From a virus: a stretch of 64,000 bases of DNA. A model generated the notes under the pieces. That model did not search any database. It saw nothing but the letters and a program-made list of their open reading frames with translations, and was not told the DNA's origin. Both the position numbers and the translations under genes were made by a program. The stretch lies in the IMG/VR virus record IMGVR_UViG_3300002835_000047, positions 32,001-96,000 of that record. The stretch is one strand, 5' to 3'. Shown here piece by piece: positions 1-64,000 of this stretch (position 1 is the stretch's first letter; the number at the start of each line of letters is the position of its first letter).

Positions 1-129
1 AGAAATAATGCACTTAGTTTTGTTAACACACCTAATTTTAAAGAACTACAAGAAGTTTGGATGTTGAATAGAAAAGCTCAATATCACAAATATTATAATA
101 TGTTTAGGAGTTATCCTGTAAGAAACTAA
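1..129 (+). CDS. 3' end of a virion tail tubular/ring protein gene (partial)
   Basis: Frame 1 is open from base 1 (RNNALSFVNTPNFKELQEVWMLNRKAQYHKYYNMFRSYPVRN) to TAA at 127-129, 3 nt before the muzzle gene; position matches crAss-like tail gene order. Confidence 0.5.
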   Translation, partial: RNNALSFVNTPNFKELQEVWMLNRKAQYHKYYNMFRSYPVRN

Positions 130-132
130 GAA

Positions 133-3100
133 ATGGCAAAACAACAGTCTACAAATTCATCCGGTGCTTATACTAACGCCTTTACAAAAGGCATGCTTAA
201 GGATATAAGCGGATCTTTTGAACCAAATAGTAATTGGTCGCATGCTAGAAATGTAATTTTAAATTCTATTGATGGCGACTTTGGAACTATAGGTAATGAA
301 CCTGCAACTTTAGCTTGTGGTGTAGTTCCCTATACTATTATTGGTTTTATTCACAAAAGAGCTGACCAGTGGTATGTTTTTTCAACTGATGACATTTCTT
401 CAGAAATTGGTTTTTATGATGAGAGTACTTGTGCTTATACTACTATTGTAAATGCACCGTGTTTAAACTTTAACCGGAAGTATTTAATAACAGGAGCTGC
501 AAAAGAAAATTTTGATTGCACTTGGCAAATTTATTTTGATGATTCCAATAATCCATCTAGAACACTAAATGTTGATAATATTCCTTGGGTTAAAAGAGAT
601 GTTTCAATACCCGGGGATACTTGTAAGATTTATGAAGATACTACAGTTTTAGATTGTGAAAAATTAAGACTGGCTCCTTTACTAAACACTCCATGTTTAA
701 CGCTAACTAAAGCAACTGATGGAGGACTACTTAGAAATGGTATGTACCAAGCGTTTATTGCGTACATGGATAATGATGTTGTTGTTACAGATTATATTGG
801 AATTTCAAACATTCAGAGTTTATTTGATCATAATTCAAATTCTGGTTCTTTAAGTATTGAGTTAAAAAATTTAGATCAAAATTTTGATAATTACCAACTT
901 GTAATTTTGTCAAACAATCAGCAACAGTTTGTAGCAAAAAAAGTTGGGAAATACAGTACTCAGCAATCTAAGGTTACAATTGACTTTATTGACCCAGCTT
1001 TAGAGTCTGTTCCTTTATCTTCACTTTTTATTAGAAAGCCTGCATATGAAAAGTCAGATGCAATGTATGTTGTAAATGACTATTTAATACGGAAAGGTCC
1101 TACAGAACAATTTGATTTTAATTATCAACCTTTAGCAAATAAAATTAAAGCTAACTGGGTTGTTGCTGAATATCCTGCTGATTATTATTACAATAGCGGT
1201 AATAAAACTTCATTTATGCGTGATGAAGTATATTCATTTTTTATAAGATGGATTTACAATACCGGTGAAAAAAGTAAGTCTTATCATATTCCAGGTAGGT
1301 ATCCAAAAGTAAATGGTACAAATCAGTATAATGAAGTTATTAATGAAACAGCTCAGGTTAGTTCTATAAATTCTATTAAGGGACCAAACTATAACTTTGA
1401 AATTTACGACACATCTACAGTTCTAACAGTTGCTGCAACTAACTTACCTGATGGTGGAAGAATTATTGGTTCTGGTGAAATGGGCTATTGGCAATCAACT
1501 GAAAGATACCCATCCACAAATCCTGAGATCTGGAATTCCACATATGTTAGTTCATCAGGTGTAAACATTGGTGGTACAACAAATACACAATTTGATTTGT
1601 GCGGTAAACCAATTAGGCATCACAAAATGCCCACGGAAGAAAGAAGTCCGGTTTTAAGATTATATGATGACACCACTGATTCAATAAGAATTTTGGGAGT
1701 TAAGTTTTCAGATATTGAACGTCCTAAATTTAATGATGGTACATATATTCCTAATATTATAGGTTATGAAATTTTAAGAGGTTCTAGAGAAGGGGCTAAA
1801 TCTATTTTAGCAAAGGGTGTATTTAGAAACATGCGCAAGTACACTATTCCTAATAGTACCGGTAATCTACAAGGTCTTTATCCAAACTATCCATATAATG
1901 ATTTAAGATCTGATATTTACTTTCATGATGGAACTAATGGGCAAGCTCCTGCGAAAAGAACAGACGGTTGTGATTCTTTAACTGATTCAATTAATAATTA
2001 CCAACCATTAAAGGGTTTTACAAAAAATGTTTTTACATTTCATTCTCCGGAATTAATGTTTAAAGATCTTTACTTAAATGCAAGTGAAGCTCGTTTATAT
2101 GGTGATCTAAGTGGTATAGCGCAAGGTACTTTTGTTAAGTCTGAAAAACACCCTCAGTTTAAATTGTTGAGGAACGTTGCTGCAGTTCTTGCTGGAATTT
2201 TAGGTATTGGTTATGCAGTTAATGCAATTAATGGATTTAGAAAGACAAAAATAAATTATGGGTATGCTGATAGTAGTGCTGAAGGTTTTACTTTTTCTGG
2301 TCCTGCTGGTAGCACTCCTGGTGTAAATTATTTACCCAATAAAGGAGCTCAAGCTGCAGCAATAGCCACTCAAGCAAACACTTATTTGTTAGGGTTAGTC
2401 GCAGATGATGGCCCGGCTCTTACTATTGCTCTCCCGTTGCTTGGCGGGAACAATGGTAGAAGTCTGCTTAATGCAACTCAGGCTGGTATTCAAGCTCAAA
2501 TAGGAACTATTCCAATGATGGTTGGTGGCAGCATGGATAAAGAATTTGAGATAAAGGATGAAGCTGGTGGCATACCTAATTCACTTCAACTTGCCCTTGG
2601 TTGGATAACAAGTAGACAAAAAATTGCAGAGGGTGCTCAGAAAATAATTGATGTTCTTTACAATTTTGTTAAGCCATCTGACTTTGCCTATAAATATAAT
2701 TCACATGCTGATATTTTTAAGTTTCAACCAACTAGTAATGGTGAGAGATATCGGGATGAAATTCTTGATCAAAATTATATAGGTTCTTCATTTCAACTTT
2801 TTGATGGTATGTATAAGATTAATAACTTGTATAGGCCAAAAACGGTTGCTATATCTATCAAAAATGAATTCAATACTCCCCTTATTACAGACAGATCCAG
2901 GTTTGTTATAGGTGGTGAAGAAAACAACGGTAGGGTTACAGAAACTGATTTTTATTTAAAAGCGCCTGAAGTAAATAGAGTATCTGATGTTTCAATGAGA
3001 TACGGCGCTTTAAAATTTAATTTCCAAAATCAATATGGTCAATTAGAAGGAATTAAACAATCCGTTATGCGTGGTTGTATTTATTTGACTAATACATCAT

Positions 3101-5577
3101 CAGATAAATTTTCAACTGACGAAATATTTGCCGGTGACACTTATGTTGGACGCTACACTGAAAAAGTTATCATGCCTATTTTTTCAGATTTCTTATTTGG
3201 TCAACCTGATGAATATACATATGATTATCTAAAACGTGTTAACATACCTTATCCTAGATTTTGGATAAATTCTCAAAAGTTTGACACCATGAACTTAGCA
3301 AATGAAATTGCTACGTTAGGTCTTGCTAATTCACAGAATGTTACTTTACCGAATGATCTTTTTTATTTAGATAGAGGTAGTAATAGTTGTGGCGGATTAA
3401 TAAACTTTTTTTTGAACGGAGATCCTAATCCGGCTTTTGCAATGAGGTATGCATATATGTACACTCATTGTAATGGAATTTTAGATTTTTTTGTTGAATC
3501 TGAAATTAATCTAGCTCAAAGAGATTGGGAAGAAATACCTTCTGGTAGGCATTATGATTCATATAGTTATAATGATGTTGATGATTTATTTGATGCATCT
3601 ATTATAAAAAAGGATAATGTTTTCAAGTATGATTATTCTTTAAGTGCTAGCAGATTCATAACTAATTTAACATCTTTTGGAGAAATACAATCTAGAGATT
3701 ATAATCCTGAAGTTGCTGAAAAGTGTTTTAGTTATTATCCTAGCCGTTTGATATATTCATTGCAAGCTCAAAATGAAATTAAGAAGGATTTTTGGCGAGT
3801 TTTTTTACCAAATAATTATAAAGACTTTAGCCAAATAACTACAATAAAACCAATTAATCAAACCGGCGCTATTATATTCTTTCCGTATAAGTCACCCCAG
3901 TTGTTTCAAGGTGTTGATGCATTACAAACAGATTTAGGTGTAAAACTTGTAATTGGTGATGGAGGTTTATTTTCACAACCTTTGCAAAATATAACCAATT
4001 CGGATTTGTCAAATGAATACGGTTCTTGTGAAAATGCAAGATCTGTTGTTAATACACCTTATGGTTTATTTTACATTTCACAGGAACAAGGTAAGATATT
4101 CATGTATCAAAATTCTTTAGTTGACATTTCAAACTATGGAATGATTACTTGGCTTTCTAAATACTTACCTTCAATTCTTAAGAGTCAATTCCCTGAAATT
4201 GAAGACACAGTATTATATGATAATCCAGTAATTGGGATTGGTTGTCAGTCTGTATATGATATCAATTATGATATTGTTTATTTCTCTAAGAAAGACTATA
4301 GTGTAAAACCTGAGTTTAGAGAAAATATGACGTTTAATCCATTGACTAATTTATTTAGTTACACATATGAATCTGGTATATCATTGAGTGTTTCAGTGGG
4401 TGATCCTCAGTTTTTTGATGATGTTTCTTGGACTATTTCTTTTAGTCCTAAATCTAAAGCCTGGGTTTCTTTTCATGATTGGTTTCCTGAGTTATCAATT
4501 CCAAGTACTAATCATTTTTTAACCACAAAAACAACTACATTAAAACAACCATATTGCCCACCAGGTTACACATATAATATTTCTACAAACAGTTGTGAAA
4601 AGATTATTAATCAATCTTCTCCAGCTATAGTTTCTGTTCAAGAATTACCAGCAACTATAGTTGGAAATAATTGCAGTTGCCCAACTGGTTACACGATAGT
4701 TTATCCTAATACAAGTTCAACTCCTATTAGATATACTATGCCAAATGGTTTATGTTCATCTTTAGAAGGTAAAAAACCAATTTGCAGAAAAGTCACTTGC
4801 AATTGTCCACCATCTCCTGTTTCTTGGGCAACAACTACTACTACCGGTGAGTGTGATAATCTATATTTAACTGGCCCTAATGGAGATCCAAATTATGTAA
4901 ATAGTAATCCTTTAATATGTAATTACTTTACTTTAGATAGTGTTGTTCCAAGTTTAACAGGTGGTACTATTTGGAGGCATAATTATCGTTGTGATCTTTA
5001 TTCTAATTACTATAATGTAAACTATCCTTGGGAAATTGAGTTTACAGAAACTACAGGGCAAACGGTTACAACATTAAGAAATGTTGAATATCAATTAGAA
5101 TCCTATGTATATAAAGGTGACTTGCACAATGGATGCGGTGATGACAGGTGGCATGATTTAGATTTTAATTTTGATGAAGCAATTATTTATAATACAGAGC
5201 AAGTTTCTGGTTTGTTAAAACTAGAACTTAATGCTAAAGAAAATCCTTATTTAAATTTAAACTATCCTTTAATTGGACCAAATGATATAAAAATACTTTA
5301 CACTAAAGAAGAGCAGAAGTATAGATTTAATCAATTTTGGGACATAACTAAGGATCGTGGTGAATTTACAAATGCTGAGGAGCCAATCTTTATTACAAAA
5401 TTAAATGGTTATATTAAAGAATTAAATGCCGTTAATTTAGATTATCAAAAGTCTGCAGATCAAAGAAAGAAATTTAGACATTACTACAATAAAATATTTT
5501 TAAGAAAAAATGTTTCGGGTAATAGAAAAATGCTATTGAAGGTATTTAATACTAAATTTTTAAATTCGCCTAGGTAA
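133..5577 (+). CDS. Tail stabilization / muzzle protein (crAss-like), 1814 aa
   Basis: N-terminal NAFTKGMLKD, beta-rich propeller-like composition, C-terminal AWVSFHDWFP and NYYNVNYPWEIE blocks typical of crAss-like stabilization proteins; directly upstream of cargo/ejection genes. Confidence 0.75.
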   Translation: MAKQQSTNSSGAYTNAFTKGMLKDISGSFEPNSNWSHARNVILNSIDGDFGTIGNEPATLACGVVPYTIIGFIHKRADQWYVFSTDDISSEIGFYDESTCAYTTIVNAPCLNFNRKYLITGAAKENFDCTWQIYFDDSNNPSRTLNVDNIPWVKRDVSIPGDTCKIYEDTTVLDCEKLRLAPLLNTPCLTLTKATDGGLLRNGMYQAFIAYMDNDVVVTDYIGISNIQSLFDHNSNSGSLSIELKNLDQNFDNYQLVILSNNQQQFVAKKVGKYSTQQSKVTIDFIDPALESVPLSSLFIRKPAYEKSDAMYVVNDYLIRKGPTEQFDFNYQPLANKIKANWVVAEYPADYYYNSGNKTSFMRDEVYSFFIRWIYNTGEKSKSYHIPGRYPKVNGTNQYNEVINETAQVSSINSIKGPNYNFEIYDTSTVLTVAATNLPDGGRIIGSGEMGYWQSTERYPSTNPEIWNSTYVSSSGVNIGGTTNTQFDLCGKPIRHHKMPTEERSPVLRLYDDTTDSIRILGVKFSDIERPKFNDGTYIPNIIGYEILRGSREGAKSILAKGVFRNMRKYTIPNSTGNLQGLYPNYPYNDLRSDIYFHDGTNGQAPAKRTDGCDSLTDSINNYQPLKGFTKNVFTFHSPELMFKDLYLNASEARLYGDLSGIAQGTFVKSEKHPQFKLLRNVAAVLAGILGIGYAVNAINGFRKTKINYGYADSSAEGFTFSGPAGSTPGVNYLPNKGAQAAAIATQANTYLLGLVADDGPALTIALPLLGGNNGRSLLNATQAGIQAQIGTIPMMVGGSMDKEFEIKDEAGGIPNSLQLALGWITSRQKIAEGAQKIIDVLYNFVKPSDFAYKYNSHADIFKFQPTSNGERYRDEILDQNYIGSSFQLFDGMYKINNLYRPKTVAISIKNEFNTPLITDRSRFVIGGEENNGRVTETDFYLKAPEVNRVSDVSMRYGALKFNFQNQYGQLEGIKQSVMRGCIYLTNTSSDKFSTDEIFAGDTYVGRYTEKVIMPIFSDFLFGQPDEYTYDYLKRVNIPYPRFWINSQKFDTMNLANEIATLGLANSQNVTLPNDLFYLDRGSNSCGGLINFFLNGDPNPAFAMRYAYMYTHCNGILDFFVESEINLAQRDWEEIPSGRHYDSYSYNDVDDLFDASIIKKDNVFKYDYSLSASRFITNLTSFGEIQSRDYNPEVAEKCFSYYPSRLIYSLQAQNEIKKDFWRVFLPNNYKDFSQITTIKPINQTGAIIFFPYKSPQLFQGVDALQTDLGVKLVIGDGGLFSQPLQNITNSDLSNEYGSCENARSVVNTPYGLFYISQEQGKIFMYQNSLVDISNYGMITWLSKYLPSILKSQFPEIEDTVLYDNPVIGIGCQSVYDINYDIVYFSKKDYSVKPEFRENMTFNPLTNLFSYTYESGISLSVSVGDPQFFDDVSWTISFSPKSKAWVSFHDWFPELSIPSTNHFLTTKTTTLKQPYCPPGYTYNISTNSCEKIINQSSPAIVSVQELPATIVGNNCSCPTGYTIVYPNTSSTPIRYTMPNGLCSSLEGKKPICRKVTCNCPPSPVSWATTTTTGECDNLYLTGPNGDPNYVNSNPLICNYFTLDSVVPSLTGGTIWRHNYRCDLYSNYYNVNYPWEIEFTETTGQTVTTLRNVEYQLESYVYKGDLHNGCGDDRWHDLDFNFDEAIIYNTEQVSGLLKLELNAKENPYLNLNYPLIGPNDIKILYTKEEQKYRFNQFWDITKDRGEFTNAEEPIFITKLNGYIKELNAVNLDYQKSADQRKKFRHYYNKIFLRKNVSGNRKMLLKVFNTKFLNSPR

Positions 5578-7856
5578 TGAAAAAAAATTCACTTTTAAAT
5601 TTTTTATCTGATACTGGGTATAAACGTAATAGCCCGGATGTTAACCGGCCATTAAATGTTATCCCTTCTGGTAGAATTACAATGCAAGATGTTGACTTTC
5701 CTGTGAGGGGTGTTGATAACTTGGGTAATGAAATGTTTATGATGCCTGGGGGAGAGTATTTCTTTCCAGGCGATTATGTTGTAGAAACACCTATGATGCA
5801 ACGTGGAGGATTAACATTTCAACAGTATTACACACCTGCTGCTGAATCTACAGGTGCAAACTATACACCAACAATGACTGTGCAAGCTGCTGAAAGACTT
5901 AAAGCAATACGTGATGCTCAGGAGTTGGCTAGAAGAAAACAGGCAATACAAGCTAGTCAAGCAGCAGCTTCAAGATCTTTTAGAGAACGTTTGACACCAG
6001 AAAACTTAGCTCAAGAAACTGGTGCTACCGGTGATAAACTCAGATTCTTTCCAAATGACCCTGATAGTTTTATTGATGACTATCTAAACCCCTTAAAAAT
6101 GGTGGGAGATATGGCATCTGGTTTAGGGAGAATCCCGCTTAATGTAAAGCAAGGTAACTATGGTGCCGCAGCACTAGATGTTGCAATCCCTTTAACAATA
6201 GGAGCATTAGCAGGACTTGGCACAAAGAGTGCTGGACAGTTTGTAAACAACCTGGCAAATCCTCTGGCAGGTACTGGTCAGTTTTTGACAACAAAAACTC
6301 CTTTAAGAAATGTTTACAACTTAATTCCTGAAGGAACTTTTCCTGGATACTCAAAGTTGAGAAATGCTGATAAATCATACAGAGTTGCGGGCATGGATGC
6401 TTACGATGACTTTGTTGAAAGTGGAATACTTAGGTCTAATACACCTGATATGCCTGTAGGTGCCAGTTTAGAAGAAAGAATGATGGGGGCTCGTCCTACA
6501 GGGTTTCCTTCTTTTCAAAAAGGGTTTGCAGATTTAAGATATTTGCCAGATAATGGAGGTGTTGTTTTTGAAACAGGCTTGCCCACCTTTAAAAGAGGTG
6601 AAATAAACCCCGTTACCGGACAACGTATAAGAGGCAGACACTACGCACACAGGGTCATTGACCCAAACACAGGTGCTACTATGTCAAATATACCTGGAGA
6701 AAACATTTCTGTATATGAAAGTTTCCCACATTGGTTAAGAGGTTATAAAGAAATTCCTAAACCTGCATCTAGTGAAAGTGTTGGAAATATATTTTTTAAA
6801 AAAAAACCGCTTCCTGATTGGGTCATTAAACAAATGAGATATTTAAGTTTACCTGAATTAAACAATCCACAAGCTTCTGAAGTTTTAGAAAATTTTAGAA
6901 TAAGAATTGGTACACCAGAAGGAAAAAAAAGATTAAAAGAATTGGGGATTACAGATACTAAAGTTTTTGATAATTTAAAAATAATTGCAAATAAAGAAAC
7001 ATTAGGCGAATATTGGCTTAATAGAATTGCATTACATCCAGAATTACCTGAAGTTAGAAATGTTACTAGACATGAGATAGAACATGGTGTACAGGATGCT
7101 GTGCAGCAAGCAAGAATGAATAAGTTTAATCGTGATCATTATGATTATTTTAAATATTTGTTTAGTCCCAAAAAAGCAGCTGCAGCACACGCTAAAGCTT
7201 TAAAACCTACTTCAGATATAGACGATATATTAAGTGGTTTAGAGTTAAGAAAAACACCCCAAAAAGTTGATTGGAATACAGTTAAATCAGTAAGAGAAAC
7301 ACCAGAACCACATAGATTATTTGAATATATGTCTGACAAAAAAGGTGCAACAAACTATTTTGATTCAGGATCACAAGGAAAAGAAAAATCCGCTTTTCTT
7401 GCGGAAGTTCAACAATATATGATGGATCAAGGAACTATTCCAAAAACTTCATACATAGATATTACTCCAGAAATGGTTAGGAATACTTTTATAGATTCTA
7501 GGTTTGACACAGAAGGTGTGGGTAAAATTTTAAGACTGTTTAATATAATGAAACCCACACAAAATAATTATAAATTAATTTCTAAAGGATTAAATAAAAT
7601 GTTGAGTATAGCACCATATGCTGTACCAGCGGCAATGAGCGTAAAAGCATTACAAGAAACACCTCAATATCAAAAAGGTGGTCAGCAGGTTGGAACAGAT
7701 ATATTGGATAAATATAAAAGCTATATTATGGGTGATTATAAACCAGAAGAAGAAAAAGATTTGAAAAATACTTATGATAAATTAAATAGACACTATTATA
7801 AAAAGGCAAAAGAAACCGGTAAATCTGTGCCAAATTATATTATGTCTTTATTGTAG
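5577..7856 (+). CDS. Mosaic virion cargo protein with zincin-like HExxH module, 759 aa
   Basis: N-terminal GRITMQDVDFPV...MQRGG block, HEIEH at 7071-7085, YQKGG near C-terminus; start overlaps the upstream stop (TAATG); no Cys. Confidence 0.6.
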   Translation: MKKNSLLNFLSDTGYKRNSPDVNRPLNVIPSGRITMQDVDFPVRGVDNLGNEMFMMPGGEYFFPGDYVVETPMMQRGGLTFQQYYTPAAESTGANYTPTMTVQAAERLKAIRDAQELARRKQAIQASQAAASRSFRERLTPENLAQETGATGDKLRFFPNDPDSFIDDYLNPLKMVGDMASGLGRIPLNVKQGNYGAAALDVAIPLTIGALAGLGTKSAGQFVNNLANPLAGTGQFLTTKTPLRNVYNLIPEGTFPGYSKLRNADKSYRVAGMDAYDDFVESGILRSNTPDMPVGASLEERMMGARPTGFPSFQKGFADLRYLPDNGGVVFETGLPTFKRGEINPVTGQRIRGRHYAHRVIDPNTGATMSNIPGENISVYESFPHWLRGYKEIPKPASSESVGNIFFKKKPLPDWVIKQMRYLSLPELNNPQASEVLENFRIRIGTPEGKKRLKELGITDTKVFDNLKIIANKETLGEYWLNRIALHPELPEVRNVTRHEIEHGVQDAVQQARMNKFNRDHYDYFKYLFSPKKAAAAHAKALKPTSDIDDILSGLELRKTPQKVDWNTVKSVRETPEPHRLFEYMSDKKGATNYFDSGSQGKEKSAFLAEVQQYMMDQGTIPKTSYIDITPEMVRNTFIDSRFDTEGVGKILRLFNIMKPTQNNYKLISKGLNKMLSIAPYAVPAAMSVKALQETPQYQKGGQQVGTDILDKYKSYIMGDYKPEEEKDLKNTYDKLNRHYYKKAKETGKSVPNYIMSLL

Positions 7857-7903
7857 ATAATGCTGACTCAAACCTTATTAATATTATAAATTACACGTAT
7901 TTG

Positions 7904-7916
7904 TTTGTATATTAGT
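7904..7916 (+). promoter_or_regulatory. Putative late promoter motif TTTGTATATTAGT
   Basis: Intergenic, 30 nt upstream of ATG 7947; identical 13-mer at 40813-40825. Confidence 0.45.
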
Positions 7917-7946
7917 ATTAACCGCTCTTTTAAATAAAGTATAAAT

Positions 7947-10379
7947 ATGATTGTTGATCCTTTTAGTTATTATAATAATTTGTATTCTCAGAGTGGTACT
8001 TTGAAAAAAAAATACCAGGAAGGTGGTTCTAATGGGTATGAATCTGAAGATTCTTTAAAAAGTCAGGTGTCAGAAATGATTGAATCTGGTGAATCACCAA
8101 AAACTGTTGCTGCATATCTTTCTCAAATTGGTTTAAGCGAATCAGAGATTAAGGATATGTTTTCTGAATACGGCTATTCAGATAGTGACTTAGAAGAGCT
8201 TTTTAATTCAGAGGAAGAAACTGATGATTTAGAAGAAAGTGATGAGTCAGAAGAAACTAAAGAAGATGAATCAGATTCTGATTATTCAGAAGATTCTTCC
8301 GGTTCTGATGTTTCGTTTGGTTTATTTGGTAATGATCTTCCTGAAGCTCAGTATGGTAATGGAGCAAATCCATTGACCATAGATCAATTTATGAATTTTG
8401 TTAATGGTCAAGATGGGTATGTGCAAAATCCAATTGCGGATTATTTACCAATGGATTTAGCATCAAAAAGTAATATTGCAGGTGCGGCGTTTGCTTTAGC
8501 TAATAGTGCTGCAGGTTTATTTAGCGGAAAAACAGATCCAGCAACCGGTTTAAAGCAAGGTTTTTTTAGAGATTTAAAAGTCAAAAGAGAAAGACAAAAG
8601 GAAATTGCACCTTATTATTATGATTATAAAGTGAATATAAACGCGGGTGATACAAATCAATATGCCGCAGATATTAATGATTTATATAGTGCTGCTAAAA
8701 ACAAAGGTCCGCTTAGAACCAAAGATGAATATATTGCAGATGAATTGCAATATTCAAGAATAGCCCCTGGTGCTAAGCCAGATACATATAATTTTATGTA
8801 TCGTAATAGACCAATAAATGAGAATCTATACAATGATGCACAAAGAAAAAAACTAAACCAATTTATAGAAAATAGCATTCCAGCATCAGAACCACTTATT
8901 AATGTACCTGAATACAGTTTACCTAAAGCTCAAATTGGAGGTTTGGGCGCACCACTAGGACTTAATTGGTCACCTAGGTTTGTAAGATCTAGTGAATCAA
9001 ATTCAAATGATGAGTTTGAAGATTCTGTAGAAAAAAGAATTTATATAGAGGACCCTAGAAAAATAAATGCTACAACTGGTAAAAAAATAAATCCCAATAA
9101 AGATTTGTTTAGTGGTGAATATGATCTAACTGTTATTAATGATCTTTTAAAGAGATCAAAGTTAGACGGTCTTAGTAGAGAAGATGCTTATAATTTATTA
9201 GCAATGGGATTGCAAGAAACAAATCTTGGTAAAACAGATTCTAACATTGGACATGTACGTCAAGGTACTAAAGAAGAAACTGATTATATTGCTGGTTTTG
9301 CAAAAGCTTACCGGGATAAAATGCAATATGCGGATAGATTGAAGATTAAAGATCCAGCGCTTAGGCTACAGGTTTATAATGGTTTAGGTATGGTTTATCC
9401 GGATACAGAAAAGAAATACCATACTTTTGAAATGAAAAATGTGTATGGTGTACCTGTACCTAAATCTGGTATAAACATGCGTAAAAATCCTTTATATGGA
9501 AAAAGAATTATTGATCTAAGGGATAATGTTTTGATGAAGAACAAAGAATTAAAAAGTATTGTAGATCAATATTACAGTCCTAAAATGCAAACAGGTGGTC
9601 AACCTGTTACATTTGATGAATGGGTTAATAGTGCCCCAAATGCCATGGAGCGCATGTTTAGAAAAAACGATCAAGTGGGTTATAATAATTATGTAAATGA
9701 TTTAACTAAAACTTTGAATACACCTGAAGTTGATACAAATCAAACCAGCTTTGTGCAAAACTTAGGACCTTTTCCTGAGGAGCTTATGGTTGATACAGCG
9801 CCTAATGCTAAAATGCTTACGCCTATAGATGTAAAGGATAAAGCTATTAATCCTAGTTTTATGCCTAGTCTTCCGTTTAAACCAGTTCCAAAACCTGAAC
9901 AAGAAATGCTTCCGATGCCTTCTTCAAAGCCTGTAGGAGAGTTTAAACCAAGCCCACTTTTACCCGTGGATAGCCCTAAAGTAAAAATAACAAATAAAGC
10001 TGAGGGTGATTTTAATAGATTTATGGATAGTCGTTTTATGCAGGGTTATGGCAATTTAAGTAATTTTGCTGTTAATGCCGCTGACTTTGCAAATGAAATC
10101 TTTAAAGATAAAAAAAGAAAGAATGCGGAAGGACGGTTATATGATATGACAATGGCAGATAACTATTACAGTTACAATGCTAATCCCATGAATAAAAAAG
10201 GAACTTGGGATGTTAATACAGGTTTACAGGAGCAAAATAATTATACAAACTATCAAATGTTTCAAGAGGGTGGAATGTATAAAGGAAGTAATACTAATCA
10301 ATATGCTGAGATTTTAGATTTAGATTCTGACTCAATAGCTGAATTGATTTCATTGGGGGCTAACATTGAAATACTATAA
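7947..10379 (+). CDS. Virion cargo protein with acidic N-terminal tract and lysozyme/lytic-transglycosylase-like module, 810 aa
   Basis: Asp/Glu/Ser-rich tract ~8150-8320; LLAMGLQETNLG (E424) and YNGLG resemble SLT-like catalytic and C-terminal motifs; five QxGG/QxGN motifs; no Cys. Confidence 0.55.
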   Translation: MIVDPFSYYNNLYSQSGTLKKKYQEGGSNGYESEDSLKSQVSEMIESGESPKTVAAYLSQIGLSESEIKDMFSEYGYSDSDLEELFNSEEETDDLEESDESEETKEDESDSDYSEDSSGSDVSFGLFGNDLPEAQYGNGANPLTIDQFMNFVNGQDGYVQNPIADYLPMDLASKSNIAGAAFALANSAAGLFSGKTDPATGLKQGFFRDLKVKRERQKEIAPYYYDYKVNINAGDTNQYAADINDLYSAAKNKGPLRTKDEYIADELQYSRIAPGAKPDTYNFMYRNRPINENLYNDAQRKKLNQFIENSIPASEPLINVPEYSLPKAQIGGLGAPLGLNWSPRFVRSSESNSNDEFEDSVEKRIYIEDPRKINATTGKKINPNKDLFSGEYDLTVINDLLKRSKLDGLSREDAYNLLAMGLQETNLGKTDSNIGHVRQGTKEETDYIAGFAKAYRDKMQYADRLKIKDPALRLQVYNGLGMVYPDTEKKYHTFEMKNVYGVPVPKSGINMRKNPLYGKRIIDLRDNVLMKNKELKSIVDQYYSPKMQTGGQPVTFDEWVNSAPNAMERMFRKNDQVGYNNYVNDLTKTLNTPEVDTNQTSFVQNLGPFPEELMVDTAPNAKMLTPIDVKDKAINPSFMPSLPFKPVPKPEQEMLPMPSSKPVGEFKPSPLLPVDSPKVKITNKAEGDFNRFMDSRFMQGYGNLSNFAVNAADFANEIFKDKKRKNAEGRLYDMTMADNYYSYNANPMNKKGTWDVNTGLQEQNNYTNYQMFQEGGMYKGSNTNQYAEILDLDSDSIAELISLGANIEIL

Positions 10380-10381
10380 AC

Positions 10382-12697
10382 ATGGCAAAAGTAAAAATTT
10401 TAAATTTACCTGAGGGGATTACAATTAAAAATGGTAAAGTTCTGAAAATGCGTGATGGCGGTAATATAACCGGCGATCAATCTAATTATGGTTTAGTTAC
10501 ATACCCTAAATTTCCAGGAAGTATTAATAATGAAGCGTTTAATATCAGGCATAGCTTAAACGCAGTACCTAGAAATCAAGCAAATTTGGAAGCTGAAGGT
10601 GGTGAAACTGTTCTGACAGATTTGGATAATGACGGCTTGTTTGGTCTTTATGATATTAAAGGACCAAGACATTCATCTGGTGGTGTTCCTTTAAATCTTC
10701 CAGAACAATCATTTATATTTTCAGATACCCAAAGTATGAAACTAGGCGGTAGTGATTTAAAACAATTTGATATCAATAGTAGAAAAAAGATTACACCAGC
10801 TCAGGTTTCCAAACGTTATGATCTAAATAAATACTATGGAAAAATTAAAGATGAGTTTGCAGATGAAATACAAGTTAGAAGTGCCGAACTAATGATGGAT
10901 AAAAATAAAAAAACTTTATCTAAATTGGCTTTTGTTCAAGAGGCAAAAAAGAATTTTTCAGATGGTGTTCCTGTTATTTCTCATCCATACCTTATATCAC
11001 AAGGTATTGATCCAATTGAATTTACAGCAAGAGTAGAGGAAATATCTAATGCTAAAGCTTTAGGTAAAGCTGTTAGTGGTATGTCTGAACAGCAGTTGGT
11101 TAATCTAATGATGTTGCAAAACATGATTGCTGAGTCTAATAATCAAAGTACTTTTCAGGAACCGGCTCAAGTTGGCTTTGATGAAAGTTTTGTTCAACAG
11201 CCAATGGCAAGATATGGATTTGAATTTACTCCTGGTTTAGATTTATATCAAAAGAAAGGTGAAGTTAAAAATAAAGCATTTGATCAAAATGCATTAGACT
11301 ATCTTAAAAGTTTAGGTATAAATTTTGATCTTGCAGGCACAAACTTAGAATTTGAAAATATACAGTCTGAATCTAAAAATAAAAAAGGTAGGTTTGGTTC
11401 TGCTTCTGAAAATGAGGAAAAATTTAAAAGTGCTTGGGCAGGTATTTATCCTGATCTAGATGCACTTATTAAATCTTTAGATACTTACACACCTGGTAAG
11501 AATGAATCATATAAAAACCCTGAAGTTGTGAAATTTCAAAAATGGTTTGATGAAGTTTATGTTCCTAAGGAGGTTGATAGAATTAACACGTCTGTAAAAA
11601 ATTCTGGGAGACCTGAGCTTACTGATGAAGAAAAAAATAAACTTAGAACTGATTTGTCATCTAGAATAGGATTCAATCCTAATGCAAAAGGTAAAGATTA
11701 TGATGGTAAGTTTGGAACGTTTAGTTCTGCAGTTAGACCTTTTAATTATAAAATAGAGCCTTTAACTCAAAGAGAAGCAGTTACTCAATCTACAAATACT
11801 CCTCAAAAGGTAAAAACAATTACACCTGCAAATCCAGCTTTGCCTGGAAATAGGCCAAGTCCTCAATGGTGGTTGCAAGATTTACTTCAGATGAATAGTA
11901 TTGCCGGAAGAAACAGAGATATGTTTTTCCCGTTTCAACCTAATGTCCCAGATGTTGATTTGGGATATGTTTTAGAAGATCCTACAAGAGCCATTGCTGC
12001 TATCAATGAGAATGTTGGTCAGATTGGTGAGGCTTATGGCGCTTTTGCTGGTCCTCAATCTTTATCAGCAAGAATGTCCCAAACTCAAGGTAAAGCTGCT
12101 GAATTAATTGCAAATGAGATTGGTAGAGTTAACCAAAGAAACACGTCTGTTATTAATCAAGGTTTGGCTAGAAAAGCCCAATTTGATTTGTATGCTGGTA
12201 GAGAAAGAAGAGATAGACTTACAAAGGAGTATGATGATACACAGACTGTATTACAAAAATACATGGATGAAAAGAACTTTGACCGAGAACAGTATAATAT
12301 GGCTTTGTCAAATGCTATTACTAACAGAGCTAATACATACAACTTAAATTCCCTTCAAGATTATTTTCAAATTGATCCTACTAGCGGAGGTGTTATTGGT
12401 CAATTTAGTTCTAAAGCTTTTGAACCGGTTCCGCCTTCAGACATGAGTGATCAAATGATTCAGTCTTACGTGAATCTTGCTAAAGATTTAAAAGCTGGAG
12501 GTATTGAACCAACAGCAGATTTAGTAAATAGTATAATGGGTATTAAACAACAGACATTACCACAAGAAACTTATGCTCAAAGAGCATTTAGGAGTATGCC
12601 TCAAGGTTATGGTTTTGACTACAGACAATCTCAAACTTACCCAAGTCCGTATGCAACTCCGTTTAATCCAGGTTCAACTTTACCTGAAGGATACTAA
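10382..12697 (+). CDS. crAss-like virion cargo/structural protein, 771 aa
   Basis: NLEAEGGETV...GPRHSSGGVPLNLP...IFSD block recurrent in crAss-like structural proteins; MRDGG motif; synteny before ejection genes. Confidence 0.6.
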   Translation: MAKVKILNLPEGITIKNGKVLKMRDGGNITGDQSNYGLVTYPKFPGSINNEAFNIRHSLNAVPRNQANLEAEGGETVLTDLDNDGLFGLYDIKGPRHSSGGVPLNLPEQSFIFSDTQSMKLGGSDLKQFDINSRKKITPAQVSKRYDLNKYYGKIKDEFADEIQVRSAELMMDKNKKTLSKLAFVQEAKKNFSDGVPVISHPYLISQGIDPIEFTARVEEISNAKALGKAVSGMSEQQLVNLMMLQNMIAESNNQSTFQEPAQVGFDESFVQQPMARYGFEFTPGLDLYQKKGEVKNKAFDQNALDYLKSLGINFDLAGTNLEFENIQSESKNKKGRFGSASENEEKFKSAWAGIYPDLDALIKSLDTYTPGKNESYKNPEVVKFQKWFDEVYVPKEVDRINTSVKNSGRPELTDEEKNKLRTDLSSRIGFNPNAKGKDYDGKFGTFSSAVRPFNYKIEPLTQREAVTQSTNTPQKVKTITPANPALPGNRPSPQWWLQDLLQMNSIAGRNRDMFFPFQPNVPDVDLGYVLEDPTRAIAAINENVGQIGEAYGAFAGPQSLSARMSQTQGKAAELIANEIGRVNQRNTSVINQGLARKAQFDLYAGRERRDRLTKEYDDTQTVLQKYMDEKNFDREQYNMALSNAITNRANTYNLNSLQDYFQIDPTSGGVIGQFSSKAFEPVPPSDMSDQMIQSYVNLAKDLKAGGIEPTADLVNSIMGIKQQTLPQETYAQRAFRSMPQGYGFDYRQSQTYPSPYATPFNPGSTLPEGY

Positions 12698-12706
12698 ATG
12701 TAATTG

Positions 12707-12765
12707 ATAAACTTAAAAAGTTTATTGATTTAATTTTTAAAACTAAAAAAATTTTTGTAATTTAG
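12707..12765 (+). promoter_or_regulatory. Inverted repeat ATAAACTT-3nt-AAGTTTAT plus TTTGTAATTTAG promoter-like motif upstream of the ejection/vRNAP operon
   Basis: 8-bp inverted repeat at 12707-12725; motif at 12754-12765 is a 2-mismatch copy of the 7904/40813 motif. Confidence 0.35.
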
Positions 12766-12769
12766 AGAT

Positions 12770-15700
12770 ATGGCAACTTATACACAGGGAAACCAACCTT
12801 ATTTACCCAATTGGCAGCCTTTTACACCGGACTATAAATTTTTGTCTGATGTTTTAGATACAAAAACTAACAGGTATAATACAAATTATAAAGAGTTAAA
12901 TGATTTGTATGGTAAGGTTGTTTATTCAGAATTGAGTCGTCAAGACACTAATGAAATGAGAGATCAATTTACAAACACTTTAGGTAAACAACTAGAGCTA
13001 GTTTCAGGTATGGATCTCTCTGTTGCTCAGAACGTTGACTATGCTAAAAAGTTGTTTAAGCCTTTCTATGATGAAAAGATTATTGTAAAAGATATGCTCT
13101 ATACAAAAAAGTATAGAGATGATATGCAATATGCAAATCAGCTTCAACAATCACCAGATCAGCAAATGAGAGAACTATACTGGACAACCGGTGTAGAAGC
13201 TTTGAATTATCAAATGCAAGATTTTAAAAATGCTTCTGCAGACGAAGCTTTGGGAATGTCACTTCCTCAGTATGTTGCAGATGCCGATCTAGAACAAAAA
13301 GCATTAGATTATTTAAAAAAGCAAGGTTTTGATGTGACAATGGATAGTATATCTCCGGATGGTGCTTTTATTGTAAAAGATAGAAATGGTAATTTAATTA
13401 CGGAACAAGCATATAGGATGGCTAGTAGAGCGCTTTTAGATGATCCCATTGTACAACAAGCTTATTATACAGATGCCTATGTAAAGTCAAGAAAGTTTGC
13501 AGACTCAGGTATTCAGACCGGTAATTTTAAATCAGTGAGTGAAGGTCAAAATGCTTGGGCTAGTGAAGTCATTAATGTTTATGAAAAAAATCTAGCCATT
13601 AGATCATTAAATGAAAAAGCAGATTTGAGTAAACTTCAGGATATAAATGTCAATTGGGAAAATTACATTAAAAATTATGGTATTATTCCTGGTTCAACCG
13701 AAGAGCAAGAATTAAATGTTGTACAAGATGAATTAACGTCAAAGTTAATGGCTTACCAGCAAACGCAAAGTATTTTGCAAAATGCTGGTACTATGGATAC
13801 TAAAACTACAAAAGGACTTTTAAATAAAGCTTATAGTTTGATAATGGGTTATAATATGCAGGATGATCTTTCCGCAGGTGTTGTAGCTTTTTCAAATATT
13901 AACAAAAGTAGAGAACTTAAAGTAAACGACTATTATAAGCAAAAGCTTGATCACCAACATGATTTTGCAAAAATTCAACAGCAGCATACAAATGCTATGA
14001 CGGAAGAAGCGCAAAAGCAGAGGAATAGAATTGATTTAGAAAAATTAAAAGGTACAATTGGTGGATCTGACTTTATAAATAGTATATTAGGTGGAGGCAT
14101 GGATGCTTCAGGTGCTGTATATAATGAAATGGGTACTGAATCTTCTGCTATAGATACTGAAACAGGTTTGGCAATTGACCCTAAAAAATATGATTATGTT
14201 AATGGTCAACAAAATAAGATCCTTAATTATCATCAGGATGCACTTAATGAAAACATCCAATTTGGATTAGAAGCTTTAGAAAAGTTTTATCCATCAAAAA
14301 ATGGTAATAATCAATATTCACTTAACTTTGAAAATACAGGAATTACTACTACCAAAGTGGGATCTTTACCAGAATTAAGGCAGTATCTACAAGATCCTCG
14401 CAATAAAACTATTGCTGAAGGATTTATATATAAAATGCATGCTTTAATGAAAGATCCGGATTTGGCAGTTAAGACAAATCCAAATTTTGTTAAAGAAAAC
14501 AGTGGCGCTAATTATCAAGAATTACAAACTAGATTTGATGTCTCTATGGGTCGTTTGACTGCTGTAGATAATATACAAACCCAATTTATGGGTACAGTAA
14601 GTGATAATTTTGATAAAGCAATTCAAACAGATTTAACATCTGAAACTAAATCTGTGCGTGAAGATATAGCTGCCGGTGCACTTAAAATTATTCAGCCGTC
14701 TCAAAATGGAACATCCAGAATAATCTCAGAGCAAGAATTTATTGCTGACTTTATTCAGAAGGCAAAATCTAAAGGTCCACAAAATAATAAATATTATTAT
14801 TACGCTTCACCTGCAGCTTATACTAGAGCTTCTATAGGAACACTTCCTCCAGGGGGAGTAAGTGCGCAGGACTTAGCTATGAGTTCTAGTAGAAGACCTA
14901 AGACGGATGGTTTTATATTTAATGAAAATTTAGCTGTGGCAAATGCAGTTAAGTCTTACAAAAGACAAAAGGATATTATGAATGCTACCCTTAGTGGTGT
15001 ACTTAATACCGAAGCTGAAAAAGGTGGCAAAGGAAGGATCTTTCAAAGTTTTGACGCTGGCTCATTTATGAGAGGTGTACCAAAAGATCAAATGACTGCT
15101 GCTGATGCTCTTAAAAATCCGTCCTATCCTTCGTTCTTTGATCCAACAACAATTGGTAAAGATCCATTGTCTCAAAGGAATTTTGCTTTTTTGGTTGGAC
15201 AGGTTAAGAAAACACCGTCTCAAGATTTAACGTTCTATGCTGGTGATATTGGTAAAGATGATGTTAGAACTGAATCAAGTAACGCTAAGGCTAAGCAAGT
15301 ATTTGATCAATGGTTGTTAAGTGTTTCTTCTTTTTCAAATGCTAAAGCAAGTAAGACAAATATACCAAAAGCTAATATTACATATAATCCTGTATATGGT
15401 GCAAATGATGCGGATAATTTGGGAAAAACTAAAGCGGCATATGTGATAACTTTTGATACAGATTGGTTACAGTCTTTGCAAGGAAGCACTAATAAACCTG
15501 GTTTAATTGGCGCAATTGAACTTGAATCATTTAAAACAATAACTATATCTTTTCCTCAGGATAAAGACGTTAGTGACAGAAGTTTTAAAGATTTTAATTT
15601 TTCTAATGTGATTTATGATGTAGAGTATTCACCTGAAAAGCAATATGTAAAAAATATTGATTCCGGAGGTAGAGTAAGAGTTTATAAAAACGCAAAAGAT

Positions 15701-15913
15701 GAATTGATTTTGGAGACTCAACCCACCATATATAATATTAAAACGGGGAATATGGAGCCATTGCAAGTTCAAACATTTCCTATAGGGCAAATTGCAAGTG
15801 GAAGTCCTATTGAACAAATTGATTTTATAGTGCAACAAAAAATCAATCAGCTTAATATTATAGCTCAAAATAATAACAAAAATCAGTTGGCAAATAAAAA
15901 ATCAAAACAATAA
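12770..15913 (+). CDS. Ejection (core) protein, 1047 aa
   Basis: Helical Gln/Asn-rich N-terminal half (MATYTQG..QPFTPDY), Cys-free, immediately upstream of the vRNAP gene as in crAss-like phages. Confidence 0.6.
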   Translation: MATYTQGNQPYLPNWQPFTPDYKFLSDVLDTKTNRYNTNYKELNDLYGKVVYSELSRQDTNEMRDQFTNTLGKQLELVSGMDLSVAQNVDYAKKLFKPFYDEKIIVKDMLYTKKYRDDMQYANQLQQSPDQQMRELYWTTGVEALNYQMQDFKNASADEALGMSLPQYVADADLEQKALDYLKKQGFDVTMDSISPDGAFIVKDRNGNLITEQAYRMASRALLDDPIVQQAYYTDAYVKSRKFADSGIQTGNFKSVSEGQNAWASEVINVYEKNLAIRSLNEKADLSKLQDINVNWENYIKNYGIIPGSTEEQELNVVQDELTSKLMAYQQTQSILQNAGTMDTKTTKGLLNKAYSLIMGYNMQDDLSAGVVAFSNINKSRELKVNDYYKQKLDHQHDFAKIQQQHTNAMTEEAQKQRNRIDLEKLKGTIGGSDFINSILGGGMDASGAVYNEMGTESSAIDTETGLAIDPKKYDYVNGQQNKILNYHQDALNENIQFGLEALEKFYPSKNGNNQYSLNFENTGITTTKVGSLPELRQYLQDPRNKTIAEGFIYKMHALMKDPDLAVKTNPNFVKENSGANYQELQTRFDVSMGRLTAVDNIQTQFMGTVSDNFDKAIQTDLTSETKSVREDIAAGALKIIQPSQNGTSRIISEQEFIADFIQKAKSKGPQNNKYYYYASPAAYTRASIGTLPPGGVSAQDLAMSSSRRPKTDGFIFNENLAVANAVKSYKRQKDIMNATLSGVLNTEAEKGGKGRIFQSFDAGSFMRGVPKDQMTAADALKNPSYPSFFDPTTIGKDPLSQRNFAFLVGQVKKTPSQDLTFYAGDIGKDDVRTESSNAKAKQVFDQWLLSVSSFSNAKASKTNIPKANITYNPVYGANDADNLGKTKAAYVITFDTDWLQSLQGSTNKPGLIGAIELESFKTITISFPQDKDVSDRSFKDFNFSNVIYDVEYSPEKQYVKNIDSGGRVRVYKNAKDELILETQPTIYNIKTGNMEPLQVQTFPIGQIASGSPIEQIDFIVQQKINQLNIIAQNNNKNQLANKKSKQ

Positions 15914-15924
15914 CTTATTTAAGT

Positions 15925-18900
15925 ATGCTAAATGCTAATACAAACGAAAGACTAATGTCGGAAGGTGGTTTGCCACAAACAAATCCTCAAATTCCAGATA
16001 GTAGTAAATTTGAGTTTCAATCTGTATATGATTTTTTTTCACCACCAGATACTCCGGAATTTAATCAAATTATGGATCCTGAGTATGAAAATATGCTTAG
16101 GCAACATGCACAACAAATTAATTCCTATGCTCCTGCTGCTATTGGTAATTTAAATACACCAACACCAACATTATCTTCAGAAACGTATAACCCCACAAAG
16201 CAAAGAACCGGATACAATTTATCTACTCCGGATGGTATACATGCGTTACTAAATGATTTTTCAGGAGTAATTAAGAGTGACAAACCGGTTATAGCAAATC
16301 CAATTGCAGCTGGTATTAGAGAAAGTAATTTTGATAGATACTATAAACATCCTAAATTTTCAAAGTTAGGCTGGCATCCTTACGCTGACAATGAATCTTT
16401 TTACAATGCTAATTCTTCTTGGTGGGATGATTTTGGAAGAATGAGTACTCAGTTCGGTAATCTTGCTAGCACAGGGTTTGTTTCATCATATCGTTCTATT
16501 GGTGATTTGTTTGATTCAGATTCATATTTTTCAGGTACTGATATGGAATCAGCATCAGAATTTTCTGATGCAATGCGAATTGGGAATAGTACACGAGGTG
16601 GTGTTGCTGGTTTTGCCAATAATTTAGCACTTCAGTTTGGATATACCGCTGGTATAATTGGGTCTATTGCGGTTGAAGAACTTGCCCTTAGTGCTGGGGC
16701 AGCACTTCAAGGATATATGAATCCTTTAGCAGATGCTGCTCTTGCAGGTAGAACTGCGTTGAATATGGGTAGATTAGGTAGAAGTATAGCACAATCTTTT
16801 GATGTTACAAGGTTTGCCGGTGCTACAAGAAATATGTATAATACATTAAGGTCTGTAGACGCGGCAAAAGATTTCTATTCTTTTGCTAAAACTGGTGGTA
16901 GAATTGCAGGTCAAATTTTTGCACCAGAAACTTACAGGGCAATAAAGACCTTAAACAGTACTGCAAATGGAGCGCAAAATCTTACAAACATGGCCAAAGT
17001 TTCAAAAACTTTTGGTGGTTTTTATAGGGATTTGAGATCTTTGAACTTAGCGCTTTCTGAATCAAAGATGGAAGGTGGTATGGTTTATGCTCAGCAGTTG
17101 GCAAATAATTATGATTATTATTCTGAAAAAAACAACGGTACCCCAGTCACTGAAGAGCAAATGGGTTTGATCACAGAAAATGCATCTAGAGCTGCATACT
17201 GGACTACACTTCAAAATGCGCCAACAATATTCTTTTCAAATCAATTGCTTTTAGGAAACGCTTTTGGAGCATACAATAAATCATTAAGTAGAATACTAAA
17301 TGATAATGTTAGTGGTTTGGCCGGTAGAGTCATAAGAGCAAAGGGTATCACTGAAGCTGGTAAAGCTGTGACTCGTCCATTTATAGATGCAGGTACAGGT
17401 TTAAAGGGTCTTTATAATACAGTTAAAGCTGCTGGAGTAAGGGGTAGTGTACAAATGGGTGCGCATGCTTCACTTAGATATTTTGCTGCTAATTTATCTG
17501 AAGGTATCCAAGAATTAACCCAAGAGGCAATTGCTCATGGTACAAAAGATTACCATCTTGAAATACTTAAAGATCCTGCATCTGGTGGAAAAGATTTATT
17601 GTCTGCAACAATTGCTTCAGCGGTTGGTTCTCAATTTAATTCCCAGGGATTTGAAACTTTCATGTCCGGATTTTTAATGGGTGGTCTTGCACAAGGACCA
17701 CAAAAATTACTTTTTCAAGGATTACCTAGTTTGTATCAACGTACTTTTGAAAAAGAAAAGTTTGAGGAATACAAAAAAAATAAAGAAACTTATATTAATA
17801 ACTTAGTTAATTCTTTAAATGATGCTTACGAGATCACAGCAAATGATCCAATGAGCTCAATTTTTGATACAAACAAAGTCAATCTTGTTTCTCAAAAACA
17901 AGCAAGTGATAATATACTGCAATCAATATTTGATGATTCAGAATTTGATTTTGTAGATGCTAAAGATTTTTCAAAATTTCAGTCTATTTACACAGTTCTT
18001 TCTAGTGGTAAAGCATCTGACTTTAAAGCTCAGTTCAGAGATTATTTAAAGATGACCAATGAGGAATTGGCTCAAATTTTTCCGGCTAGCAAAAAAGATA
18101 TAAAATCAGGAAAGCTTGCATCTAGAATGCAAGATATGATCAATAAAATTGATCAGCTTGAAGATTCATTTAATGAAAATAAAAATAAATTTCAGAATCC
18201 GTTTAATTCATCTATTTACAGAAAAGGTACTAGAGAGTATAATGAGGAAAGAATAAAAGAAATGTCTTTTGAGCATGCTAGATATCTTTACATGTTTACT
18301 GAAGATGGTTTTAAAAGAGCTTTGGAAAGATCTAAACTACTTTATGATGACTTAGCATCTGATCCAATTGTTGGAAAAATGGCAGCTAGTGATATTACAG
18401 TTTTGTTAGATCAAAACTCACTGGCTAAAGAAATTAAAATGCTCCTCAGTGAAATTTCTGTTTTAGATCCAAAGGAGAACAAAGAAATTATTGAAGCAAA
18501 AACAAATAAACTTAAAGGTCTTGATGCCGTGTTTAATGTTTTATATGCTAAAGAAAACTTAAATGCTAAAGGTAATTTTGATAAACGTAAAATAAATAAG
18601 TTACGCAAAGCTTTTGAAACTTATGTTCAATTGCTAGCAAAATCAAATGGTACTTTTGCGGATCAAAATAAAATAAAAGAAGCGCTTAAAAAAATTATAG
18701 ACTATAAAGATCTTTCAGAAAGAGCAAATGCTTATAACAAATCTATTGAGTACATGAATAACCCAGATAGATTTGATGAAATCAGATTAAGGGCTTACGA
18801 ATTTTATAAAAGTATTTTTAGAAATAGAGCACAGGTTTTTAAAGAGTCACTTAAAAATTATATTTCTAAATCTGAAATAAACCAATTTTTGAATGAGCTT

Positions 18901-21900
18901 GATAAACTAAATGTAATCCCTGATCCGGAAGAAGTTAAAATCTTTATGCAAAATGGAGACATTAATGTTCTTCAAAATTTTTATTCTGAATCAGGATTGG
19001 TTGGAAAAAATACTGACCCAGATATTTACGATCAAATTCAAGGATTAATAAATATTTATAAAAGTTCAGTAGAACCTACAGTCACTGAAAAACCAGAAGA
19101 TGAAGCAACTGCAAAATCAAATGTTGAAGAAAATATAGATGCACTATTAGAAAGTGCTAAAATTGATGATGCTCCAGAAAAAGCTGAAACATCCGTATAT
19201 GGAACTGAACCAAACATAAATCCTTTCATTAAAAAATTACTAGAGGCTAAATATAGATTATATGTTGGCCGCCAAATTAGTTTGGGTAAGAGTCCTGTAT
19301 CTCAAATTAATTGGCTTAAAGGCAAAGAAGCAGAAAGTTATTTGAATGCATATAAAGCTTTAAAAAAGGTATGGTATAATGATCTTAAAAATTCAGGGCA
19401 ACAAAGCTTAATTGAAACTAATGGTAATTTTGATATAGGTTTTGAAGAATGGTTGAAGAGCAAACAGGATGATCCTATCATTGATAAAGTATTTGATATA
19501 GTTGACTTAACTATTCACGATTTTATTAAAATTCCAACTCCTAATTCAAGTTTTGTTTCTAATACTTCTGACAAAGTTGTTGATGATACATTTGATAACG
19601 TAGTGATTATTGAAAATAAAACTTTGATTGATGATCCTGATACAGGACTTTCTACACAAACTTCAATTTTTACAGTTAGAACTAAAGCGGGTCAATTAAT
19701 TGAAGATGCATATACAAAAGCAGCCGGTGTTTCATCTGGAGCAGCTTTTAGTAATATTAGTAAAGCGCGTGAGGCAGCTAAAAAACTAGATCCTTTATTG
19801 GTTGAAAATACACCTTTTAAATTTGGGGATAAAGAAGTATTTTATGGTTCTTCTGTATATGATAAAAATGGAGATGGTTATGTAGTAATTGGTACGGCTC
19901 CTGAAGTTCAAAGAGGCGGTAAATTATTTTTACTTCCTTTTGATAAAATAAAGAATGCTTCTACTAAGCAAGAGAGAAATAGGTTAGCTAAGAAAGTTAC
20001 TGAAGATGAGTTTACAAACGATTATGTTTTAGATGAATTTAATTTTTCCAGGCTTTCTGAAAATACTTCTAAACTTTTAGTTGACGAGGCAGTTGGTGTT
20101 TATAGTTTTAGAAATGCAAATGAAACTGAAGAGCAAGCAAATCTTAGATTGCAAACTATTTTAGAAAATTTAACGCCGGAGGAAAAAAAGTTTCTTTTAG
20201 TTATTAAAAGAAATCCCAAAGAAGGAGTTAGAGGTAAATATAAAATAGGAACGAAGGATGAAAATCCTTATATCAATAAAGTAGCTGAGCCATTTTCTGT
20301 AGGTCTTACTTTTGCAGATCCGAACACAAGATCAAGAATAAATAATATACTTTCACAAAATGGAATAGAATTAAGTTCAGATCCAAATGGTGTATTTGGT
20401 TTTGTAAGAACTGGGTCCGTTCAATTTGTAAATAAAAAGAATGAGGTTATAAATCCAGTAAATCTTCCTAAGGAAATTATTGATGACACGTTTAAAATTT
20501 ATGAGTCTCAGGAACCAAATGCTGTAACTAATATCAGAAATAATTTTGCAATTCAACAAGCTTTTGTTGATCAGATTGCTGATAAGATGGAAGGTGTAGA
20601 TAGTATAATTATTCCTGCCAATGAGTTACCAGAATTTAGTTTTAATATTGGTTCTTCAGTTTATGTAAAAAATAAATCTGAGCGGAGTATATACGATCTT
20701 AAATACAATACTGTAGATGGGGTCCGCGTATTAATGATTAATGATAAACTTAAAGATGGAACTATATTAAGTCGCATATTAACGGATATTGATGACATTG
20801 ATGAGAGCAATGCTTTTGTAAATAAACTTGAATCTGATTTAAAAGCCCAGCCTGGTTTATTTGAAGTTTTACAAAAAAGTCAGAGATATGTTCTTTTGAT
20901 TAAATCACCTAATGGTTTATTTACCGGTGCTCCTTTAAAAACTAATAGACTTTCTGATGATCAAATTTTTGAATTAGGTCGTGAACTTATTAAAGAAGGT
21001 ATTAGAACAATTAATGAAAACTTAGTTGGTGAAGGATCTGTAGAAACAAAGAAAATTAAAGACCCAAACTTTAATATTGAATTTAATAGAGCTTTTAATA
21101 AAAAGTTTTACATTACAACTAACATTGAAGGTTATACTGTTGAAATTAATGTTAATTCAGATGGTACATTTAGAGCGGAGCTGTACGATAAAAACGCAAA
21201 AAAAGTTATTGGTACTTCATATATAAATGAAGGCAGGCAAGGAACTCTTGATTATCAAGATGTTGAAAATCCAGATATTATTGAACGTCTTTTAGATAAC
21301 CTTCAGAAAAAGGGTATTGATAAAGCTACTCAGGATTACAAAGAAGATAAGAAGAAAGATCCATCTTTAGAAATTCCTGAATGGACTAAACTAGAAATTT
21401 CAAAATCTAATGTAAGAGATAGTTTTCAAGAAGATGCAACTGTTGATACAGTTATTAATAATACTGTAACAAATCTTGATGTTAATGTAAGAACTAATTA
21501 TAAGCTTAGACTAAATGCAGGTTCAAATACCATTCAAGAAGTTTTATTATTTGCCGCAACGCCGGCTGCTATTCAGCAAGAAAATAAAGTAGTTGTTGAG
21601 GAAACACCTGTAGCTCCTGTTTCTGAAATAGAAGCTAAGAAAGCTGATATAGAAAGAAGAAGAAAAATATCATTAACTAAAATAACAGCAGAACAAGCTA
21701 AAAATATATCAGGTATACAAGATCTTGAAGGTTATTATGAAATTAATGGTTTTTGGGAAGGAGTTTATATAACAGATAAATTTGAAGGAAGGTCCACTCC
21801 TTATAAATCTGCTATTACAGCAAATTCTGAGAAAGAACTTTTAGATAATATCAATGCTAAATATGATGCAGAACTAGTTGCTTTAGAAGGAGTTAAACCT

Positions 21901-24900
21901 GCACCAATTGCTGTAACTACTCAAGAAGTTACAGCACCTCTTAAAAGAGAGTTGCAACAGAATCAAGTAAGAATAAAAGAGATTGAAGCTGAGATTGATA
22001 ATGCTGAATCCGATATGGTTAAAGCAAGTCAATTAATGGAAGATAATGCTGAAAGGCAAAAGTTAATTGCGCGGAACAGAGAAATTCAAAGAAAGCTGCT
22101 TGCTAACAAAATTGTAAGTAAAACACTTAGTGAACAAGAAGTTGCTGACATTGATGAGTTTGTAATTTGGGCAAATAATAATTTGCCAAACTTTATTACT
22201 GTTGAAGATATTTCTAATCTTAGAGATAACCTGGTTACTAACGGTGTACGTGTTGGGGCTTTTGTTTTATCAATGAATCAAATTGCAGGTGGAATGACCG
22301 TAAAAGGTACACTCTACACCGGCGCTAAATCTCCGTATAAATACCATGAAGCATTTCACGGTGTATTTAGATCTTTACTTTCTAATACACAACAAGATAA
22401 ACTATACAAGATTGCTGAGGCAGAATTAAAAGCAAAGCTTGGTAATAAGTTTGAAGAAGAACTATCTAAGTTTAGAAACTCTGCTGATTCATATAAGGCA
22501 ATGAGTAGAAAAGCTCTTGAAAAAGAGTTTTATGAAGAATACATGGCGGATGAATTTGATAAGTTTAAAATGGATCCTAGATCTACAAAAGCTAATCCGG
22601 CAATTAAAAACTTCTTTACTAGACTTATTGAATGGATTAAATCTTTGTTTAGTTCTTATTCACCTAATGAGCTTCAAGAATTATTCAAAAATATTGATTC
22701 AGGTAAATTTAAATCAGCATCGCCAATCAATAACAGATTTACTGATAGTCTAGCTAATGGTATCACTCTTGCTAATAAAATTATCCCTGTGGAGATGATT
22801 GAAAGTGAGACAGGTGCATTTGGATATAGGACTTTAGATAATGACTTTGCAAGAAGTCTGATATCTTCTATTTCTGCAAGAGTTATTATGCTTGAGCAAG
22901 AAAATAAAAATGCTAACTTTAATCTAAAGGAGGCGGTTAATGATTCTTTCAATAGATTTAGGGCTCTCTATAGTACTAAGCGAGAAGCCTATAAAACTAT
23001 GGAACTTACACCTGAACAAAAAAGTAATCTTAGAGATATTGAAAAAGCTTTTTCTGATTTTTCTGATTTTATTAAGGAGGGTGTTTATGATCAATTAAAA
23101 TATTATGATATTAAAACAAGAAACGTTGAAGATGATTTAGAAGATTTAGAAGAACAAGTAGGAGATAGACTTAGAACTACTGATCAGTATGACAAAGATG
23201 TAACTAGTATTGGTGGATTTTCTTCTCTTTCTTCATTCTTGAGAAAATACATTGGAACAACGTCTATTTCGGAAATGGACCAGTTTGGTAATGAATATTT
23301 GATTGATCAAGAAAAAGATATAAATGGAAATGTTATAGAAGGAACCGGTGAAAAGCTTTTAATTACTGTAGATTTTGCTACAGCTTATAATGGCTTTTTG
23401 AAAGCAGTTAAGAATATAAATGATCCCATTAAGATTTTACAACGTCTTTATTTTTTTGGTATTAATAATCCTCAAACTCAAGCTGTAGTAAACAAATTAT
23501 TTCTTGATTTAGGAATTAAATGGGAAGGTCAACTTGAAAATGATCAACTTCCTCAGTATTCTAGTACTATAATTGAAAAATTTAGAAATGGCCAGGAAGT
23601 AACGCCAGAAGAATTAAAAGAAGGTATTAATAGACCTTTACTGTTTCAAGCTGTACTAAAAGGTTTTGAAAATGCACGTGTTGATTACTTGTTTATACAT
23701 AGAAGTCCAGGCGATAAAGTAACCACATATACAGCAGCAAATAGAGATGATGCCAATACCCAAGTTGATAGATGGGGGCAAGCTTATATTCAAAAGTTTA
23801 AACGTTTAAAAACAAGTAAAGACGCTAGAGATAAAATTGTTAAAGAATTACAAACACTTGGGTCTTACTTGCAGTTTGTTGGAAAAGATGAGAAAGTAAG
23901 CAAAAAGCTTAAAAGCAGGGAAGATGATATACTTTTGAAAGATGCTATTAACTTTTCAAAAGTTATTGAAGAATATTTAGGTATTAGTTTAAGTCCAAAG
24001 TTTATTGAGTTTAGTATTGCAAAAAATCTTGAAGAGTTAACACCTTATCAGAAAGCATTACTAAATGCAAATTCTAATGCAAAAGTTTTAGAACAAACTG
24101 ATGTTGTAGAAATTACGAAGGCTATCGCCAGTAATCAAAATTTATTTACTATAGACGAAGGTGTAAAGATTAGACTTAAAGTAATTGCATTATCTAATGC
24201 GGAATTTGATGAAAATGTTGGGGCTTCTGTATTCAAGAATCCAAATGGTGATTTAGTTTATGCTCACCAATTACCATCATTTCATTTAAAGAAAGTAAAC
24301 TCACTTAATGATATTACAGATAATGGAGCGAAAATTGAAAAGTTAAAAAATTCTGATGACTATCTCAAAGATAACTTTCTTTTAAATAGTGAAGCATTTA
24401 AACAGCTTTCAGCTGAAGGTAAATTAAGAGTTCTAAGAATATCCGGATCAAAGATTGGTAATATTGATTTTGATGAAGATGGTTTGATGTCAGAAACTTC
24501 AGGTAGAACTCCTTCATCTGGTACAACTTATGGTGATTCAACACCAAGAGAATTTATTCTTAATTTGATTAATTCTTATAATTATGATGTTGACTCTTCA
24601 AAAGGTAAATTAAAAAATAAAATTTCTTGGGCAGCTGAAGATAAAACAATTAACGTTGCAGCTATTGCCCCTGTTCTTTTACGTGTACTAGAATCTTCAA
24701 ACACGGGAGATATGATGGCTTTACCTGTATTTAAAGCTGTAGAAAAAAATTCAAAGGGAGAAACTGTTTTAACGGACCAAGCACTTGATGCTATATTAAA
24801 CAATATTGCTGCTGAATTTACAAGAATACAAAAAGAGTCTAATCCGGAAACTGCAACTCAAGAATTATATGTTGGATATAATGCGCTTGCAATTGAAAGT

Positions 24901-27900
24901 ACAGAAACAGGAACTGAAGAAATTATTCCTATTAATGTAAATAGCCCAAGTATTAATAAAGCTAGAGCTTTTAACTTTCATAAAACAGGTGTTCTTTTAA
25001 GTCCATTAGGCCAGAAAAAAGAAAGCCGCCAAGGGATTGTAACAATTCAAACTTCTGATATCAAATTGGAAAGAATTGAAAAAGGAAAGCAAACATCTCT
25101 TATATATGATCAAAAAGCCGCAGAACAATTTATTGGTTTTACATCTACCGGTGTTGTTAGAGATGCTATTGTAAAAACTAAAGATGGAGACAAGAATATT
25201 CAAAAGAAAATTATTGGTAGAGGTTTAATAAGAGTAACGCCTGAAAATAGAGAAAGAATATTTGAAGATTTTAAGGGCTCTATTTCACTTATTCAAAATG
25301 ATCAGTTTAAATATGAAGTACGTATTGGCAATAAAAAGTTTTACGTAGAATCAATCAATGAGCAGAAGTTCTTACAAGGTAAGAAACCTATGTATATGTA
25401 TGATTTGATGGAAGTTGGGGAAGCTGGTTTAATGGATCAAGTCACAGCTCTTATTGGTGGATTTGAAGCTGAAGGTTACTTAGATAAACTAACTGAAGCA
25501 GCGCGTTCTCAGGAGTTTGCAGGATTAACTTTTATGGAAGCTATTCAAAAGCTTGGTATAAAGGAATCAGAGTTGAAAGGATTTTTGCAAAATAGAATGA
25601 ACCAAGAATTTGCAGAGTTTAATATTACACTGGACGAACTTGTTGGTGCAGAAGGTGGATTAGGAAACTTCTTGACAAATGGCATTCAGTCAGGATCTGG
25701 TACAATAACCACAGAATCTAGAGAAGCCGGTCGTTTATTAAATATTATTCCTGAAGACAAAGCATATAATCTAAAGCAAATCTTTTTTAATGACTATATA
25801 AATACTACGGCCATTAACCAAATTTTATTAGGTGATAGTGCTTATAGTTTGAAGGACGCGGTTGATGAAATTAAAAGAGCAAAAGCACAGTCAGCATCTT
25901 ACTATAGTGCAGCAAGTACAGTAGCTGCACCTGAATATGGTATTTACAAACCATTACAAGAAATTTCTTTGTTTGAGTTAACGGAACCTATTGTCAATTC
26001 AACTCATAATATCAGTAAAATTAAAAATGCAGATGCTCAATTGTGGATGACAACTAAAGCTTTCCGTAATTTTCAATACGGTTTTGGTAAACTTACTCCA
26101 GCCCAAGCAGCTTTGTTTGATAAAATTGAAAATGGTGATGATGTTAGTGCTGATGATATTTTTGGTACAGAGGAATCTACCGGATATGCTAAGAGGCAAG
26201 AAATGCTTAATTCTCAAAAGCTTGTCTATGCGGATGGTAAAACATTCGTTAAGATGTCAGCATTCCCATTATTACCACAGTTTACTTCAATAAAAGACTC
26301 TGAAGGTAACTATACTATTCCTAAACCTAATAAAGTAGCTTTACATAATTTAAGAGTTAAGCTTGAGGCATTTGAAAAAGAAAATGATACAGTTTCGGTA
26401 GCTGCCCCAAGATCTGCATTAAAAATGATGCAAAAGAATGTGTCTAACATTCACAGTGTTACTGGAACAACAAATCCATTAAGTCAAGATCAATCTGTTA
26501 CACTTAATGCTAATTACTTAGGTTTACAGGTTATTAATCCATCTAATAAAACTGTTATAACGGATCCTACCCAGGTTAAAACGTTGGTTACTTCTGAACA
26601 GAATGATTCTACAGAAGTGATAGTCAATGGTAAGAAAATAACACTAGGTGAAGTGAGAGCTGCTTATCATAAAGCAACTAGAGATAGAGGTAACTTAAAC
26701 TATATCAACAAAAGAAATTTGATATTCTCTTTTGATCTAGAGTATGCAATAGATGAACTTCATAAGAGTATTAAAGAAAATGCTATTACTGCAGATCTTT
26801 ATACTTACTTGAGATACGCAGAAGCTAGTCTTGCATCTACAGGTTCATCAAGTCATTTGATGGAATTATTTTCACTAGATGAATCCGGAAATCAAAAGTA
26901 TAATCTTAATAACCCTCTCACTTATGATAAGTTCTTGAATTTATTCATGAGCTATTTCAGCAAAAGTGTGTTTAATGAGAAGTTACCTGGTGCAACAATA
27001 TCATTGGTTTCTGATTATGGCGTAAGAGTTTACAGAAGAGTTCTTTCTGTAGATGAAAATGGAATGCCTGATAAATATGAGATTATTACTGAAGCTCAAT
27101 ATGAGGCTATGGCTAATAAACCTGGTATTGCATTTAATATTGATGAAGGTTCTTATCCAGGTAATGATGAAAATCTTGCAGGTCTTAATGATGCAGTGAA
27201 AAAATCTAAGGGTGCCGGTGTTGTTATTATTGACCGTTTGAGACATAACATGAAAGAGTATGACTCAAACGGAAAAGAAACTGGACAAAGGTATGGCGAA
27301 ATGATATTACCACCTCACCATAAAGAAGTGATGGAACAGTTACAACTTCAAGGTAAATCTATTCCGGATGTTGTAGGTAAAATGTTTGCTGTACGTATTC
27401 CTTCACAAGATAACCATTCAACTTATAACGTTAAGTGGATAGACTTTATGCCTGCTATTTATGGTTCTTCTGGTGTGTTTGCAAGAGAACTTATTGAGAT
27501 ATCAGGAGCTGACTTTGACATTGATAAACTCTATACGCAATTTAAAGAGTTTTACTTAGAAAACAATAAGTTCAAAGAATATGGAAAAGCTACAACTGAT
27601 GATGCTAAATACATTGAGTATATAAATTATGTAAATAAAAAAGTAAAAGATTCAGATTCCATATATAGTGAAGCATTATATAAATACAATGGTCGGGGTG
27701 TAGGTAAAGCTATAAGTATTACCTATGAAGATTTACTTTCTGCAAAGAGTAGAGGCTTTACTGAAAATTCTATAAATGCTTTATTGGTATTAGGTATGCC
27801 TGTTACCTTAGCGGATTACAAAAAATATAAGGAAAAGTTCAGACATGAACCATATGCCGCAGCAATTAATAATGATATTTTAGATTATAAGTTTGCACTT

Positions 27901-30900
27901 ATGGGTAACGATTATGTTACTGAAAGAAAACCTTTGTTTTTGGATAATAATGGTAAAACTACAACTGTTAACACGGGTAAGCCTGCGTTAGATGAAAATG
28001 GTAAGCAAAAAACTTCTGTAGCAATCTCACATGAAGCAGCTGACATGGAAGTTTTAAAGGATCTTTGGAATGAACTCAAAGAAGAACTTCCGGAATGGGC
28101 CGCTTTATCTGAAGAAGAAGGTATTGATGTAGATAACTTATATGGCAAGCTTAGAATGTTTGCTAACAACAAAGAAGGTTCTAGATCAATTGGTGCGGTT
28201 GTATTGCCTAACCTATATTTAAATCTTCTTCAGGAGTATGATGTAAAAATTGAAAGTACCAAACTTAATAGTGAAGAAGTATTACCTCAAATTGAATTTG
28301 GTGGATTTACATTTAGAAACTTTAACAATACGTTTGAGTTAAATGAAGACACTAGTCAAGGTAAAAGAACTCAGTATATAATATCTGCTTTAATCACTGC
28401 AGCAACTGATAACGCTAAAGAAAGACTTTTGGCTAAGCTTGGTTTAAATATCAATGCTTTATCAATTGTAGCAAATCTTACAGCTTTGGGTGTTCCTATA
28501 AAAACTTCAGTTCTTTTGGTTAACCATCCTGTTATTAGGCAAGCTTACTTTATGGAAGCTAATGCACCGGCTGATCAAAAGATATCTGCAAGATCTATAG
28601 TGCAAGAACGAATTAGTGCACTAGAAACAACATTTCTTGAAGAGGAGGAAAAAAAACTGAGAACTTCCGTCACTCAAAACTCTTTAATGGAAGCAATTGA
28701 GACACCATTAATTAAAGCGAATGCTACTGAGGGTGATATGATTGAACTTAGAGAAAGTAATGAGGTAACAAAGATGCAAGTCATTGATGAAATTTCAATA
28801 TTAGAACAGTTTTTAAATGCTTATAAACTAGCTAATACTACGCGGTATATGGGTGATATCTTAAGTCTTACCAACGGTTTAGGTCAAGGTCTTGAGGCAA
28901 TTGATAAGAGAAATGAGGCAATAAAAAAATTAGGTCTTAATTTATCTAAGGAACAATTTTCAGCATTAGGTGTTAATAGACCAATGATTGATGCTAGACC
29001 TGTGTTCAAAGGTCTTACGTGGCAAGCCGGTTATCTTGAAAGATTCCAGGAGTTTACTAATTTGTTATTACCGAAAGTAGTTCTTTCAACAACTCCTTTA
29101 TTTAGAACAGTCACTGAAGAAATAGCATATCAAACTACGGTTAATAGTTTACCTTATGAATTAAAAGATAAAACTAAAACAAAAATTGCTAAAGATTTTC
29201 TATCTTATTTGACAATTAAAGCTTATATCCAAAATGGCTTAGTTAATAATTCACAGTCTATAGCTACTCTTACAAATGGATTAATTTATAATCAAGACGG
29301 TATTGAAAATATAACTAAAGTATTGGATAGACTTAGATCAACTGAAGAAGGTGCTAACAATTATTTTTTGAACTCTTTTATTATTACTGAAAAAGCAAAT
29401 TTAAAAGGTAATAAAACCGGTTTAAATTTAGCTGGTGCAAATACATTTTTAAGATATAATGATTCTCAAAAGTTAGACATTCAAAATGGCTTTATGGCTT
29501 TGTATGCTGATCCATTAACAAGATCAGATGCAAAAACAATTGTGCATTATATGATGGTCAAAGATGGTTTGCAATATGGTTATAAATCAATTGTTGAAGC
29601 TGTAGCTCCAATTGCCATTGATAATTACTTATCCCATATTGATACAGTACAGGCGGCAATAGAAAGACCTAATGATACTATATTTAAGTCAACATTTGGT
29701 ATGAGCATAGATGACTTAGTGATTGATTTTATGAAGGGTTATTTAACATCATCAATTAACGCCTATATAATTAAAAAAGTAAGAGCAAAAGTCTATGATC
29801 CGGAAACAAAAATTATTGGTATTGAATCTAATTTTACTAAAGAACTAGCTTCGTCTAATTCTGAAGCTATTTTTGTTTTTGGAGATAATTTTGCAAGGCA
29901 AGGCACTGTTGGTAATAGTTCTATAAGAGGTTTGGATAATGCTTTTAGCTTATTCTTTAAAAAGGATATGAATAGAATTGATTCTTCTTACTACACAGAT
30001 GATGAAGCTGGAGATTTTATTACGATCTTTGATGAGCAAATGGAACAATTAACAAATATGATTGCTGAAGAAAAGAAAGTAATTTTACCTAAAGAATTAA
30101 TTTCATCTTCAGAACTAGCTGACTTTAAAAAGAATAGTCCCGTTGTATTTGATTATGTAAAGTCAAAGCTTTTACAAGAGTTTCAGTATAACATTGAAAC
30201 TAAAGAGAAAAAATCTGATGAAGAAAAGAAAGCAGCAAGAGTTTCAAATGTTAATATCTTAAAATCTCCTGTTCATGTGGATTCATCCGGTGTAGTATCA
30301 AAATTAGTTGTTAATTTATATACCGGAATTTCAAGACTTGAAAAAACAAATGCTGTCACTTCTAAACGTGATGTTCCTTCTAGTTCAAAATTAACTAAAA
30401 AATTTGGAAATCTTTTTATTAAAAACAAAAAAGCATTATATAAAGCTGGTTTTAGGAATTTAATTGATTTCAAAAAAGGTTCTGAATTTTACACTGAGGT
30501 AGAATTCCCAATAGTTATTAGACAAAATGTTGGATCGGACTATAAAGCTATATATAAATATTATGTACTTGCAAGAACACAAAGTTTAATTCCATCAGAA
30601 AATTTAATTAACTATAATAACAAAGCTGTCGGTAGTTATGCTGAGTATGTTGAAGTAGACATAAAAGGTTCAAACGCTCAGAATCCAATTGGTTTTATGT
30701 TTGGTGATAGACCTAATACAAAAGATCTAAGAGAGTTTGTAAAAGAAGTTAATTCTGATGATGCTAATTTTAATCAGTTTGATGATGAAAAGTTTGACTC
30801 AGTAATAGACAAAGCTGATTATGGATCCGGTGTGTCACTGCCTGTAAATTCAGAAATAACAGCGAATGAAAAAGGTATTCAAGTTAATGGTCAAAATATT

Positions 30901-31263
30901 AGTAAAGTAAAAGAATCATCTGAATCTTTTGAATCTGAAAATCTTGCAGAAAGTGATATTGAAATAACGGGTGATGAAAATCTAACCGATATAGATAATA
31001 ATTCAATTAATATTTCGGCTAGCTCATTCTTTGCTAGTTTACTAGAAAATGAATATTCAGAACTTAAGAGTTGGTGGGATCAGAATATAGATGGTGTATC
31101 TGATGAAGCTTTGCAAAATAAAAATAAAATTAAAGAACTAACTAAAGATCCTAATATGAAATTTAAAGTAAATGACTATGATGATTTTTTAGATGAGTTT
31201 AAACAAAGTGGTTTTCAAAATGAAAAAGAATTTATAGAACACTTCAAAAATTGTTATCTTTAA
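15925..31263 (+). CDS. Giant virion-associated RNA polymerase polyprotein (two-barrel, phi14:2 gp66-like) with membrane-like N-terminus and zincin domain, 5112 aa
   Basis: SGADFDIDKLY catalytic loop (DFDID at 27511-27525, residues 3863-3867) preceded by VRIPSQ (R3824); YHEAFH (22345-22359) with downstream EEYMADEF; Gly/Ala-rich hydrophobic helices at about residues 220-600. Confidence 0.9.
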   Translation: MLNANTNERLMSEGGLPQTNPQIPDSSKFEFQSVYDFFSPPDTPEFNQIMDPEYENMLRQHAQQINSYAPAAIGNLNTPTPTLSSETYNPTKQRTGYNLSTPDGIHALLNDFSGVIKSDKPVIANPIAAGIRESNFDRYYKHPKFSKLGWHPYADNESFYNANSSWWDDFGRMSTQFGNLASTGFVSSYRSIGDLFDSDSYFSGTDMESASEFSDAMRIGNSTRGGVAGFANNLALQFGYTAGIIGSIAVEELALSAGAALQGYMNPLADAALAGRTALNMGRLGRSIAQSFDVTRFAGATRNMYNTLRSVDAAKDFYSFAKTGGRIAGQIFAPETYRAIKTLNSTANGAQNLTNMAKVSKTFGGFYRDLRSLNLALSESKMEGGMVYAQQLANNYDYYSEKNNGTPVTEEQMGLITENASRAAYWTTLQNAPTIFFSNQLLLGNAFGAYNKSLSRILNDNVSGLAGRVIRAKGITEAGKAVTRPFIDAGTGLKGLYNTVKAAGVRGSVQMGAHASLRYFAANLSEGIQELTQEAIAHGTKDYHLEILKDPASGGKDLLSATIASAVGSQFNSQGFETFMSGFLMGGLAQGPQKLLFQGLPSLYQRTFEKEKFEEYKKNKETYINNLVNSLNDAYEITANDPMSSIFDTNKVNLVSQKQASDNILQSIFDDSEFDFVDAKDFSKFQSIYTVLSSGKASDFKAQFRDYLKMTNEELAQIFPASKKDIKSGKLASRMQDMINKIDQLEDSFNENKNKFQNPFNSSIYRKGTREYNEERIKEMSFEHARYLYMFTEDGFKRALERSKLLYDDLASDPIVGKMAASDITVLLDQNSLAKEIKMLLSEISVLDPKENKEIIEAKTNKLKGLDAVFNVLYAKENLNAKGNFDKRKINKLRKAFETYVQLLAKSNGTFADQNKIKEALKKIIDYKDLSERANAYNKSIEYMNNPDRFDEIRLRAYEFYKSIFRNRAQVFKESLKNYISKSEINQFLNELDKLNVIPDPEEVKIFMQNGDINVLQNFYSESGLVGKNTDPDIYDQIQGLINIYKSSVEPTVTEKPEDEATAKSNVEENIDALLESAKIDDAPEKAETSVYGTEPNINPFIKKLLEAKYRLYVGRQISLGKSPVSQINWLKGKEAESYLNAYKALKKVWYNDLKNSGQQSLIETNGNFDIGFEEWLKSKQDDPIIDKVFDIVDLTIHDFIKIPTPNSSFVSNTSDKVVDDTFDNVVIIENKTLIDDPDTGLSTQTSIFTVRTKAGQLIEDAYTKAAGVSSGAAFSNISKAREAAKKLDPLLVENTPFKFGDKEVFYGSSVYDKNGDGYVVIGTAPEVQRGGKLFLLPFDKIKNASTKQERNRLAKKVTEDEFTNDYVLDEFNFSRLSENTSKLLVDEAVGVYSFRNANETEEQANLRLQTILENLTPEEKKFLLVIKRNPKEGVRGKYKIGTKDENPYINKVAEPFSVGLTFADPNTRSRINNILSQNGIELSSDPNGVFGFVRTGSVQFVNKKNEVINPVNLPKEIIDDTFKIYESQEPNAVTNIRNNFAIQQAFVDQIADKMEGVDSIIIPANELPEFSFNIGSSVYVKNKSERSIYDLKYNTVDGVRVLMINDKLKDGTILSRILTDIDDIDESNAFVNKLESDLKAQPGLFEVLQKSQRYVLLIKSPNGLFTGAPLKTNRLSDDQIFELGRELIKEGIRTINENLVGEGSVETKKIKDPNFNIEFNRAFNKKFYITTNIEGYTVEINVNSDGTFRAELYDKNAKKVIGTSYINEGRQGTLDYQDVENPDIIERLLDNLQKKGIDKATQDYKEDKKKDPSLEIPEWTKLEISKSNVRDSFQEDATVDTVINNTVTNLDVNVRTNYKLRLNAGSNTIQEVLLFAATPAAIQQENKVVVEETPVAPVSEIEAKKADIERRRKISLTKITAEQAKNISGIQDLEGYYEINGFWEGVYITDKFEGRSTPYKSAITANSEKELLDNINAKYDAELVALEGVKPAPIAVTTQEVTAPLKRELQQNQVRIKEIEAEIDNAESDMVKASQLMEDNAERQKLIARNREIQRKLLANKIVSKTLSEQEVADIDEFVIWANNNLPNFITVEDISNLRDNLVTNGVRVGAFVLSMNQIAGGMTVKGTLYTGAKSPYKYHEAFHGVFRSLLSNTQQDKLYKIAEAELKAKLGNKFEEELSKFRNSADSYKAMSRKALEKEFYEEYMADEFDKFKMDPRSTKANPAIKNFFTRLIEWIKSLFSSYSPNELQELFKNIDSGKFKSASPINNRFTDSLANGITLANKIIPVEMIESETGAFGYRTLDNDFARSLISSISARVIMLEQENKNANFNLKEAVNDSFNRFRALYSTKREAYKTMELTPEQKSNLRDIEKAFSDFSDFIKEGVYDQLKYYDIKTRNVEDDLEDLEEQVGDRLRTTDQYDKDVTSIGGFSSLSSFLRKYIGTTSISEMDQFGNEYLIDQEKDINGNVIEGTGEKLLITVDFATAYNGFLKAVKNINDPIKILQRLYFFGINNPQTQAVVNKLFLDLGIKWEGQLENDQLPQYSSTIIEKFRNGQEVTPEELKEGINRPLLFQAVLKGFENARVDYLFIHRSPGDKVTTYTAANRDDANTQVDRWGQAYIQKFKRLKTSKDARDKIVKELQTLGSYLQFVGKDEKVSKKLKSREDDILLKDAINFSKVIEEYLGISLSPKFIEFSIAKNLEELTPYQKALLNANSNAKVLEQTDVVEITKAIASNQNLFTIDEGVKIRLKVIALSNAEFDENVGASVFKNPNGDLVYAHQLPSFHLKKVNSLNDITDNGAKIEKLKNSDDYLKDNFLLNSEAFKQLSAEGKLRVLRISGSKIGNIDFDEDGLMSETSGRTPSSGTTYGDSTPREFILNLINSYNYDVDSSKGKLKNKISWAAEDKTINVAAIAPVLLRVLESSNTGDMMALPVFKAVEKNSKGETVLTDQALDAILNNIAAEFTRIQKESNPETATQELYVGYNALAIESTETGTEEIIPINVNSPSINKARAFNFHKTGVLLSPLGQKKESRQGIVTIQTSDIKLERIEKGKQTSLIYDQKAAEQFIGFTSTGVVRDAIVKTKDGDKNIQKKIIGRGLIRVTPENRERIFEDFKGSISLIQNDQFKYEVRIGNKKFYVESINEQKFLQGKKPMYMYDLMEVGEAGLMDQVTALIGGFEAEGYLDKLTEAARSQEFAGLTFMEAIQKLGIKESELKGFLQNRMNQEFAEFNITLDELVGAEGGLGNFLTNGIQSGSGTITTESREAGRLLNIIPEDKAYNLKQIFFNDYINTTAINQILLGDSAYSLKDAVDEIKRAKAQSASYYSAASTVAAPEYGIYKPLQEISLFELTEPIVNSTHNISKIKNADAQLWMTTKAFRNFQYGFGKLTPAQAALFDKIENGDDVSADDIFGTEESTGYAKRQEMLNSQKLVYADGKTFVKMSAFPLLPQFTSIKDSEGNYTIPKPNKVALHNLRVKLEAFEKENDTVSVAAPRSALKMMQKNVSNIHSVTGTTNPLSQDQSVTLNANYLGLQVINPSNKTVITDPTQVKTLVTSEQNDSTEVIVNGKKITLGEVRAAYHKATRDRGNLNYINKRNLIFSFDLEYAIDELHKSIKENAITADLYTYLRYAEASLASTGSSSHLMELFSLDESGNQKYNLNNPLTYDKFLNLFMSYFSKSVFNEKLPGATISLVSDYGVRVYRRVLSVDENGMPDKYEIITEAQYEAMANKPGIAFNIDEGSYPGNDENLAGLNDAVKKSKGAGVVIIDRLRHNMKEYDSNGKETGQRYGEMILPPHHKEVMEQLQLQGKSIPDVVGKMFAVRIPSQDNHSTYNVKWIDFMPAIYGSSGVFARELIEISGADFDIDKLYTQFKEFYLENNKFKEYGKATTDDAKYIEYINYVNKKVKDSDSIYSEALYKYNGRGVGKAISITYEDLLSAKSRGFTENSINALLVLGMPVTLADYKKYKEKFRHEPYAAAINNDILDYKFALMGNDYVTERKPLFLDNNGKTTTVNTGKPALDENGKQKTSVAISHEAADMEVLKDLWNELKEELPEWAALSEEEGIDVDNLYGKLRMFANNKEGSRSIGAVVLPNLYLNLLQEYDVKIESTKLNSEEVLPQIEFGGFTFRNFNNTFELNEDTSQGKRTQYIISALITAATDNAKERLLAKLGLNINALSIVANLTALGVPIKTSVLLVNHPVIRQAYFMEANAPADQKISARSIVQERISALETTFLEEEEKKLRTSVTQNSLMEAIETPLIKANATEGDMIELRESNEVTKMQVIDEISILEQFLNAYKLANTTRYMGDILSLTNGLGQGLEAIDKRNEAIKKLGLNLSKEQFSALGVNRPMIDARPVFKGLTWQAGYLERFQEFTNLLLPKVVLSTTPLFRTVTEEIAYQTTVNSLPYELKDKTKTKIAKDFLSYLTIKAYIQNGLVNNSQSIATLTNGLIYNQDGIENITKVLDRLRSTEEGANNYFLNSFIITEKANLKGNKTGLNLAGANTFLRYNDSQKLDIQNGFMALYADPLTRSDAKTIVHYMMVKDGLQYGYKSIVEAVAPIAIDNYLSHIDTVQAAIERPNDTIFKSTFGMSIDDLVIDFMKGYLTSSINAYIIKKVRAKVYDPETKIIGIESNFTKELASSNSEAIFVFGDNFARQGTVGNSSIRGLDNAFSLFFKKDMNRIDSSYYTDDEAGDFITIFDEQMEQLTNMIAEEKKVILPKELISSSELADFKKNSPVVFDYVKSKLLQEFQYNIETKEKKSDEEKKAARVSNVNILKSPVHVDSSGVVSKLVVNLYTGISRLEKTNAVTSKRDVPSSSKLTKKFGNLFIKNKKALYKAGFRNLIDFKKGSEFYTEVEFPIVIRQNVGSDYKAIYKYYVLARTQSLIPSENLINYNNKAVGSYAEYVEVDIKGSNAQNPIGFMFGDRPNTKDLREFVKEVNSDDANFNQFDDEKFDSVIDKADYGSGVSLPVNSEITANEKGIQVNGQNISKVKESSESFESENLAESDIEITGDENLTDIDNNSINISASSFFASLLENEYSELKSWWDQNIDGVSDEALQNKNKIKELTKDPNMKFKVNDYDDFLDEFKQSGFQNEKEFIEHFKNCYL

Positions 31264-31266
31264 TAT

Positions 31267-34200
31267 ATGGCATGTTTTAATAGAAATACACAGGAATATA
31301 AAGATCTATTAGGTAATTTTAATAGTAATCTTAAAGTTGACGGTATCATTACCGGTTGGCAGCTAGCAAATAACAGTGATAAATTTCCCACTGTAGCAGA
31401 AGCCAATCTGTTTTTGAAAAATAAAAAAATTGCTTTTAATCTTAAAAAAAGAGATTTTTCAGATGTCTTATTGTCAAATCTAGTTAATAAGCGCCTTGTA
31501 AGTAAATACAAAGATGCATATTGGGTTGTTAATTCAAATAGAGCTTCACGCGTTTATGATGAATCTGTATTGCAAAGCAACTTTAGTAAAATTAAAAGAT
31601 ATCTTCAAATTAATAATATTCCGGTAGAGGCTTTACAATTTACTAGAACTAGGCAATCTATTAAGATTGCAGTTGATGATTCTATATTTAGCCCTAAAGA
31701 TTTATTAGAATCTTCCAGGTCCTGGGATACTAATAAAAGTAAACATGTTATTGTTCATTTAATGAGGTTGTTTCCAAATCTTAGGATTGAAATGACTACT
31801 GTAGCTAAAGCAAAAGCATATTACGATTCATTACCTGCATGGCAAAAGGCAAATGTTAAATTTGAAAAAGTAAATTCTTATTTTGATCCGGTTGCTAGCA
31901 AGGTTTTTTTGGTTGAAGGTAGAGTTACAGATGAAACAGCTATTGAAGAAATACTTCATCCTTTTACAGATGCCTTGTATATAGAGAATAGAGGTTTGTT
32001 TAACTCTTTGCTAGAAGAGGCCAAGCTAAATTTCCCAGTATTAAAGCAGCAAATTGAAAATTCTTATAGTGATAAACTTGGATTTACTAAAGAAGACAGG
32101 GAATTTGAACTTGTCACACAAGCTCTGAGTAGATATTTTAAAAAAGAATTTGAGGAAAATCCCACAAAGACTTTTAAAGAAAGAATAAAAGAGTTTTTGG
32201 ATTGGTTTGCCGGTATTATAAATAATCTGCACAAGTATATTACGGGTGTAGATATTAACATCCAAGATATCAAACCTACAGCTACTCTATCTGATATTGC
32301 TAAGTTGTTAAATACTAGTGATATCAAATTTGATATGAAAGCCAGTGCTAATAATAAAATTAGATTTTCACTTACACCTGAGCTTCAATCTGTAGTTGAT
32401 TTTGCATTAAGTCAATCTAATGAGGCACAATCTATAATTATTAAAAAGCTGTTTCATCAAGCGCAAGAACTTAAAGATGAAGTAGGATCATTATCCGCCG
32501 GTGAAGATGGTCCAATTGTTGTTCTTAATGAAGAGAATCACATCTACTATAATCTATTAGATACAACTGAAGTTTTTAAATCTACAACTGAAAGAATTAA
32601 AGGAACTTTTTCTGAGGAAGATTTATTTAATAAAAAGTTAAATCTTGATTTAGGAAATGATTTTGATAAACTGTTACAGGCTATAGCGTCGGATAAATCT
32701 TTTGATGATGTGTTTTCCAGTATGAAAGTTTTATCTAAAGAGCAAGCTGGAAAAGCTTATATACAATTAAGAGAAAATCTTAATGAATTAACTCGGGGTG
32801 GAGGTGTTGCAATTCCGCAAGTTGTTGTTTATGATAGAGTTTCTAGAACTGCAGGTACAATTGATATTTTAATTGTTTTACCAAACGGTAAGTTAAAAAT
32901 TGTAGACCTTAAGACAAGTAAAAACTCTATACGTGAAATGGCGGCGGGTGAGAAAAACCTTAAATATGATACTGCGTATAATCTAGCTATAGATAGTGAC
33001 CTTAGAAAATTAGGTGTTGAAAAACTTTCAACAAGATCTCAGCAAGGTCTGCAAGTAAATATTTATAGGAGGATGTTAGAAAATATGGGGTATGACGTAG
33101 ATGAAAGTGATACCGGTGCTTCTACATTTCATATACAAGTTGGTGTTTCAGGAAAGGATGCAGAGCAAAAATTTACAGGTGAGTTTAGATCTGATGAATG
33201 GGTATTGCATCCTTTAAGTCAAAATAGTTTATATGTGGATTTATTGATCCCTAAGAATAAAGATCTTTTTAACGAGGAGCAAATAGATAGTGCTTTAGAT
33301 AAAGCGCTTAGTTCAACTGTTAATTGGAATGAAGCTTTAACTGAAGATGAAAAGGCTCCGGAAAATAATGAAGACTACACTGAGTTTGAAGTTATCACGC
33401 AGGCTTTAGAGTCTTACAAGATTGGTTTAACTAAAAAACTACAAGCCGTAGACTCAATTAAAAGTTCTATCTTCATGGATAGAAGTAAAGAAGAGACACG
33501 GGAAGATATAGCAAATGGATTAAGTTTGATAAATTTAGCTCTATCTGAATCTACAGAGGGTCGTTCTGCAATATTTACAGACTTAGTTAGAGATGCCATT
33601 AGGCAAATGGATAAGTTTATTGATTACATGCAGAATCCAAATAACTTTAATAAACCTGAGTACATTACATATGCACTAAACACAAGTCGTTTTATTAAAA
33701 CTTTTGAAGGTTTACACTCAGTCAAAGATTTGAAAGGATTTAATAATACCCAAACGCGTTTGGTTTTAGAATTAATTGCAAGATTAAACCGTGTGGGCGC
33801 TAACAATAATCCTAATGATGAAAATATTATTGACACTGCTATTACAAATTATGTAAAAGAACAAATAAAAACTTGGTCAAGTAGAGATAATCTTACTGAG
33901 GATATTCTAGATGATTTAATAAAAGGCACAGCTAAAGAAGTAAGAGATATTGGTACTCTTGAGCTTAATGCAATGGATATGGCTACGTCTAGAGATATAA
34001 TTCTTGCTATAATGGATAAAATATATAAGGTTAAAAAGCAAGAAGTTTTAGAAAAGGCGGAAGAAAGAAACAGATTAATCTCCGAACTTTCATCAAGACT
34101 TTTAAAGTTGTCACCCGGGAAAAATGTTCAAGACATTTATGACTTCATGCTTGAATTTGATGAAAATGGTGAGTTTACCGGTGACTACGTAAAAAAAATA

Positions 34201-36918
34201 GGTAGGCAGTATTATGATAAGCTATACGAACTTAGAGATAAGTTGACAGATGAAAATGGTAATTTTCTAGAGTATAGAGTAATAGAAGATATAACGACAG
34301 CTTCAAAAGAAGATATTGAGTTTAATGTCAAATTGGCCAAAATAAAAGCTGCATATGCATCTTTCTGGTCTGCGGAAAGAATAGGTTTAGATGATAAACT
34401 TATGGATGGTGAATACCATAGTTATACAGATGAATTCAAAGCCCTAAGAGCAAAATATCAATACTACGTAGAGGTAAATGGAAAACCCATTTGGAGAAAA
34501 AAAGCATCAGTTAGTGATAGAGCTTATCAAATATATCTAGCAAAATATTTTAATAGCGTTACATATACATATGCGGTTAAAGACCAGAATGGTAATTTTA
34601 CTGGAGCTACTATACCAGGTAGAGAATTTTTAGCTCCAAAACCGGAATATAAAATTGTAAATGATTATAACAAACGTACCGGAGAAAGTTTGCTTAGTAA
34701 AAAATATGAAAGTATTATTAATCCAACTGATGCTTTGGGCAAAGCTCAAAAAGATTTTTACTTAGCTTTTTCTAATATTTATGAAAATGAATTACTTAAT
34801 AAACTTGCACCTGGCGTAAGATCTCAAATGTTAGGGAGTGTTCCAGTTATAAAAGGAAAGCTTTTCCAAGATATCAAAAATAAACCTAACCCTGTAGCAA
34901 AGCTTTGGTCAAGTATGACAAGAAGTTTAAAAGATCTTGTGTCTGAGACTACAGAGCAAAGGGGTGTTGTATTAGATGAAAACGGTAATATTGTTGATTC
35001 GCTTCCAGTTTTTTATACAGGTAAGCTAAGAAATAATGAAGAGCTAGAAGCGCTTAATAATGAAATAAATGATCTAAATGAAAGACTTAAAAAAGGTCTA
35101 ATTAAAAAGTTAGATTATGATGAACAAATTAAGATTTTAAATGCCAGACTTATAGATGTTAGAAGTAGACCTTCTAAAGGAGAATTAAATAAAGATATGG
35201 GTACGGCTTTAATGATGTTCAGCACTATGGCAGAGCACTATGAAGTTATGAGCGGTGCTGAAGATACCTATAGAGCATTTATTAAAGTATTAGAAAAGAG
35301 ACAATATCAACCTTCAGATAAAGGTACCGTATTGGGTACTTTTACAAAAGGTAAGTTTAAGGCTCAAGGTCTTATATCAGGTGCTGATTCAAATGTTCTC
35401 AAAAGAGCAAAGAAGTGGATGTCCATGGTTTATTACAATAGTGACGATATAAATAAAAACTTTATTACTAAGGCCCTGGATGGTTTAATTACATATTCTT
35501 CTTTATCCTATGTAGCGTTTAACCCATTTGGTAACTTTAATAACTATGCTCTTGGTAGAATTAACAACTCTATTGAAGCTTTAGGAGGACGTTTTTTCTC
35601 GGGTAGTTCTTATAATAGAGCTGAGTATGAATTTAATACACAAGCAATTCAGTCTTTAATTTATAGAACAAGCGCCGCAAGTATGAAAATTGGTGGAAAA
35701 TCAGATTATGATCCAAAACTGCCAAGCAATAAGTATGAAGCGCTTGTAGATTACTTTAGAATGATGGACGCTAAATCAGATATAAGAGAAACTGTATCAG
35801 GTCCTCAACCAATTCAAAAATCATATTTCAGTAAATTTGCGGATCTAGGTTATATATTTCAAGACGCGGCTGAATATAATGTGCAAACTAAAACCGGTAT
35901 GGCTATTCTTATGGATACTATGATTATGAATACTAATACCGGAGACATACTTTCCTTATATGATGCTTATGAATTTGATAATAGCACTAAAACAGTGAAG
36001 TTAAAGAATGGCTATGATAAAATTGTTTCTCTTGATCCTAGAAATGTAGATAAAAATGGAAAGCCTAATATTATAAAAGAAACTGACTTTACAGATAACT
36101 ATAGATATTTAATTAGGAATAATATAAGAGAAGTAAATAAGCAGATCCATGGTAACTATGCTTTAGATGATAGAATGGTTATTCAAACGCATGCACTGGG
36201 ACGGCTTGTAGCACAATTTCATAAGTGGGTAATTCCGGCTATTAATGCAAGATTCAGATCAGAATATTTTGATGAGAATTTAGGATGGATGGAAGGCCGG
36301 TATAGATCTTTTTGGAAATTTCTAGCTTACACCACAAAGAAAGTTGCTACACTGCAGGTAGAGTTTGGTAAACATCAGGAAAATTTTATGAGTGAGTATG
36401 GATATGTTGGTGACAATTCTCAGTCAGATCAACGTGCAAAAGATAAACTATTTGGAGCATATAGAACACTTGGTGAGATTGGCTTTATTATGGTGAGTTT
36501 TGCTTTAAGTTCTATCTTTGGATCCTTATTTGCAAATGATGATGAGGATGATGACACAGAATTTGAAAAAAGAATGAAGAATTTCCTTAGATATCAAACA
36601 GATAGAACATATAAGGAATTAATTTTATTTACCCCATTGGGCGCTAAACAGGTTTGGCAAATGTTTGATTCTCCTATTGCGGCTACAAGAACACTTGGTG
36701 AATTAGGTGAGGCTTTAAGCTTAAGTGTAACTACACCAATTGCTTATTTAATTAAGGGTAAGGAAGAATTCTATCTTGACAAAGATTATGTTTACCAAAG
36801 GGGTATTAGAAAAGGTGAGTTAAAACTGTATAAAAACTGGAATGATGTTATACCAATTTTATACAGTATTAAAAAGTGGCAAGATTTTAACAATCTAACT
36901 AATTTCTACATTAAATAA
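31267..36918 (+). CDS. Large ejection protein with PD-(D/E)XK nuclease domain, 1883 aa
   Basis: AGTIDILIV...IVDLKTSK (D533, D547, K549) and QQGLQVNIY RecB-type motif; degenerate zincin-like EEILH; C-terminal hydrophobic helix IGFIMVSFALSSIFGSLF. Confidence 0.75.
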   Translation: MACFNRNTQEYKDLLGNFNSNLKVDGIITGWQLANNSDKFPTVAEANLFLKNKKIAFNLKKRDFSDVLLSNLVNKRLVSKYKDAYWVVNSNRASRVYDESVLQSNFSKIKRYLQINNIPVEALQFTRTRQSIKIAVDDSIFSPKDLLESSRSWDTNKSKHVIVHLMRLFPNLRIEMTTVAKAKAYYDSLPAWQKANVKFEKVNSYFDPVASKVFLVEGRVTDETAIEEILHPFTDALYIENRGLFNSLLEEAKLNFPVLKQQIENSYSDKLGFTKEDREFELVTQALSRYFKKEFEENPTKTFKERIKEFLDWFAGIINNLHKYITGVDINIQDIKPTATLSDIAKLLNTSDIKFDMKASANNKIRFSLTPELQSVVDFALSQSNEAQSIIIKKLFHQAQELKDEVGSLSAGEDGPIVVLNEENHIYYNLLDTTEVFKSTTERIKGTFSEEDLFNKKLNLDLGNDFDKLLQAIASDKSFDDVFSSMKVLSKEQAGKAYIQLRENLNELTRGGGVAIPQVVVYDRVSRTAGTIDILIVLPNGKLKIVDLKTSKNSIREMAAGEKNLKYDTAYNLAIDSDLRKLGVEKLSTRSQQGLQVNIYRRMLENMGYDVDESDTGASTFHIQVGVSGKDAEQKFTGEFRSDEWVLHPLSQNSLYVDLLIPKNKDLFNEEQIDSALDKALSSTVNWNEALTEDEKAPENNEDYTEFEVITQALESYKIGLTKKLQAVDSIKSSIFMDRSKEETREDIANGLSLINLALSESTEGRSAIFTDLVRDAIRQMDKFIDYMQNPNNFNKPEYITYALNTSRFIKTFEGLHSVKDLKGFNNTQTRLVLELIARLNRVGANNNPNDENIIDTAITNYVKEQIKTWSSRDNLTEDILDDLIKGTAKEVRDIGTLELNAMDMATSRDIILAIMDKIYKVKKQEVLEKAEERNRLISELSSRLLKLSPGKNVQDIYDFMLEFDENGEFTGDYVKKIGRQYYDKLYELRDKLTDENGNFLEYRVIEDITTASKEDIEFNVKLAKIKAAYASFWSAERIGLDDKLMDGEYHSYTDEFKALRAKYQYYVEVNGKPIWRKKASVSDRAYQIYLAKYFNSVTYTYAVKDQNGNFTGATIPGREFLAPKPEYKIVNDYNKRTGESLLSKKYESIINPTDALGKAQKDFYLAFSNIYENELLNKLAPGVRSQMLGSVPVIKGKLFQDIKNKPNPVAKLWSSMTRSLKDLVSETTEQRGVVLDENGNIVDSLPVFYTGKLRNNEELEALNNEINDLNERLKKGLIKKLDYDEQIKILNARLIDVRSRPSKGELNKDMGTALMMFSTMAEHYEVMSGAEDTYRAFIKVLEKRQYQPSDKGTVLGTFTKGKFKAQGLISGADSNVLKRAKKWMSMVYYNSDDINKNFITKALDGLITYSSLSYVAFNPFGNFNNYALGRINNSIEALGGRFFSGSSYNRAEYEFNTQAIQSLIYRTSAASMKIGGKSDYDPKLPSNKYEALVDYFRMMDAKSDIRETVSGPQPIQKSYFSKFADLGYIFQDAAEYNVQTKTGMAILMDTMIMNTNTGDILSLYDAYEFDNSTKTVKLKNGYDKIVSLDPRNVDKNGKPNIIKETDFTDNYRYLIRNNIREVNKQIHGNYALDDRMVIQTHALGRLVAQFHKWVIPAINARFRSEYFDENLGWMEGRYRSFWKFLAYTTKKVATLQVEFGKHQENFMSEYGYVGDNSQSDQRAKDKLFGAYRTLGEIGFIMVSFALSSIFGSLFANDDEDDDTEFEKRMKNFLRYQTDRTYKELILFTPLGAKQVWQMFDSPIAATRTLGELGEALSLSVTTPIAYLIKGKEEFYLDKDYVYQRGIRKGELKLYKNWNDVIPILYSIKKWQDFNNLTNFYIK

Positions 36919-36952
36919 TAATAATGGGTTCGGAGCTTTAACCCGCATGGCT

Positions 36953-37336
36953 TTATGCTTCCCATATATTATTATTTACTTTTAATTTGTTTTCGTATAG
37001 AAATGCATATATTAAGTCACTTAGATAACCAATAAGCCAAGCCATTGCCTCTTCATTTTGCACCTCTATATTTTCCATTATTTTAGATGCTAAATGGAAA
37101 GTTTCATGAGCTATTAGATTATGGCTTAGAAATTTTTTTGAAAGTGTGACGTAGTACATATAAATAGTACTTGTTGTATTTTCAAATACACAACCTTCAT
37201 TTCCGCTTATATCTATTTTGGTAATGTGTTCGTTTACATAATTATTTAATTCTTGTGCAGAAGCACCAACAATTACAACTATTTTAGAGTTGTAAAGTTG
37301 TAAATCAATATTCTTTATGTAAAACTTACACTTCAT
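36953..37336 (-). CDS. Small HExxH (zincin-like) phage protein, 127 aa
   Basis: IAHETFH followed by EEAMAWLIGYL; last gene of the RNR operon. Confidence 0.55.
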   Translation of the reverse strand: MKCKFYIKNIDLQLYNSKIVVIVGASAQELNNYVNEHITKIDISGNEGCVFENTTSTIYMYYVTLSKKFLSHNLIAHETFHLASKIMENIEVQNEEAMAWLIGYLSDLIYAFLYENKLKVNNNIWEA

Positions 37337-37338
37337 AT

Positions 37339-38964
37339 TTAGCTTTCACAACTAGCGCATTCTAATATATTTCTGACAAAAGATTGTGCACTACTTACAC
37401 TAAACTGATAATACAAAGTCTTAATACCTTGCTCGTGAGCAAATAAATACAACTTATTTACATCTTTAGCCGGCACACTGGGATGAATCATTAAGTTTAA
37501 AGATTGGGATTGATCAATATACTTTTGTCTTGCTGCAGCTTGAATGATTATTTCTTTTGGGCTGATTTCAATAAAAGATTTAAAAACAGCTTTAGTTGGA
37601 AAATCTAAATGCTGAACTGATCCATTTTTCTTTAGGATACTTTCCCATACTTCAGGTGTATTGAGATTATATTTTTCTAACTCAGTTTCTAATATAGGAT
37701 TCTTATATACAGATTTACTTTTAGCTAAATCCTTAACAAAATAATTAGATTTGATTGGTTCAATACCCATTGATACTTGACCATGAATAAAAGAACTTGA
37801 TTTAGTTGGCGCTATTGCAATCAAGGTTGTATTAGCATAACCTGGACGAATAGATTTAACATTGCCAATTTCACATAACTCTCTTGATGTTGCTTCGGAT
37901 CTATCTTTAATTGTTTTGAAAATTTGGACATTTGCTAGTTTAGCTTCCATTGATTCAAACTCAATAAGTTGTGATTGTAAATAGGAATGATAACCAAGTA
38001 CACCAAGTCCAATTGCTCTATGATCTTTAGCAAAACGATGTGCTCTTGCCATGCCGGGCATAGTTGAAGATTTGTTTATGAACTCATCAATTACAGCATT
38101 TAGAAATAAAGTATAGATTTCAATAGCGTCTGTTTCTTTAATTTCATTCCAATGAAGAAGGTTAATTGAACCTAAACAACATACAAAAGAGTTAAAGCTA
38201 TCTGTTGGTAGTTGTATTTCTGAACAAAGATTAGATGCTGTTATTTCAAATCCTAATTCTTTATATGGTGAGTTGTTATTGCTATTGTCCTTAAACATAA
38301 TATAAGGATATCCAATATCATTACGTCTCTGAATTACTTTGGCCCAAATTTCACGTTTATCTTGATCTCCAGCTTTCATACTTTCAATCCAATTATCAGT
38401 GACAGTTATGCCATACTGAAGATTCTGAATTAAGTTGCCCTCCGTTCCAATATCCAAAAACTCATTAATATCCGGATGCTCAATTGGTAAATAAACAGCA
38501 CAAGCACCACGTCTTGCTTCAGATTGTTTACAAACATCCACAACAGTATCATAAATACGAGCATAGTGAACGGGTCCATCTGCTGTACCACCGGTTGATA
38601 TAACTGAGCCTCTAGATCTGATATTGCCTAAAAATATACTAGTTCCTCCGCCATATTTAGACATCATCCCAATTTCTCTGCCTGCGTTTAGAATACTATC
38701 AAGATTGTCATCTACATTACTTCCATAACAGCTAATAGGTAAACCTTTTTGTTTACCAAAATTAATCCATACCGGAGTAGACAAACTATAGAAACCCCTA
38801 CTCATATAATCTTCAAACTTCTGAGCAAAGCCGTGTACATTAAGGTACTTTTCAGCAATTCTTGCAATATCCTTAATTCTTTGTTCAGGAGCTTCAGTTA
38901 TATAACCTCTATTGAGATAGGTTTTGCTCTCATCATTGAGCCAATAATATTTAGAATAAGTCAT
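37339..38964 (-). CDS. nrdA: Ribonucleotide reductase class I alpha subunit, minimal (no ATP cone)
   Basis: PISCYG, ASNLCSEI (N-x-C-x-E), VCCLGSIN, IAPTKSSS, KTLYYQ, C-terminal CASCES. Confidence 0.95.
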   Translation of the reverse strand: MTYSKYYWLNDESKTYLNRGYITEAPEQRIKDIARIAEKYLNVHGFAQKFEDYMSRGFYSLSTPVWINFGKQKGLPISCYGSNVDDNLDSILNAGREIGMMSKYGGGTSIFLGNIRSRGSVISTGGTADGPVHYARIYDTVVDVCKQSEARRGACAVYLPIEHPDINEFLDIGTEGNLIQNLQYGITVTDNWIESMKAGDQDKREIWAKVIQRRNDIGYPYIMFKDNSNNNSPYKELGFEITASNLCSEIQLPTDSFNSFVCCLGSINLLHWNEIKETDAIEIYTLFLNAVIDEFINKSSTMPGMARAHRFAKDHRAIGLGVLGYHSYLQSQLIEFESMEAKLANVQIFKTIKDRSEATSRELCEIGNVKSIRPGYANTTLIAIAPTKSSSFIHGQVSMGIEPIKSNYFVKDLAKSKSVYKNPILETELEKYNLNTPEVWESILKKNGSVQHLDFPTKAVFKSFIEISPKEIIIQAAARQKYIDQSQSLNLMIHPSVPAKDVNKLYLFAHEQGIKTLYYQFSVSSAQSFVRNILECASCES

Positions 38965-39931
38965 CTTTTGTAATTGCTTTTGATTTTTTGTTATAGTCTA
39001 TTTGTTTTTTATAAAAGAAGTCACCTTCCTTTGTGGCTGTAATTTCAACCTCAAACCAATGGGTTTTTTCTAAATCTTTTTGGTTTACTTCAAATAATGG
39101 GTCCATACCAATTTTTTGAAGAGAGTTGTTAAATCTATTCATAATGAATATTTTGATTGTTTCCTTAGAAAGAAACTCTAATTCTCCTTTTTCAAATATC
39201 CAATCCAGTATCCCGCATTCTGCAGAAAAAGCTTTTTTACATGCTGAATAGATAAGTTCGTTAAAATCTGAATCAAACCAATCCGGATTTTCAGATTTAA
39301 TAATATTGATGATTTCAGCACCAAAGTTGCCATGGATATCCTCCTCTTTACTAGTTGCTTCAACAACATTTGAGATGCCTTTAAAAAGATTCCTTTCTTT
39401 ATTAAAAGACATCATAATCAGGAATTGACTAAATAGACTGACATGCTCTATGAATAGAGAAAATAGTAGTACTGACTTAGTGTACATTTTATCATCTTTA
39501 CTCCGTGTCCCGTCCAAGTACTTCCTTAAATACTTAATCCGATCTGAAATAGCAGGTATTTCTATAACTGTTTCAAACTCTTTTTCAAGACCCAAAATTC
39601 TAAGTAGTCTTGCATAAGCATCTTTATGCCGGACCTCAGACTCTGCAAATGTCATTCCGACATCTCCAATTTCAGTGATTGGCATTCTTTTATACATATC
39701 TGCCCAAAAGGTCTTTACATTAACCTCAATTTGGGCAATGGCCAGCATGGTTCGCTTTATGACTTCCCGTTCTGAATCACTAACTTTTACTCTAAAGTCA
39801 TCAATATCAGTGGTAAAATTATACTCTGTGTCAATCCAGTAAGAGTGTCTTATTGCATCTTTATAGTTTAAAAGTTGCGGATACTCATAGGGTAAAATAT
39901 TAATTCTAGGTTGAAAGATGTTTTTGTTCAT
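38951..39931 (-). CDS. nrdB: Ribonucleotide reductase class I beta subunit (NrdBi / class Id-like)
   Basis: LAIAQIEVNVKTFW, ESEVRHKDAY, IEHVSLFSQF, EEDIHG ferritin-like ligand motifs. Confidence 0.93.
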   Translation of the reverse strand: MNKNIFQPRINILPYEYPQLLNYKDAIRHSYWIDTEYNFTTDIDDFRVKVSDSEREVIKRTMLAIAQIEVNVKTFWADMYKRMPITEIGDVGMTFAESEVRHKDAYARLLRILGLEKEFETVIEIPAISDRIKYLRKYLDGTRSKDDKMYTKSVLLFSLFIEHVSLFSQFLIMMSFNKERNLFKGISNVVEATSKEEDIHGNFGAEIINIIKSENPDWFDSDFNELIYSACKKAFSAECGILDWIFEKGELEFLSKETIKIFIMNRFNNSLQKIGMDPLFEVNQKDLEKTHWFEVEITATKEGDFFYKKQIDYNKKSKAITKDDLF

Positions 39932-39956
39932 TTATTAGTTTAAGATTTAAATTTGA

Positions 39957-39966
39957 TACAAAACTA
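39957..39966 (-). promoter_or_regulatory. Bacteroidota-type -7 promoter element TAGTTTTGTA upstream of nrdB
   Basis: Matches TAnnTTTG, about 26 nt upstream of the nrdB start; no clear -33 TTTG seen. Confidence 0.45.
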
Positions 39967-40078
39967 AATTACAGTATATTCTATAACTATCCTAATTTTT
40001 TTTCAAATAATTCATAAAAAGTTGAATATCAACTGCTTAAATATATTTTTAGATTTTACTATAAAATAAGAAAATTAT

Positions 40079-40090
40079 TTTGTATTTTAT
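40079..40090 (+). promoter_or_regulatory. Putative late promoter motif TTTGTATTTTAT
   Basis: Fits TTTGTAWWTTA, 11 nt upstream of ATG 40102. Confidence 0.35.
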
Positions 40091-40101
40091 AATAAGGGTT
40101 T

Positions 40102-40476
40102 ATGTTTGTTATGCTTGAAAGATTAAAAAGTATTTTTTATTACTACGATTCTGAAAAAACTGAAGTGGGACAGGGTTTAATTTGGCTACTCATGTTTCCT
40201 ATCTTTTATACTTTAGAGATGGGTTTTAACTATTACTTAGTTATACCGTCCATTTTACTAGGGGCGGCTACAATAAAGGCTGTTTGCTTACATACAATTC
40301 AAACAAGAAAGATTTTGGCTTTTGGTAATTTTTTATTTTCAACTGCTGTGGTTGCATACTTTTTCATAAAAGAAACATTACCTAATGATGTTTATCACTG
40401 GGTATGGGTAATTATTAGCTTTTTTGCCTTTTTTAATCTAACCACAATAACAAGGAAATGTTTATCAATTAAATAA
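40102..40476 (+). CDS. Multi-pass membrane protein (possible holin), 124 aa
   Basis: About four hydrophobic segments; first gene of the second plus-strand block. Confidence 0.5.
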   Translation: MFVMLERLKSIFYYYDSEKTEVGQGLIWLLMFPIFYTLEMGFNYYLVIPSILLGAATIKAVCLHTIQTRKILAFGNFLFSTAVVAYFFIKETLPNDVYHWVWVIISFFAFFNLTTITRKCLSIK

Positions 40477-40477
40477 A

Positions 40478-40792
40478 ATGGAAACTATAGACAATTTAAC
40501 CACTCTTTTGGCAACTATTTTTACAGTTCTTTTTTCAGCCGGCGCTTGGAAATTCTATGAATCCAGGTTAAAGTTAAAAAATAGGGATATTCAAAATGAA
40601 AAAAATGAACAGAATATGTATAGAGATGACTTAAGAGATCGGGTTAAAAGATTAGAAAAGCTTTTGACTGAGAGCTCATTGGAAAAAGATCAAATGAGAG
40701 ATCAAATACTTAATTTAACGCGTGAAGTCAGTGAACTAAGAGTTAAAGTTACCTTTCTTGAAAAGGAAAATGAGAGATTAAAAAACAAATAA
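40478..40792 (+). CDS. N-anchored coiled-coil membrane protein (lysis accessory candidate), 104 aa
   Basis: Single N-terminal TM (LLATIFTVLFSAGAW) then heptad coiled coil. Confidence 0.55.
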   Translation: METIDNLTTLLATIFTVLFSAGAWKFYESRLKLKNRDIQNEKNEQNMYRDDLRDRVKRLEKLLTESSLEKDQMRDQILNLTREVSELRVKVTFLEKENERLKNK

Positions 40793-40812
40793 CTTGATTT
40801 TATTCAAATTTA

Positions 40813-40825
40813 TTTGTATATTAGT
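40813..40825 (+). promoter_or_regulatory. Putative late promoter motif TTTGTATATTAGT
   Basis: Exact copy of 7904-7916, 16 nt upstream of ATG 40842. Confidence 0.45.
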
Positions 40826-40841
40826 TATATAAAGTTTATTT

Positions 40842-41018
40842 ATGTTCACTTGTCTAAAGAAATTTCTCGCAAATGCTTTTTCCTGCGTTTTCTGTAAAGA
40901 TTTTTATTTTAAGCCTTATTCTGATCAAGAAAAAAGTCTTGAAACTGCACCTTTAGAGTGCAAAAAGCCAGAAAAAACCGTTAAAACTAAGCGCAATGGA
41001 CAAAAAAAACTGGATTAA
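40842..41018 (+). CDS. Hypothetical 58-aa protein (not in the ORF track)
   Basis: MFTCLKKFLANAFSCVFCKDFY...GQKKLD*, hand-translated; follows the promoter motif and fills the gap. Confidence 0.4.
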   Translation: MFTCLKKFLANAFSCVFCKDFYFKPYSDQEKSLETAPLECKKPEKTVKTKRNGQKKLD

Positions 41019-41187
41019 GGGCGCTATTAAGAAGCCCGGTTCATTAACTGCTACTGCTAAAAGAGCAGGAGCCGTGTCTAAAGACGGTACAATTAAAAAA
41101 GATTGGTTAAAAGAAAAGGCAAAAGGTAATGATAAAACAGCTAAAAGAGCTAGACTTGCTATTACACTTTCTAAACTTAAGAAGTAA
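40996..41187 (+). CDS. Small basic protein, 63 aa
   Basis: KNWIKGAIKKPGSL; Lys/Ala-rich; stop overlaps next ATG. Confidence 0.7.
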   Translation: MDKKNWIKGAIKKPGSLTATAKRAGAVSKDGTIKKDWLKEKAKGNDKTAKRARLAITLSKLKK

Positions 41188-41315
41188 TGAAAACTCAAAC
41201 TATTGTCAATAAAAAACCTAAAGTTTCAAGGCCAGGTGTTAATGCTAAGACTAAAACTAGCAAAAGCAAAATGAGCAAGTTATACAAAAAACCATACAGA
41301 GGTCAAGGTAAATAA
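41187..41315 (+). CDS. Small basic protein ending YRGQGK, 42 aa (not in the ORF track)
   Basis: MKTQTIVNKKPKVSRPGVNAKTKTSKSKMSKLYKKPYRGQGK*; TAATG coupling. Confidence 0.7.
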   Translation: MKTQTIVNKKPKVSRPGVNAKTKTSKSKMSKLYKKPYRGQGK

Positions 41316-41322
41316 TAGTAAA

Positions 41323-41475
41323 ATGAACAATATTGAATTTGAATTATATCTTAACTTACCTTATGAGAAATTTCTCATAGGATGGGAGACTATACATAGT
41401 AAAAATCCTCGCATGCCTAAGTATGAAATTCACATACACATCGTATGCTTTACTTTAAAATTTATAATCACTTAA
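41323..41475 (+). CDS. Hypothetical 50-aa protein (not in the ORF track)
   Basis: MNNIEFELYLNLPYEKFLIGWETIH...FTLKFIIT*; fills the gap between two basic-protein genes. Confidence 0.55.
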   Translation: MNNIEFELYLNLPYEKFLIGWETIHSKNPRMPKYEIHIHIVCFTLKFIIT

Positions 41476-41485
41476 TAACGCAATC

Positions 41486-41785
41486 ATGAAAAAATCTAAA
41501 TTTGGAGATAACTCTCAGTTGAAAAATGTGCCATCTGATAATAAAGGTCTTGGTAAATTGCCTACAGAAGTCCGTAATAAAATGGGATATAAGCAAATGG
41601 GCGGAGAAAAATTCTTGTCTAAAATGCAAATGGGAGGAAGTATGGATATGTCTGATAATTTTGTAGAAAAGATGCGTGGAGGTGGAGGCGTTAAAAAGAT
41701 GAAGTACAAAGAACCGGTTATGAAAAAACAAATTGGTGGTAGTATGCAATCAAGAACTAACAGTTTTAAATCAAGAAGTAAATAA
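41486..41785 (+). CDS. Small basic protein with four QxGG/RxGG repeats, 99 aa
   Basis: KQMGG, MQMGG, MRGGG, KQIGG; Lys/Met/Gly-rich. Confidence 0.7.
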   Translation: MKKSKFGDNSQLKNVPSDNKGLGKLPTEVRNKMGYKQMGGEKFLSKMQMGGSMDMSDNFVEKMRGGGGVKKMKYKEPVMKKQIGGSMQSRTNSFKSRSK

Positions 41786-41786
41786 A

Positions 41787-42104
41787 ATGAACATTTTAAC
41801 TGATATAATGTCCTTAATTAAAAGAAAGCAGTATGTAAAAGAGCTTTCTAAGGATGATGTATTTGTTATAGGTTTACATAAGGAGCCGGATATCCTAGGA
41901 ATAGCATCTCCAGTACCTTACAAAAGTGTTTCGCTAGCAAAGGTGTCAGATATTGCAAACATTCCATCTAATAAAATAAAAAAAGAAACTGTCACAACGG
42001 CTTCAGATCCAGGTGAGCCTGGTGATATTAGAGTTGATGCAAATTATATATATGTGTGCACTGCGGCAAATGTTTGGAAAAGAGCTACTTTAACTAGTTT
42101 TTAA
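41787..42104 (+). CDS. Short fibre/decoration-like protein, 105 aa (start re-called to 41787)
   Basis: C-terminal GEPGDIRVDANYIYVCTAANVWKRATL resembles a common phage fibre terminal module; N-terminus resembles that of 43814..45340. Confidence 0.6.
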   Translation: MNILTDIMSLIKRKQYVKELSKDDVFVIGLHKEPDILGIASPVPYKSVSLAKVSDIANIPSNKIKKETVTTASDPGEPGDIRVDANYIYVCTAANVWKRATLTSF

Positions 42105-42105
42105 C

Positions 42106-42291
42106 ATGAAAGCAAAAAGCAAAGTAAATTCAGCAGGTACTTATACCAAACCAGGTATGAGAGAATCGCTGTTTAAAAAGATTAAAGCCGGCACTAAAGG
42201 TGGTGATCCTGGAGAATGGTCCGCTAGGAAAGCACAAATGCTTGCTAGAGAATATAAATCTAAAGGCGGCGGATATAAAACTAAAAGGTAA
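42106..42291 (+). CDS. Small basic protein, N-terminal half of a DUF5872-like family, 61 aa
   Basis: YTKPGMRE...KGGDPGEWSARKAQMLAREYKSKGGGY. Confidence 0.65.
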   Translation: MKAKSKVNSAGTYTKPGMRESLFKKIKAGTKGGDPGEWSARKAQMLAREYKSKGGGYKTKR

Positions 42292-42308
42292 TATTAAAAA
42301 ATAAAATT

Positions 42309-42569
42309 ATGCCCGCAAATATGAAAAAAGCAGGAATCAAATACAAGGTAGGTGGTTCTGTAATTAAAAAAGCACAAGTTGGTGGAGAACAAAATATAAA
42401 GGAAACTCTAGCTCAAAAAAATGCTAGGGTAAATAAAGAAATAGATACCAGAGAAAAAAGAATCTCCGAAAAAGAAAAAAAAGATCAAAAGAATTCTTAT
42501 TCTAATGCAAGAGCTAATAAGGTTGTTGGCAAACTAAAGACTGGCGGAGTCGTTAAAACTAAAAAGTAA
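42309..42569 (+). CDS. Small basic protein with three xxVGG/TGG motifs, 86 aa
   Basis: YKVGG, AQVGG, LKTGG; Lys-rich. Confidence 0.65.
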   Translation: MPANMKKAGIKYKVGGSVIKKAQVGGEQNIKETLAQKNARVNKEIDTREKRISEKEKKDQKNSYSNARANKVVGKLKTGGVVKTKK

Positions 42570-42835
42570 TGGCTAAAGATCCTCAACAAAGCCTTAGAGA
42601 TTGGACTGCGCAAAAGTGGATGACATCTGGTACTTATGCAAATAAGAAGAAAGGTTCATCTAAAGAAGTAAAGTCTAAAGGTACTAAAAGGTACTTACCT
42701 GAGGCCGCTTGGGGAGCTTTATCACCGGGTGAGAAAGCGGCTACAAATAAAGCTAAAGCCGAAGGAAACAAAAAAGGAAAACAATTTGTTTCACAACCTA
42801 AATCAGCAAAAGAAAAAGCTAAACAATATAGATAA
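42569..42835 (+). CDS. Small basic protein, C-terminal half of a DUF5872-like family, 88 aa
   Basis: QQSLRDWTAQKW...TKRYLPEAAWGALSPGEKAATNKAK...GKQFV. Confidence 0.65.
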   Translation: MAKDPQQSLRDWTAQKWMTSGTYANKKKGSSKEVKSKGTKRYLPEAAWGALSPGEKAATNKAKAEGNKKGKQFVSQPKSAKEKAKQYR

Positions 42836-42855
42836 ACCCTCTAAATTTAAAAAAT

Positions 42856-43071
42856 ATGAAAATGAAAATGTCAAAAGAAGACAAAGCACGTGAAGAAAAA
42901 TGGGCTATTGAATCTGCAATGAGCACTATAAGCAGATACAATGAAATTCAAAAAGATAAAGCTTTGCTATCAAAAGTAAAAAGAGCTGCAGCAGAGCAAG
43001 TTAAAATGTTAGGTGGAATGGTATCTGGCATTGGAACTGCGCCGGCTAAAAAAGTTATTAAAAAGAAGTAG
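42856..43071 (+). CDS. Small basic helical protein, 71 aa
   Basis: REEKWAIESAM..; Lys-rich tail; TAG directly followed by next ATG. Confidence 0.6.
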   Translation: MKMKMSKEDKAREEKWAIESAMSTISRYNEIQKDKALLSKVKRAAAEQVKMLGGMVSGIGTAPAKKVIKKK

Positions 43072-43575
43072 ATGAAAAAATATTTTATATTCATTTTAAG
43101 TTTTTTAATTCTAAATTCTTGCTTTGTCACAAAAAGGCAAAGAGATAAAATTTGTAATGAATGTAAAACACATACCGAACATTACACTAGAGACAGTATT
43201 TACATAAAAGATACTGTTGTAGAAATTGAACCAGATAGTTCTTATGTTGAAGCACTTCTTTTTTGTGATAGTATTGGCAACGTTCATATGCGTGAAGTTG
43301 CTATTTTACAAGGTAGAGTAATTGACTTAAATGTAGCGCTTAAAAACAATACATTTAAGCTTAAAGCAAAAACTGATACGTTTAAAGTATATATTAAAGG
43401 ATCCACTGAAGTTTACTACAAGTATATAGAAAAAAAAGTTGAAAAACCGGTTAAAGTATATAAAGAGTATTGGTGGAAATGGCCATTAGTTATTTGGTCT
43501 GCTTTTAGCACTTTAATTTTTTTAATTACCTATAGATCAGTTTTGTTTAATTTTTTTAAACTAGTTATAAGATGA
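43072..43575 (+). CDS. Lipoprotein with C-terminal TM (unimolecular spanin-like), 167 aa
   Basis: Signal peptide II with lipobox ILNS-C17; beta-rich middle; C-terminal TM WPLVIWSAFSTLIFLITY. Confidence 0.65.
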   Translation: MKKYFIFILSFLILNSCFVTKRQRDKICNECKTHTEHYTRDSIYIKDTVVEIEPDSSYVEALLFCDSIGNVHMREVAILQGRVIDLNVALKNNTFKLKAKTDTFKVYIKGSTEVYYKYIEKKVEKPVKVYKEYWWKWPLVIWSAFSTLIFLITYRSVLFNFFKLVIR

Positions 43576-43796
43576 GCCCAAAAGATAGACTTAGAGAGGG
43601 AACAACAACTTTTATAGGGTTGTTGTTTTTGTTATCAGCAGTTGGTATGACTGTAATGAATATTTTTTTTGAAAAAGATTTTGCCGCGTGGTCTGCAATT
43701 ATTCCAATTGCGCTATTAGGCTGGGTATTTTTATGGTCAAAAAATTCAATTCTAGAAGGTATTACATTAGGTATATTTAAGGCAAACGAAAATTAA
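43572..43796 (+). CDS. Two-TM holin-like protein, 74 aa
   Basis: Two hydrophobic helices; overlaps spanin-like gene by 4 nt. Confidence 0.5.
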   Translation: MSPKDRLREGTTTFIGLLFLLSAVGMTVMNIFFEKDFAAWSAIIPIALLGWVFLWSKNSILEGITLGIFKANEN

Positions 43797-43813
43797 AATT
43801 TTAAAGTTTAATC

Positions 43814-45340
43814 ATGCAATTAATACAAGAGATACTAGGATTACTAGAGAAAAAGGAAGCTGTTAAAACTTTAATCTCAAATCGTGACTGGTTTGAGTTT
43901 GGAAGATTTCAGAGTAGCACCGTGAGTGGTTCTTCGTATTTCCCTAGAATGACACCACATGTAATTAGATATGATGATTTAGTTGCATCAATTGTATCAA
44001 ATATTCCGGTCAGTAGTATAACGCTAACTACTACAGGCACATCTGGTGCTGCAACATTAACTGGTACTGTATTAAATATTCCTCAATATCAAAATACTAC
44101 ATATACTGCAGGTACTGGGTTAACCTTAACCGGTACTGTATTTTCTCTTACAAATGTTTCCACTCAAAGCACTAGTGATTCTGCACTTTTAGGAAATGGT
44201 GGAGTTTTTGGTTCTGTTGAAGCGCTTACAGTTAATTCAACTGGACAAGTAACAGCTTATAATTATAGAACACATACCTTACCTACTATAGTGGCTGGCT
44301 CGGGTATAACAGTGACTCCCAATCTTACACCTACGACATCAACCATTACAATAAGTGCTACCGGAGGATCATCTGCAAATGCATGGTACAATATTGCTGT
44401 AGCTAATAGTTCTGCTGCTGGTGGTTCTAATACACTTGTACCAGATGCTGTTCAAGATACTTTAACCTTTGCCGGGGGAACCGGTATAGAAGTTTCTACT
44501 TTAGATACTGGTGGAACTCTTGATAGAGTTGTAATTACAAATACAGGTGTGACAAGTTTTGGAGGCTCAACCGGTTCAATAACTTTGGGCTCAGGTCTTA
44601 CTTTAAGTGGTGGTGCATTAAGTACTACAGGTGGAAGTGGAACTGTTACATCTATTCAACTTGTAATGCCAACTGGGTTTTCTGTGTCAACGCCAAATCC
44701 TATTACTACATCTGGCATATTTGACGTTACATTGAATTTAAACCCTGGTATTGTATCAGTTGTTGCTGGTGAATTAACTAATGCTGTAATTGGTACTGGT
44801 CTTAATTATAATGCGGGTACTAATACATTATCTAGCACTATTGTAAGTTGTTTAGATAATAAGTATGATACTTACAATATGGTTGTAGACAAAGGAAATG
44901 ATGCAACTATGGTATCAAATGCAAATGGGGTATTAGGATTTAAAGCTACGGCTGCAAATTTAGAATATAATTTAGTGCTTACATTAACTTATCAAGGTGT
45001 TAATGGTACAACCAATTATACGGAAACACATGTCAGTATGCCTGTTCACTTTAGAAAATCATCTACAAGTGGAAGTAATGTTATTGCTCCATTTACACAT
45101 TTAGTACAATGGGATGATTATGTATTTATTCCCCATGAAGATACCGGTCGTAGTGCAACAAGAACATACTCCTGGACTGTTAAAAATTTAGCTTTAAATG
45201 ACGCTATTTCAATATGGGTAGGTGGTACGCCTACTTATAATGGTACTGGCGATATAAAAGTTAAAAAGGCAAATTTGTCAATAACTGTAGCATCTTGTGA
45301 AGCATTCGGTACTAACATAGCACCAATAACTGTAGCATAA
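43814..45340 (+). CDS. Fibre/spike protein, 508 aa
   Basis: Thr/Gly/Ser-rich shaft with repeated (A/L/I)G[TS]G[LI]x[LVY] beta motifs and a distinct C-terminal domain. Confidence 0.7.
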   Translation: MQLIQEILGLLEKKEAVKTLISNRDWFEFGRFQSSTVSGSSYFPRMTPHVIRYDDLVASIVSNIPVSSITLTTTGTSGAATLTGTVLNIPQYQNTTYTAGTGLTLTGTVFSLTNVSTQSTSDSALLGNGGVFGSVEALTVNSTGQVTAYNYRTHTLPTIVAGSGITVTPNLTPTTSTITISATGGSSANAWYNIAVANSSAAGGSNTLVPDAVQDTLTFAGGTGIEVSTLDTGGTLDRVVITNTGVTSFGGSTGSITLGSGLTLSGGALSTTGGSGTVTSIQLVMPTGFSVSTPNPITTSGIFDVTLNLNPGIVSVVAGELTNAVIGTGLNYNAGTNTLSSTIVSCLDNKYDTYNMVVDKGNDATMVSNANGVLGFKATAANLEYNLVLTLTYQGVNGTTNYTETHVSMPVHFRKSSTSGSNVIAPFTHLVQWDDYVFIPHEDTGRSATRTYSWTVKNLALNDAISIWVGGTPTYNGTGDIKVKKANLSITVASCEAFGTNIAPITVA

Positions 45341-45341
45341 T

Positions 45342-45641
45342 ATGGAACCTAAACTTAAAAATGCAGGTGTTAGTGGTTATAATAAACCAAAAGCAACACC
45401 ATCACATCCAACTAAATCTCACATTGTAGTTGCTAAGGAAGGTGAAAAGACTAAAACTATACGCTTTGGGCAACAGGGTGTCAAAACTAATCAAACTGTT
45501 GGCCAGAGAGAGGCATTTAAGTCAAGGCATGCTAAGAATATTTCAAAAGGTAGAATGAGTGCTGCATATTGGGCTGATAAAGTAAAATGGGCTCCTAGTA
45601 AAACAGCATCTCCAAGTAAAAAATGGAAAAAAGGTAGCTGA
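45342..45641 (+). CDS. Small basic conserved aquatic-phage protein, 99 aa
   Basis: KTIRFGQQG...FKSRH...SAAYWADKVKW. Confidence 0.65.
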   Translation: MEPKLKNAGVSGYNKPKATPSHPTKSHIVVAKEGEKTKTIRFGQQGVKTNQTVGQREAFKSRHAKNISKGRMSAAYWADKVKWAPSKTASPSKKWKKGS

Positions 45642-45980
45642 TTATTTCAAAATCTCCAAAATATAAATGGAGTTGTTTGTCTTAAATCTAATTTTATCTT
45701 TTGTAACGTAAAACAACTCTGTGATTGGCGTTGTAAGCCATGTGAATGCTATTCCTGGGTCTAACAATAGAGATCTACCTACTGCAGGTTCCGTATAAAA
45801 AACAGAATCTTTTCTTTGGTTTAAACTAACCCACTTAATCTTATATCCTACTTTAGTTAAGCCGTCAGATTCTCGTGTAAGTTTGTACTTAAGTTTTTTG
45901 GGTTTTTGTAAATTATGTCTATCCTGCTCTAAAGCGCCGGCTATTTTTGGATTTGATCTTGATTTTTTTTCTATTGTCAT
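45642..45980 (-). CDS. Hypothetical protein, 112 aa
   Basis: ORF with A-rich upstream; PAVGRSLLLDP..WLTT...FKTNNSIYIL beta-rich block. Confidence 0.6.
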   Translation of the reverse strand: MTIEKKSRSNPKIAGALEQDRHNLQKPKKLKYKLTRESDGLTKVGYKIKWVSLNQRKDSVFYTEPAVGRSLLLDPGIAFTWLTTPITELFYVTKDKIRFKTNNSIYILEILK

Positions 45981-45994
45981 AACTATTAAAGTTT

Positions 45995-46044
45995 AAGAGA
46001 GCCCGGGTAGAAACTAAAAAACTACCCGGGGTTGGTTCTCTCTT
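45995..46044. terminator. GC-rich hairpin CCCGGGTAG/CTACCCGGG with outer AAGAGAG/CTCTCTT pairing
   Basis: Perfect 9-bp stem at 46002-46010/46022-46030 in an AT-rich intergenic region. Confidence 0.5.
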
Positions 46045-46046
46045 TA

Positions 46047-46121
46047 TTAAAACTTAGGTTTTCTAATTACGTTTATAATTATGAATAAACCTATAAGTAG
46101 AATTATTACAGCTTTGACCAT
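46047..46121 (-). CDS. 24-aa single-TM micropeptide (not in the ORF track)
   Basis: MVKAVIILLIGLFIIINVIRKPKF*; ATG overlaps the DUF932-like stop (TAATG). Confidence 0.5.
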   Translation of the reverse strand: MVKAVIILLIGLFIIINVIRKPKF

Positions 46122-46975
46122 TAAAGTTCAAAAGAAGGATTTTCAATAATGGCATCTATATTAACACTAACGCTATTGGATTCAAGATCTACATTGTTTA
46201 CATCTATAACGTTATAGGTGTCTTTAGTATTTATATTAGTATTACTTAGTAATTCTGTTGTAATAAATTTATGAAACTCTTTACTATTATATAACCAGCT
46301 TCTAGGGTGTGTTTTCTTTAAAGCCAAAGTAACATGATTATATAAGGCCCAGGCATTATCATTACTTACATTATAGTTGAATGAGCTTTTTTTCATTTCA
46401 TCTTTAATCATTGATAATTGACTGGGCTCTAAAATATCTTTTTCGTAGTAAAGTCTGCCAATAAGTTCTGCTTGTTCTCTTTTTGAGAGTGTAATTTTTT
46501 TCAGTTCATTTTTATCATTTACAATATTTTTAAATGTATTTACAGAACCTAAAATTTGACTTTCAATTTGAGATATAATTTCTAAATCTGCAGTGCCGGT
46601 ATGTTTTCTAGCAAAGTTTATTTCTCCACCAACAATATTGCTAGATGATAAAAAAACATATGCTCCAACTGAGCACTGAAATCTAATAGATTTATCATAG
46701 GAATTTGTCCAAGCAAACATTATACCGATATCCGGATCTTGGTCACTACTATTATAATTTAAAGGTGCTAGATGATAAATACCTTGGGCAACATTACCAC
46801 CTTGATTACATATATAAGTTTCTTTTTTAATTGTGTAGTTAGAACTGTTTAAGTTTTCTATTACATTATCAATGACAAATTTATGTGGTATAACTGTGTA
46901 TGATTCGGCATGCTTTGGAAGACTTGCATTTTCTAAATAAATTTTAGAAACCTCCCTTGATTTTTGGTATCCCAT
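46121..46975 (-). CDS. DUF932-like protein, 284 aa
   Basis: YTVIPHKFVID, MFAWTNSYDKS..F..SVGAYV, AWALYNHVT. Confidence 0.7.
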   Translation of the reverse strand: MGYQKSREVSKIYLENASLPKHAESYTVIPHKFVIDNVIENLNSSNYTIKKETYICNQGGNVAQGIYHLAPLNYNSSDQDPDIGIMFAWTNSYDKSIRFQCSVGAYVFLSSSNIVGGEINFARKHTGTADLEIISQIESQILGSVNTFKNIVNDKNELKKITLSKREQAELIGRLYYEKDILEPSQLSMIKDEMKKSSFNYNVSNDNAWALYNHVTLALKKTHPRSWLYNSKEFHKFITTELLSNTNINTKDTYNVIDVNNVDLESNSVSVNIDAIIENPSFEL

Positions 46976-47020
46976 TTTTAAATTTTTATAAAGTTAACTA
47001 ATAATACTGAAATAAACAAA

Positions 47021-47851
47021 TTAAAATATATATCTAATTGTTTTTGGATCAAAGTATTTAGAATATATACTTACAAACTTGTTTAAAAGTTTATACTTAT
47101 AGCTCAAAGGATATCTCATTATACCCTGTTTGTTTTTTACTTCTGAGCTATATTTCATTAATTCCTGAGCTTGATTGTCAGACCGGCTCATTTGATTTTT
47201 ATGATTTGTTAAAGCAATTACCTCACATTTATTTTCTCCGGCGTTTAATTTAACTTCCTTAAATAAATTATCATAATGATTTTCCCAACCAGGATAAAAA
47301 ATTACAGGACTATAGTTACAGTGCACTTCCCAACCTAAATTTTTAAGTCTGTTAATATCAAAAATTCTTTCAGATATTTTTTGCATCTTGGGCTCTAATA
47401 CATCAGAATAAATTTGAGGCATTAAACTAACTCTTACTCTAGGTTTTTTATTAAAATGATTTACATCAATATTTAATAAAGACGGATACTTTGTTGCCAT
47501 TGTACTATTTAATCTAGGATGGTCATCATATCTTTTAAGATATTTAATTAAAGGTTCAGGCATATGTTTTTGCATTAAAACAAGATCTGTATTACATGCT
47601 ATATCAACCATAGTGTAAACTGGATCTTGTTGATCCGGGATTTTAGTAAAACTTTTTTCCCATTCTATTACTGAGTTAAATATATCATCAACATTTTTAT
47701 TTACAAAAACATTATTGTTATATCTAGACATGTAGCAATAACTATTAACACAACCTCCAAAACAACCGTAAATTATATTTGGTGCAATACAATTAGCACT
47801 ATTATTATTATCTTTAGTTACAAGTGTTTTAGTATTTTGAACTTTAATCAT
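47021..47851 (-). CDS. splB: Spore photoproduct lyase-family radical SAM enzyme, 276 aa
   Basis: GCFGGCVNSYCYM cluster motif, DIACNTD (SplB Cys141-like position), ATKY, VRVSLMPQ, EPK...I.ER, GWEVHCNYSPVI. Confidence 0.8.
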   Translation of the reverse strand: MIKVQNTKTLVTKDNNNSANCIAPNIIYGCFGGCVNSYCYMSRYNNNVFVNKNVDDIFNSVIEWEKSFTKIPDQQDPVYTMVDIACNTDLVLMQKHMPEPLIKYLKRYDDHPRLNSTMATKYPSLLNIDVNHFNKKPRVRVSLMPQIYSDVLEPKMQKISERIFDINRLKNLGWEVHCNYSPVIFYPGWENHYDNLFKEVKLNAGENKCEVIALTNHKNQMSRSDNQAQELMKYSSEVKNKQGIMRYPLSYKYKLLNKFVSIYSKYFDPKTIRYIF

Positions 47852-47864
47852 TTATAGATTGTTC

Positions 47865-48236
47865 TTAAAGTATTTCAGATTGTATTTGATTACGCCAATT
47901 ACAAGGCTCTGGAGATTTTATTGCTAATTCAGCTAACTTTTTATCGTTTGTTACTGATAGTATAGACACATAGCAATTTTCTCTTTGTGTCATTAAAAGA
48001 TTTTCAACTTCTTTTTCTGTATAAATTTTGTTTTCACAGGGTTTGGGCCGGTTGTCGTTGATGTAACCATTTGAATTCTCAAAGTAGATTTCATTGCCTT
48101 CGGTATCCCGTTCAAACTTTGCCCAATCTCCATCTGAATCCTCTAAGTAGATTAGTCTACCATTTTTATCTTTAATTACCAAAGTTCCATTTACTTCAAA
48201 GTCCCATTTGATTTGTTGTCCTATTGTCTGTGTCAT
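47865..48236 (-). CDS. Repeat protein (IYxE[DN]SxG units), paralog 2, 123 aa
   Basis: MTQTIGQQIKWDF..., two repeats, DNRPKP. Confidence 0.7.
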   Translation of the reverse strand: MTQTIGQQIKWDFEVNGTLVIKDKNGRLIYLEDSDGDWAKFERDTEGNEIYFENSNGYINDNRPKPCENKIYTEKEVENLLMTQRENCYVSILSVTNDKKLAELAIKSPEPCNWRNQIQSEIL

Positions 48237-48374
48237 ACTTTAACGCATTGGTTATTTGATTGTGTTGGATTCGTTTACTTGATTTACAAATCGGGTCATA
48301 AGTTCACTCAATTTGTGGACATCCTCAGCAAGTGATTCAAGGGTCAATTCACGAATTGGTTTGGGCCGGTTGTC
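48040..48374. repeat. 17-nt direct repeat GGTTTGGGCCGGTTGTC (48040-48056 and 48358-48374)
   Basis: Exact match; its reverse complement encodes DNRPKP in both paralogs. Confidence 0.85.
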
Positions 48375-48617
48375 TTCAATTAAACCATTTGAATCTTCAT
48401 AGTATATTTGATTACCTTCAGAATTGTATTCCTGCTTTTCCCAATATCCATCTGAATTTTCATAGTAAATTGTATTGCCTTGAGAATCGTATTTATACTT
48501 TTCATAAAATCCAGTTGGATCCTCAAAGTAGATGTTTTTACCATTCTTGCCTTTGATTTCTAAAAAACCATCGGTCTTAAAATCCCAGTTAATTTGTTGT
48601 GCTATTGTTTGTGTCAT
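48252..48617 (-). CDS. Repeat protein (IYxE[DN]SxG units), paralog 1, 121 aa
   Basis: MTQTIAQQINWDF..., three repeats, DNRPKP. Confidence 0.7.
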   Translation of the reverse strand: MTQTIAQQINWDFKTDGFLEIKGKNGKNIYFEDPTGFYEKYKYDSQGNTIYYENSDGYWEKQEYNSEGNQIYYEDSNGLIEDNRPKPIRELTLESLAEDVHKLSELMTRFVNQVNESNTIK

Positions 48618-48889
48618 TTTATTATTTTTATTTCAGATTCGGTTTCAATTACAACTCTTGCGCCACATGATATTAATGGTTTTGTTTCAGTTCCTGAACC
48701 ACAATAAATAATTTTACTTGGACCCATAATTTCAACTTCATTACAATATGTGTTTTTTCTACCTTGTTTCACAGTAATGACAGGTAAATCAGTTCCCTTT
48801 GTTTTGTTAGACCTTATGTGGTGTTGGTTAACGTGAATTTTTGTTTTCATTCGTGGTTCAATAAGAATTTGTTGTCCTATTGTTTTCAT
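48614..48889 (-). CDS. Conserved phage hypothetical protein, 91 aa
   Basis: IHVNQHHIRSN...PVITVK...CGARVVIET. Confidence 0.65.
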   Translation of the reverse strand: MKTIGQQILIEPRMKTKIHVNQHHIRSNKTKGTDLPVITVKQGRKNTYCNEVEIMGPSKIIYCGSGTETKPLISCGARVVIETESEIKIIK

Positions 48890-48901
48890 ACTTTGGTTGG
48901 T

Positions 48902-49411
48902 TTAATTCCAGTCAATTTTAGGACAGTACTTGTAATAGGTTGCTTTAACCATTTCAACAATGATATTAGAACGTTTTTCTTCTTTCGGTAGATTTCTTCT
49001 TTTTCTTTCTTTTATTTTTTTTCCGAGGTAATAAATAAACGAAGAAACACCAATAATTAAACCTCCGGCCCATGCAGCAAAACCAATCTCAATTAAACTT
49101 TTTAAAAAAGAACCTTTAACCGGTGTGTACCAAAATAACATAATGGGACTGAGAGCTGCAATTAGACATACAATTGAAGCAGAAAAAATAATCCAACAAA
49201 CGAAACCAAGACCAATTCTATGACCAAGTGATTCGTTACACGAATTTTTATCTATAATAATATAAGGAAAAGAAATAATAAATAGTGGAATTACGAATAC
49301 ATAAGCCATTACCAATTTCCAAAAGTATGGACATAAATTGGTTGGAAGTTCACTTGTTCCGTAAAACCAACGGAAGAGTTTTGCTGAGATTGAGTTTTTG
49401 TTGAGTTTCAT
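48902..49411 (-). CDS. Membrane protein, 169 aa
   Basis: Three hydrophobic segments; near-repeated NLCPYFW / KYCPKIDW motifs. Confidence 0.65.
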   Translation of the reverse strand: MKLNKNSISAKLFRWFYGTSELPTNLCPYFWKLVMAYVFVIPLFIISFPYIIIDKNSCNESLGHRIGLGFVCWIIFSASIVCLIAALSPIMLFWYTPVKGSFLKSLIEIGFAAWAGGLIIGVSSFIYYLGKKIKERKRRNLPKEEKRSNIIVEMVKATYYKYCPKIDWN

Positions 49412-49455
49412 ATTTTTACTAGTTTAAATTTTTCATCACCAATGTTTTCATACTT

Positions 49456-50112
49456 TCATTTTTTATTTTGTAATTCTTTTAAATAATCTATATAATCATC
49501 CAAATCCATTATTGTATTAAAAGTAGGCTCAATTGCTTTGATTTGTTTAATAGTATCTATTTCTTTACCAGATCTGTAATAATGAGTCTCAATAGCATCT
49601 GCTAAGTCTTGAATGTATTTTGGTGCAGCAACTGAGATTCTTAAATCATACCAAGACCATTTTGTTTTATAATCTGTGAATGTAATTCCTTTAGTTAGTT
49701 TTCTATGTAAGTTGTGTAGTGTCCTATTACGAACTCTTACAATAGAATTATCGTTACCAAATACTTGAAGGAATCTAAGAAACCAACGTGGGCACCACCA
49801 AGGTTTTGCCTCATAATCCATAGCTAAAACCAATGGAACCATAACTTTATGATAGTTATTGTAATCAGGCACAGAACCTAAATAACCATACTTTTCAGAA
49901 AATCTTCTAGGAAAGAAAATATAACGGATATCATCCCACTCTACATCACGAGTATGAATTATACCTTTCTTTCTACTTCTCCAAAATAAGAGAGATTGTC
50001 CAAAGTCTTTGACTTTATCAATAAGTGTACGATTGTCCTTAAAAGGACCAAATTTACTTTTTTTCATAGCAAAAGGGTCTGAATCATATAAGTCAGGATT
50101 AATTTGTGTCAT
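49456..50112 (-). CDS. Hypothetical protein, 218 aa
   Basis: Long ORF in the operon; AKPWWCPRWFLRFL. Confidence 0.65.
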   Translation of the reverse strand: MTQINPDLYDSDPFAMKKSKFGPFKDNRTLIDKVKDFGQSLLFWRSRKKGIIHTRDVEWDDIRYIFFPRRFSEKYGYLGSVPDYNNYHKVMVPLVLAMDYEAKPWWCPRWFLRFLQVFGNDNSIVRVRNRTLHNLHRKLTKGITFTDYKTKWSWYDLRISVAAPKYIQDLADAIETHYYRSGKEIDTIKQIKAIEPTFNTIMDLDDYIDYLKELQNKK

Positions 50113-50752
50113 TATTATTTAAAATTTCAAGTAAAGATTTAATTTTAGATTTTAATTTTTTTAAATCACCGTCATTTTCAATAACATAATCAAAGTCATA
50201 TCCATCTAAAGCTGTTTCACTTGGATGATCATTAATAACTTTAACTATATGGTTGCTATGACTAGGGCGGTTAACCCTAATCACAATACCACCTTTTTCT
50301 TTGATTGCTTTAAACTCATTTGGAAATCTAACATCTGTAATAATCCAATACTGATCTTTTGTATAATCTGAAAAGAGAGCATTTACCCAAACATTTTCAT
50401 GAAGACCATTTCGCATAGCTTCTGTTCCAAGTTTTTGTAATAAATCTCTTACAGACATCATCTCAATAACTGTAATATCTTTAAAAGGTTCAATTGCACT
50501 GAGGGGATTTTGTTTATTAGGCTTACCCCATTCAGATCCAAGAATTGTTTTTTTAAATTCTTGATCTTCAAACTTTTCTATGGGAATTCCAGTAAGTAAA
50601 CTAGCAACTGCTTTTAATTTACCGGCAAATTTCATATTTTGCCAAACCTTACCATTAGGTAATGTATAAGTTTCTTTAATGATATTATAAATAGTGTCTT
50701 TACCAGAACCTATTTTGCCGCTAATCCCTATTAATTTTAACTTGTTTTTCAT
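50099..50752 (-). CDS. Deoxynucleoside monophosphate kinase
   Basis: IGISGKIGSGKDT P-loop, RDLLQKLGTE, IITDVRFPNE, HPSETALD. Confidence 0.9.
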   Translation of the reverse strand: MKNKLKLIGISGKIGSGKDTIYNIIKETYTLPNGKVWQNMKFAGKLKAVASLLTGIPIEKFEDQEFKKTILGSEWGKPNKQNPLSAIEPFKDITVIEMMSVRDLLQKLGTEAMRNGLHENVWVNALFSDYTKDQYWIITDVRFPNEFKAIKEKGGIVIRVNRPSHSNHIVKVINDHPSETALDGYDFDYVIENDGDLKKLKSKIKSLLEILNNNDTN

Positions 50753-51104
50753 TGTTTATAACCGTTTTAATTTCAGTTAAAATTTTATCCATTTGTTCTG
50801 AAATTAGTTTATTTACTTTATTTGTGCTTCCAGGCACATAACACTCACTCAAAACTCGATATGTTGATTTTAATTCATTTAATTTTGCTTCATGTTCAGG
50901 AGTTTTTTTTTCTTCTGTATGATTTTTATGCTTAATTTCTATAGCGTCATCTAAAGAAAAATCCATTCCTTTTTCATGCAGCTTTGCAAAAACATCTTGA
51001 ATAGTTGCTACAGTTGTCAAGTCGTCAATATAAATATTACTCATTACAAGAGCTGTTTTTACAAACTCAGGTTTCAGGGTCCTTAATGGATATGTTGTTT
51101 TCAT
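50721..51104 (-). CDS. Hypothetical protein (probable start MKTTYP at 51104)
   Basis: ORF 50721..51128 in the track; internal ATG reduces overlap. Confidence 0.5.
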   Translation of the reverse strand: MKTTYPLRTLKPEFVKTALVMSNIYIDDLTTVATIQDVFAKLHEKGMDFSLDDAIEIKHKNHTEEKKTPEHEAKLNELKSTYRVLSECYVPGSTNKVNKLISEQMDKILTEIKTVINNEKQVKINRD

Positions 51105-51477
51105 GTCTGTATTGAAGTTCTTTATCAATAAGTTTTAAGTGCCATTCATCACCACCATATGCCAAAACAGATTTAAGATGTTCATCAGTCATTTCAGCAA
51201 GTGTTAACCAGGTAAGTGGTTCTTTGCCATTCTTACCTCTTGAGCCACGTGTAGCATACAGCCTTACCTTTTCAAAAGGTTCATCTGCATATACTACAAA
51301 GGGCTTAATTAATTTTAAGTCTAAAGCGCCGTAGCGCAAATACGTTGTACCACCATCAATACTTGCCATGTTACTACAACCACAAGTTTTGTAATCATGA
51401 CGATGATAACTAACAATGGTTGTAGAACATATTGAGCAAGTAAGTGAATTATATACAATTTGTCTATTCTCAATCAT
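51067..51477 (-). CDS. Zn-ribbon phage protein, 136 aa
   Basis: CSIC...HRHDYKTCGC...IDGG. Confidence 0.7.
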   Translation of the reverse strand: MIENRQIVYNSLTCSICSTTIVSYHRHDYKTCGCSNMASIDGGTTYLRYGALDLKLIKPFVVYADEPFEKVRLYATRGSRGKNGKEPLTWLTLAEMTDEHLKSVLAYGGDEWHLKLIDKELQYRHENNISIKDPET

Positions 51478-51572
51478 TAAATTGATACTAGAAAAGATAA
51501 AGAAAACATTACAAGCAAATAAATTATTAAATAAATAGCCTGTTTAAGATCATGTTTTAAAAAATCATTCAT
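51477..51572 (-). CDS. 31-aa single-TM micropeptide (not in the ORF track)
   Basis: MNDFLKHDLKQAIYLIIYLLVMFSLSFLVSI*; TAATG-coupled at both ends. Confidence 0.6.
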   Translation of the reverse strand: MNDFLKHDLKQAIYLIIYLLVMFSLSFLVSI

Positions 51573-51874
51573 TATTTATCTTTTACAAATTGGCCATTTA
51601 CCATTTTACCGGTACGTTTACTTATTACATTATAAGCAGACTCAAGGCAATCTTCTAATTTAAGATTTTGCATTTTAGCCTGGATAATTAAAGTAACCAT
51701 GATATCGCCCATTGAATCAATGATTTCATCACGGTCATTTGTGTTTACTGCTCTACAAAACTCTGTGGTTTCTTCCAAAGTTTTGAGAGCTTGAGCCATA
51801 GGTGTAGCCTTTGATAAGATCCCTTTTTCAGAGGCCCATTCTTCTACAGCACATTCTAATTCAAAATAATCCAT
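51572..51874 (-). CDS. MazG-like nucleoside triphosphate pyrophosphohydrolase, 100 aa
   Basis: KTLEETTE...DSMGDIMVTL...AYNVISKRTGKMVNGQFVKD. Confidence 0.85.
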   Translation of the reverse strand: MDYFELECAVEEWASEKGILSKATPMAQALKTLEETTEFCRAVNTNDRDEIIDSMGDIMVTLIIQAKMQNLKLEDCLESAYNVISKRTGKMVNGQFVKDK

Positions 51875-51875
51875 A

Positions 51876-53879
51876 TTAAAATAGTTTAAGTTGTTGTGAT
51901 TTGTAATTAATTATATTTTCTATTTCTGATTCAATTAACTGAAAATAATAGTTTTGATTTATTTTATATAAATCCCATTTTGGTTTAATTTCTATTTTGT
52001 TAAATAGTACTTGCATCCATTGACCGGCTTCTAATTGTATTTCTCTACCATCTTCTTTATTTATCTTGGTTATTTTACAAGATTCTAGGTGGTCACTTTT
52101 AGAAATATAATATCTATTAATCTTTTGAATTTCTTTTTCAAAATAAGAGTTATCTTTTACAAATCGTGCAACTTGTTTCCACTGTCCTTTAGACTTTTTT
52201 CCTATACAGTAGTCCAAAATATTTTTATTACTTTCCAAGTAATCATTAGGTAAAATATTATGTATAAAATAATAGTATATAGCTTTACGTACAATTAGTG
52301 TTGATTTGTTTTTATGGAGCGCTAAGTTATGAAAATCAAACCTACCTGTTAATTTACAAGGAGCATACATATATTTAGAGTCTTCAACTTTAAATAAATA
52401 ATGCGGAAATTCTTTTTTTAGTTTTCCCCATTCATATAAATCAATCTCTTTGTAATTATTTAAAGCAATATAATTATTTACATCACTCAAAATAAGTGTT
52501 TGATATTCATTATGTTCTAATTTAAGATTCGTTATTTGTTCCCATTTATGACATATTTCCATATATTTTTCATAATATATTCTAGGAATTTTAGTTTCTA
52601 TACCATCTGTATTTTGCATTAATGCTTGTGCCTCAGGAATATTTTCCATAATCATTTCATAGAGCATCATAAGATTAAGCTGCCCGTTAACTGTTACTTT
52701 CATAGTAAACTCCGGATCATAAAAGAAACTGTCTTTTTCATTACTTAAACCAAATGTAGAATTTAGAACGATTTTGAAAACATAGTTCATAATATCCTTT
52801 TTTGGAATTTTAACTCTTTCATTAAAAAACCATTCATATTGATCACAAAACTCTTTTGTAGGAAAGTGCCCTGGAGCCCAAGAATTCTTAATTGCTAAAT
52901 TAGGATAAAAGCTTATTACATCAGACGTTATAATTACATAATCTTTATCTGATTTATATACACCTGATTTATTTGCAGCATGTACACCACCTAAGCCAAA
53001 ATGAGTGGTTACATTTTTGTATTTCATTGAATATTTAAAACTGCCTTTTAGATTATCAGCCTTTACTTCTATTGTTTTAAATTTATCTAAAAGGGACTTA
53101 AACTCTTTTGACTCAAATTGTATATAGTTTAAAATTAAATCTGATAGTTTGATAGTAGTTCTATAACTACGCATCTTTTTAATATCCTTTTTAGGAATAT
53201 TTAGTTTTTGAGATAAGTAGTATAAAAAAATTTCTTTACTTATTCTAGGCTCTGATGCGCTAAATAAGTTAACATCATATTTTTTACTTAAATCTTTTCT
53301 TAATTTTATTTGAGATTGAGATTGGTTGTAAATTTCTTTAGTTGATAAAACGTCATTTGCACAATAATCAATAATTGTATTTATTTCTGTTTCAGTTGTA
53401 ATTATAGTTTCATGGTGAATGGGCATTTCTAAAATATTATCCCAATCCATACTATACTGTATCCATTTTAAACTAGATAGTTTTTGAGGATTATCCCAGT
53501 GATTCATTTTAAATAGGTCAATTTGACCTATTTTCATTTTAAAGGGTGCATAATCTTGAAACTCTTTGTTGTCGTTTTTATTAATGCATTTTGCAGCATA
53601 AAGATGAATTATTTCAGCTATTTCGCAACCGGTTAAATTTTGCCATAGCTTATAATTATCTAAAATATAATGTGTGATTTGGCTGTCAAAGGCCAGACCA
53701 TTATATGATATATGCCATTCTTTATTTTCTTTATTCTTTATTATAAAATTAACAAAGTTTTCAAATTCATTTCTGAGATCATGAACAACAAAAACTTTTC
53801 TTTCAGAATTTTTATAGTGCTCAAAAACTGCAACAAAACAGTTTTTCAGCGTTTCGTAGTCCATTACCCAATGATTCAT
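51876..53879 (-). CDS. Family B DNA polymerase with 3'-5' exonuclease
   Basis: Exo I MDYET; motif A SDVISFYPN; motif B FKIVLNSTFG; motif C QNTDGI. Confidence 0.92.
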   Translation of the reverse strand: MNHWVMDYETLKNCFVAVFEHYKNSERKVFVVHDLRNEFENFVNFIIKNKENKEWHISYNGLAFDSQITHYILDNYKLWQNLTGCEIAEIIHLYAAKCINKNDNKEFQDYAPFKMKIGQIDLFKMNHWDNPQKLSSLKWIQYSMDWDNILEMPIHHETIITTETEINTIIDYCANDVLSTKEIYNQSQSQIKLRKDLSKKYDVNLFSASEPRISKEIFLYYLSQKLNIPKKDIKKMRSYRTTIKLSDLILNYIQFESKEFKSLLDKFKTIEVKADNLKGSFKYSMKYKNVTTHFGLGGVHAANKSGVYKSDKDYVIITSDVISFYPNLAIKNSWAPGHFPTKEFCDQYEWFFNERVKIPKKDIMNYVFKIVLNSTFGLSNEKDSFFYDPEFTMKVTVNGQLNLMMLYEMIMENIPEAQALMQNTDGIETKIPRIYYEKYMEICHKWEQITNLKLEHNEYQTLILSDVNNYIALNNYKEIDLYEWGKLKKEFPHYLFKVEDSKYMYAPCKLTGRFDFHNLALHKNKSTLIVRKAIYYYFIHNILPNDYLESNKNILDYCIGKKSKGQWKQVARFVKDNSYFEKEIQKINRYYISKSDHLESCKITKINKEDGREIQLEAGQWMQVLFNKIEIKPKWDLYKINQNYYFQLIESEIENIINYKSQQLKLF

Positions 53880-53882
53880 CCA

Positions 53883-54269
53883 TTACTTTTTATATATTTC
53901 TTTTATGTGACTATCTATTGGAATTGGATCACCATTTTCATCAATTCGTACAAACTTAATATTTGTTGATAATATTACAGTTTGCGCACCAGAATATATA
54001 TTATGAGCCCTAGCTTCCATATAAAAAGTCATACTTGTATTTCCAACTTCTTTTACATCTCCATAAATTTTAATTAATTGACCTTCTTTTGCAGATCTTT
54101 TAAAAATGCATTTGTCAATCATTACGGTTACCATTCTAGGTGTATTACATATTTCCATAGCAAATGCAGCGGCGGCAGAGTCTAGCCAAGCTAGCAACTT
54201 GCCGCCGAATAAATTTGCATGAAAACCTAAATCAGACTTTTTAACCGGATGAGTGGTTATCAAGTTCAT
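53883..54269 (-). CDS. Acyl-CoA thioesterase (hotdog fold, YciA-like)
   Basis: DLGFHANLFGGKLLAWLDSAAA, VGNTSM, FVRIDENGDPIP. Confidence 0.88.
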   Translation of the reverse strand: MNLITTHPVKKSDLGFHANLFGGKLLAWLDSAAAAFAMEICNTPRMVTVMIDKCIFKRSAKEGQLIKIYGDVKEVGNTSMTFYMEARAHNIYSGAQTVILSTNIKFVRIDENGDPIPIDSHIKEIYKK

Positions 54270-54271
54270 AA

Positions 54272-54691
54272 CTAAATTTCTAGGTTGCTCTTTAATTTAG
54301 TTTCATTTACATCTACAAAGTAACGTGAAATATCAAAATCTTCACTGTTCACAGCAAACAAATATACAAACTGTACAATTTCATCTTTTTCTTTAATATA
54401 AATTTCAGAAAAAGTTTCAATTTGTAATCTTTGCTCTTTAACAACTTTGCCGGTTTCTGAATTTGGAAACTTTAATTTCATTGGCTGTCCTTCATCATCT
54501 AATCTAGGAACCATATGTAAAGCTTCTTTTTTTACTTTACTTATTACAGCTAGAACACCTGATGATGGATCATACATTGCTTCAACATAAGGACAATCCA
54601 AAGTTAAGGGAATTAAACTAAAAGAGTTTAAACCCCTAAATGCTGTACTAATAAGCATCATATTTTTTCCAAATGTGGCTTTTTCTTTCAT
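54272..54691 (-). CDS. Conserved hypothetical protein, 139 aa
   Basis: ORF with upstream promoter element; DCPYVEAMYDP. Confidence 0.65.
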   Translation of the reverse strand: MKEKATFGKNMMLISTAFRGLNSFSLIPLTLDCPYVEAMYDPSSGVLAVISKVKKEALHMVPRLDDEGQPMKLKFPNSETGKVVKEQRLQIETFSEIYIKEKDEIVQFVYLFAVNSEDFDISRYFVDVNETKLKSNLEI

Positions 54692-54706
54692 TGTGTGTGT
54701 TTTTTT

Positions 54707-54716
54707 TACAAATATA
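54707..54716 (-). promoter_or_regulatory. Bacteroidota-type -7 promoter element TATATTTGTA
   Basis: Matches TAnnTTTG in the intergenic gap upstream of 54691 (operon leading to thioesterase and PolB). Confidence 0.5.
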
Positions 54717-54724
54717 TAGAAATA

Positions 54725-55276
54725 TTATAGTTTAATTTCTTTTTCTTGTAAAATTTTTTCTTTAAAACATTCTTTTTCAAAATCAGGCTTACTGCAGATT
54801 TCATGTACCTCTCTAATTAGCTTAATATCAACTCCTAAGTTTTCTGCATACATTTCATGATAGTTACCTGGATCTAAAAAACTTTTAATATACTCTGAAA
54901 TTTTACCATAGTCTGCAAAATAATTTAAAATTATTTCTTTGGATTTCATAGACATTTTAGAATAATGACCATTGACAAATTGATTAAAATCATATCTATA
55001 ACTTTTAAAGTTAAAAATATAGACTTGCTTATCAACTAAATTATAATAAGATTCTAATAAATTATGGTTTTTCAAATACTTTGTTTCAAAGTTTTTAAAA
55101 TCTAAAGTCATTTCACATTTATATACACATATAAACTTATAATCTGAAATTTGTATGAATTCGTCCCAGCAGATAAATGTATCTGCCGGAACAAACTCAA
55201 TGCTTTTCTTAAACTTTAATAAAGGATAAAGAAAAACTTTACTTTTTTGAAAATAAGATGTATATATAATGTTCAT
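54725..55276 (-). CDS. Conserved hypothetical protein, 183 aa
   Basis: YFQKSKVFLYPLL; tightly packed in the operon. Confidence 0.65.
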   Translation of the reverse strand: MNIIYTSYFQKSKVFLYPLLKFKKSIEFVPADTFICWDEFIQISDYKFICVYKCEMTLDFKNFETKYLKNHNLLESYYNLVDKQVYIFNFKSYRYDFNQFVNGHYSKMSMKSKEIILNYFADYGKISEYIKSFLDPGNYHEMYAENLGVDIKLIREVHEICSKPDFEKECFKEKILQEKEIKL

Positions 55277-55277
55277 A

Positions 55278-56282
55278 TTATAATTTAACTTTACTTATTA
55301 AGTATTTGTAAGGTAAAGTATAATTATTATTATCGTAATGATATGATGCAACATTTTTAATTATATTATTTAGATTATCTGTCCAAGTGACGTTAAGTGT
55401 AGAATGATCAACTTCAAATGGATATATTTGATTATACTTATCGATAACTACAAATATAAATATGACTTTATAATTTTGCTTTTCTTTAGGTAAATTTTCA
55501 TATACTAACTTATTATATATTGCGGCCTGGAGTCCATAGTTATAATAATTTACGGATTCTGGAAAATCATCAATTGTTTTACTTGTAGTTTTTAAATCTA
55601 AAATTGTAACTGTTTTTGTACTATCATCAATTTTGTAAAAATCAACATAACCTTTTAAACCAAAATTAACATGTTTTAAATCACATTCTAAATATTTTTC
55701 CTTAAATGTTTCTATAGAATCTAAAGGGAAATCTGTTTGTGCTTCGCCTATCAGACTTTTAATTTCCTCATTACTCTTTATAAGTTCAACTTGTTCTTGA
55801 CATTTAGTTAGTGTTTCTTGATCTAATACATCTACTTTAGGATTATTAATAAATTTCCAGTATTCTAAATTTTCTTTAGATTGAATTTTAGATAATCTTG
55901 CAGAATCTTCATTAAGCGATTGATATAAATTTTCTTCTTTTAATATCCTTAATATTGGCTCTTCAAGTTCTTTATCCATAAGGTCAATCTCGTTGCTCTC
56001 ATGCTGCATTAACAATGAATTTGCCAGTTTTTGCATGATTTTTCGTACATTATCAGTGGGTAATTTACCCGGAATAACTTTAAATTTTTTATTTAAATTT
56101 TCCGGTTCAAACAATAAACAGTGCAAGACTTTACCTTCAATTAAATGCTTGTCTAATCTCTCTTGTTTTTGTTTAAGTATATAGTCCTTATAAAATAAAG
56201 AAGGACAAAATAAAAGTTTATTTAAGGATGAATAACTAAACTTAAATGGATTTGCGTAAAATTCTTTTTCTTCGTTGGTCAT
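55278..56282 (-). CDS. PD-(D/E)XK exonuclease (RecE/ExoVIII-like)
   Basis: FSYSSLN, LKGYVDFYKID...ILDLKTT, YNYGLQAAIY. Confidence 0.85.
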   Translation of the reverse strand: MTNEEKEFYANPFKFSYSSLNKLLFCPSLFYKDYILKQKQERLDKHLIEGKVLHCLLFEPENLNKKFKVIPGKLPTDNVRKIMQKLANSLLMQHESNEIDLMDKELEEPILRILKEENLYQSLNEDSARLSKIQSKENLEYWKFINNPKVDVLDQETLTKCQEQVELIKSNEEIKSLIGEAQTDFPLDSIETFKEKYLECDLKHVNFGLKGYVDFYKIDDSTKTVTILDLKTTSKTIDDFPESVNYYNYGLQAAIYNKLVYENLPKEKQNYKVIFIFVVIDKYNQIYPFEVDHSTLNVTWTDNLNNIIKNVASYHYDNNNYTLPYKYLISKVKL

Positions 56283-57403
56283 GGGATTCTATTGATTAAT
56301 TCATTTTTAATATTAGACTTTAACTTTACATTTTCAATTGTAAATTCAAAAACTGATTCATCAAAACCTACAGACTTTTGCATAAACCTCAATACTTTTT
56401 CAGATGTGATTTTAAAAGCAAATTCTGTTAGTTTCTTATCTTCACTTAGCGCTTGTAAGAAATTTGAAAACATAGTTAACCGAGAATACTCATTCGCTCT
56501 TACATATTTAGAAAAATGAGCTCTTAAAGTTTTTACATTTATACTATTCCAGATATCAGAATTAAGTTTAAAATGATTACTGTGTGACCATAATAAAGCA
56601 GCAACTATATCAAAAGATTTTTCATAATTACAATTAGCTAAAACTGATAATATCATATTTGTATCTGGAATTGATACATTATTATTTTCCAATAAATCAT
56701 TAAAATAATTATAATTATCTTCTGTTAAAGTTATAGCACTTTCATTTGCAAATTTTATAAGATCTTTATCTAATAATAACTTATTACAATTTATTAAATC
56801 ATTATACGTGTCATAATCACTTAATTTAAAAATGTGTGTTCTAAAATATTCAGTTTTTTCTAAATTTAGTAACTCAGATATGTTTTCAGTCGTTTGATTA
56901 CTAAAATGTACTTTAAATGATACACCAATTTCAAATTGTGAATTTTTACTTTGCTCATTTAAAAAATTAATTACCTCGTCAAAAGTTTCATTTAAACGAT
57001 ACTTAGATTTTTTAAATTTATCTAAATTTTTTATAAATTCAGATAATGTAAGCCAACTGCAATGAACACCTGTAAATAATTTAGAAACTGTATCTGGAGA
57101 TATAATAACATATTTAGATTTATTAAGATCTCGTGTTACTGATAAATTATAATCTTTTTTAAGTATTTCTACTTTATCTCTAGGTAATTTAATATCAGAA
57201 GTTCTATAAATTACAGCATCTTTTATATCTGAATTTGTAATATCCAAGGTTTTGATATCTAAAGCCTCATCTAATGAATAACCTTTATTTAAAATAGCAT
57301 AAGTATAAGGATCAGTTTCATTCAAAATACGCAATGAAAGCGTTCCCAGTGTAGAACTAATAGCGGTTGAATAAAATTTTAAAATTTTTATTTTGTTTTT
57401 CAT
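56279..57403 (-). CDS. MoxR-module partner, degenerate BRCT-like domain plus helical domain, 374 aa
   Basis: IKLPRDKV...YNLSVTRDLNKSKYVII resembles BRCT; paralogous to 57400..58404. Confidence 0.5.
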   Translation of the reverse strand: MKNKIKILKFYSTAISSTLGTLSLRILNETDPYTYAILNKGYSLDEALDIKTLDITNSDIKDAVIYRTSDIKLPRDKVEILKKDYNLSVTRDLNKSKYVIISPDTVSKLFTGVHCSWLTLSEFIKNLDKFKKSKYRLNETFDEVINFLNEQSKNSQFEIGVSFKVHFSNQTTENISELLNLEKTEYFRTHIFKLSDYDTYNDLINCNKLLLDKDLIKFANESAITLTEDNYNYFNDLLENNNVSIPDTNMILSVLANCNYEKSFDIVAALLWSHSNHFKLNSDIWNSINVKTLRAHFSKYVRANEYSRLTMFSNFLQALSEDKKLTEFAFKITSEKVLRFMQKSVGFDESVFEFTIENVKLKSNIKNELINRIP

Positions 57404-58404
57404 AAATTTAAATATTCAGGTTTAATTGAAACTGTAAAATTGTAAATCTCACGATTTGTAATGCGTATTTCTTTCCTGGCAACTTTTTCCAAGTAAATAA
57501 AAGCTTCAGAGTTTAAATCATTATTTTTTTTTAATTCTTCTATAAATTCTCCAGGATACAAATGCTTATAGTCATATTTATTATTATCAATCCAAAATTG
57601 TACATCTTTGTTTCTAGTAAATTTATATCTTATATCAGTATCACAAGTTCTGTAAAGCGCCCATAAAAAATGATAATTTTTAGATTGATCAATTGTAGGA
57701 ATTATTTTACCGGCAATTTCTAAATCATCTGTGTTAGAACTAGAAATCATACCTTTTAAAAGATCCAAAAGTTTTTCATCTAAAGCTACTAGATTAGTTG
57801 AGTTATTTAAAATTGAATTAATATTTAAAACATCTTGTACAACATTAGTATCAATAAGGTATGCAATTTCTATTGCTTTACTTTTAACAAGAAACACTTG
57901 GGCATACCAGGTTTTAGTATAACCAAAATTGTTTGCTTTTCTAACAACCCAATCGTGCTTAGAACAAAGTAAACTTTTAGCTTTATTATTATACTTATAA
58001 GAAAAAGCAGAAAATGCATTACCTTTTATAAATAATGATGTTATATTAGGTATAGTTTTACCATGAAACTCAAATTCTAAATTATCATGTGTGATGATAA
58101 AATCAGAGGTCAAATGATTATTTGACAGTTTGAGTTTTTTATTTTTAATTTCATGTTTTACTCTATCTAATGAAACAGGGCATCTATTTAATAAATAACC
58201 AGATTTTAAGTTTGACATTCCATTAGTTATTTTGTCTTTACTTAAAATATTATAAATACGATCATAGTCGTATTCATTTAAAATTATATAAGGCTCACTT
58301 GTATCCATTGTATTAGAAGGCACCTCCATATAGGAGGCACCTTCTAAATTAAAATGGGCTAAAGCATTAAGATTAAATCCTTCATCGTTTTTAGTTAAGC
58401 TCAT
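57400..58404 (-). CDS. MoxR-module partner, degenerate BRCT-like domain plus helical domain, 334 aa
   Basis: CPVSLDRVK...LKLSNNHLTSDFIITH; helical MISSSNTDDLEIA motif. Confidence 0.5.
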   Translation of the reverse strand: MSLTKNDEGFNLNALAHFNLEGASYMEVPSNTMDTSEPYIILNEYDYDRIYNILSKDKITNGMSNLKSGYLLNRCPVSLDRVKHEIKNKKLKLSNNHLTSDFIITHDNLEFEFHGKTIPNITSLFIKGNAFSAFSYKYNNKAKSLLCSKHDWVVRKANNFGYTKTWYAQVFLVKSKAIEIAYLIDTNVVQDVLNINSILNNSTNLVALDEKLLDLLKGMISSSNTDDLEIAGKIIPTIDQSKNYHFLWALYRTCDTDIRYKFTRNKDVQFWIDNNKYDYKHLYPGEFIEELKKNNDLNSEAFIYLEKVARKEIRITNREIYNFTVSIKPEYLNL

Positions 58405-58407
58405 AGT

Positions 58408-59679
58408 TTAAATCATTGTCATTTTCATAATCTCAGAATCCATCATCATTTTATTAAATTTCTGTTTGTTACCGTTAAAGATTGTTCTTACAATTAGATA
58501 TTTCAAATCATTTGTAAAATAATCTTTAGTAGATAATGCAATCAAACGGTCAATTATCTTTTGTGTAACAACATTTTCTTTTGCATAAACAAGTGCGTAA
58601 TTACACAATCTTGTAGCTAAAGTAGAAGCAATATCTGCTCTATAAGTAGTATTTTTTCCAATACAACCAGAAAGAGCTCCTAAAATATAACTTTCATTTT
58701 CATTAAGTAATAAATCTTTAGGTGAAACAAGTTTGTCCAATTTATTATTAATAAATATAGTAAACATGCTTGCAAAAGTATCTCCGACTGAACCTTCACC
58801 TATCATTTGAATAAGAGAAAGATTATCATCAAAAGATTCAATACTTGAAATTGAATTAAAAAATGTAGTAATAGATCTAGCATTTGTTTCTGTAGTAACT
58901 AACTCCGGATGCAAAAGCAAAAAGTTAATACAACGTGAATCAATACCTGCATCTTCAGCCCAACGTGCCCATACATTTATATCAAACTTTAAGTTTGCTG
59001 TAATGTAGCGTGTCTTTTGTGCATTATCGATGGAATTTACCATGTAATCCCCGTTATCCGGATTAGATGTCAAAATGATATGCCAATCTTTAGGTAGAGA
59101 CCATGAAATATAAGTTTGCCTATCTATCAATTCCATTACAGCTTGAATAAATCTTATATCCGCACGGTTCCAGTCATCAAGAAGTAAAATACCACCTTCT
59201 TTTTTATCAGCAATCCATTCCGGTGCACAATATGACATTCTGTTCTTACCGGTCATTTTATATCCATTTTTAAGATATTCAGTTACGGCAAGTTCATCAA
59301 CCCAAACACCCACTTTTTTTACTACTGTAGGTGAATTAAGTTGACTTATATTATTTGCTGCAGCAGATTTTTGGGCCGAGGTAAAGTTAACTGTATTGTC
59401 ATCAGCTTGTACTTGTTTTTCTATATACATTTGAAACTGCCTTACCGGAAAACCAACCAAGTCACCAAGTTCCTCAATTTGAGCAAGATTTAGCTTAACA
59501 AAATTCAGTTGCTTTTCAGCTGCTATTTCAACAATAGTAGATGTTTTGCCAATACCCGATTCACCCATTACTTCAATAGCAACAGAAGGTTTTTTATTAG
59601 ATTGCAAAAATCTATTATTTTCAATAATATGATTGACAAAATTTTTTAGTTCATCAATGTTTAGATTTACTTGTGCCAT
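58408..59679 (-). CDS. MoxR-family AAA+ ATPase, 423 aa
   Basis: Walker A GESGIGKT, Walker B ILLLDDWNRAD, LPKDWHIILTSNP. Confidence 0.85.
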   Translation of the reverse strand: MAQVNLNIDELKNFVNHIIENNRFLQSNKKPSVAIEVMGESGIGKTSTIVEIAAEKQLNFVKLNLAQIEELGDLVGFPVRQFQMYIEKQVQADDNTVNFTSAQKSAAANNISQLNSPTVVKKVGVWVDELAVTEYLKNGYKMTGKNRMSYCAPEWIADKKEGGILLLDDWNRADIRFIQAVMELIDRQTYISWSLPKDWHIILTSNPDNGDYMVNSIDNAQKTRYITANLKFDINVWARWAEDAGIDSRCINFLLLHPELVTTETNARSITTFFNSISSIESFDDNLSLIQMIGEGSVGDTFASMFTIFINNKLDKLVSPKDLLLNENESYILGALSGCIGKNTTYRADIASTLATRLCNYALVYAKENVVTQKIIDRLIALSTKDYFTNDLKYLIVRTIFNGNKQKFNKMMMDSEIMKMTMI

Positions 59680-59688
59680 TTTTTTTGT

Positions 59689-60864
59689 TTAGTTTAGTTT
59701 AATTGTTTTACCTGGTAGATCATAAGTAATTGTTGAAATACTACTTAGTACCCATAATGTATTATTTGGACAATTTACAGGTGCACTACATTCACCATCT
59801 GTCAAATATATAAGAGCTGTATATTTAGATTTATTACTGTTAAAGTGATCAATTACAGGTTGAAAACTTGTTCCACCACGACCTTTTATAGTTAAATCTT
59901 TTTTTGGATTAAAAACTTCTACAGAATTTAGATTTGTATCACACTGAGCAACTGTAATAACATGACCTGTTTTATGCATATGAACCAATTCTTTTGTAAA
60001 TTCTTTTAATTCATCTGTACTTACAGATCCAGAAGTATCTATTCCAACTAAAATATTGTTTTTATGTTTAATTTTTAAGCCTGGATTTTCAATATAACGT
60101 TTGTTAAATTTTCTTTTTAATTTTTTCGTATATACAATAACAGACTTACCAACAAATCTCCTGAGATACCCACGCCAATCAAATTTTGGTGGATCAATTG
60201 TATTAATCTTATCTATAATTTCCGATAGTTCTCCAGGAATTATACCTTGTTTTTTAAGTATATTGTCTGAAGTTTCTTTTAACTGGTGATCAATTTGCTT
60301 TTTTATTAGTTTCTTTTCAGAATCAGATAAATTTTCAAACTCATCCCAAGTTTTATGACTATACATACTATCACCTTCCATCTGACTTAAAATATTATTT
60401 AAAGTCTCTGATGTTCCATCTTGTTTTGCTTGCTGAAGGAGATCGTAGTAAATTTTTGTACCGGCTTTTACAGGTAATTTTAAATCCGAGAATGTACTTA
60501 AAGTTAAACCACCAGTTGGTAAATAACTTTCATCAATATATTGATTTATTTCTAAATCTGCGGCAATATTAAAAAGATCTTTATCATTAAATGAATCTCT
60601 TAATATAAGATGTCCAAATGCAATATGCAGTAACTCATGTTTTAATAAACCATGCGTATGGTCATCAGATAAACCATTAACAAATGTTGGATTTATTGAA
60701 AGTTGTACACCTATTCCATTTTTACTAACACCTGCAGTTGGTATATCTTCCCTATATGTTTTGTTTAATCCAATTAAAAATAAACCATAAAAGGGCTCTG
60801 TGAATATTAAATTTTTTGATATTTTTGATATTCTATCAGAAATTTTATTGAGGTTATTACTCAT
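59689..60864 (-). CDS. DUF2201-type metallopeptidase-vWA protein, 391 aa
   Basis: EPFYG, TAGV, KHELLH, NIAADLEIN; MIDAS IDTSGS, GRGGTSFQP, YLTDG. Confidence 0.87.
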   Translation of the reverse strand: MSNNLNKISDRISKISKNLIFTEPFYGLFLIGLNKTYREDIPTAGVSKNGIGVQLSINPTFVNGLSDDHTHGLLKHELLHIAFGHLILRDSFNDKDLFNIAADLEINQYIDESYLPTGGLTLSTFSDLKLPVKAGTKIYYDLLQQAKQDGTSETLNNILSQMEGDSMYSHKTWDEFENLSDSEKKLIKKQIDHQLKETSDNILKKQGIIPGELSEIIDKINTIDPPKFDWRGYLRRFVGKSVIVYTKKLKRKFNKRYIENPGLKIKHKNNILVGIDTSGSVSTDELKEFTKELVHMHKTGHVITVAQCDTNLNSVEVFNPKKDLTIKGRGGTSFQPVIDHFNSNKSKYTALIYLTDGECSAPVNCPNNTLWVLSSISTITYDLPGKTIKLN

Positions 60865-60875
60865 AAATTTTAATA

Positions 60876-61211
60876 TTATTTGTTATTTTGATATTTCAAT
60901 TGTTTATCATAAATATTAATAACCGTATATTTAAAATATTTTAGTAAATTAGGATTTGTAGAACCCAGATTTTTTAATTTTATTTTTGAATTAAGATTAT
61001 TTAAATCTAAACCTTCTTTATCAAGATTGAAATGTTCTCTAAATTCTACTTTTTTTGGAATAGAGTTAATATTTTTATAAAGTAATTCACAAAAAACACG
61101 AGATACTTTTAGATTTTCTATATTTGATACTGCAATTGAAAAATCATCATTATCCGCGTTAAGCATTGTAGTTAATGTTAAAAGCGTTTGGTAATCTAAA
61201 CTATCATTCAT
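60876..61211 (-). CDS. Small helical protein sharing a motif with the MoxR partners, 111 aa
   Basis: LDYQTLLTLTTMLNADNDDFSIAVSNI aligns by eye with LDEKLLDLLKGMISSSNTDDLEIAGKII. Confidence 0.5.
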   Translation of the reverse strand: MNDSLDYQTLLTLTTMLNADNDDFSIAVSNIENLKVSRVFCELLYKNINSIPKKVEFREHFNLDKEGLDLNNLNSKIKLKNLGSTNPNLLKYFKYTVINIYDKQLKYQNNK

Positions 61212-61594
61212 TTTACTTTAGGTTTTTTTTTAGGATTTATTTCAATTATTACACCCGGTTTTGTTTTATTATACTGATAATCAAAAAATACAGGTTTAAT
61301 TAAATCAGCGTTATCATCAGGAATCCAACCATAAGTAACCATATCATCTTGCACAGTTTGAGCAGGATTGATATAATCAAATTTATGTCTGGTGCCTCTA
61401 ATAAAGGTTAGTCCTATTTCTATAGGTAAATCATGTTTTGCCAATTCAGCCTTAAACTTTTCAGCATATTCCAAATAATATTTTTTTGAATATTTTCTGT
61501 AATTGACAACTGTTTTACTTGCAATAAAATATTTACCTGTCCAACGCCTTCCATTTTTAGAAGAAGGTACGTTACCTGGTATAAAAAATTTCAT
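61208..61594 (-). CDS. RusA-like Holliday junction resolvase, 128 aa
   Basis: IPGNVPSSKN, DYINPAQTVQDDM, IPDDN, KPGVIIEI. Confidence 0.75.
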   Translation of the reverse strand: MKFFIPGNVPSSKNGRRWTGKYFIASKTVVNYRKYSKKYYLEYAEKFKAELAKHDLPIEIGLTFIRGTRHKFDYINPAQTVQDDMVTYGWIPDDNADLIKPVFFDYQYNKTKPGVIIEINPKKKPKVK

Positions 61595-62559
61595 TCTTTT
61601 TTCAATATGGTTTTTAAAGTTGTTGTTAATATAGTTTTTGTTTTGTCATAACCAAATTCTTTTAAAGAATCTGATATATCCTTACTCATTTCAAGAAAAG
61701 TACCATCAATATTATAAACATCTCTATATTTTTGAATAGCATTTAAACCTGCTTTATCATTATCAAAAAGAGTTATAATTTTTTTGTACTTAATCATTAA
61801 ATTTTCAATTATATAGGCTTTAATTAGTGTATTTTCACTGTCCGGCGCTATAACATCTAAATTATAACCAAAACTTCTGAGACACATTGCATCTTTTAGC
61901 GAAGAGCAAATGACTAAGTAAGGATGATTATAGTCTAGTTGATCTAAACCTTGTATGTAAGGTTTAATCTTCAGAAATTTATTTTTCTTAAACGGCTGAT
62001 ATATCTTGTATGCCTCATTAGAACTATCGCAATAAGCATAAATATATTCAGTTTGGATGTTTATTTTAGTATTTGTATCTCTACAAATTTCAAAATCCAA
62101 TACTGGTTTTACATTATATTTTTCGAGTAAAGTTTTTCCAATTCTGTAAGAAAGCCAATATTTTGCATCATTTGTATTCCAATCTCTAAACTTTATATTT
62201 GTTACTTGCCATTTAGAGTCAAAATTTAATTCATAGTTTGTAATAGTATTGTTTTTACCAAAACTATTGTAATCATTTACAATTTTATTACAGGCATTTG
62301 AATAATCAATATCAAACATTTCCATGACCAGTGTAATCTTGTCACCATATTTTCCGGATGAAAAGTCTTTAAAATAGTATTGGTTTTCTTTTTTATTTAC
62401 ATAAATGCAAAAACTTGGTGTTTTTTCTAAAGGATTCCAAATAGATTTAAGTTTTACAGATTGACCTTTAAGATCTTCCTCTAAATTTAAATAATATTTA
62501 AAAGCCCAGTAACTTGGTACTTGATTTATTTCAAAAATAATGTTTTTTGTACTATACAT
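61591..62559 (-). CDS. DNA primase (Toprim), 322 aa
   Basis: FKDFSSGKYGD, VICSSLKDAMCL, APDSEN, FDNDKAG, KDISD. Confidence 0.85.
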   Translation of the reverse strand: MYSTKNIIFEINQVPSYWAFKYYLNLEEDLKGQSVKLKSIWNPLEKTPSFCIYVNKKENQYYFKDFSSGKYGDKITLVMEMFDIDYSNACNKIVNDYNSFGKNNTITNYELNFDSKWQVTNIKFRDWNTNDAKYWLSYRIGKTLLEKYNVKPVLDFEICRDTNTKINIQTEYIYAYCDSSNEAYKIYQPFKKNKFLKIKPYIQGLDQLDYNHPYLVICSSLKDAMCLRSFGYNLDVIAPDSENTLIKAYIIENLMIKYKKIITLFDNDKAGLNAIQKYRDVYNIDGTFLEMSKDISDSLKEFGYDKTKTILTTTLKTILKKE

Positions 62560-62565
62560 AAAATT

Positions 62566-62595
62566 AAAAAGAGCAGGCTATTAACCTGCTCTTTT
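62566..62595. terminator. Bidirectional intrinsic terminator-like hairpin
   Basis: AAAAGAGCAGG-CTATTAA-CCTGCTCTTTT; A tract on one side, T tract on the other. Confidence 0.8.
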
Positions 62596-62615
62596 ACATT
62601 TTTAAATATTAAAAA

Positions 62616-63278
62616 CTAGAGTTCAAAATCATCTCCAGAATTTACTGGTGCTTCAAAAGTATCAACTCGATTAGCTTCTTTTTTCACAAATTTCCTTACA
62701 TGTTCATCATAGTTGAATGTAATTAATCTGCTAGATTCAGAATTAAGACTTTCCATTGGTACACCATTTTTAGAAATGCGGGGCAAATGCAAATCTACAT
62801 TGATATAGCCTTCGGTGTTTTCCCATTCTCTACCACCAATACAAGCATTAATGTACTCCGTGTTTTTAAAAATGGTTTTACACTTGTCCATAAAGGCATC
62901 AATTGTATCAACATTGATATCATCCACTTCATTTCTCTTACCGGTTACATCTGCAAGAAAAGCAATAGATTTCAAAATTTCTTGATCTTTATTGATTTTT
63001 CTACCGTTATCTAGAACAGCATCCTTAAACGGATAAGGTGTCATCCTTACTTTTCCAACTTGGCCTTTGTAACGAGGACCATTTGGATTTGCGGCATCTA
63101 TTAGAAATCCTTGAAATTCGCCGTTTATAGGCTCACTTTCAACATTCAAAACAATATTGAATGAGTTTTTGTCATAAGGAGTTGCCTCAAAAGATAGACT
63201 GTTAATTTTGATTTTACAGTTACCAGGTGAAAGAACTGGACTTACACGATTTGATGAAACATTTTTTGTACTTAGCAT
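62616..63278 (-). CDS. Putative single-stranded DNA-binding protein, 220 aa
   Basis: PGNCKIKINSL beta start, acidic tail SGDDFEL; lies between Sak4-like ATPase and primase. Confidence 0.6.
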   Translation of the reverse strand: MLSTKNVSSNRVSPVLSPGNCKIKINSLSFEATPYDKNSFNIVLNVESEPINGEFQGFLIDAANPNGPRYKGQVGKVRMTPYPFKDAVLDNGRKINKDQEILKSIAFLADVTGKRNEVDDINVDTIDAFMDKCKTIFKNTEYINACIGGREWENTEGYINVDLHLPRISKNGVPMESLNSESSRLITFNYDEHVRKFVKKEANRVDTFEAPVNSGDDFEL

Positions 63279-63295
63279 TTTTTTTGGTTTAAAGG

Positions 63296-63979
63296 TTAAT
63301 TTTCATATTTTTTAATGCATTCTTTTACAAATGCCAAATCATTAGGAATAAATTCCTGATCAAACATTTCCATTGGTGTTTTACATGTTGTTTCACCATC
63401 TGTTTTGGTTGCAAACACGTATGATAAACTACCATCTTCTTGTTTAATTACTTTACCGAATAATACAATTGAGAATAGACCCTCTAATGTAAGAGCATTA
63501 TCAATCATTTTACCCACTGTTTTAGCTTTAATTTTTCTTTTACCATTAATATCCGTGCTATCTTCAGAATGGGTCAGAAAAAATATATATAAGTCCTCTC
63601 TCAAGTCTTTAGGATATTTTGCTACTGCAGCTAGATTAGCTGCAATAGATGTAAATTTATCATATCCCTTTTCAGACGCTTTATCAAAGTACTCAAAGCT
63701 TGACATATACTGCCAGTCATCAATAATTAAATTTTTGATATGTGGCATTTTTTCATTTACGTGGGCCATTGTTTTCATAACACCGGGCCCTGAAGATACA
63801 TTTACTAAATTTCCATCTGGATTTTCTTTGTTTAACGTTTTATATTTACTCTTCCAACCTTTAAATGGTAAAGGTTTATTTGCAATATTAACAATTACTG
63901 TTTCTTTTGGATCTAAATTCCTGATGGATGTTGATTTACCAGAACCAGATTCTGCGATCACTAATATACTATGTGCCAT
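63296..63979 (-). CDS. Sak4-like (AAA_24) ATPase, 227 aa
   Basis: IAESGSGKSTS, IIDDWQY, KTVGKMID, EGLFSIV, KTPMEMF. Confidence 0.85.
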   Translation of the reverse strand: MAHSILVIAESGSGKSTSIRNLDPKETVIVNIANKPLPFKGWKSKYKTLNKENPDGNLVNVSSGPGVMKTMAHVNEKMPHIKNLIIDDWQYMSSFEYFDKASEKGYDKFTSIAANLAAVAKYPKDLREDLYIFFLTHSEDSTDINGKRKIKAKTVGKMIDNALTLEGLFSIVLFGKVIKQEDGSLSYVFATKTDGETTCKTPMEMFDQEFIPNDLAFVKECIKKYEN

Positions 63980-64000
63980 GTTTATTTTTTTACTTTTTTT

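What the first reader, a model, noticed from the sequence alone, without database searches (positions are those of the whole stretch)
31250..31278. Two giant ejection proteins carry one Cys each, at their facing termini
Seen by reading the translations: the 5112-aa vRNAP has a single Cys (C5110, ...FKNCYL*), and the 1883-aa protein starting 4 nt later has a single Cys (C3, MAC...). No Cys was seen in the 759, 810, 771 and 1047-aa cargo proteins, whereas the external muzzle protein is Cys-rich. Two cysteines in about 7000 residues, placed at adjoining ends, is unlikely to be chance. Inference: an intermolecular disulfide (or shared metal site) chains the proteins head-to-tail so they eject as one thread through the tail and come apart in the reducing cytoplasm.
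Basis: partly seen in the sequence, partly recalled or inferred. Interest (0 to 1): 0.72.

Follow-up and report, generated by a model that had tools for sequence, protein, structure and literature searches.

The report
Terminal cysteines tether crAss cargo proteins
Two giant proteins that this marine crAss-like phage most likely packs and injects (its RNA polymerase and the next protein) contain one cysteine each, at the ends that face each other, and relatives keep such a pair wherever these genes are separate and drop it where they are fused, which points to an end-to-end, probably disulfide, tether not yet described for this phage order.

Summary
Observation confirmed. Six consecutive proteins (10,382 aa) hold two cysteines, about 131 expected. 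They are C5110 of the 5112-aa RNA polymerase protein (...NCYL*) and C3 of the next, 1883-aa protein (MAC...).

Both are functional. C5110 is the only invariant column among 24 homologs down to 26% identity. All 120 homologs of the 1883-aa protein keep the N-terminal Cys, and 80 of 80 IMG/VR loci keep both.

The 5112-aa protein is a fusion of the crAss001 gp47-like and gp50-like modules; the 1883-aa protein is the gp49 homolog. In ten architectures checked, every separate boundary carries Cys on both facing termini. Two of the three fused boundaries carry none nearby; the third could not be placed. Outer ends carry none. GIY-YIG homing-endonuclease cassettes that split the gene bring their own Cys-tipped ends.

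Cryo-EM of cyanophage A4 shows exactly such a disulfide (gp27 Cys1715 to gp26 Cys5). Best reading: a head-to-tail disulfide tether. The bond itself, ejection as one thread and release in the cytoplasm are untested.

Cysteine suppression in ejected proteins is already known for N4-like phages. I found no paper describing the crassvirus rule. This scan found the same rule earlier on other genomes.

The parts
133..5577 (+). 1814-aa muzzle/stabilization-like external tail protein, Cys-rich (27 Cys); serves as contrast to the cargo block
   Evidence: Cys count. (PHROG virion structural protein families, E 5e-39 and 3e-24). (weak match to crAss001 gp44, E 2e-5).
5577..15913 (+). Four Cys-free cargo-type proteins (759, 810, 771 and 1047 aa), at 5577-7856, 7947-10379, 10382-12697 and 12770-15913
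   Evidence: 0 Cys in 3387 aa. They sit where crAss001 gp45/gp46 sit, between the muzzle and the RNAP block. Sequence similarity to gp45/gp46 is not significant, so the cargo role is inferred from position.
15925..31263 (+). 5112-aa protein: a gp47-like module (residues 1 to about 2310) fused to a gp50-like catalytic RNAP module. Its single Cys is at 5110.
   Evidence: residues 2114-2280 match the C-terminal parts of crAss001 gp47 and of the Dulem virus 2474-aa protein (E 2e-5 and 5e-9); residues 3520-3969 match gp50, phi14:2 g066 and LMMB 4070 (E about 1e-11); one Cys.
27511..27525 (+). DFDID motif (residues 3863-3867), the catalytic-type motif of crAss-like virion RNAPs
   Evidence: SGADFDIDKLY here, SGSDFDVDKLY at crAss001 gp50 residue 1483, and both lie within the aligned stretch. 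The motif is described as DFDxD in 10.1101/2020.03.07.982082.
29827..30162 (+). DUF7831 domain inside the C-terminal part of the 5112-aa protein
   Evidence: PF25176, E 9e-18, residues 122-233 of P0001 (residues 4635-4746 of the protein).
31021..31260 (+). C-terminal small helical module (residues about 5033-5112) on a roughly 90-residue low-confidence linker. It carries the tail motif [E/D]F[I/L][E/D]x[I/L]KxCxL.
   Evidence: AF2 pLDDT about 88 for the last 70 residues and 28-50 for the preceding residues 433-528 of P0001; the Cys lies in the last helix; motif and invariance.
31252..31254 (+). Codon of Cys5110, at -3 from the C-terminus; the only Cys of the 5112-aa protein
   Evidence: It is the only invariant column in alignment A2 (24 sequences, down to 26% identity). 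It is present in 80 of 80 loci at -2 to -5.
31261..31266 (+). TAA stop plus one spacer codon (TAT); both ORFs are in the same frame
   Evidence: In relatives the gap is -1 to 134 nt, the frame is the same or different, and the stop is TAA, TAG or TGA. Read-through or a nucleotide-level signal therefore does not explain the pair.
31273..31275 (+). Codon of Cys3 of the 1883-aa protein; its only Cys
   Evidence: All 120 homologs have a Cys at position 3-5 (position 8 in one, P0025, whose called start is extended), and in 116 it is the only Cys. C3 and N5 are invariant in alignment A1.
31267..36918 (+). 1883-aa protein, homolog of crAss001 gp49 and phi14:2 g065; last link of the chain; no Cys near its C-terminus
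   Evidence: gp49 E 1e-21, Dulem 1331 E 2e-17, cr118_1 1667 E 2e-16, g065 E 6e-10; its C-terminus matches the C-terminus of LMMB 4070 at E 3e-15.
32554..33066 (+). PD-(D/E)xK nuclease-like domain (residues about 430-600) of the 1883-aa protein
   Evidence: D533, D547, L548 and K549 are invariant. PF12705 is recorded on several homologs. VIA-align Z 5.1-5.6 to AdnA, AddA and MGME1, 4.9 to Dna2 and 4.6 to Cas4; this structural evidence is weak.

Best explanation
The window carries the cargo block of a marine crAss-like phage. Its giant proteins are kept free of cysteine because they are stored in the particle and must pass, partly unfolded, through the tail and the host envelope. This principle is already described for N4-like ejection proteins.

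Two cysteines are kept on purpose: one three residues before the C-terminus of the 5112-aa RNA polymerase protein, and one at position 3 of the next, 1883-aa protein.

Inferred mechanism:
- The C-terminal helical module of the first protein docks on the N-terminal end of the second.
- In the assembled, extracellular particle the two thiols form one inter-protein disulfide.
- Because the link joins a C-terminus to an N-terminus, the pair behaves as one unbranched chain of 6995 residues, a polyprotein stitched by a disulfide instead of a peptide bond.
- This would fix a 1:1 ratio and the order of the modules, and could let one module draw the next through the channel.
- The reducing cytoplasm could then release them.

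Shown here: the counts, the conservation, the co-occurrence, the covariation with gene fusion and fission, and the homing-endonuclease cassettes with Cys-tipped ends. Shown by others: a disulfide of this exact topology in cyanophage A4. Inferred only: the bond in this phage, co-ejection, and release.
For: 1. Depletion: 2 Cys against about 131 expected, P about 1e-53; 156 and 601 TGT/TGC triplets off frame against 2 in frame.

2. Conservation. C5110 is the only invariant column among 24 homologs down to 26% identity. It is the sole Cys in proteins of up to 5722 aa. All 120 homologs of the 1883-aa protein keep a Cys at position 3-5 (8 in one with an extended called start), and in 116 it is the only one.

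3. Co-occurrence: 80 of 80 IMG/VR loci have both. Intergenic gap, frame and stop codon vary.

4. Covariation with architecture.
- Window and cr118_1: [47+50]-C / C-[49].
- phi14:2, crAss001, cr128_1, cr85_1, Dulem virus 41 and TARA contig L100: [47]-C / C-[50]-C / C-[49].
- p-crAssphage LMMB: [47]-C / C-[50+49].
- A further three-protein run (contig L099) has the same Cys layout, but its proteins were not matched to these modules.
- 22 inner tails and 21 inner heads carry a Cys within 9 residues of the end.
- 0 of 9 outer N-termini and 0 of 10 outer C-termini have a Cys within 20 residues.
- In crAss001, cr128_1 and cr85_1 the gp47-like gene lies on the opposite strand from gp50 and still keeps the pair.

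5. Natural split experiments.
- In L003 a GIY-YIG gene (PF01541) interrupts the homolog of the 1883-aa protein.
- A 99.7% identical uninterrupted relative (P0008) reads straight through that point.
- In L003 the new upstream piece ends ...IIEKKCS* and the new downstream piece starts MSCK.
- In L097 two such cassettes give pieces of 91 and 345 aa, each with a Cys at both ends and nowhere else.

6. Precedent. Cryo-EM of cyanophage A4 shows the C-terminal helix of gp27 inserted in gp26 and a disulfide Cys1715-Cys5 (PMC12002296). In A-4L, gp27 (1717 aa) and gp26 (1114 aa) each have that single Cys, at -3 and at 5.

7. Crassvirus particles do use disulfides: tail and gp57 bonds in crAss001 (PMC10172136).

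8. AF2 places Cys5110 in the last helix of a small confident module on a long flexible linker, which suits a docking tail.
Against: - No direct evidence of a bond in any crassvirus. The cargo proteins gp47, gp49 and gp50 were not resolved in the crAss001 maps.
- The particle is assembled in a reducing cytoplasm, so the bond must form later and needs a non-covalent docking step that I could not model. No multimer prediction was available.
- No sequence or fold similarity to A4 gp26/gp27 was found, so the precedent is an analogy.
- Many of the 80 loci and 120 homologs are related to each other, so the counts are not independent events. The independent evidence is the ten architectures and the cassettes.
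- Some gp50-like modules have 1-3 internal Cys, LMMB 4070 has 7 and cr118_1 4946 has 4.
- The fused junction of LMMB 4070 could be placed only roughly; the nearest Cys, C2220, lies roughly 200-350 residues upstream of it.
- Two cargo proteins elsewhere have a lone C-terminal Cys with no N-terminal partner in the next gene: L100 b715 and LMMB hyp861.
Confidence: 0.7

Rival explanations
1. The two terminal thiols share a metal ion (for example Zn, Cu or Fe) at a small inter-protein site instead of forming a disulfide. The tether is then metal-dependent rather than redox-dependent.
For: The pairing evidence says the termini meet, not how. One thiol from each partner could bind a soft metal linearly.
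Against: - Only one Cys per terminus.
- No His, Asp or second Cys is conserved beside it. C597 is the only invariant column of A2, and the His at -7 in the window is absent from most relatives.
- His is depleted in these proteins (0.39-fold).
- The solved analogue in A4 is a disulfide.
Confidence: 0.1
2. Each terminal Cys bonds to something other than its neighbour: a capsid, portal or tail protein, another cargo protein, or a second copy of the same protein.
For: Two lone C-terminal Cys lack an obvious partner in the next gene: L100 b715 and LMMB hyp861. The crAss001 tail and portal-vertex proteins are rich in disulfides.
Against: A third-party partner does not predict three things that are seen. 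Tails and heads occur in equal numbers at each split boundary. Both vanish together at the two fused boundaries that could be placed. Outer ends never carry a Cys. It also does not predict that cassette-made fragments get a Cys at both new ends.
Confidence: 0.08
3. The Cys residues are part of a non-covalent docking or sorting signal (packaging signal, recognition by a chaperone or protease) and form no bond. Alternatively they are nucleophiles in a processing reaction such as protein splicing.
For: The termini carry conserved motifs around the Cys: tail [E/D]F[I/L][E/D]x[I/L]KxCxL and head M-A-[K/R]-C-x-N-[K/R]-N. Drobysheva et al. expect the fused polyproteins to be cleaved.
Against: - Cys is the one residue otherwise purged from these proteins, so keeping it suggests that thiol chemistry is needed.
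- The flanking motifs differ between families while the Cys stays.
- A Cys 1-5 residues from a terminus leaves no room for intein halves.
- Pfam finds no Hint or intein domain in the last 599 aa of the 5112-aa protein or anywhere in the 1883-aa protein.
- Fused forms have no Cys at the junction that could act in cleavage.
Confidence: 0.07
4. Chance or relaxed constraint: termini tolerate a Cys that is purged elsewhere, and the facing position is a coincidence.
For: Termini are often less constrained than protein cores.
Against: Positional chance is about 6e-7 in this window alone. The Cys are invariant where their neighbours vary. Outer termini, which are just as free, never have one.
Confidence: 0.01

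Closest known systems
Cyanopodophage A4 (Anabaena phage A-4L) ejection proteins gp27 and gp26 in the pre-ejectosome (PNAS 2025, PMC12002296)
   Same: - Neighbouring genes for giant internal proteins.
- The upstream protein has its only Cys at -3 (Cys1715 of 1717); the downstream protein has its only Cys at position 5.
- Cryo-EM shows the C-terminal helix docked in the partner and a disulfide between the two Cys.
- This is the same head-to-tail topology as in the window.
   Different: - No detectable sequence or fold similarity to the window's proteins.
- A4 is a 42-kb T7-like-sized podophage without a virion RNAP.
- There it is a single pair in a fivefold ring.
- The paper treats the bond as a structural detail. 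It gives no rule about fusion and fission and no chain of three.
RNAP-associated cargo block of Crassvirales: phi14:2 g067-g066-g065 (Drobysheva et al. 2021; preprint 10.1101/2020.03.07.982082) and crAss001 gp47, gp50, gp49 (Bayfield et al. 2023, PMC10172136)
   Same: - Homologous proteins with the same DFDxD module.
- They are found in virions by mass spectrometry in those phages.
- The fusions of the three modules are known.
- The same terminal-Cys rule holds in them.
   Different: - Here the first two modules are fused in one 5112-aa protein, so there is one junction instead of two.
- Neither paper contains the word cysteine or mentions a link between these proteins.
- Sequence identity to the cultured phages is low.
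Cysteine suppression in the ejection operon of Schitoviridae: N4 gp50/gp51/gp52 and DEV gp71/gp72/gp73 (PMC11445570)
   Same: Giant virion RNAP and companion ejection proteins almost free of Cys. N4 has 0 Cys in 4294 aa. The paper explains this by passage through the oxidising periplasm. T7 gp15 and gp16 are also Cys-free.
   Different: N4-like proteins have no terminal Cys at all, their vRNAP is a single chain, and no tether is implied. The RNAP is unrelated in fold (T7-like single-subunit type; my own knowledge).
Genes split by free-standing homing endonucleases ('genes in pieces', for example the split NrdA of Aeromonas phage Aeh1; recalled from memory, not checked here)
   Same: A homing-endonuclease gene sits inside a phage gene, and the two halves are made as separate proteins that must reassemble. 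This is what L003 and L097 show for the homolog of the 1883-aa protein.
   Different: In the known cases the reassembly is non-covalent. Here the cassette itself adds a short tail ending in Cys and a short head starting M-S-C, which suggests a covalent splint.

Membership tests
Crassvirales RNAP-associated cargo block (gp47/gp50/gp49 of crAss001; g067/g066/g065 of phi14:2) | Giant protein with the DFDxD catalytic-type motif, homologous to gp50/g066 | tested here: met
   Residues 3520-3969 of the 5112-aa protein match gp50 (E 2e-11), LMMB 4070 (2e-11), Dulem 2247 (2e-9) and g066 (4e-6). DFDID lies at residue 3863.
Crassvirales RNAP-associated cargo block (gp47/gp50/gp49 of crAss001; g067/g066/g065 of phi14:2) | Companion proteins homologous to gp47/g067 and gp49/g065 | tested here: met
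   The 1883-aa protein matches gp49 at E 1e-21 and g065 at 6e-10. Residues 2114-2280 of the 5112-aa protein match the ends of gp47 (2e-5) and of the Dulem 2474-aa protein (5e-9). The gp47 part is the weaker match.
Crassvirales RNAP-associated cargo block (gp47/gp50/gp49 of crAss001; g067/g066/g065 of phi14:2) | Position downstream of the muzzle/stabilization protein and the small cargo proteins | tested here: met
   The order here is muzzle-like 1814 aa, four Cys-free proteins, then the RNAP block. LMMB, Dulem virus 41, phi14:2 and cr118_1 have the same order.
Crassvirales RNAP-associated cargo block (gp47/gp50/gp49 of crAss001; g067/g066/g065 of phi14:2) | Proteins are present in the virion and delivered to the host | not testable with these tools
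   Shown by mass spectrometry for phi14:2 and crAss001 only. Inferred for this uncultured phage.
A4-type disulfide between consecutive ejection proteins (gp27 Cys1715 - gp26 Cys5) | Upstream protein has a lone Cys within a few residues of its C-terminus; the downstream-encoded protein has a lone Cys within its first five residues | tested here: met
   C5110 at -3 and C3, each the only Cys of its protein. A-4L has -3 and 5.
A4-type disulfide between consecutive ejection proteins (gp27 Cys1715 - gp26 Cys5) | The two Cys form a disulfide in the particle | not testable with these tools
   Needs non-reducing gels, cross-link mass spectrometry or cryo-EM of particles.
A4-type disulfide between consecutive ejection proteins (gp27 Cys1715 - gp26 Cys5) | Homology of the partners to A4 gp27 and gp26 | tested here: inconclusive
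   phmmer finds no match. Foldseek and VIA-align searches with the model of the first 600 aa of the 1883-aa protein list no A4 chain. That model has several domains and pTM 0.41, so a missing match proves little. The model of the last 599 aa of the 5112-aa protein was not searched.
Cys-suppressed phage ejection proteins (as described for Schitoviridae) | Cys frequency far below the proteome average in proteins of the ejection/cargo operon | tested here: met
   0.019% against 1.26% in the other ORFs of the window. N4 gp50-52 have 0 Cys. The rule is published in PMC11445570.
Split intein | An N-intein of about 100 aa at the end of the first protein and a C-intein ending in His-Asn before a Cys/Ser/Thr at the start of the second | tested here: not met
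   The Cys lie 3 residues from either terminus, which leaves no intein halves. Pfam finds no Hint or intein domain in the last 599 aa of the 5112-aa protein or in the 1883-aa protein. The cassette pieces in L003 and L097 have tails of 27 aa and heads of about 33 aa only.

The most novel reading that the evidence does not exclude
The Cys-tipped ends are a portable module. Homing-endonuclease cassettes carry a short 'tail helix + Cys' and 'Cys + head' on either side of the nuclease gene. A giant cargo gene that they split is then re-joined at the protein level by a disulfide splint, a covalent alternative to inteins. The standing gene boundaries of the crassvirus cargo block (47|50|49) would be scars of such insertions after loss of the nuclease gene. 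If so, terminal-Cys chaining would be a general way for phages to build and reshuffle injected 'virtual polyproteins'. It is seen here in crassviruses, and in A4 it would be a convergent or very distant case.
Probability: 0.3. Interest if true: 0.8.

Novelty: new variant of a known kind. Interest (0 to 1): 0.68.

Why it matters
Crassviruses are the most abundant phages of the human gut. How they store and deliver about 0.7 MDa of RNA-polymerase cargo is an open question, because these proteins were invisible in the crAss001 cryo-EM maps.

A conserved head-to-tail tether would explain several things:
- how three (here two) separate giant proteins are packed in fixed ratio and order;
- why the genes can be fused or split freely in evolution;
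- why every other cysteine is purged.

It gives a cheap, decisive test on phages that are already cultured: reducing against non-reducing gels, and a re-search of existing non-reduced mass-spectrometry data. It also gives a sequence rule for annotating cargo chains in metagenomes. The endonuclease cassettes with Cys-tipped ends suggest a way in which mobile elements can cut an essential gene without killing it.

Tried and rejected
- Read-through or one polyprotein. The two ORFs are in frame across TAA-TAT in the window. In 80 relatives the gap (-1 to 134 nt), the frame and the stop codon all vary. Rejected.
- Nucleotide-level signal at the junction. The gp47-like gene lies on the opposite strand from gp50 in crAss001, cr128_1 and cr85_1 and still keeps its Cys. 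Rejected.
- Split intein, CaaX-type lipidation, lipobox. The geometry does not fit: the Cys is at -3 with no aliphatic-aliphatic-X spacing, there is no signal peptide, there are no intein halves, and Pfam finds none in the parts scanned. Rejected.
- DNA search of GenBank phages with the junction region: no match. A protein search of the same collection found only a shared small domain and one short crAss hit.
- PDB sequence searches with both proteins: no match.
- Fold searches of the N-terminal 600 aa of the 1883-aa protein: no clear match, only weak PD-(D/E)xK nuclease similarity (Z about 5) and no A4 chain.
- The apparent extra splits in L047, L058 and L071 are overlapping out-of-frame ORFs, that is frameshifts or sequencing errors, not true boundaries.
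- The fused junction in LMMB 4070 could not be placed better than residues 2400-2570.
- I did not fold a read-through construct of the junction. The tool returns no distances and the two Cys would be only 7 residues apart, so it could not test docking.
- Three literature searches for crassvirus cargo and cysteine plus reading of the two key papers found no description of the terminal-Cys rule.

Full report
**1. Observation**

The window (31% G+C) carries a run of large plus-strand ORFs.
- The 759-, 810-, 771- and 1047-aa proteins have no cysteine.
- The 5112-aa protein (15925-31263) has one, C5110, in ...FKNCYL*.
- The 1883-aa protein (31267-36918) has one, C3, in MACFNRN.
- The 1814-aa protein upstream has 27.
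- The other 20 ORFs of the window average 1.26% Cys.

At that rate 131 Cys are expected in these 10,382 residues; two are found (Poisson P about 1e-53). The same DNA carries 156 and 601 TGT/TGC triplets in the other two frames. The purge therefore acts on the protein and not on base composition. His and Trp are also low (0.39- and 0.41-fold). The two ORFs are in one frame, separated by TAA and one codon.

**2. What the proteins are**

The region has no close relative among GenBank phages, but it does have distant ones.
- The 5112-aa protein matches crAss001 gp50, phi14:2 g066, the p-crAssphage-type LMMB 4070-aa protein and others around a shared SGxDFD[IV]DKLY motif. This is the DFDxD motif of crAss-like virion RNA polymerases (motif described in 10.1101/2020.03.07.982082).
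- Its residues 2114-2280 match the C-terminal parts of crAss001 gp47 and of the Dulem virus 2474-aa protein (E 2e-5 and 5e-9). This places the end of a gp47-like module near residue 2310.
- The 1883-aa protein is the homolog of gp49/g065 (E 1e-21 and 6e-10).

So the window encodes [gp47-like + gp50-like] fused, followed by [gp49-like]. Drobysheva et al. already noted that the three proteins are virion components and are fused in some phages. Bayfield et al. found gp45, gp46, gp47, gp49 and gp50 in crAss001 virions and call them cargo. The last three were not resolved in the maps.

**3. Conservation of the two cysteines**

- A full HMMER scan with the last 599 aa of the 5112-aa protein found 365 relatives.
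- Most hits that reach the C-terminus end in a tail of the type [E/D]F[I/L][E/D]x[I/L]KxCxL, with the Cys at -2 to -6 in nearly all. It is usually the only Cys, in proteins of up to 5722 aa.
- In an alignment of 24 of them, down to 26% identity, C5110 is the only invariant column.
- A word-index search with the first 500 aa of the 1883-aa protein listed 120 homologs down to 43% identity.
- All 120 have a Cys at position 3-5 (position 8 in one, whose called start is extended). In 116 it is the only Cys.
- C3 and N5 are invariant.
- In 80 IMG/VR loci fetched with that alignment, 80 of 80 have both Cys. The intergenic gap runs from -1 to 134 nt, the frames agree or differ, and the stop is TAA, TAG or TGA.

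This excludes read-through and any nucleotide-level explanation. Three apparent extra splits are frameshifted ORFs.

**4. Covariation with gene architecture**

I read the block in seven annotated phages and two metagenome contigs, which with the window makes ten architectures.

| Phage or contig | Cys positions along the chain |
|---|---|
| phi14:2 | g067 -1 / g066 3 and -2 / g065 3; these four are the only Cys in 5398 aa |
| crAss001 | gp47 -3 / gp50 5 and -9 (plus one internal) / gp49 5 |
| cr128_1 | -4 / 4 and -8 / 5 |
| cr85_1 | -4 / 3 and -1 / 5 |
| Dulem virus 41 | -4 / 4 and -1 / 5 |
| TARA contig L100 | -2 / 3 and -4 / 3 |
| Contig L099 | -1 / 3 and -1 / 4 |
| cr118_1 (Suoliviridae), fused like the window | 4946 aa -4 / 1667 aa 3 |
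| LMMB (p-crAssphage type), gp50 and gp49 fused | 1957 aa -2 / 4070 aa 3, no C-terminal Cys |

- L099's proteins were not matched to the gp47/gp50/gp49 modules and carry no DFDxD motif. Only its Cys layout is comparable.
- In total 22 inner tails and 21 inner heads carry a Cys within nine residues of the end.
- None of 9 outer N-termini and none of 10 outer C-termini has one within 20 residues.
- In crAss001, cr128_1 and cr85_1 the gp47-like gene lies on the other strand, away from gp50, and still keeps its tail Cys.
- The fused 47|50 junction of the window (near residue 2310) has no Cys within thousands of residues; in cr118_1 the nearest Cys lies about 160 residues past the estimated junction.
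- The fused 50|49 junction of LMMB could be placed only roughly (residues 2400-2570). The nearest Cys is C2220.

**5. Natural split experiments**

- In IMG/VR contig 3300042294_004471 (L003) the homolog of the 1883-aa protein is interrupted by a GIY-YIG homing-endonuclease gene (PF01541, E 1e-8).
- A 99.7% identical uninterrupted protein (P0008) reads ...AELFESN-PELANSVYE... at that point.
- In L003 the upstream piece continues after ...ELFESN with 27 new residues ending ...IIEKKCS*. The downstream piece starts MSCKIIYKG... and resumes the host sequence after about 33 new residues.
- In a second contig (L097) two such cassettes cut the protein into pieces of 91 aa (MANC...KKCS*) and 345 aa (MSCK...DRVC*). 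Each has a Cys at both ends and nowhere else. They follow a giant protein that ends ...LLKCK*.

Wherever a new boundary is made, a new Cys pair comes with it.

**6. Structure**

- AlphaFold2 with the family alignment gives the last 70 residues of the 5112-aa protein as a small helical bundle (pLDDT about 88) behind a roughly 90-residue low-confidence linker. C5110 lies in the final helix.
- C3 of the 1883-aa protein lies in a short N-terminal coil before the first helix.
- Residues 430-600 of that protein look like a PD-(D/E)xK nuclease: D533, D547 and K549 are invariant, and similarity to AdnA, AddA, MGME1, Dna2 and Cas4 reaches Z 4.6-5.6.
- No solved structure matches clearly, and no A4 chain appears.

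**7. What is known**

- Cysteine suppression in ejected proteins is published for Schitoviridae. It is explained there by passage through the oxidising periplasm (PMC11445570).
- I confirmed 0 Cys in N4 gp50, gp51 and gp52, and 0 in T7 gp15 and gp16.
It reports that the C-terminal helix of gp27 inserts into gp26 and is fixed by a disulfide between Cys1715 and Cys5 (PMC12002296).
- In the A-4L genome gp27 (1717 aa) and gp26 (1114 aa) each have just that one Cys, at -3 and at 5. This is the same layout as in the window.
- I found no sequence similarity between the A4 and the window proteins.
- Crassvirus particles do use disulfides in the tail and at the portal vertex.
- Neither the crAss001 atlas nor the phi14:2 RNAP preprint contains the word cysteine. 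Three literature searches found no description of the crassvirus rule.

**8. Reading**

The best-supported explanation is that the tail of the 5112-aa protein docks on the head of the 1883-aa protein and that, in the released particle, the two thiols form a disulfide. The two proteins then make one unbranched chain, equivalent to the peptide bond that joins the same modules in other crassviruses.

- The Cys-free bodies keep the stored, densely packed and later unfolded cargo from cross-linking.
- The head-to-tail polarity keeps a single thread that could pass a narrow channel.
- A shared metal site, third-party partners, a non-covalent signal and chance are ranked lower, for the reasons given under the rivals.
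- The bond itself, co-ejection and reductive release are inferences.

**9. Limits**

- The many loci and homologs are related to each other and are not independent events.
- The independent evidence is the ten architectures, which cover three named crassvirus families, the window's own lineage and other unclassified lineages, together with the cassettes.
- Some gp50-like modules keep a few internal Cys.
- Two cargo proteins elsewhere (L100 b715, LMMB hyp861) have a lone C-terminal Cys with no partner in the next gene.

**10. Earlier notes of this scan**

The scan has noted the same rule on other genomes. I reached the conservation, the crAss001, phi14:2 and LMMB pattern and the L003 cassette before reading those notes. 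I took the A4 paper from them and checked it myself.

Noticed in passing
window 32554-33066 (residues about 430-600 of the 1883-aa protein): A PD-(D/E)xK nuclease-like domain sits in the gp49-like cargo protein. D533, D547, L548 and K549 are invariant, PF12705 is recorded on several homologs, and fold similarity to AdnA, AddA, MGME1, Dna2 and Cas4 is weak (Z 4.6-5.6). An injected nuclease would be of interest in itself.
   Followed up: partly
window 29827-30162 (residues 4635-4746 of the 5112-aa protein): A DUF7831 domain (PF25176, E 9e-18). The same domain of about 120 aa occurs as small stand-alone proteins in Rhizobium, Caulobacter and Sinorhizobium phages, and inside other Cys-tipped giant proteins (P0197, P0259).
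   Followed up: partly
L003 11813-14896; L097 3729-6325: GIY-YIG homing-endonuclease cassettes split the homolog of the 1883-aa protein at a ...ELF[E/D]SN | xxLANQVYEALGF site. They add a conserved 27-aa tail (...EEVITKL..N..IEKKCS*) and a head (MSCKIIYKGI.YDES...). L097 has two cassettes in a row.
   Followed up: yes
P0003-P0008, P0017, P0025, P0062, P0070, P0113 (homologs of the 1883-aa protein): A variable insert of 200-1200 aa at about residue 330 of the 1883-aa protein. Three of these homologs (P0004, P0007, P0017) carry PF18760 on record. The window's protein lacks the insert. The endonuclease cassettes sit at the start of this insert.
   Followed up: partly
L100 961-3108 (b715); L006 4760-7345 (LMMB hyp861): Cargo-type proteins with a single Cys 2-3 residues from the C-terminus, although the next gene product has no N-terminal Cys. 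These are unpaired tails and the partner is unknown.
   Followed up: no
L010 (phage T7) 27728-28318 and 18864-19130: T7 gp14 and gp6.7, both ejected proteins, each have a single Cys, at position 2 (MC...). gp15 and gp16 have none.
   Followed up: no
window 5577-36918: Besides Cys, the six cargo proteins are poor in His (0.39-fold) and Trp (0.41-fold) and rich in Ala and Gln, compared with the other ORFs of the window.
   Followed up: no
L047, L058, L071 (IMG/VR loci): Overlapping out-of-frame ORFs lie inside the giant RNAP gene. These are probably frameshift sequencing errors, or possibly programmed shifts; they are not true gene boundaries.
   Followed up: partly
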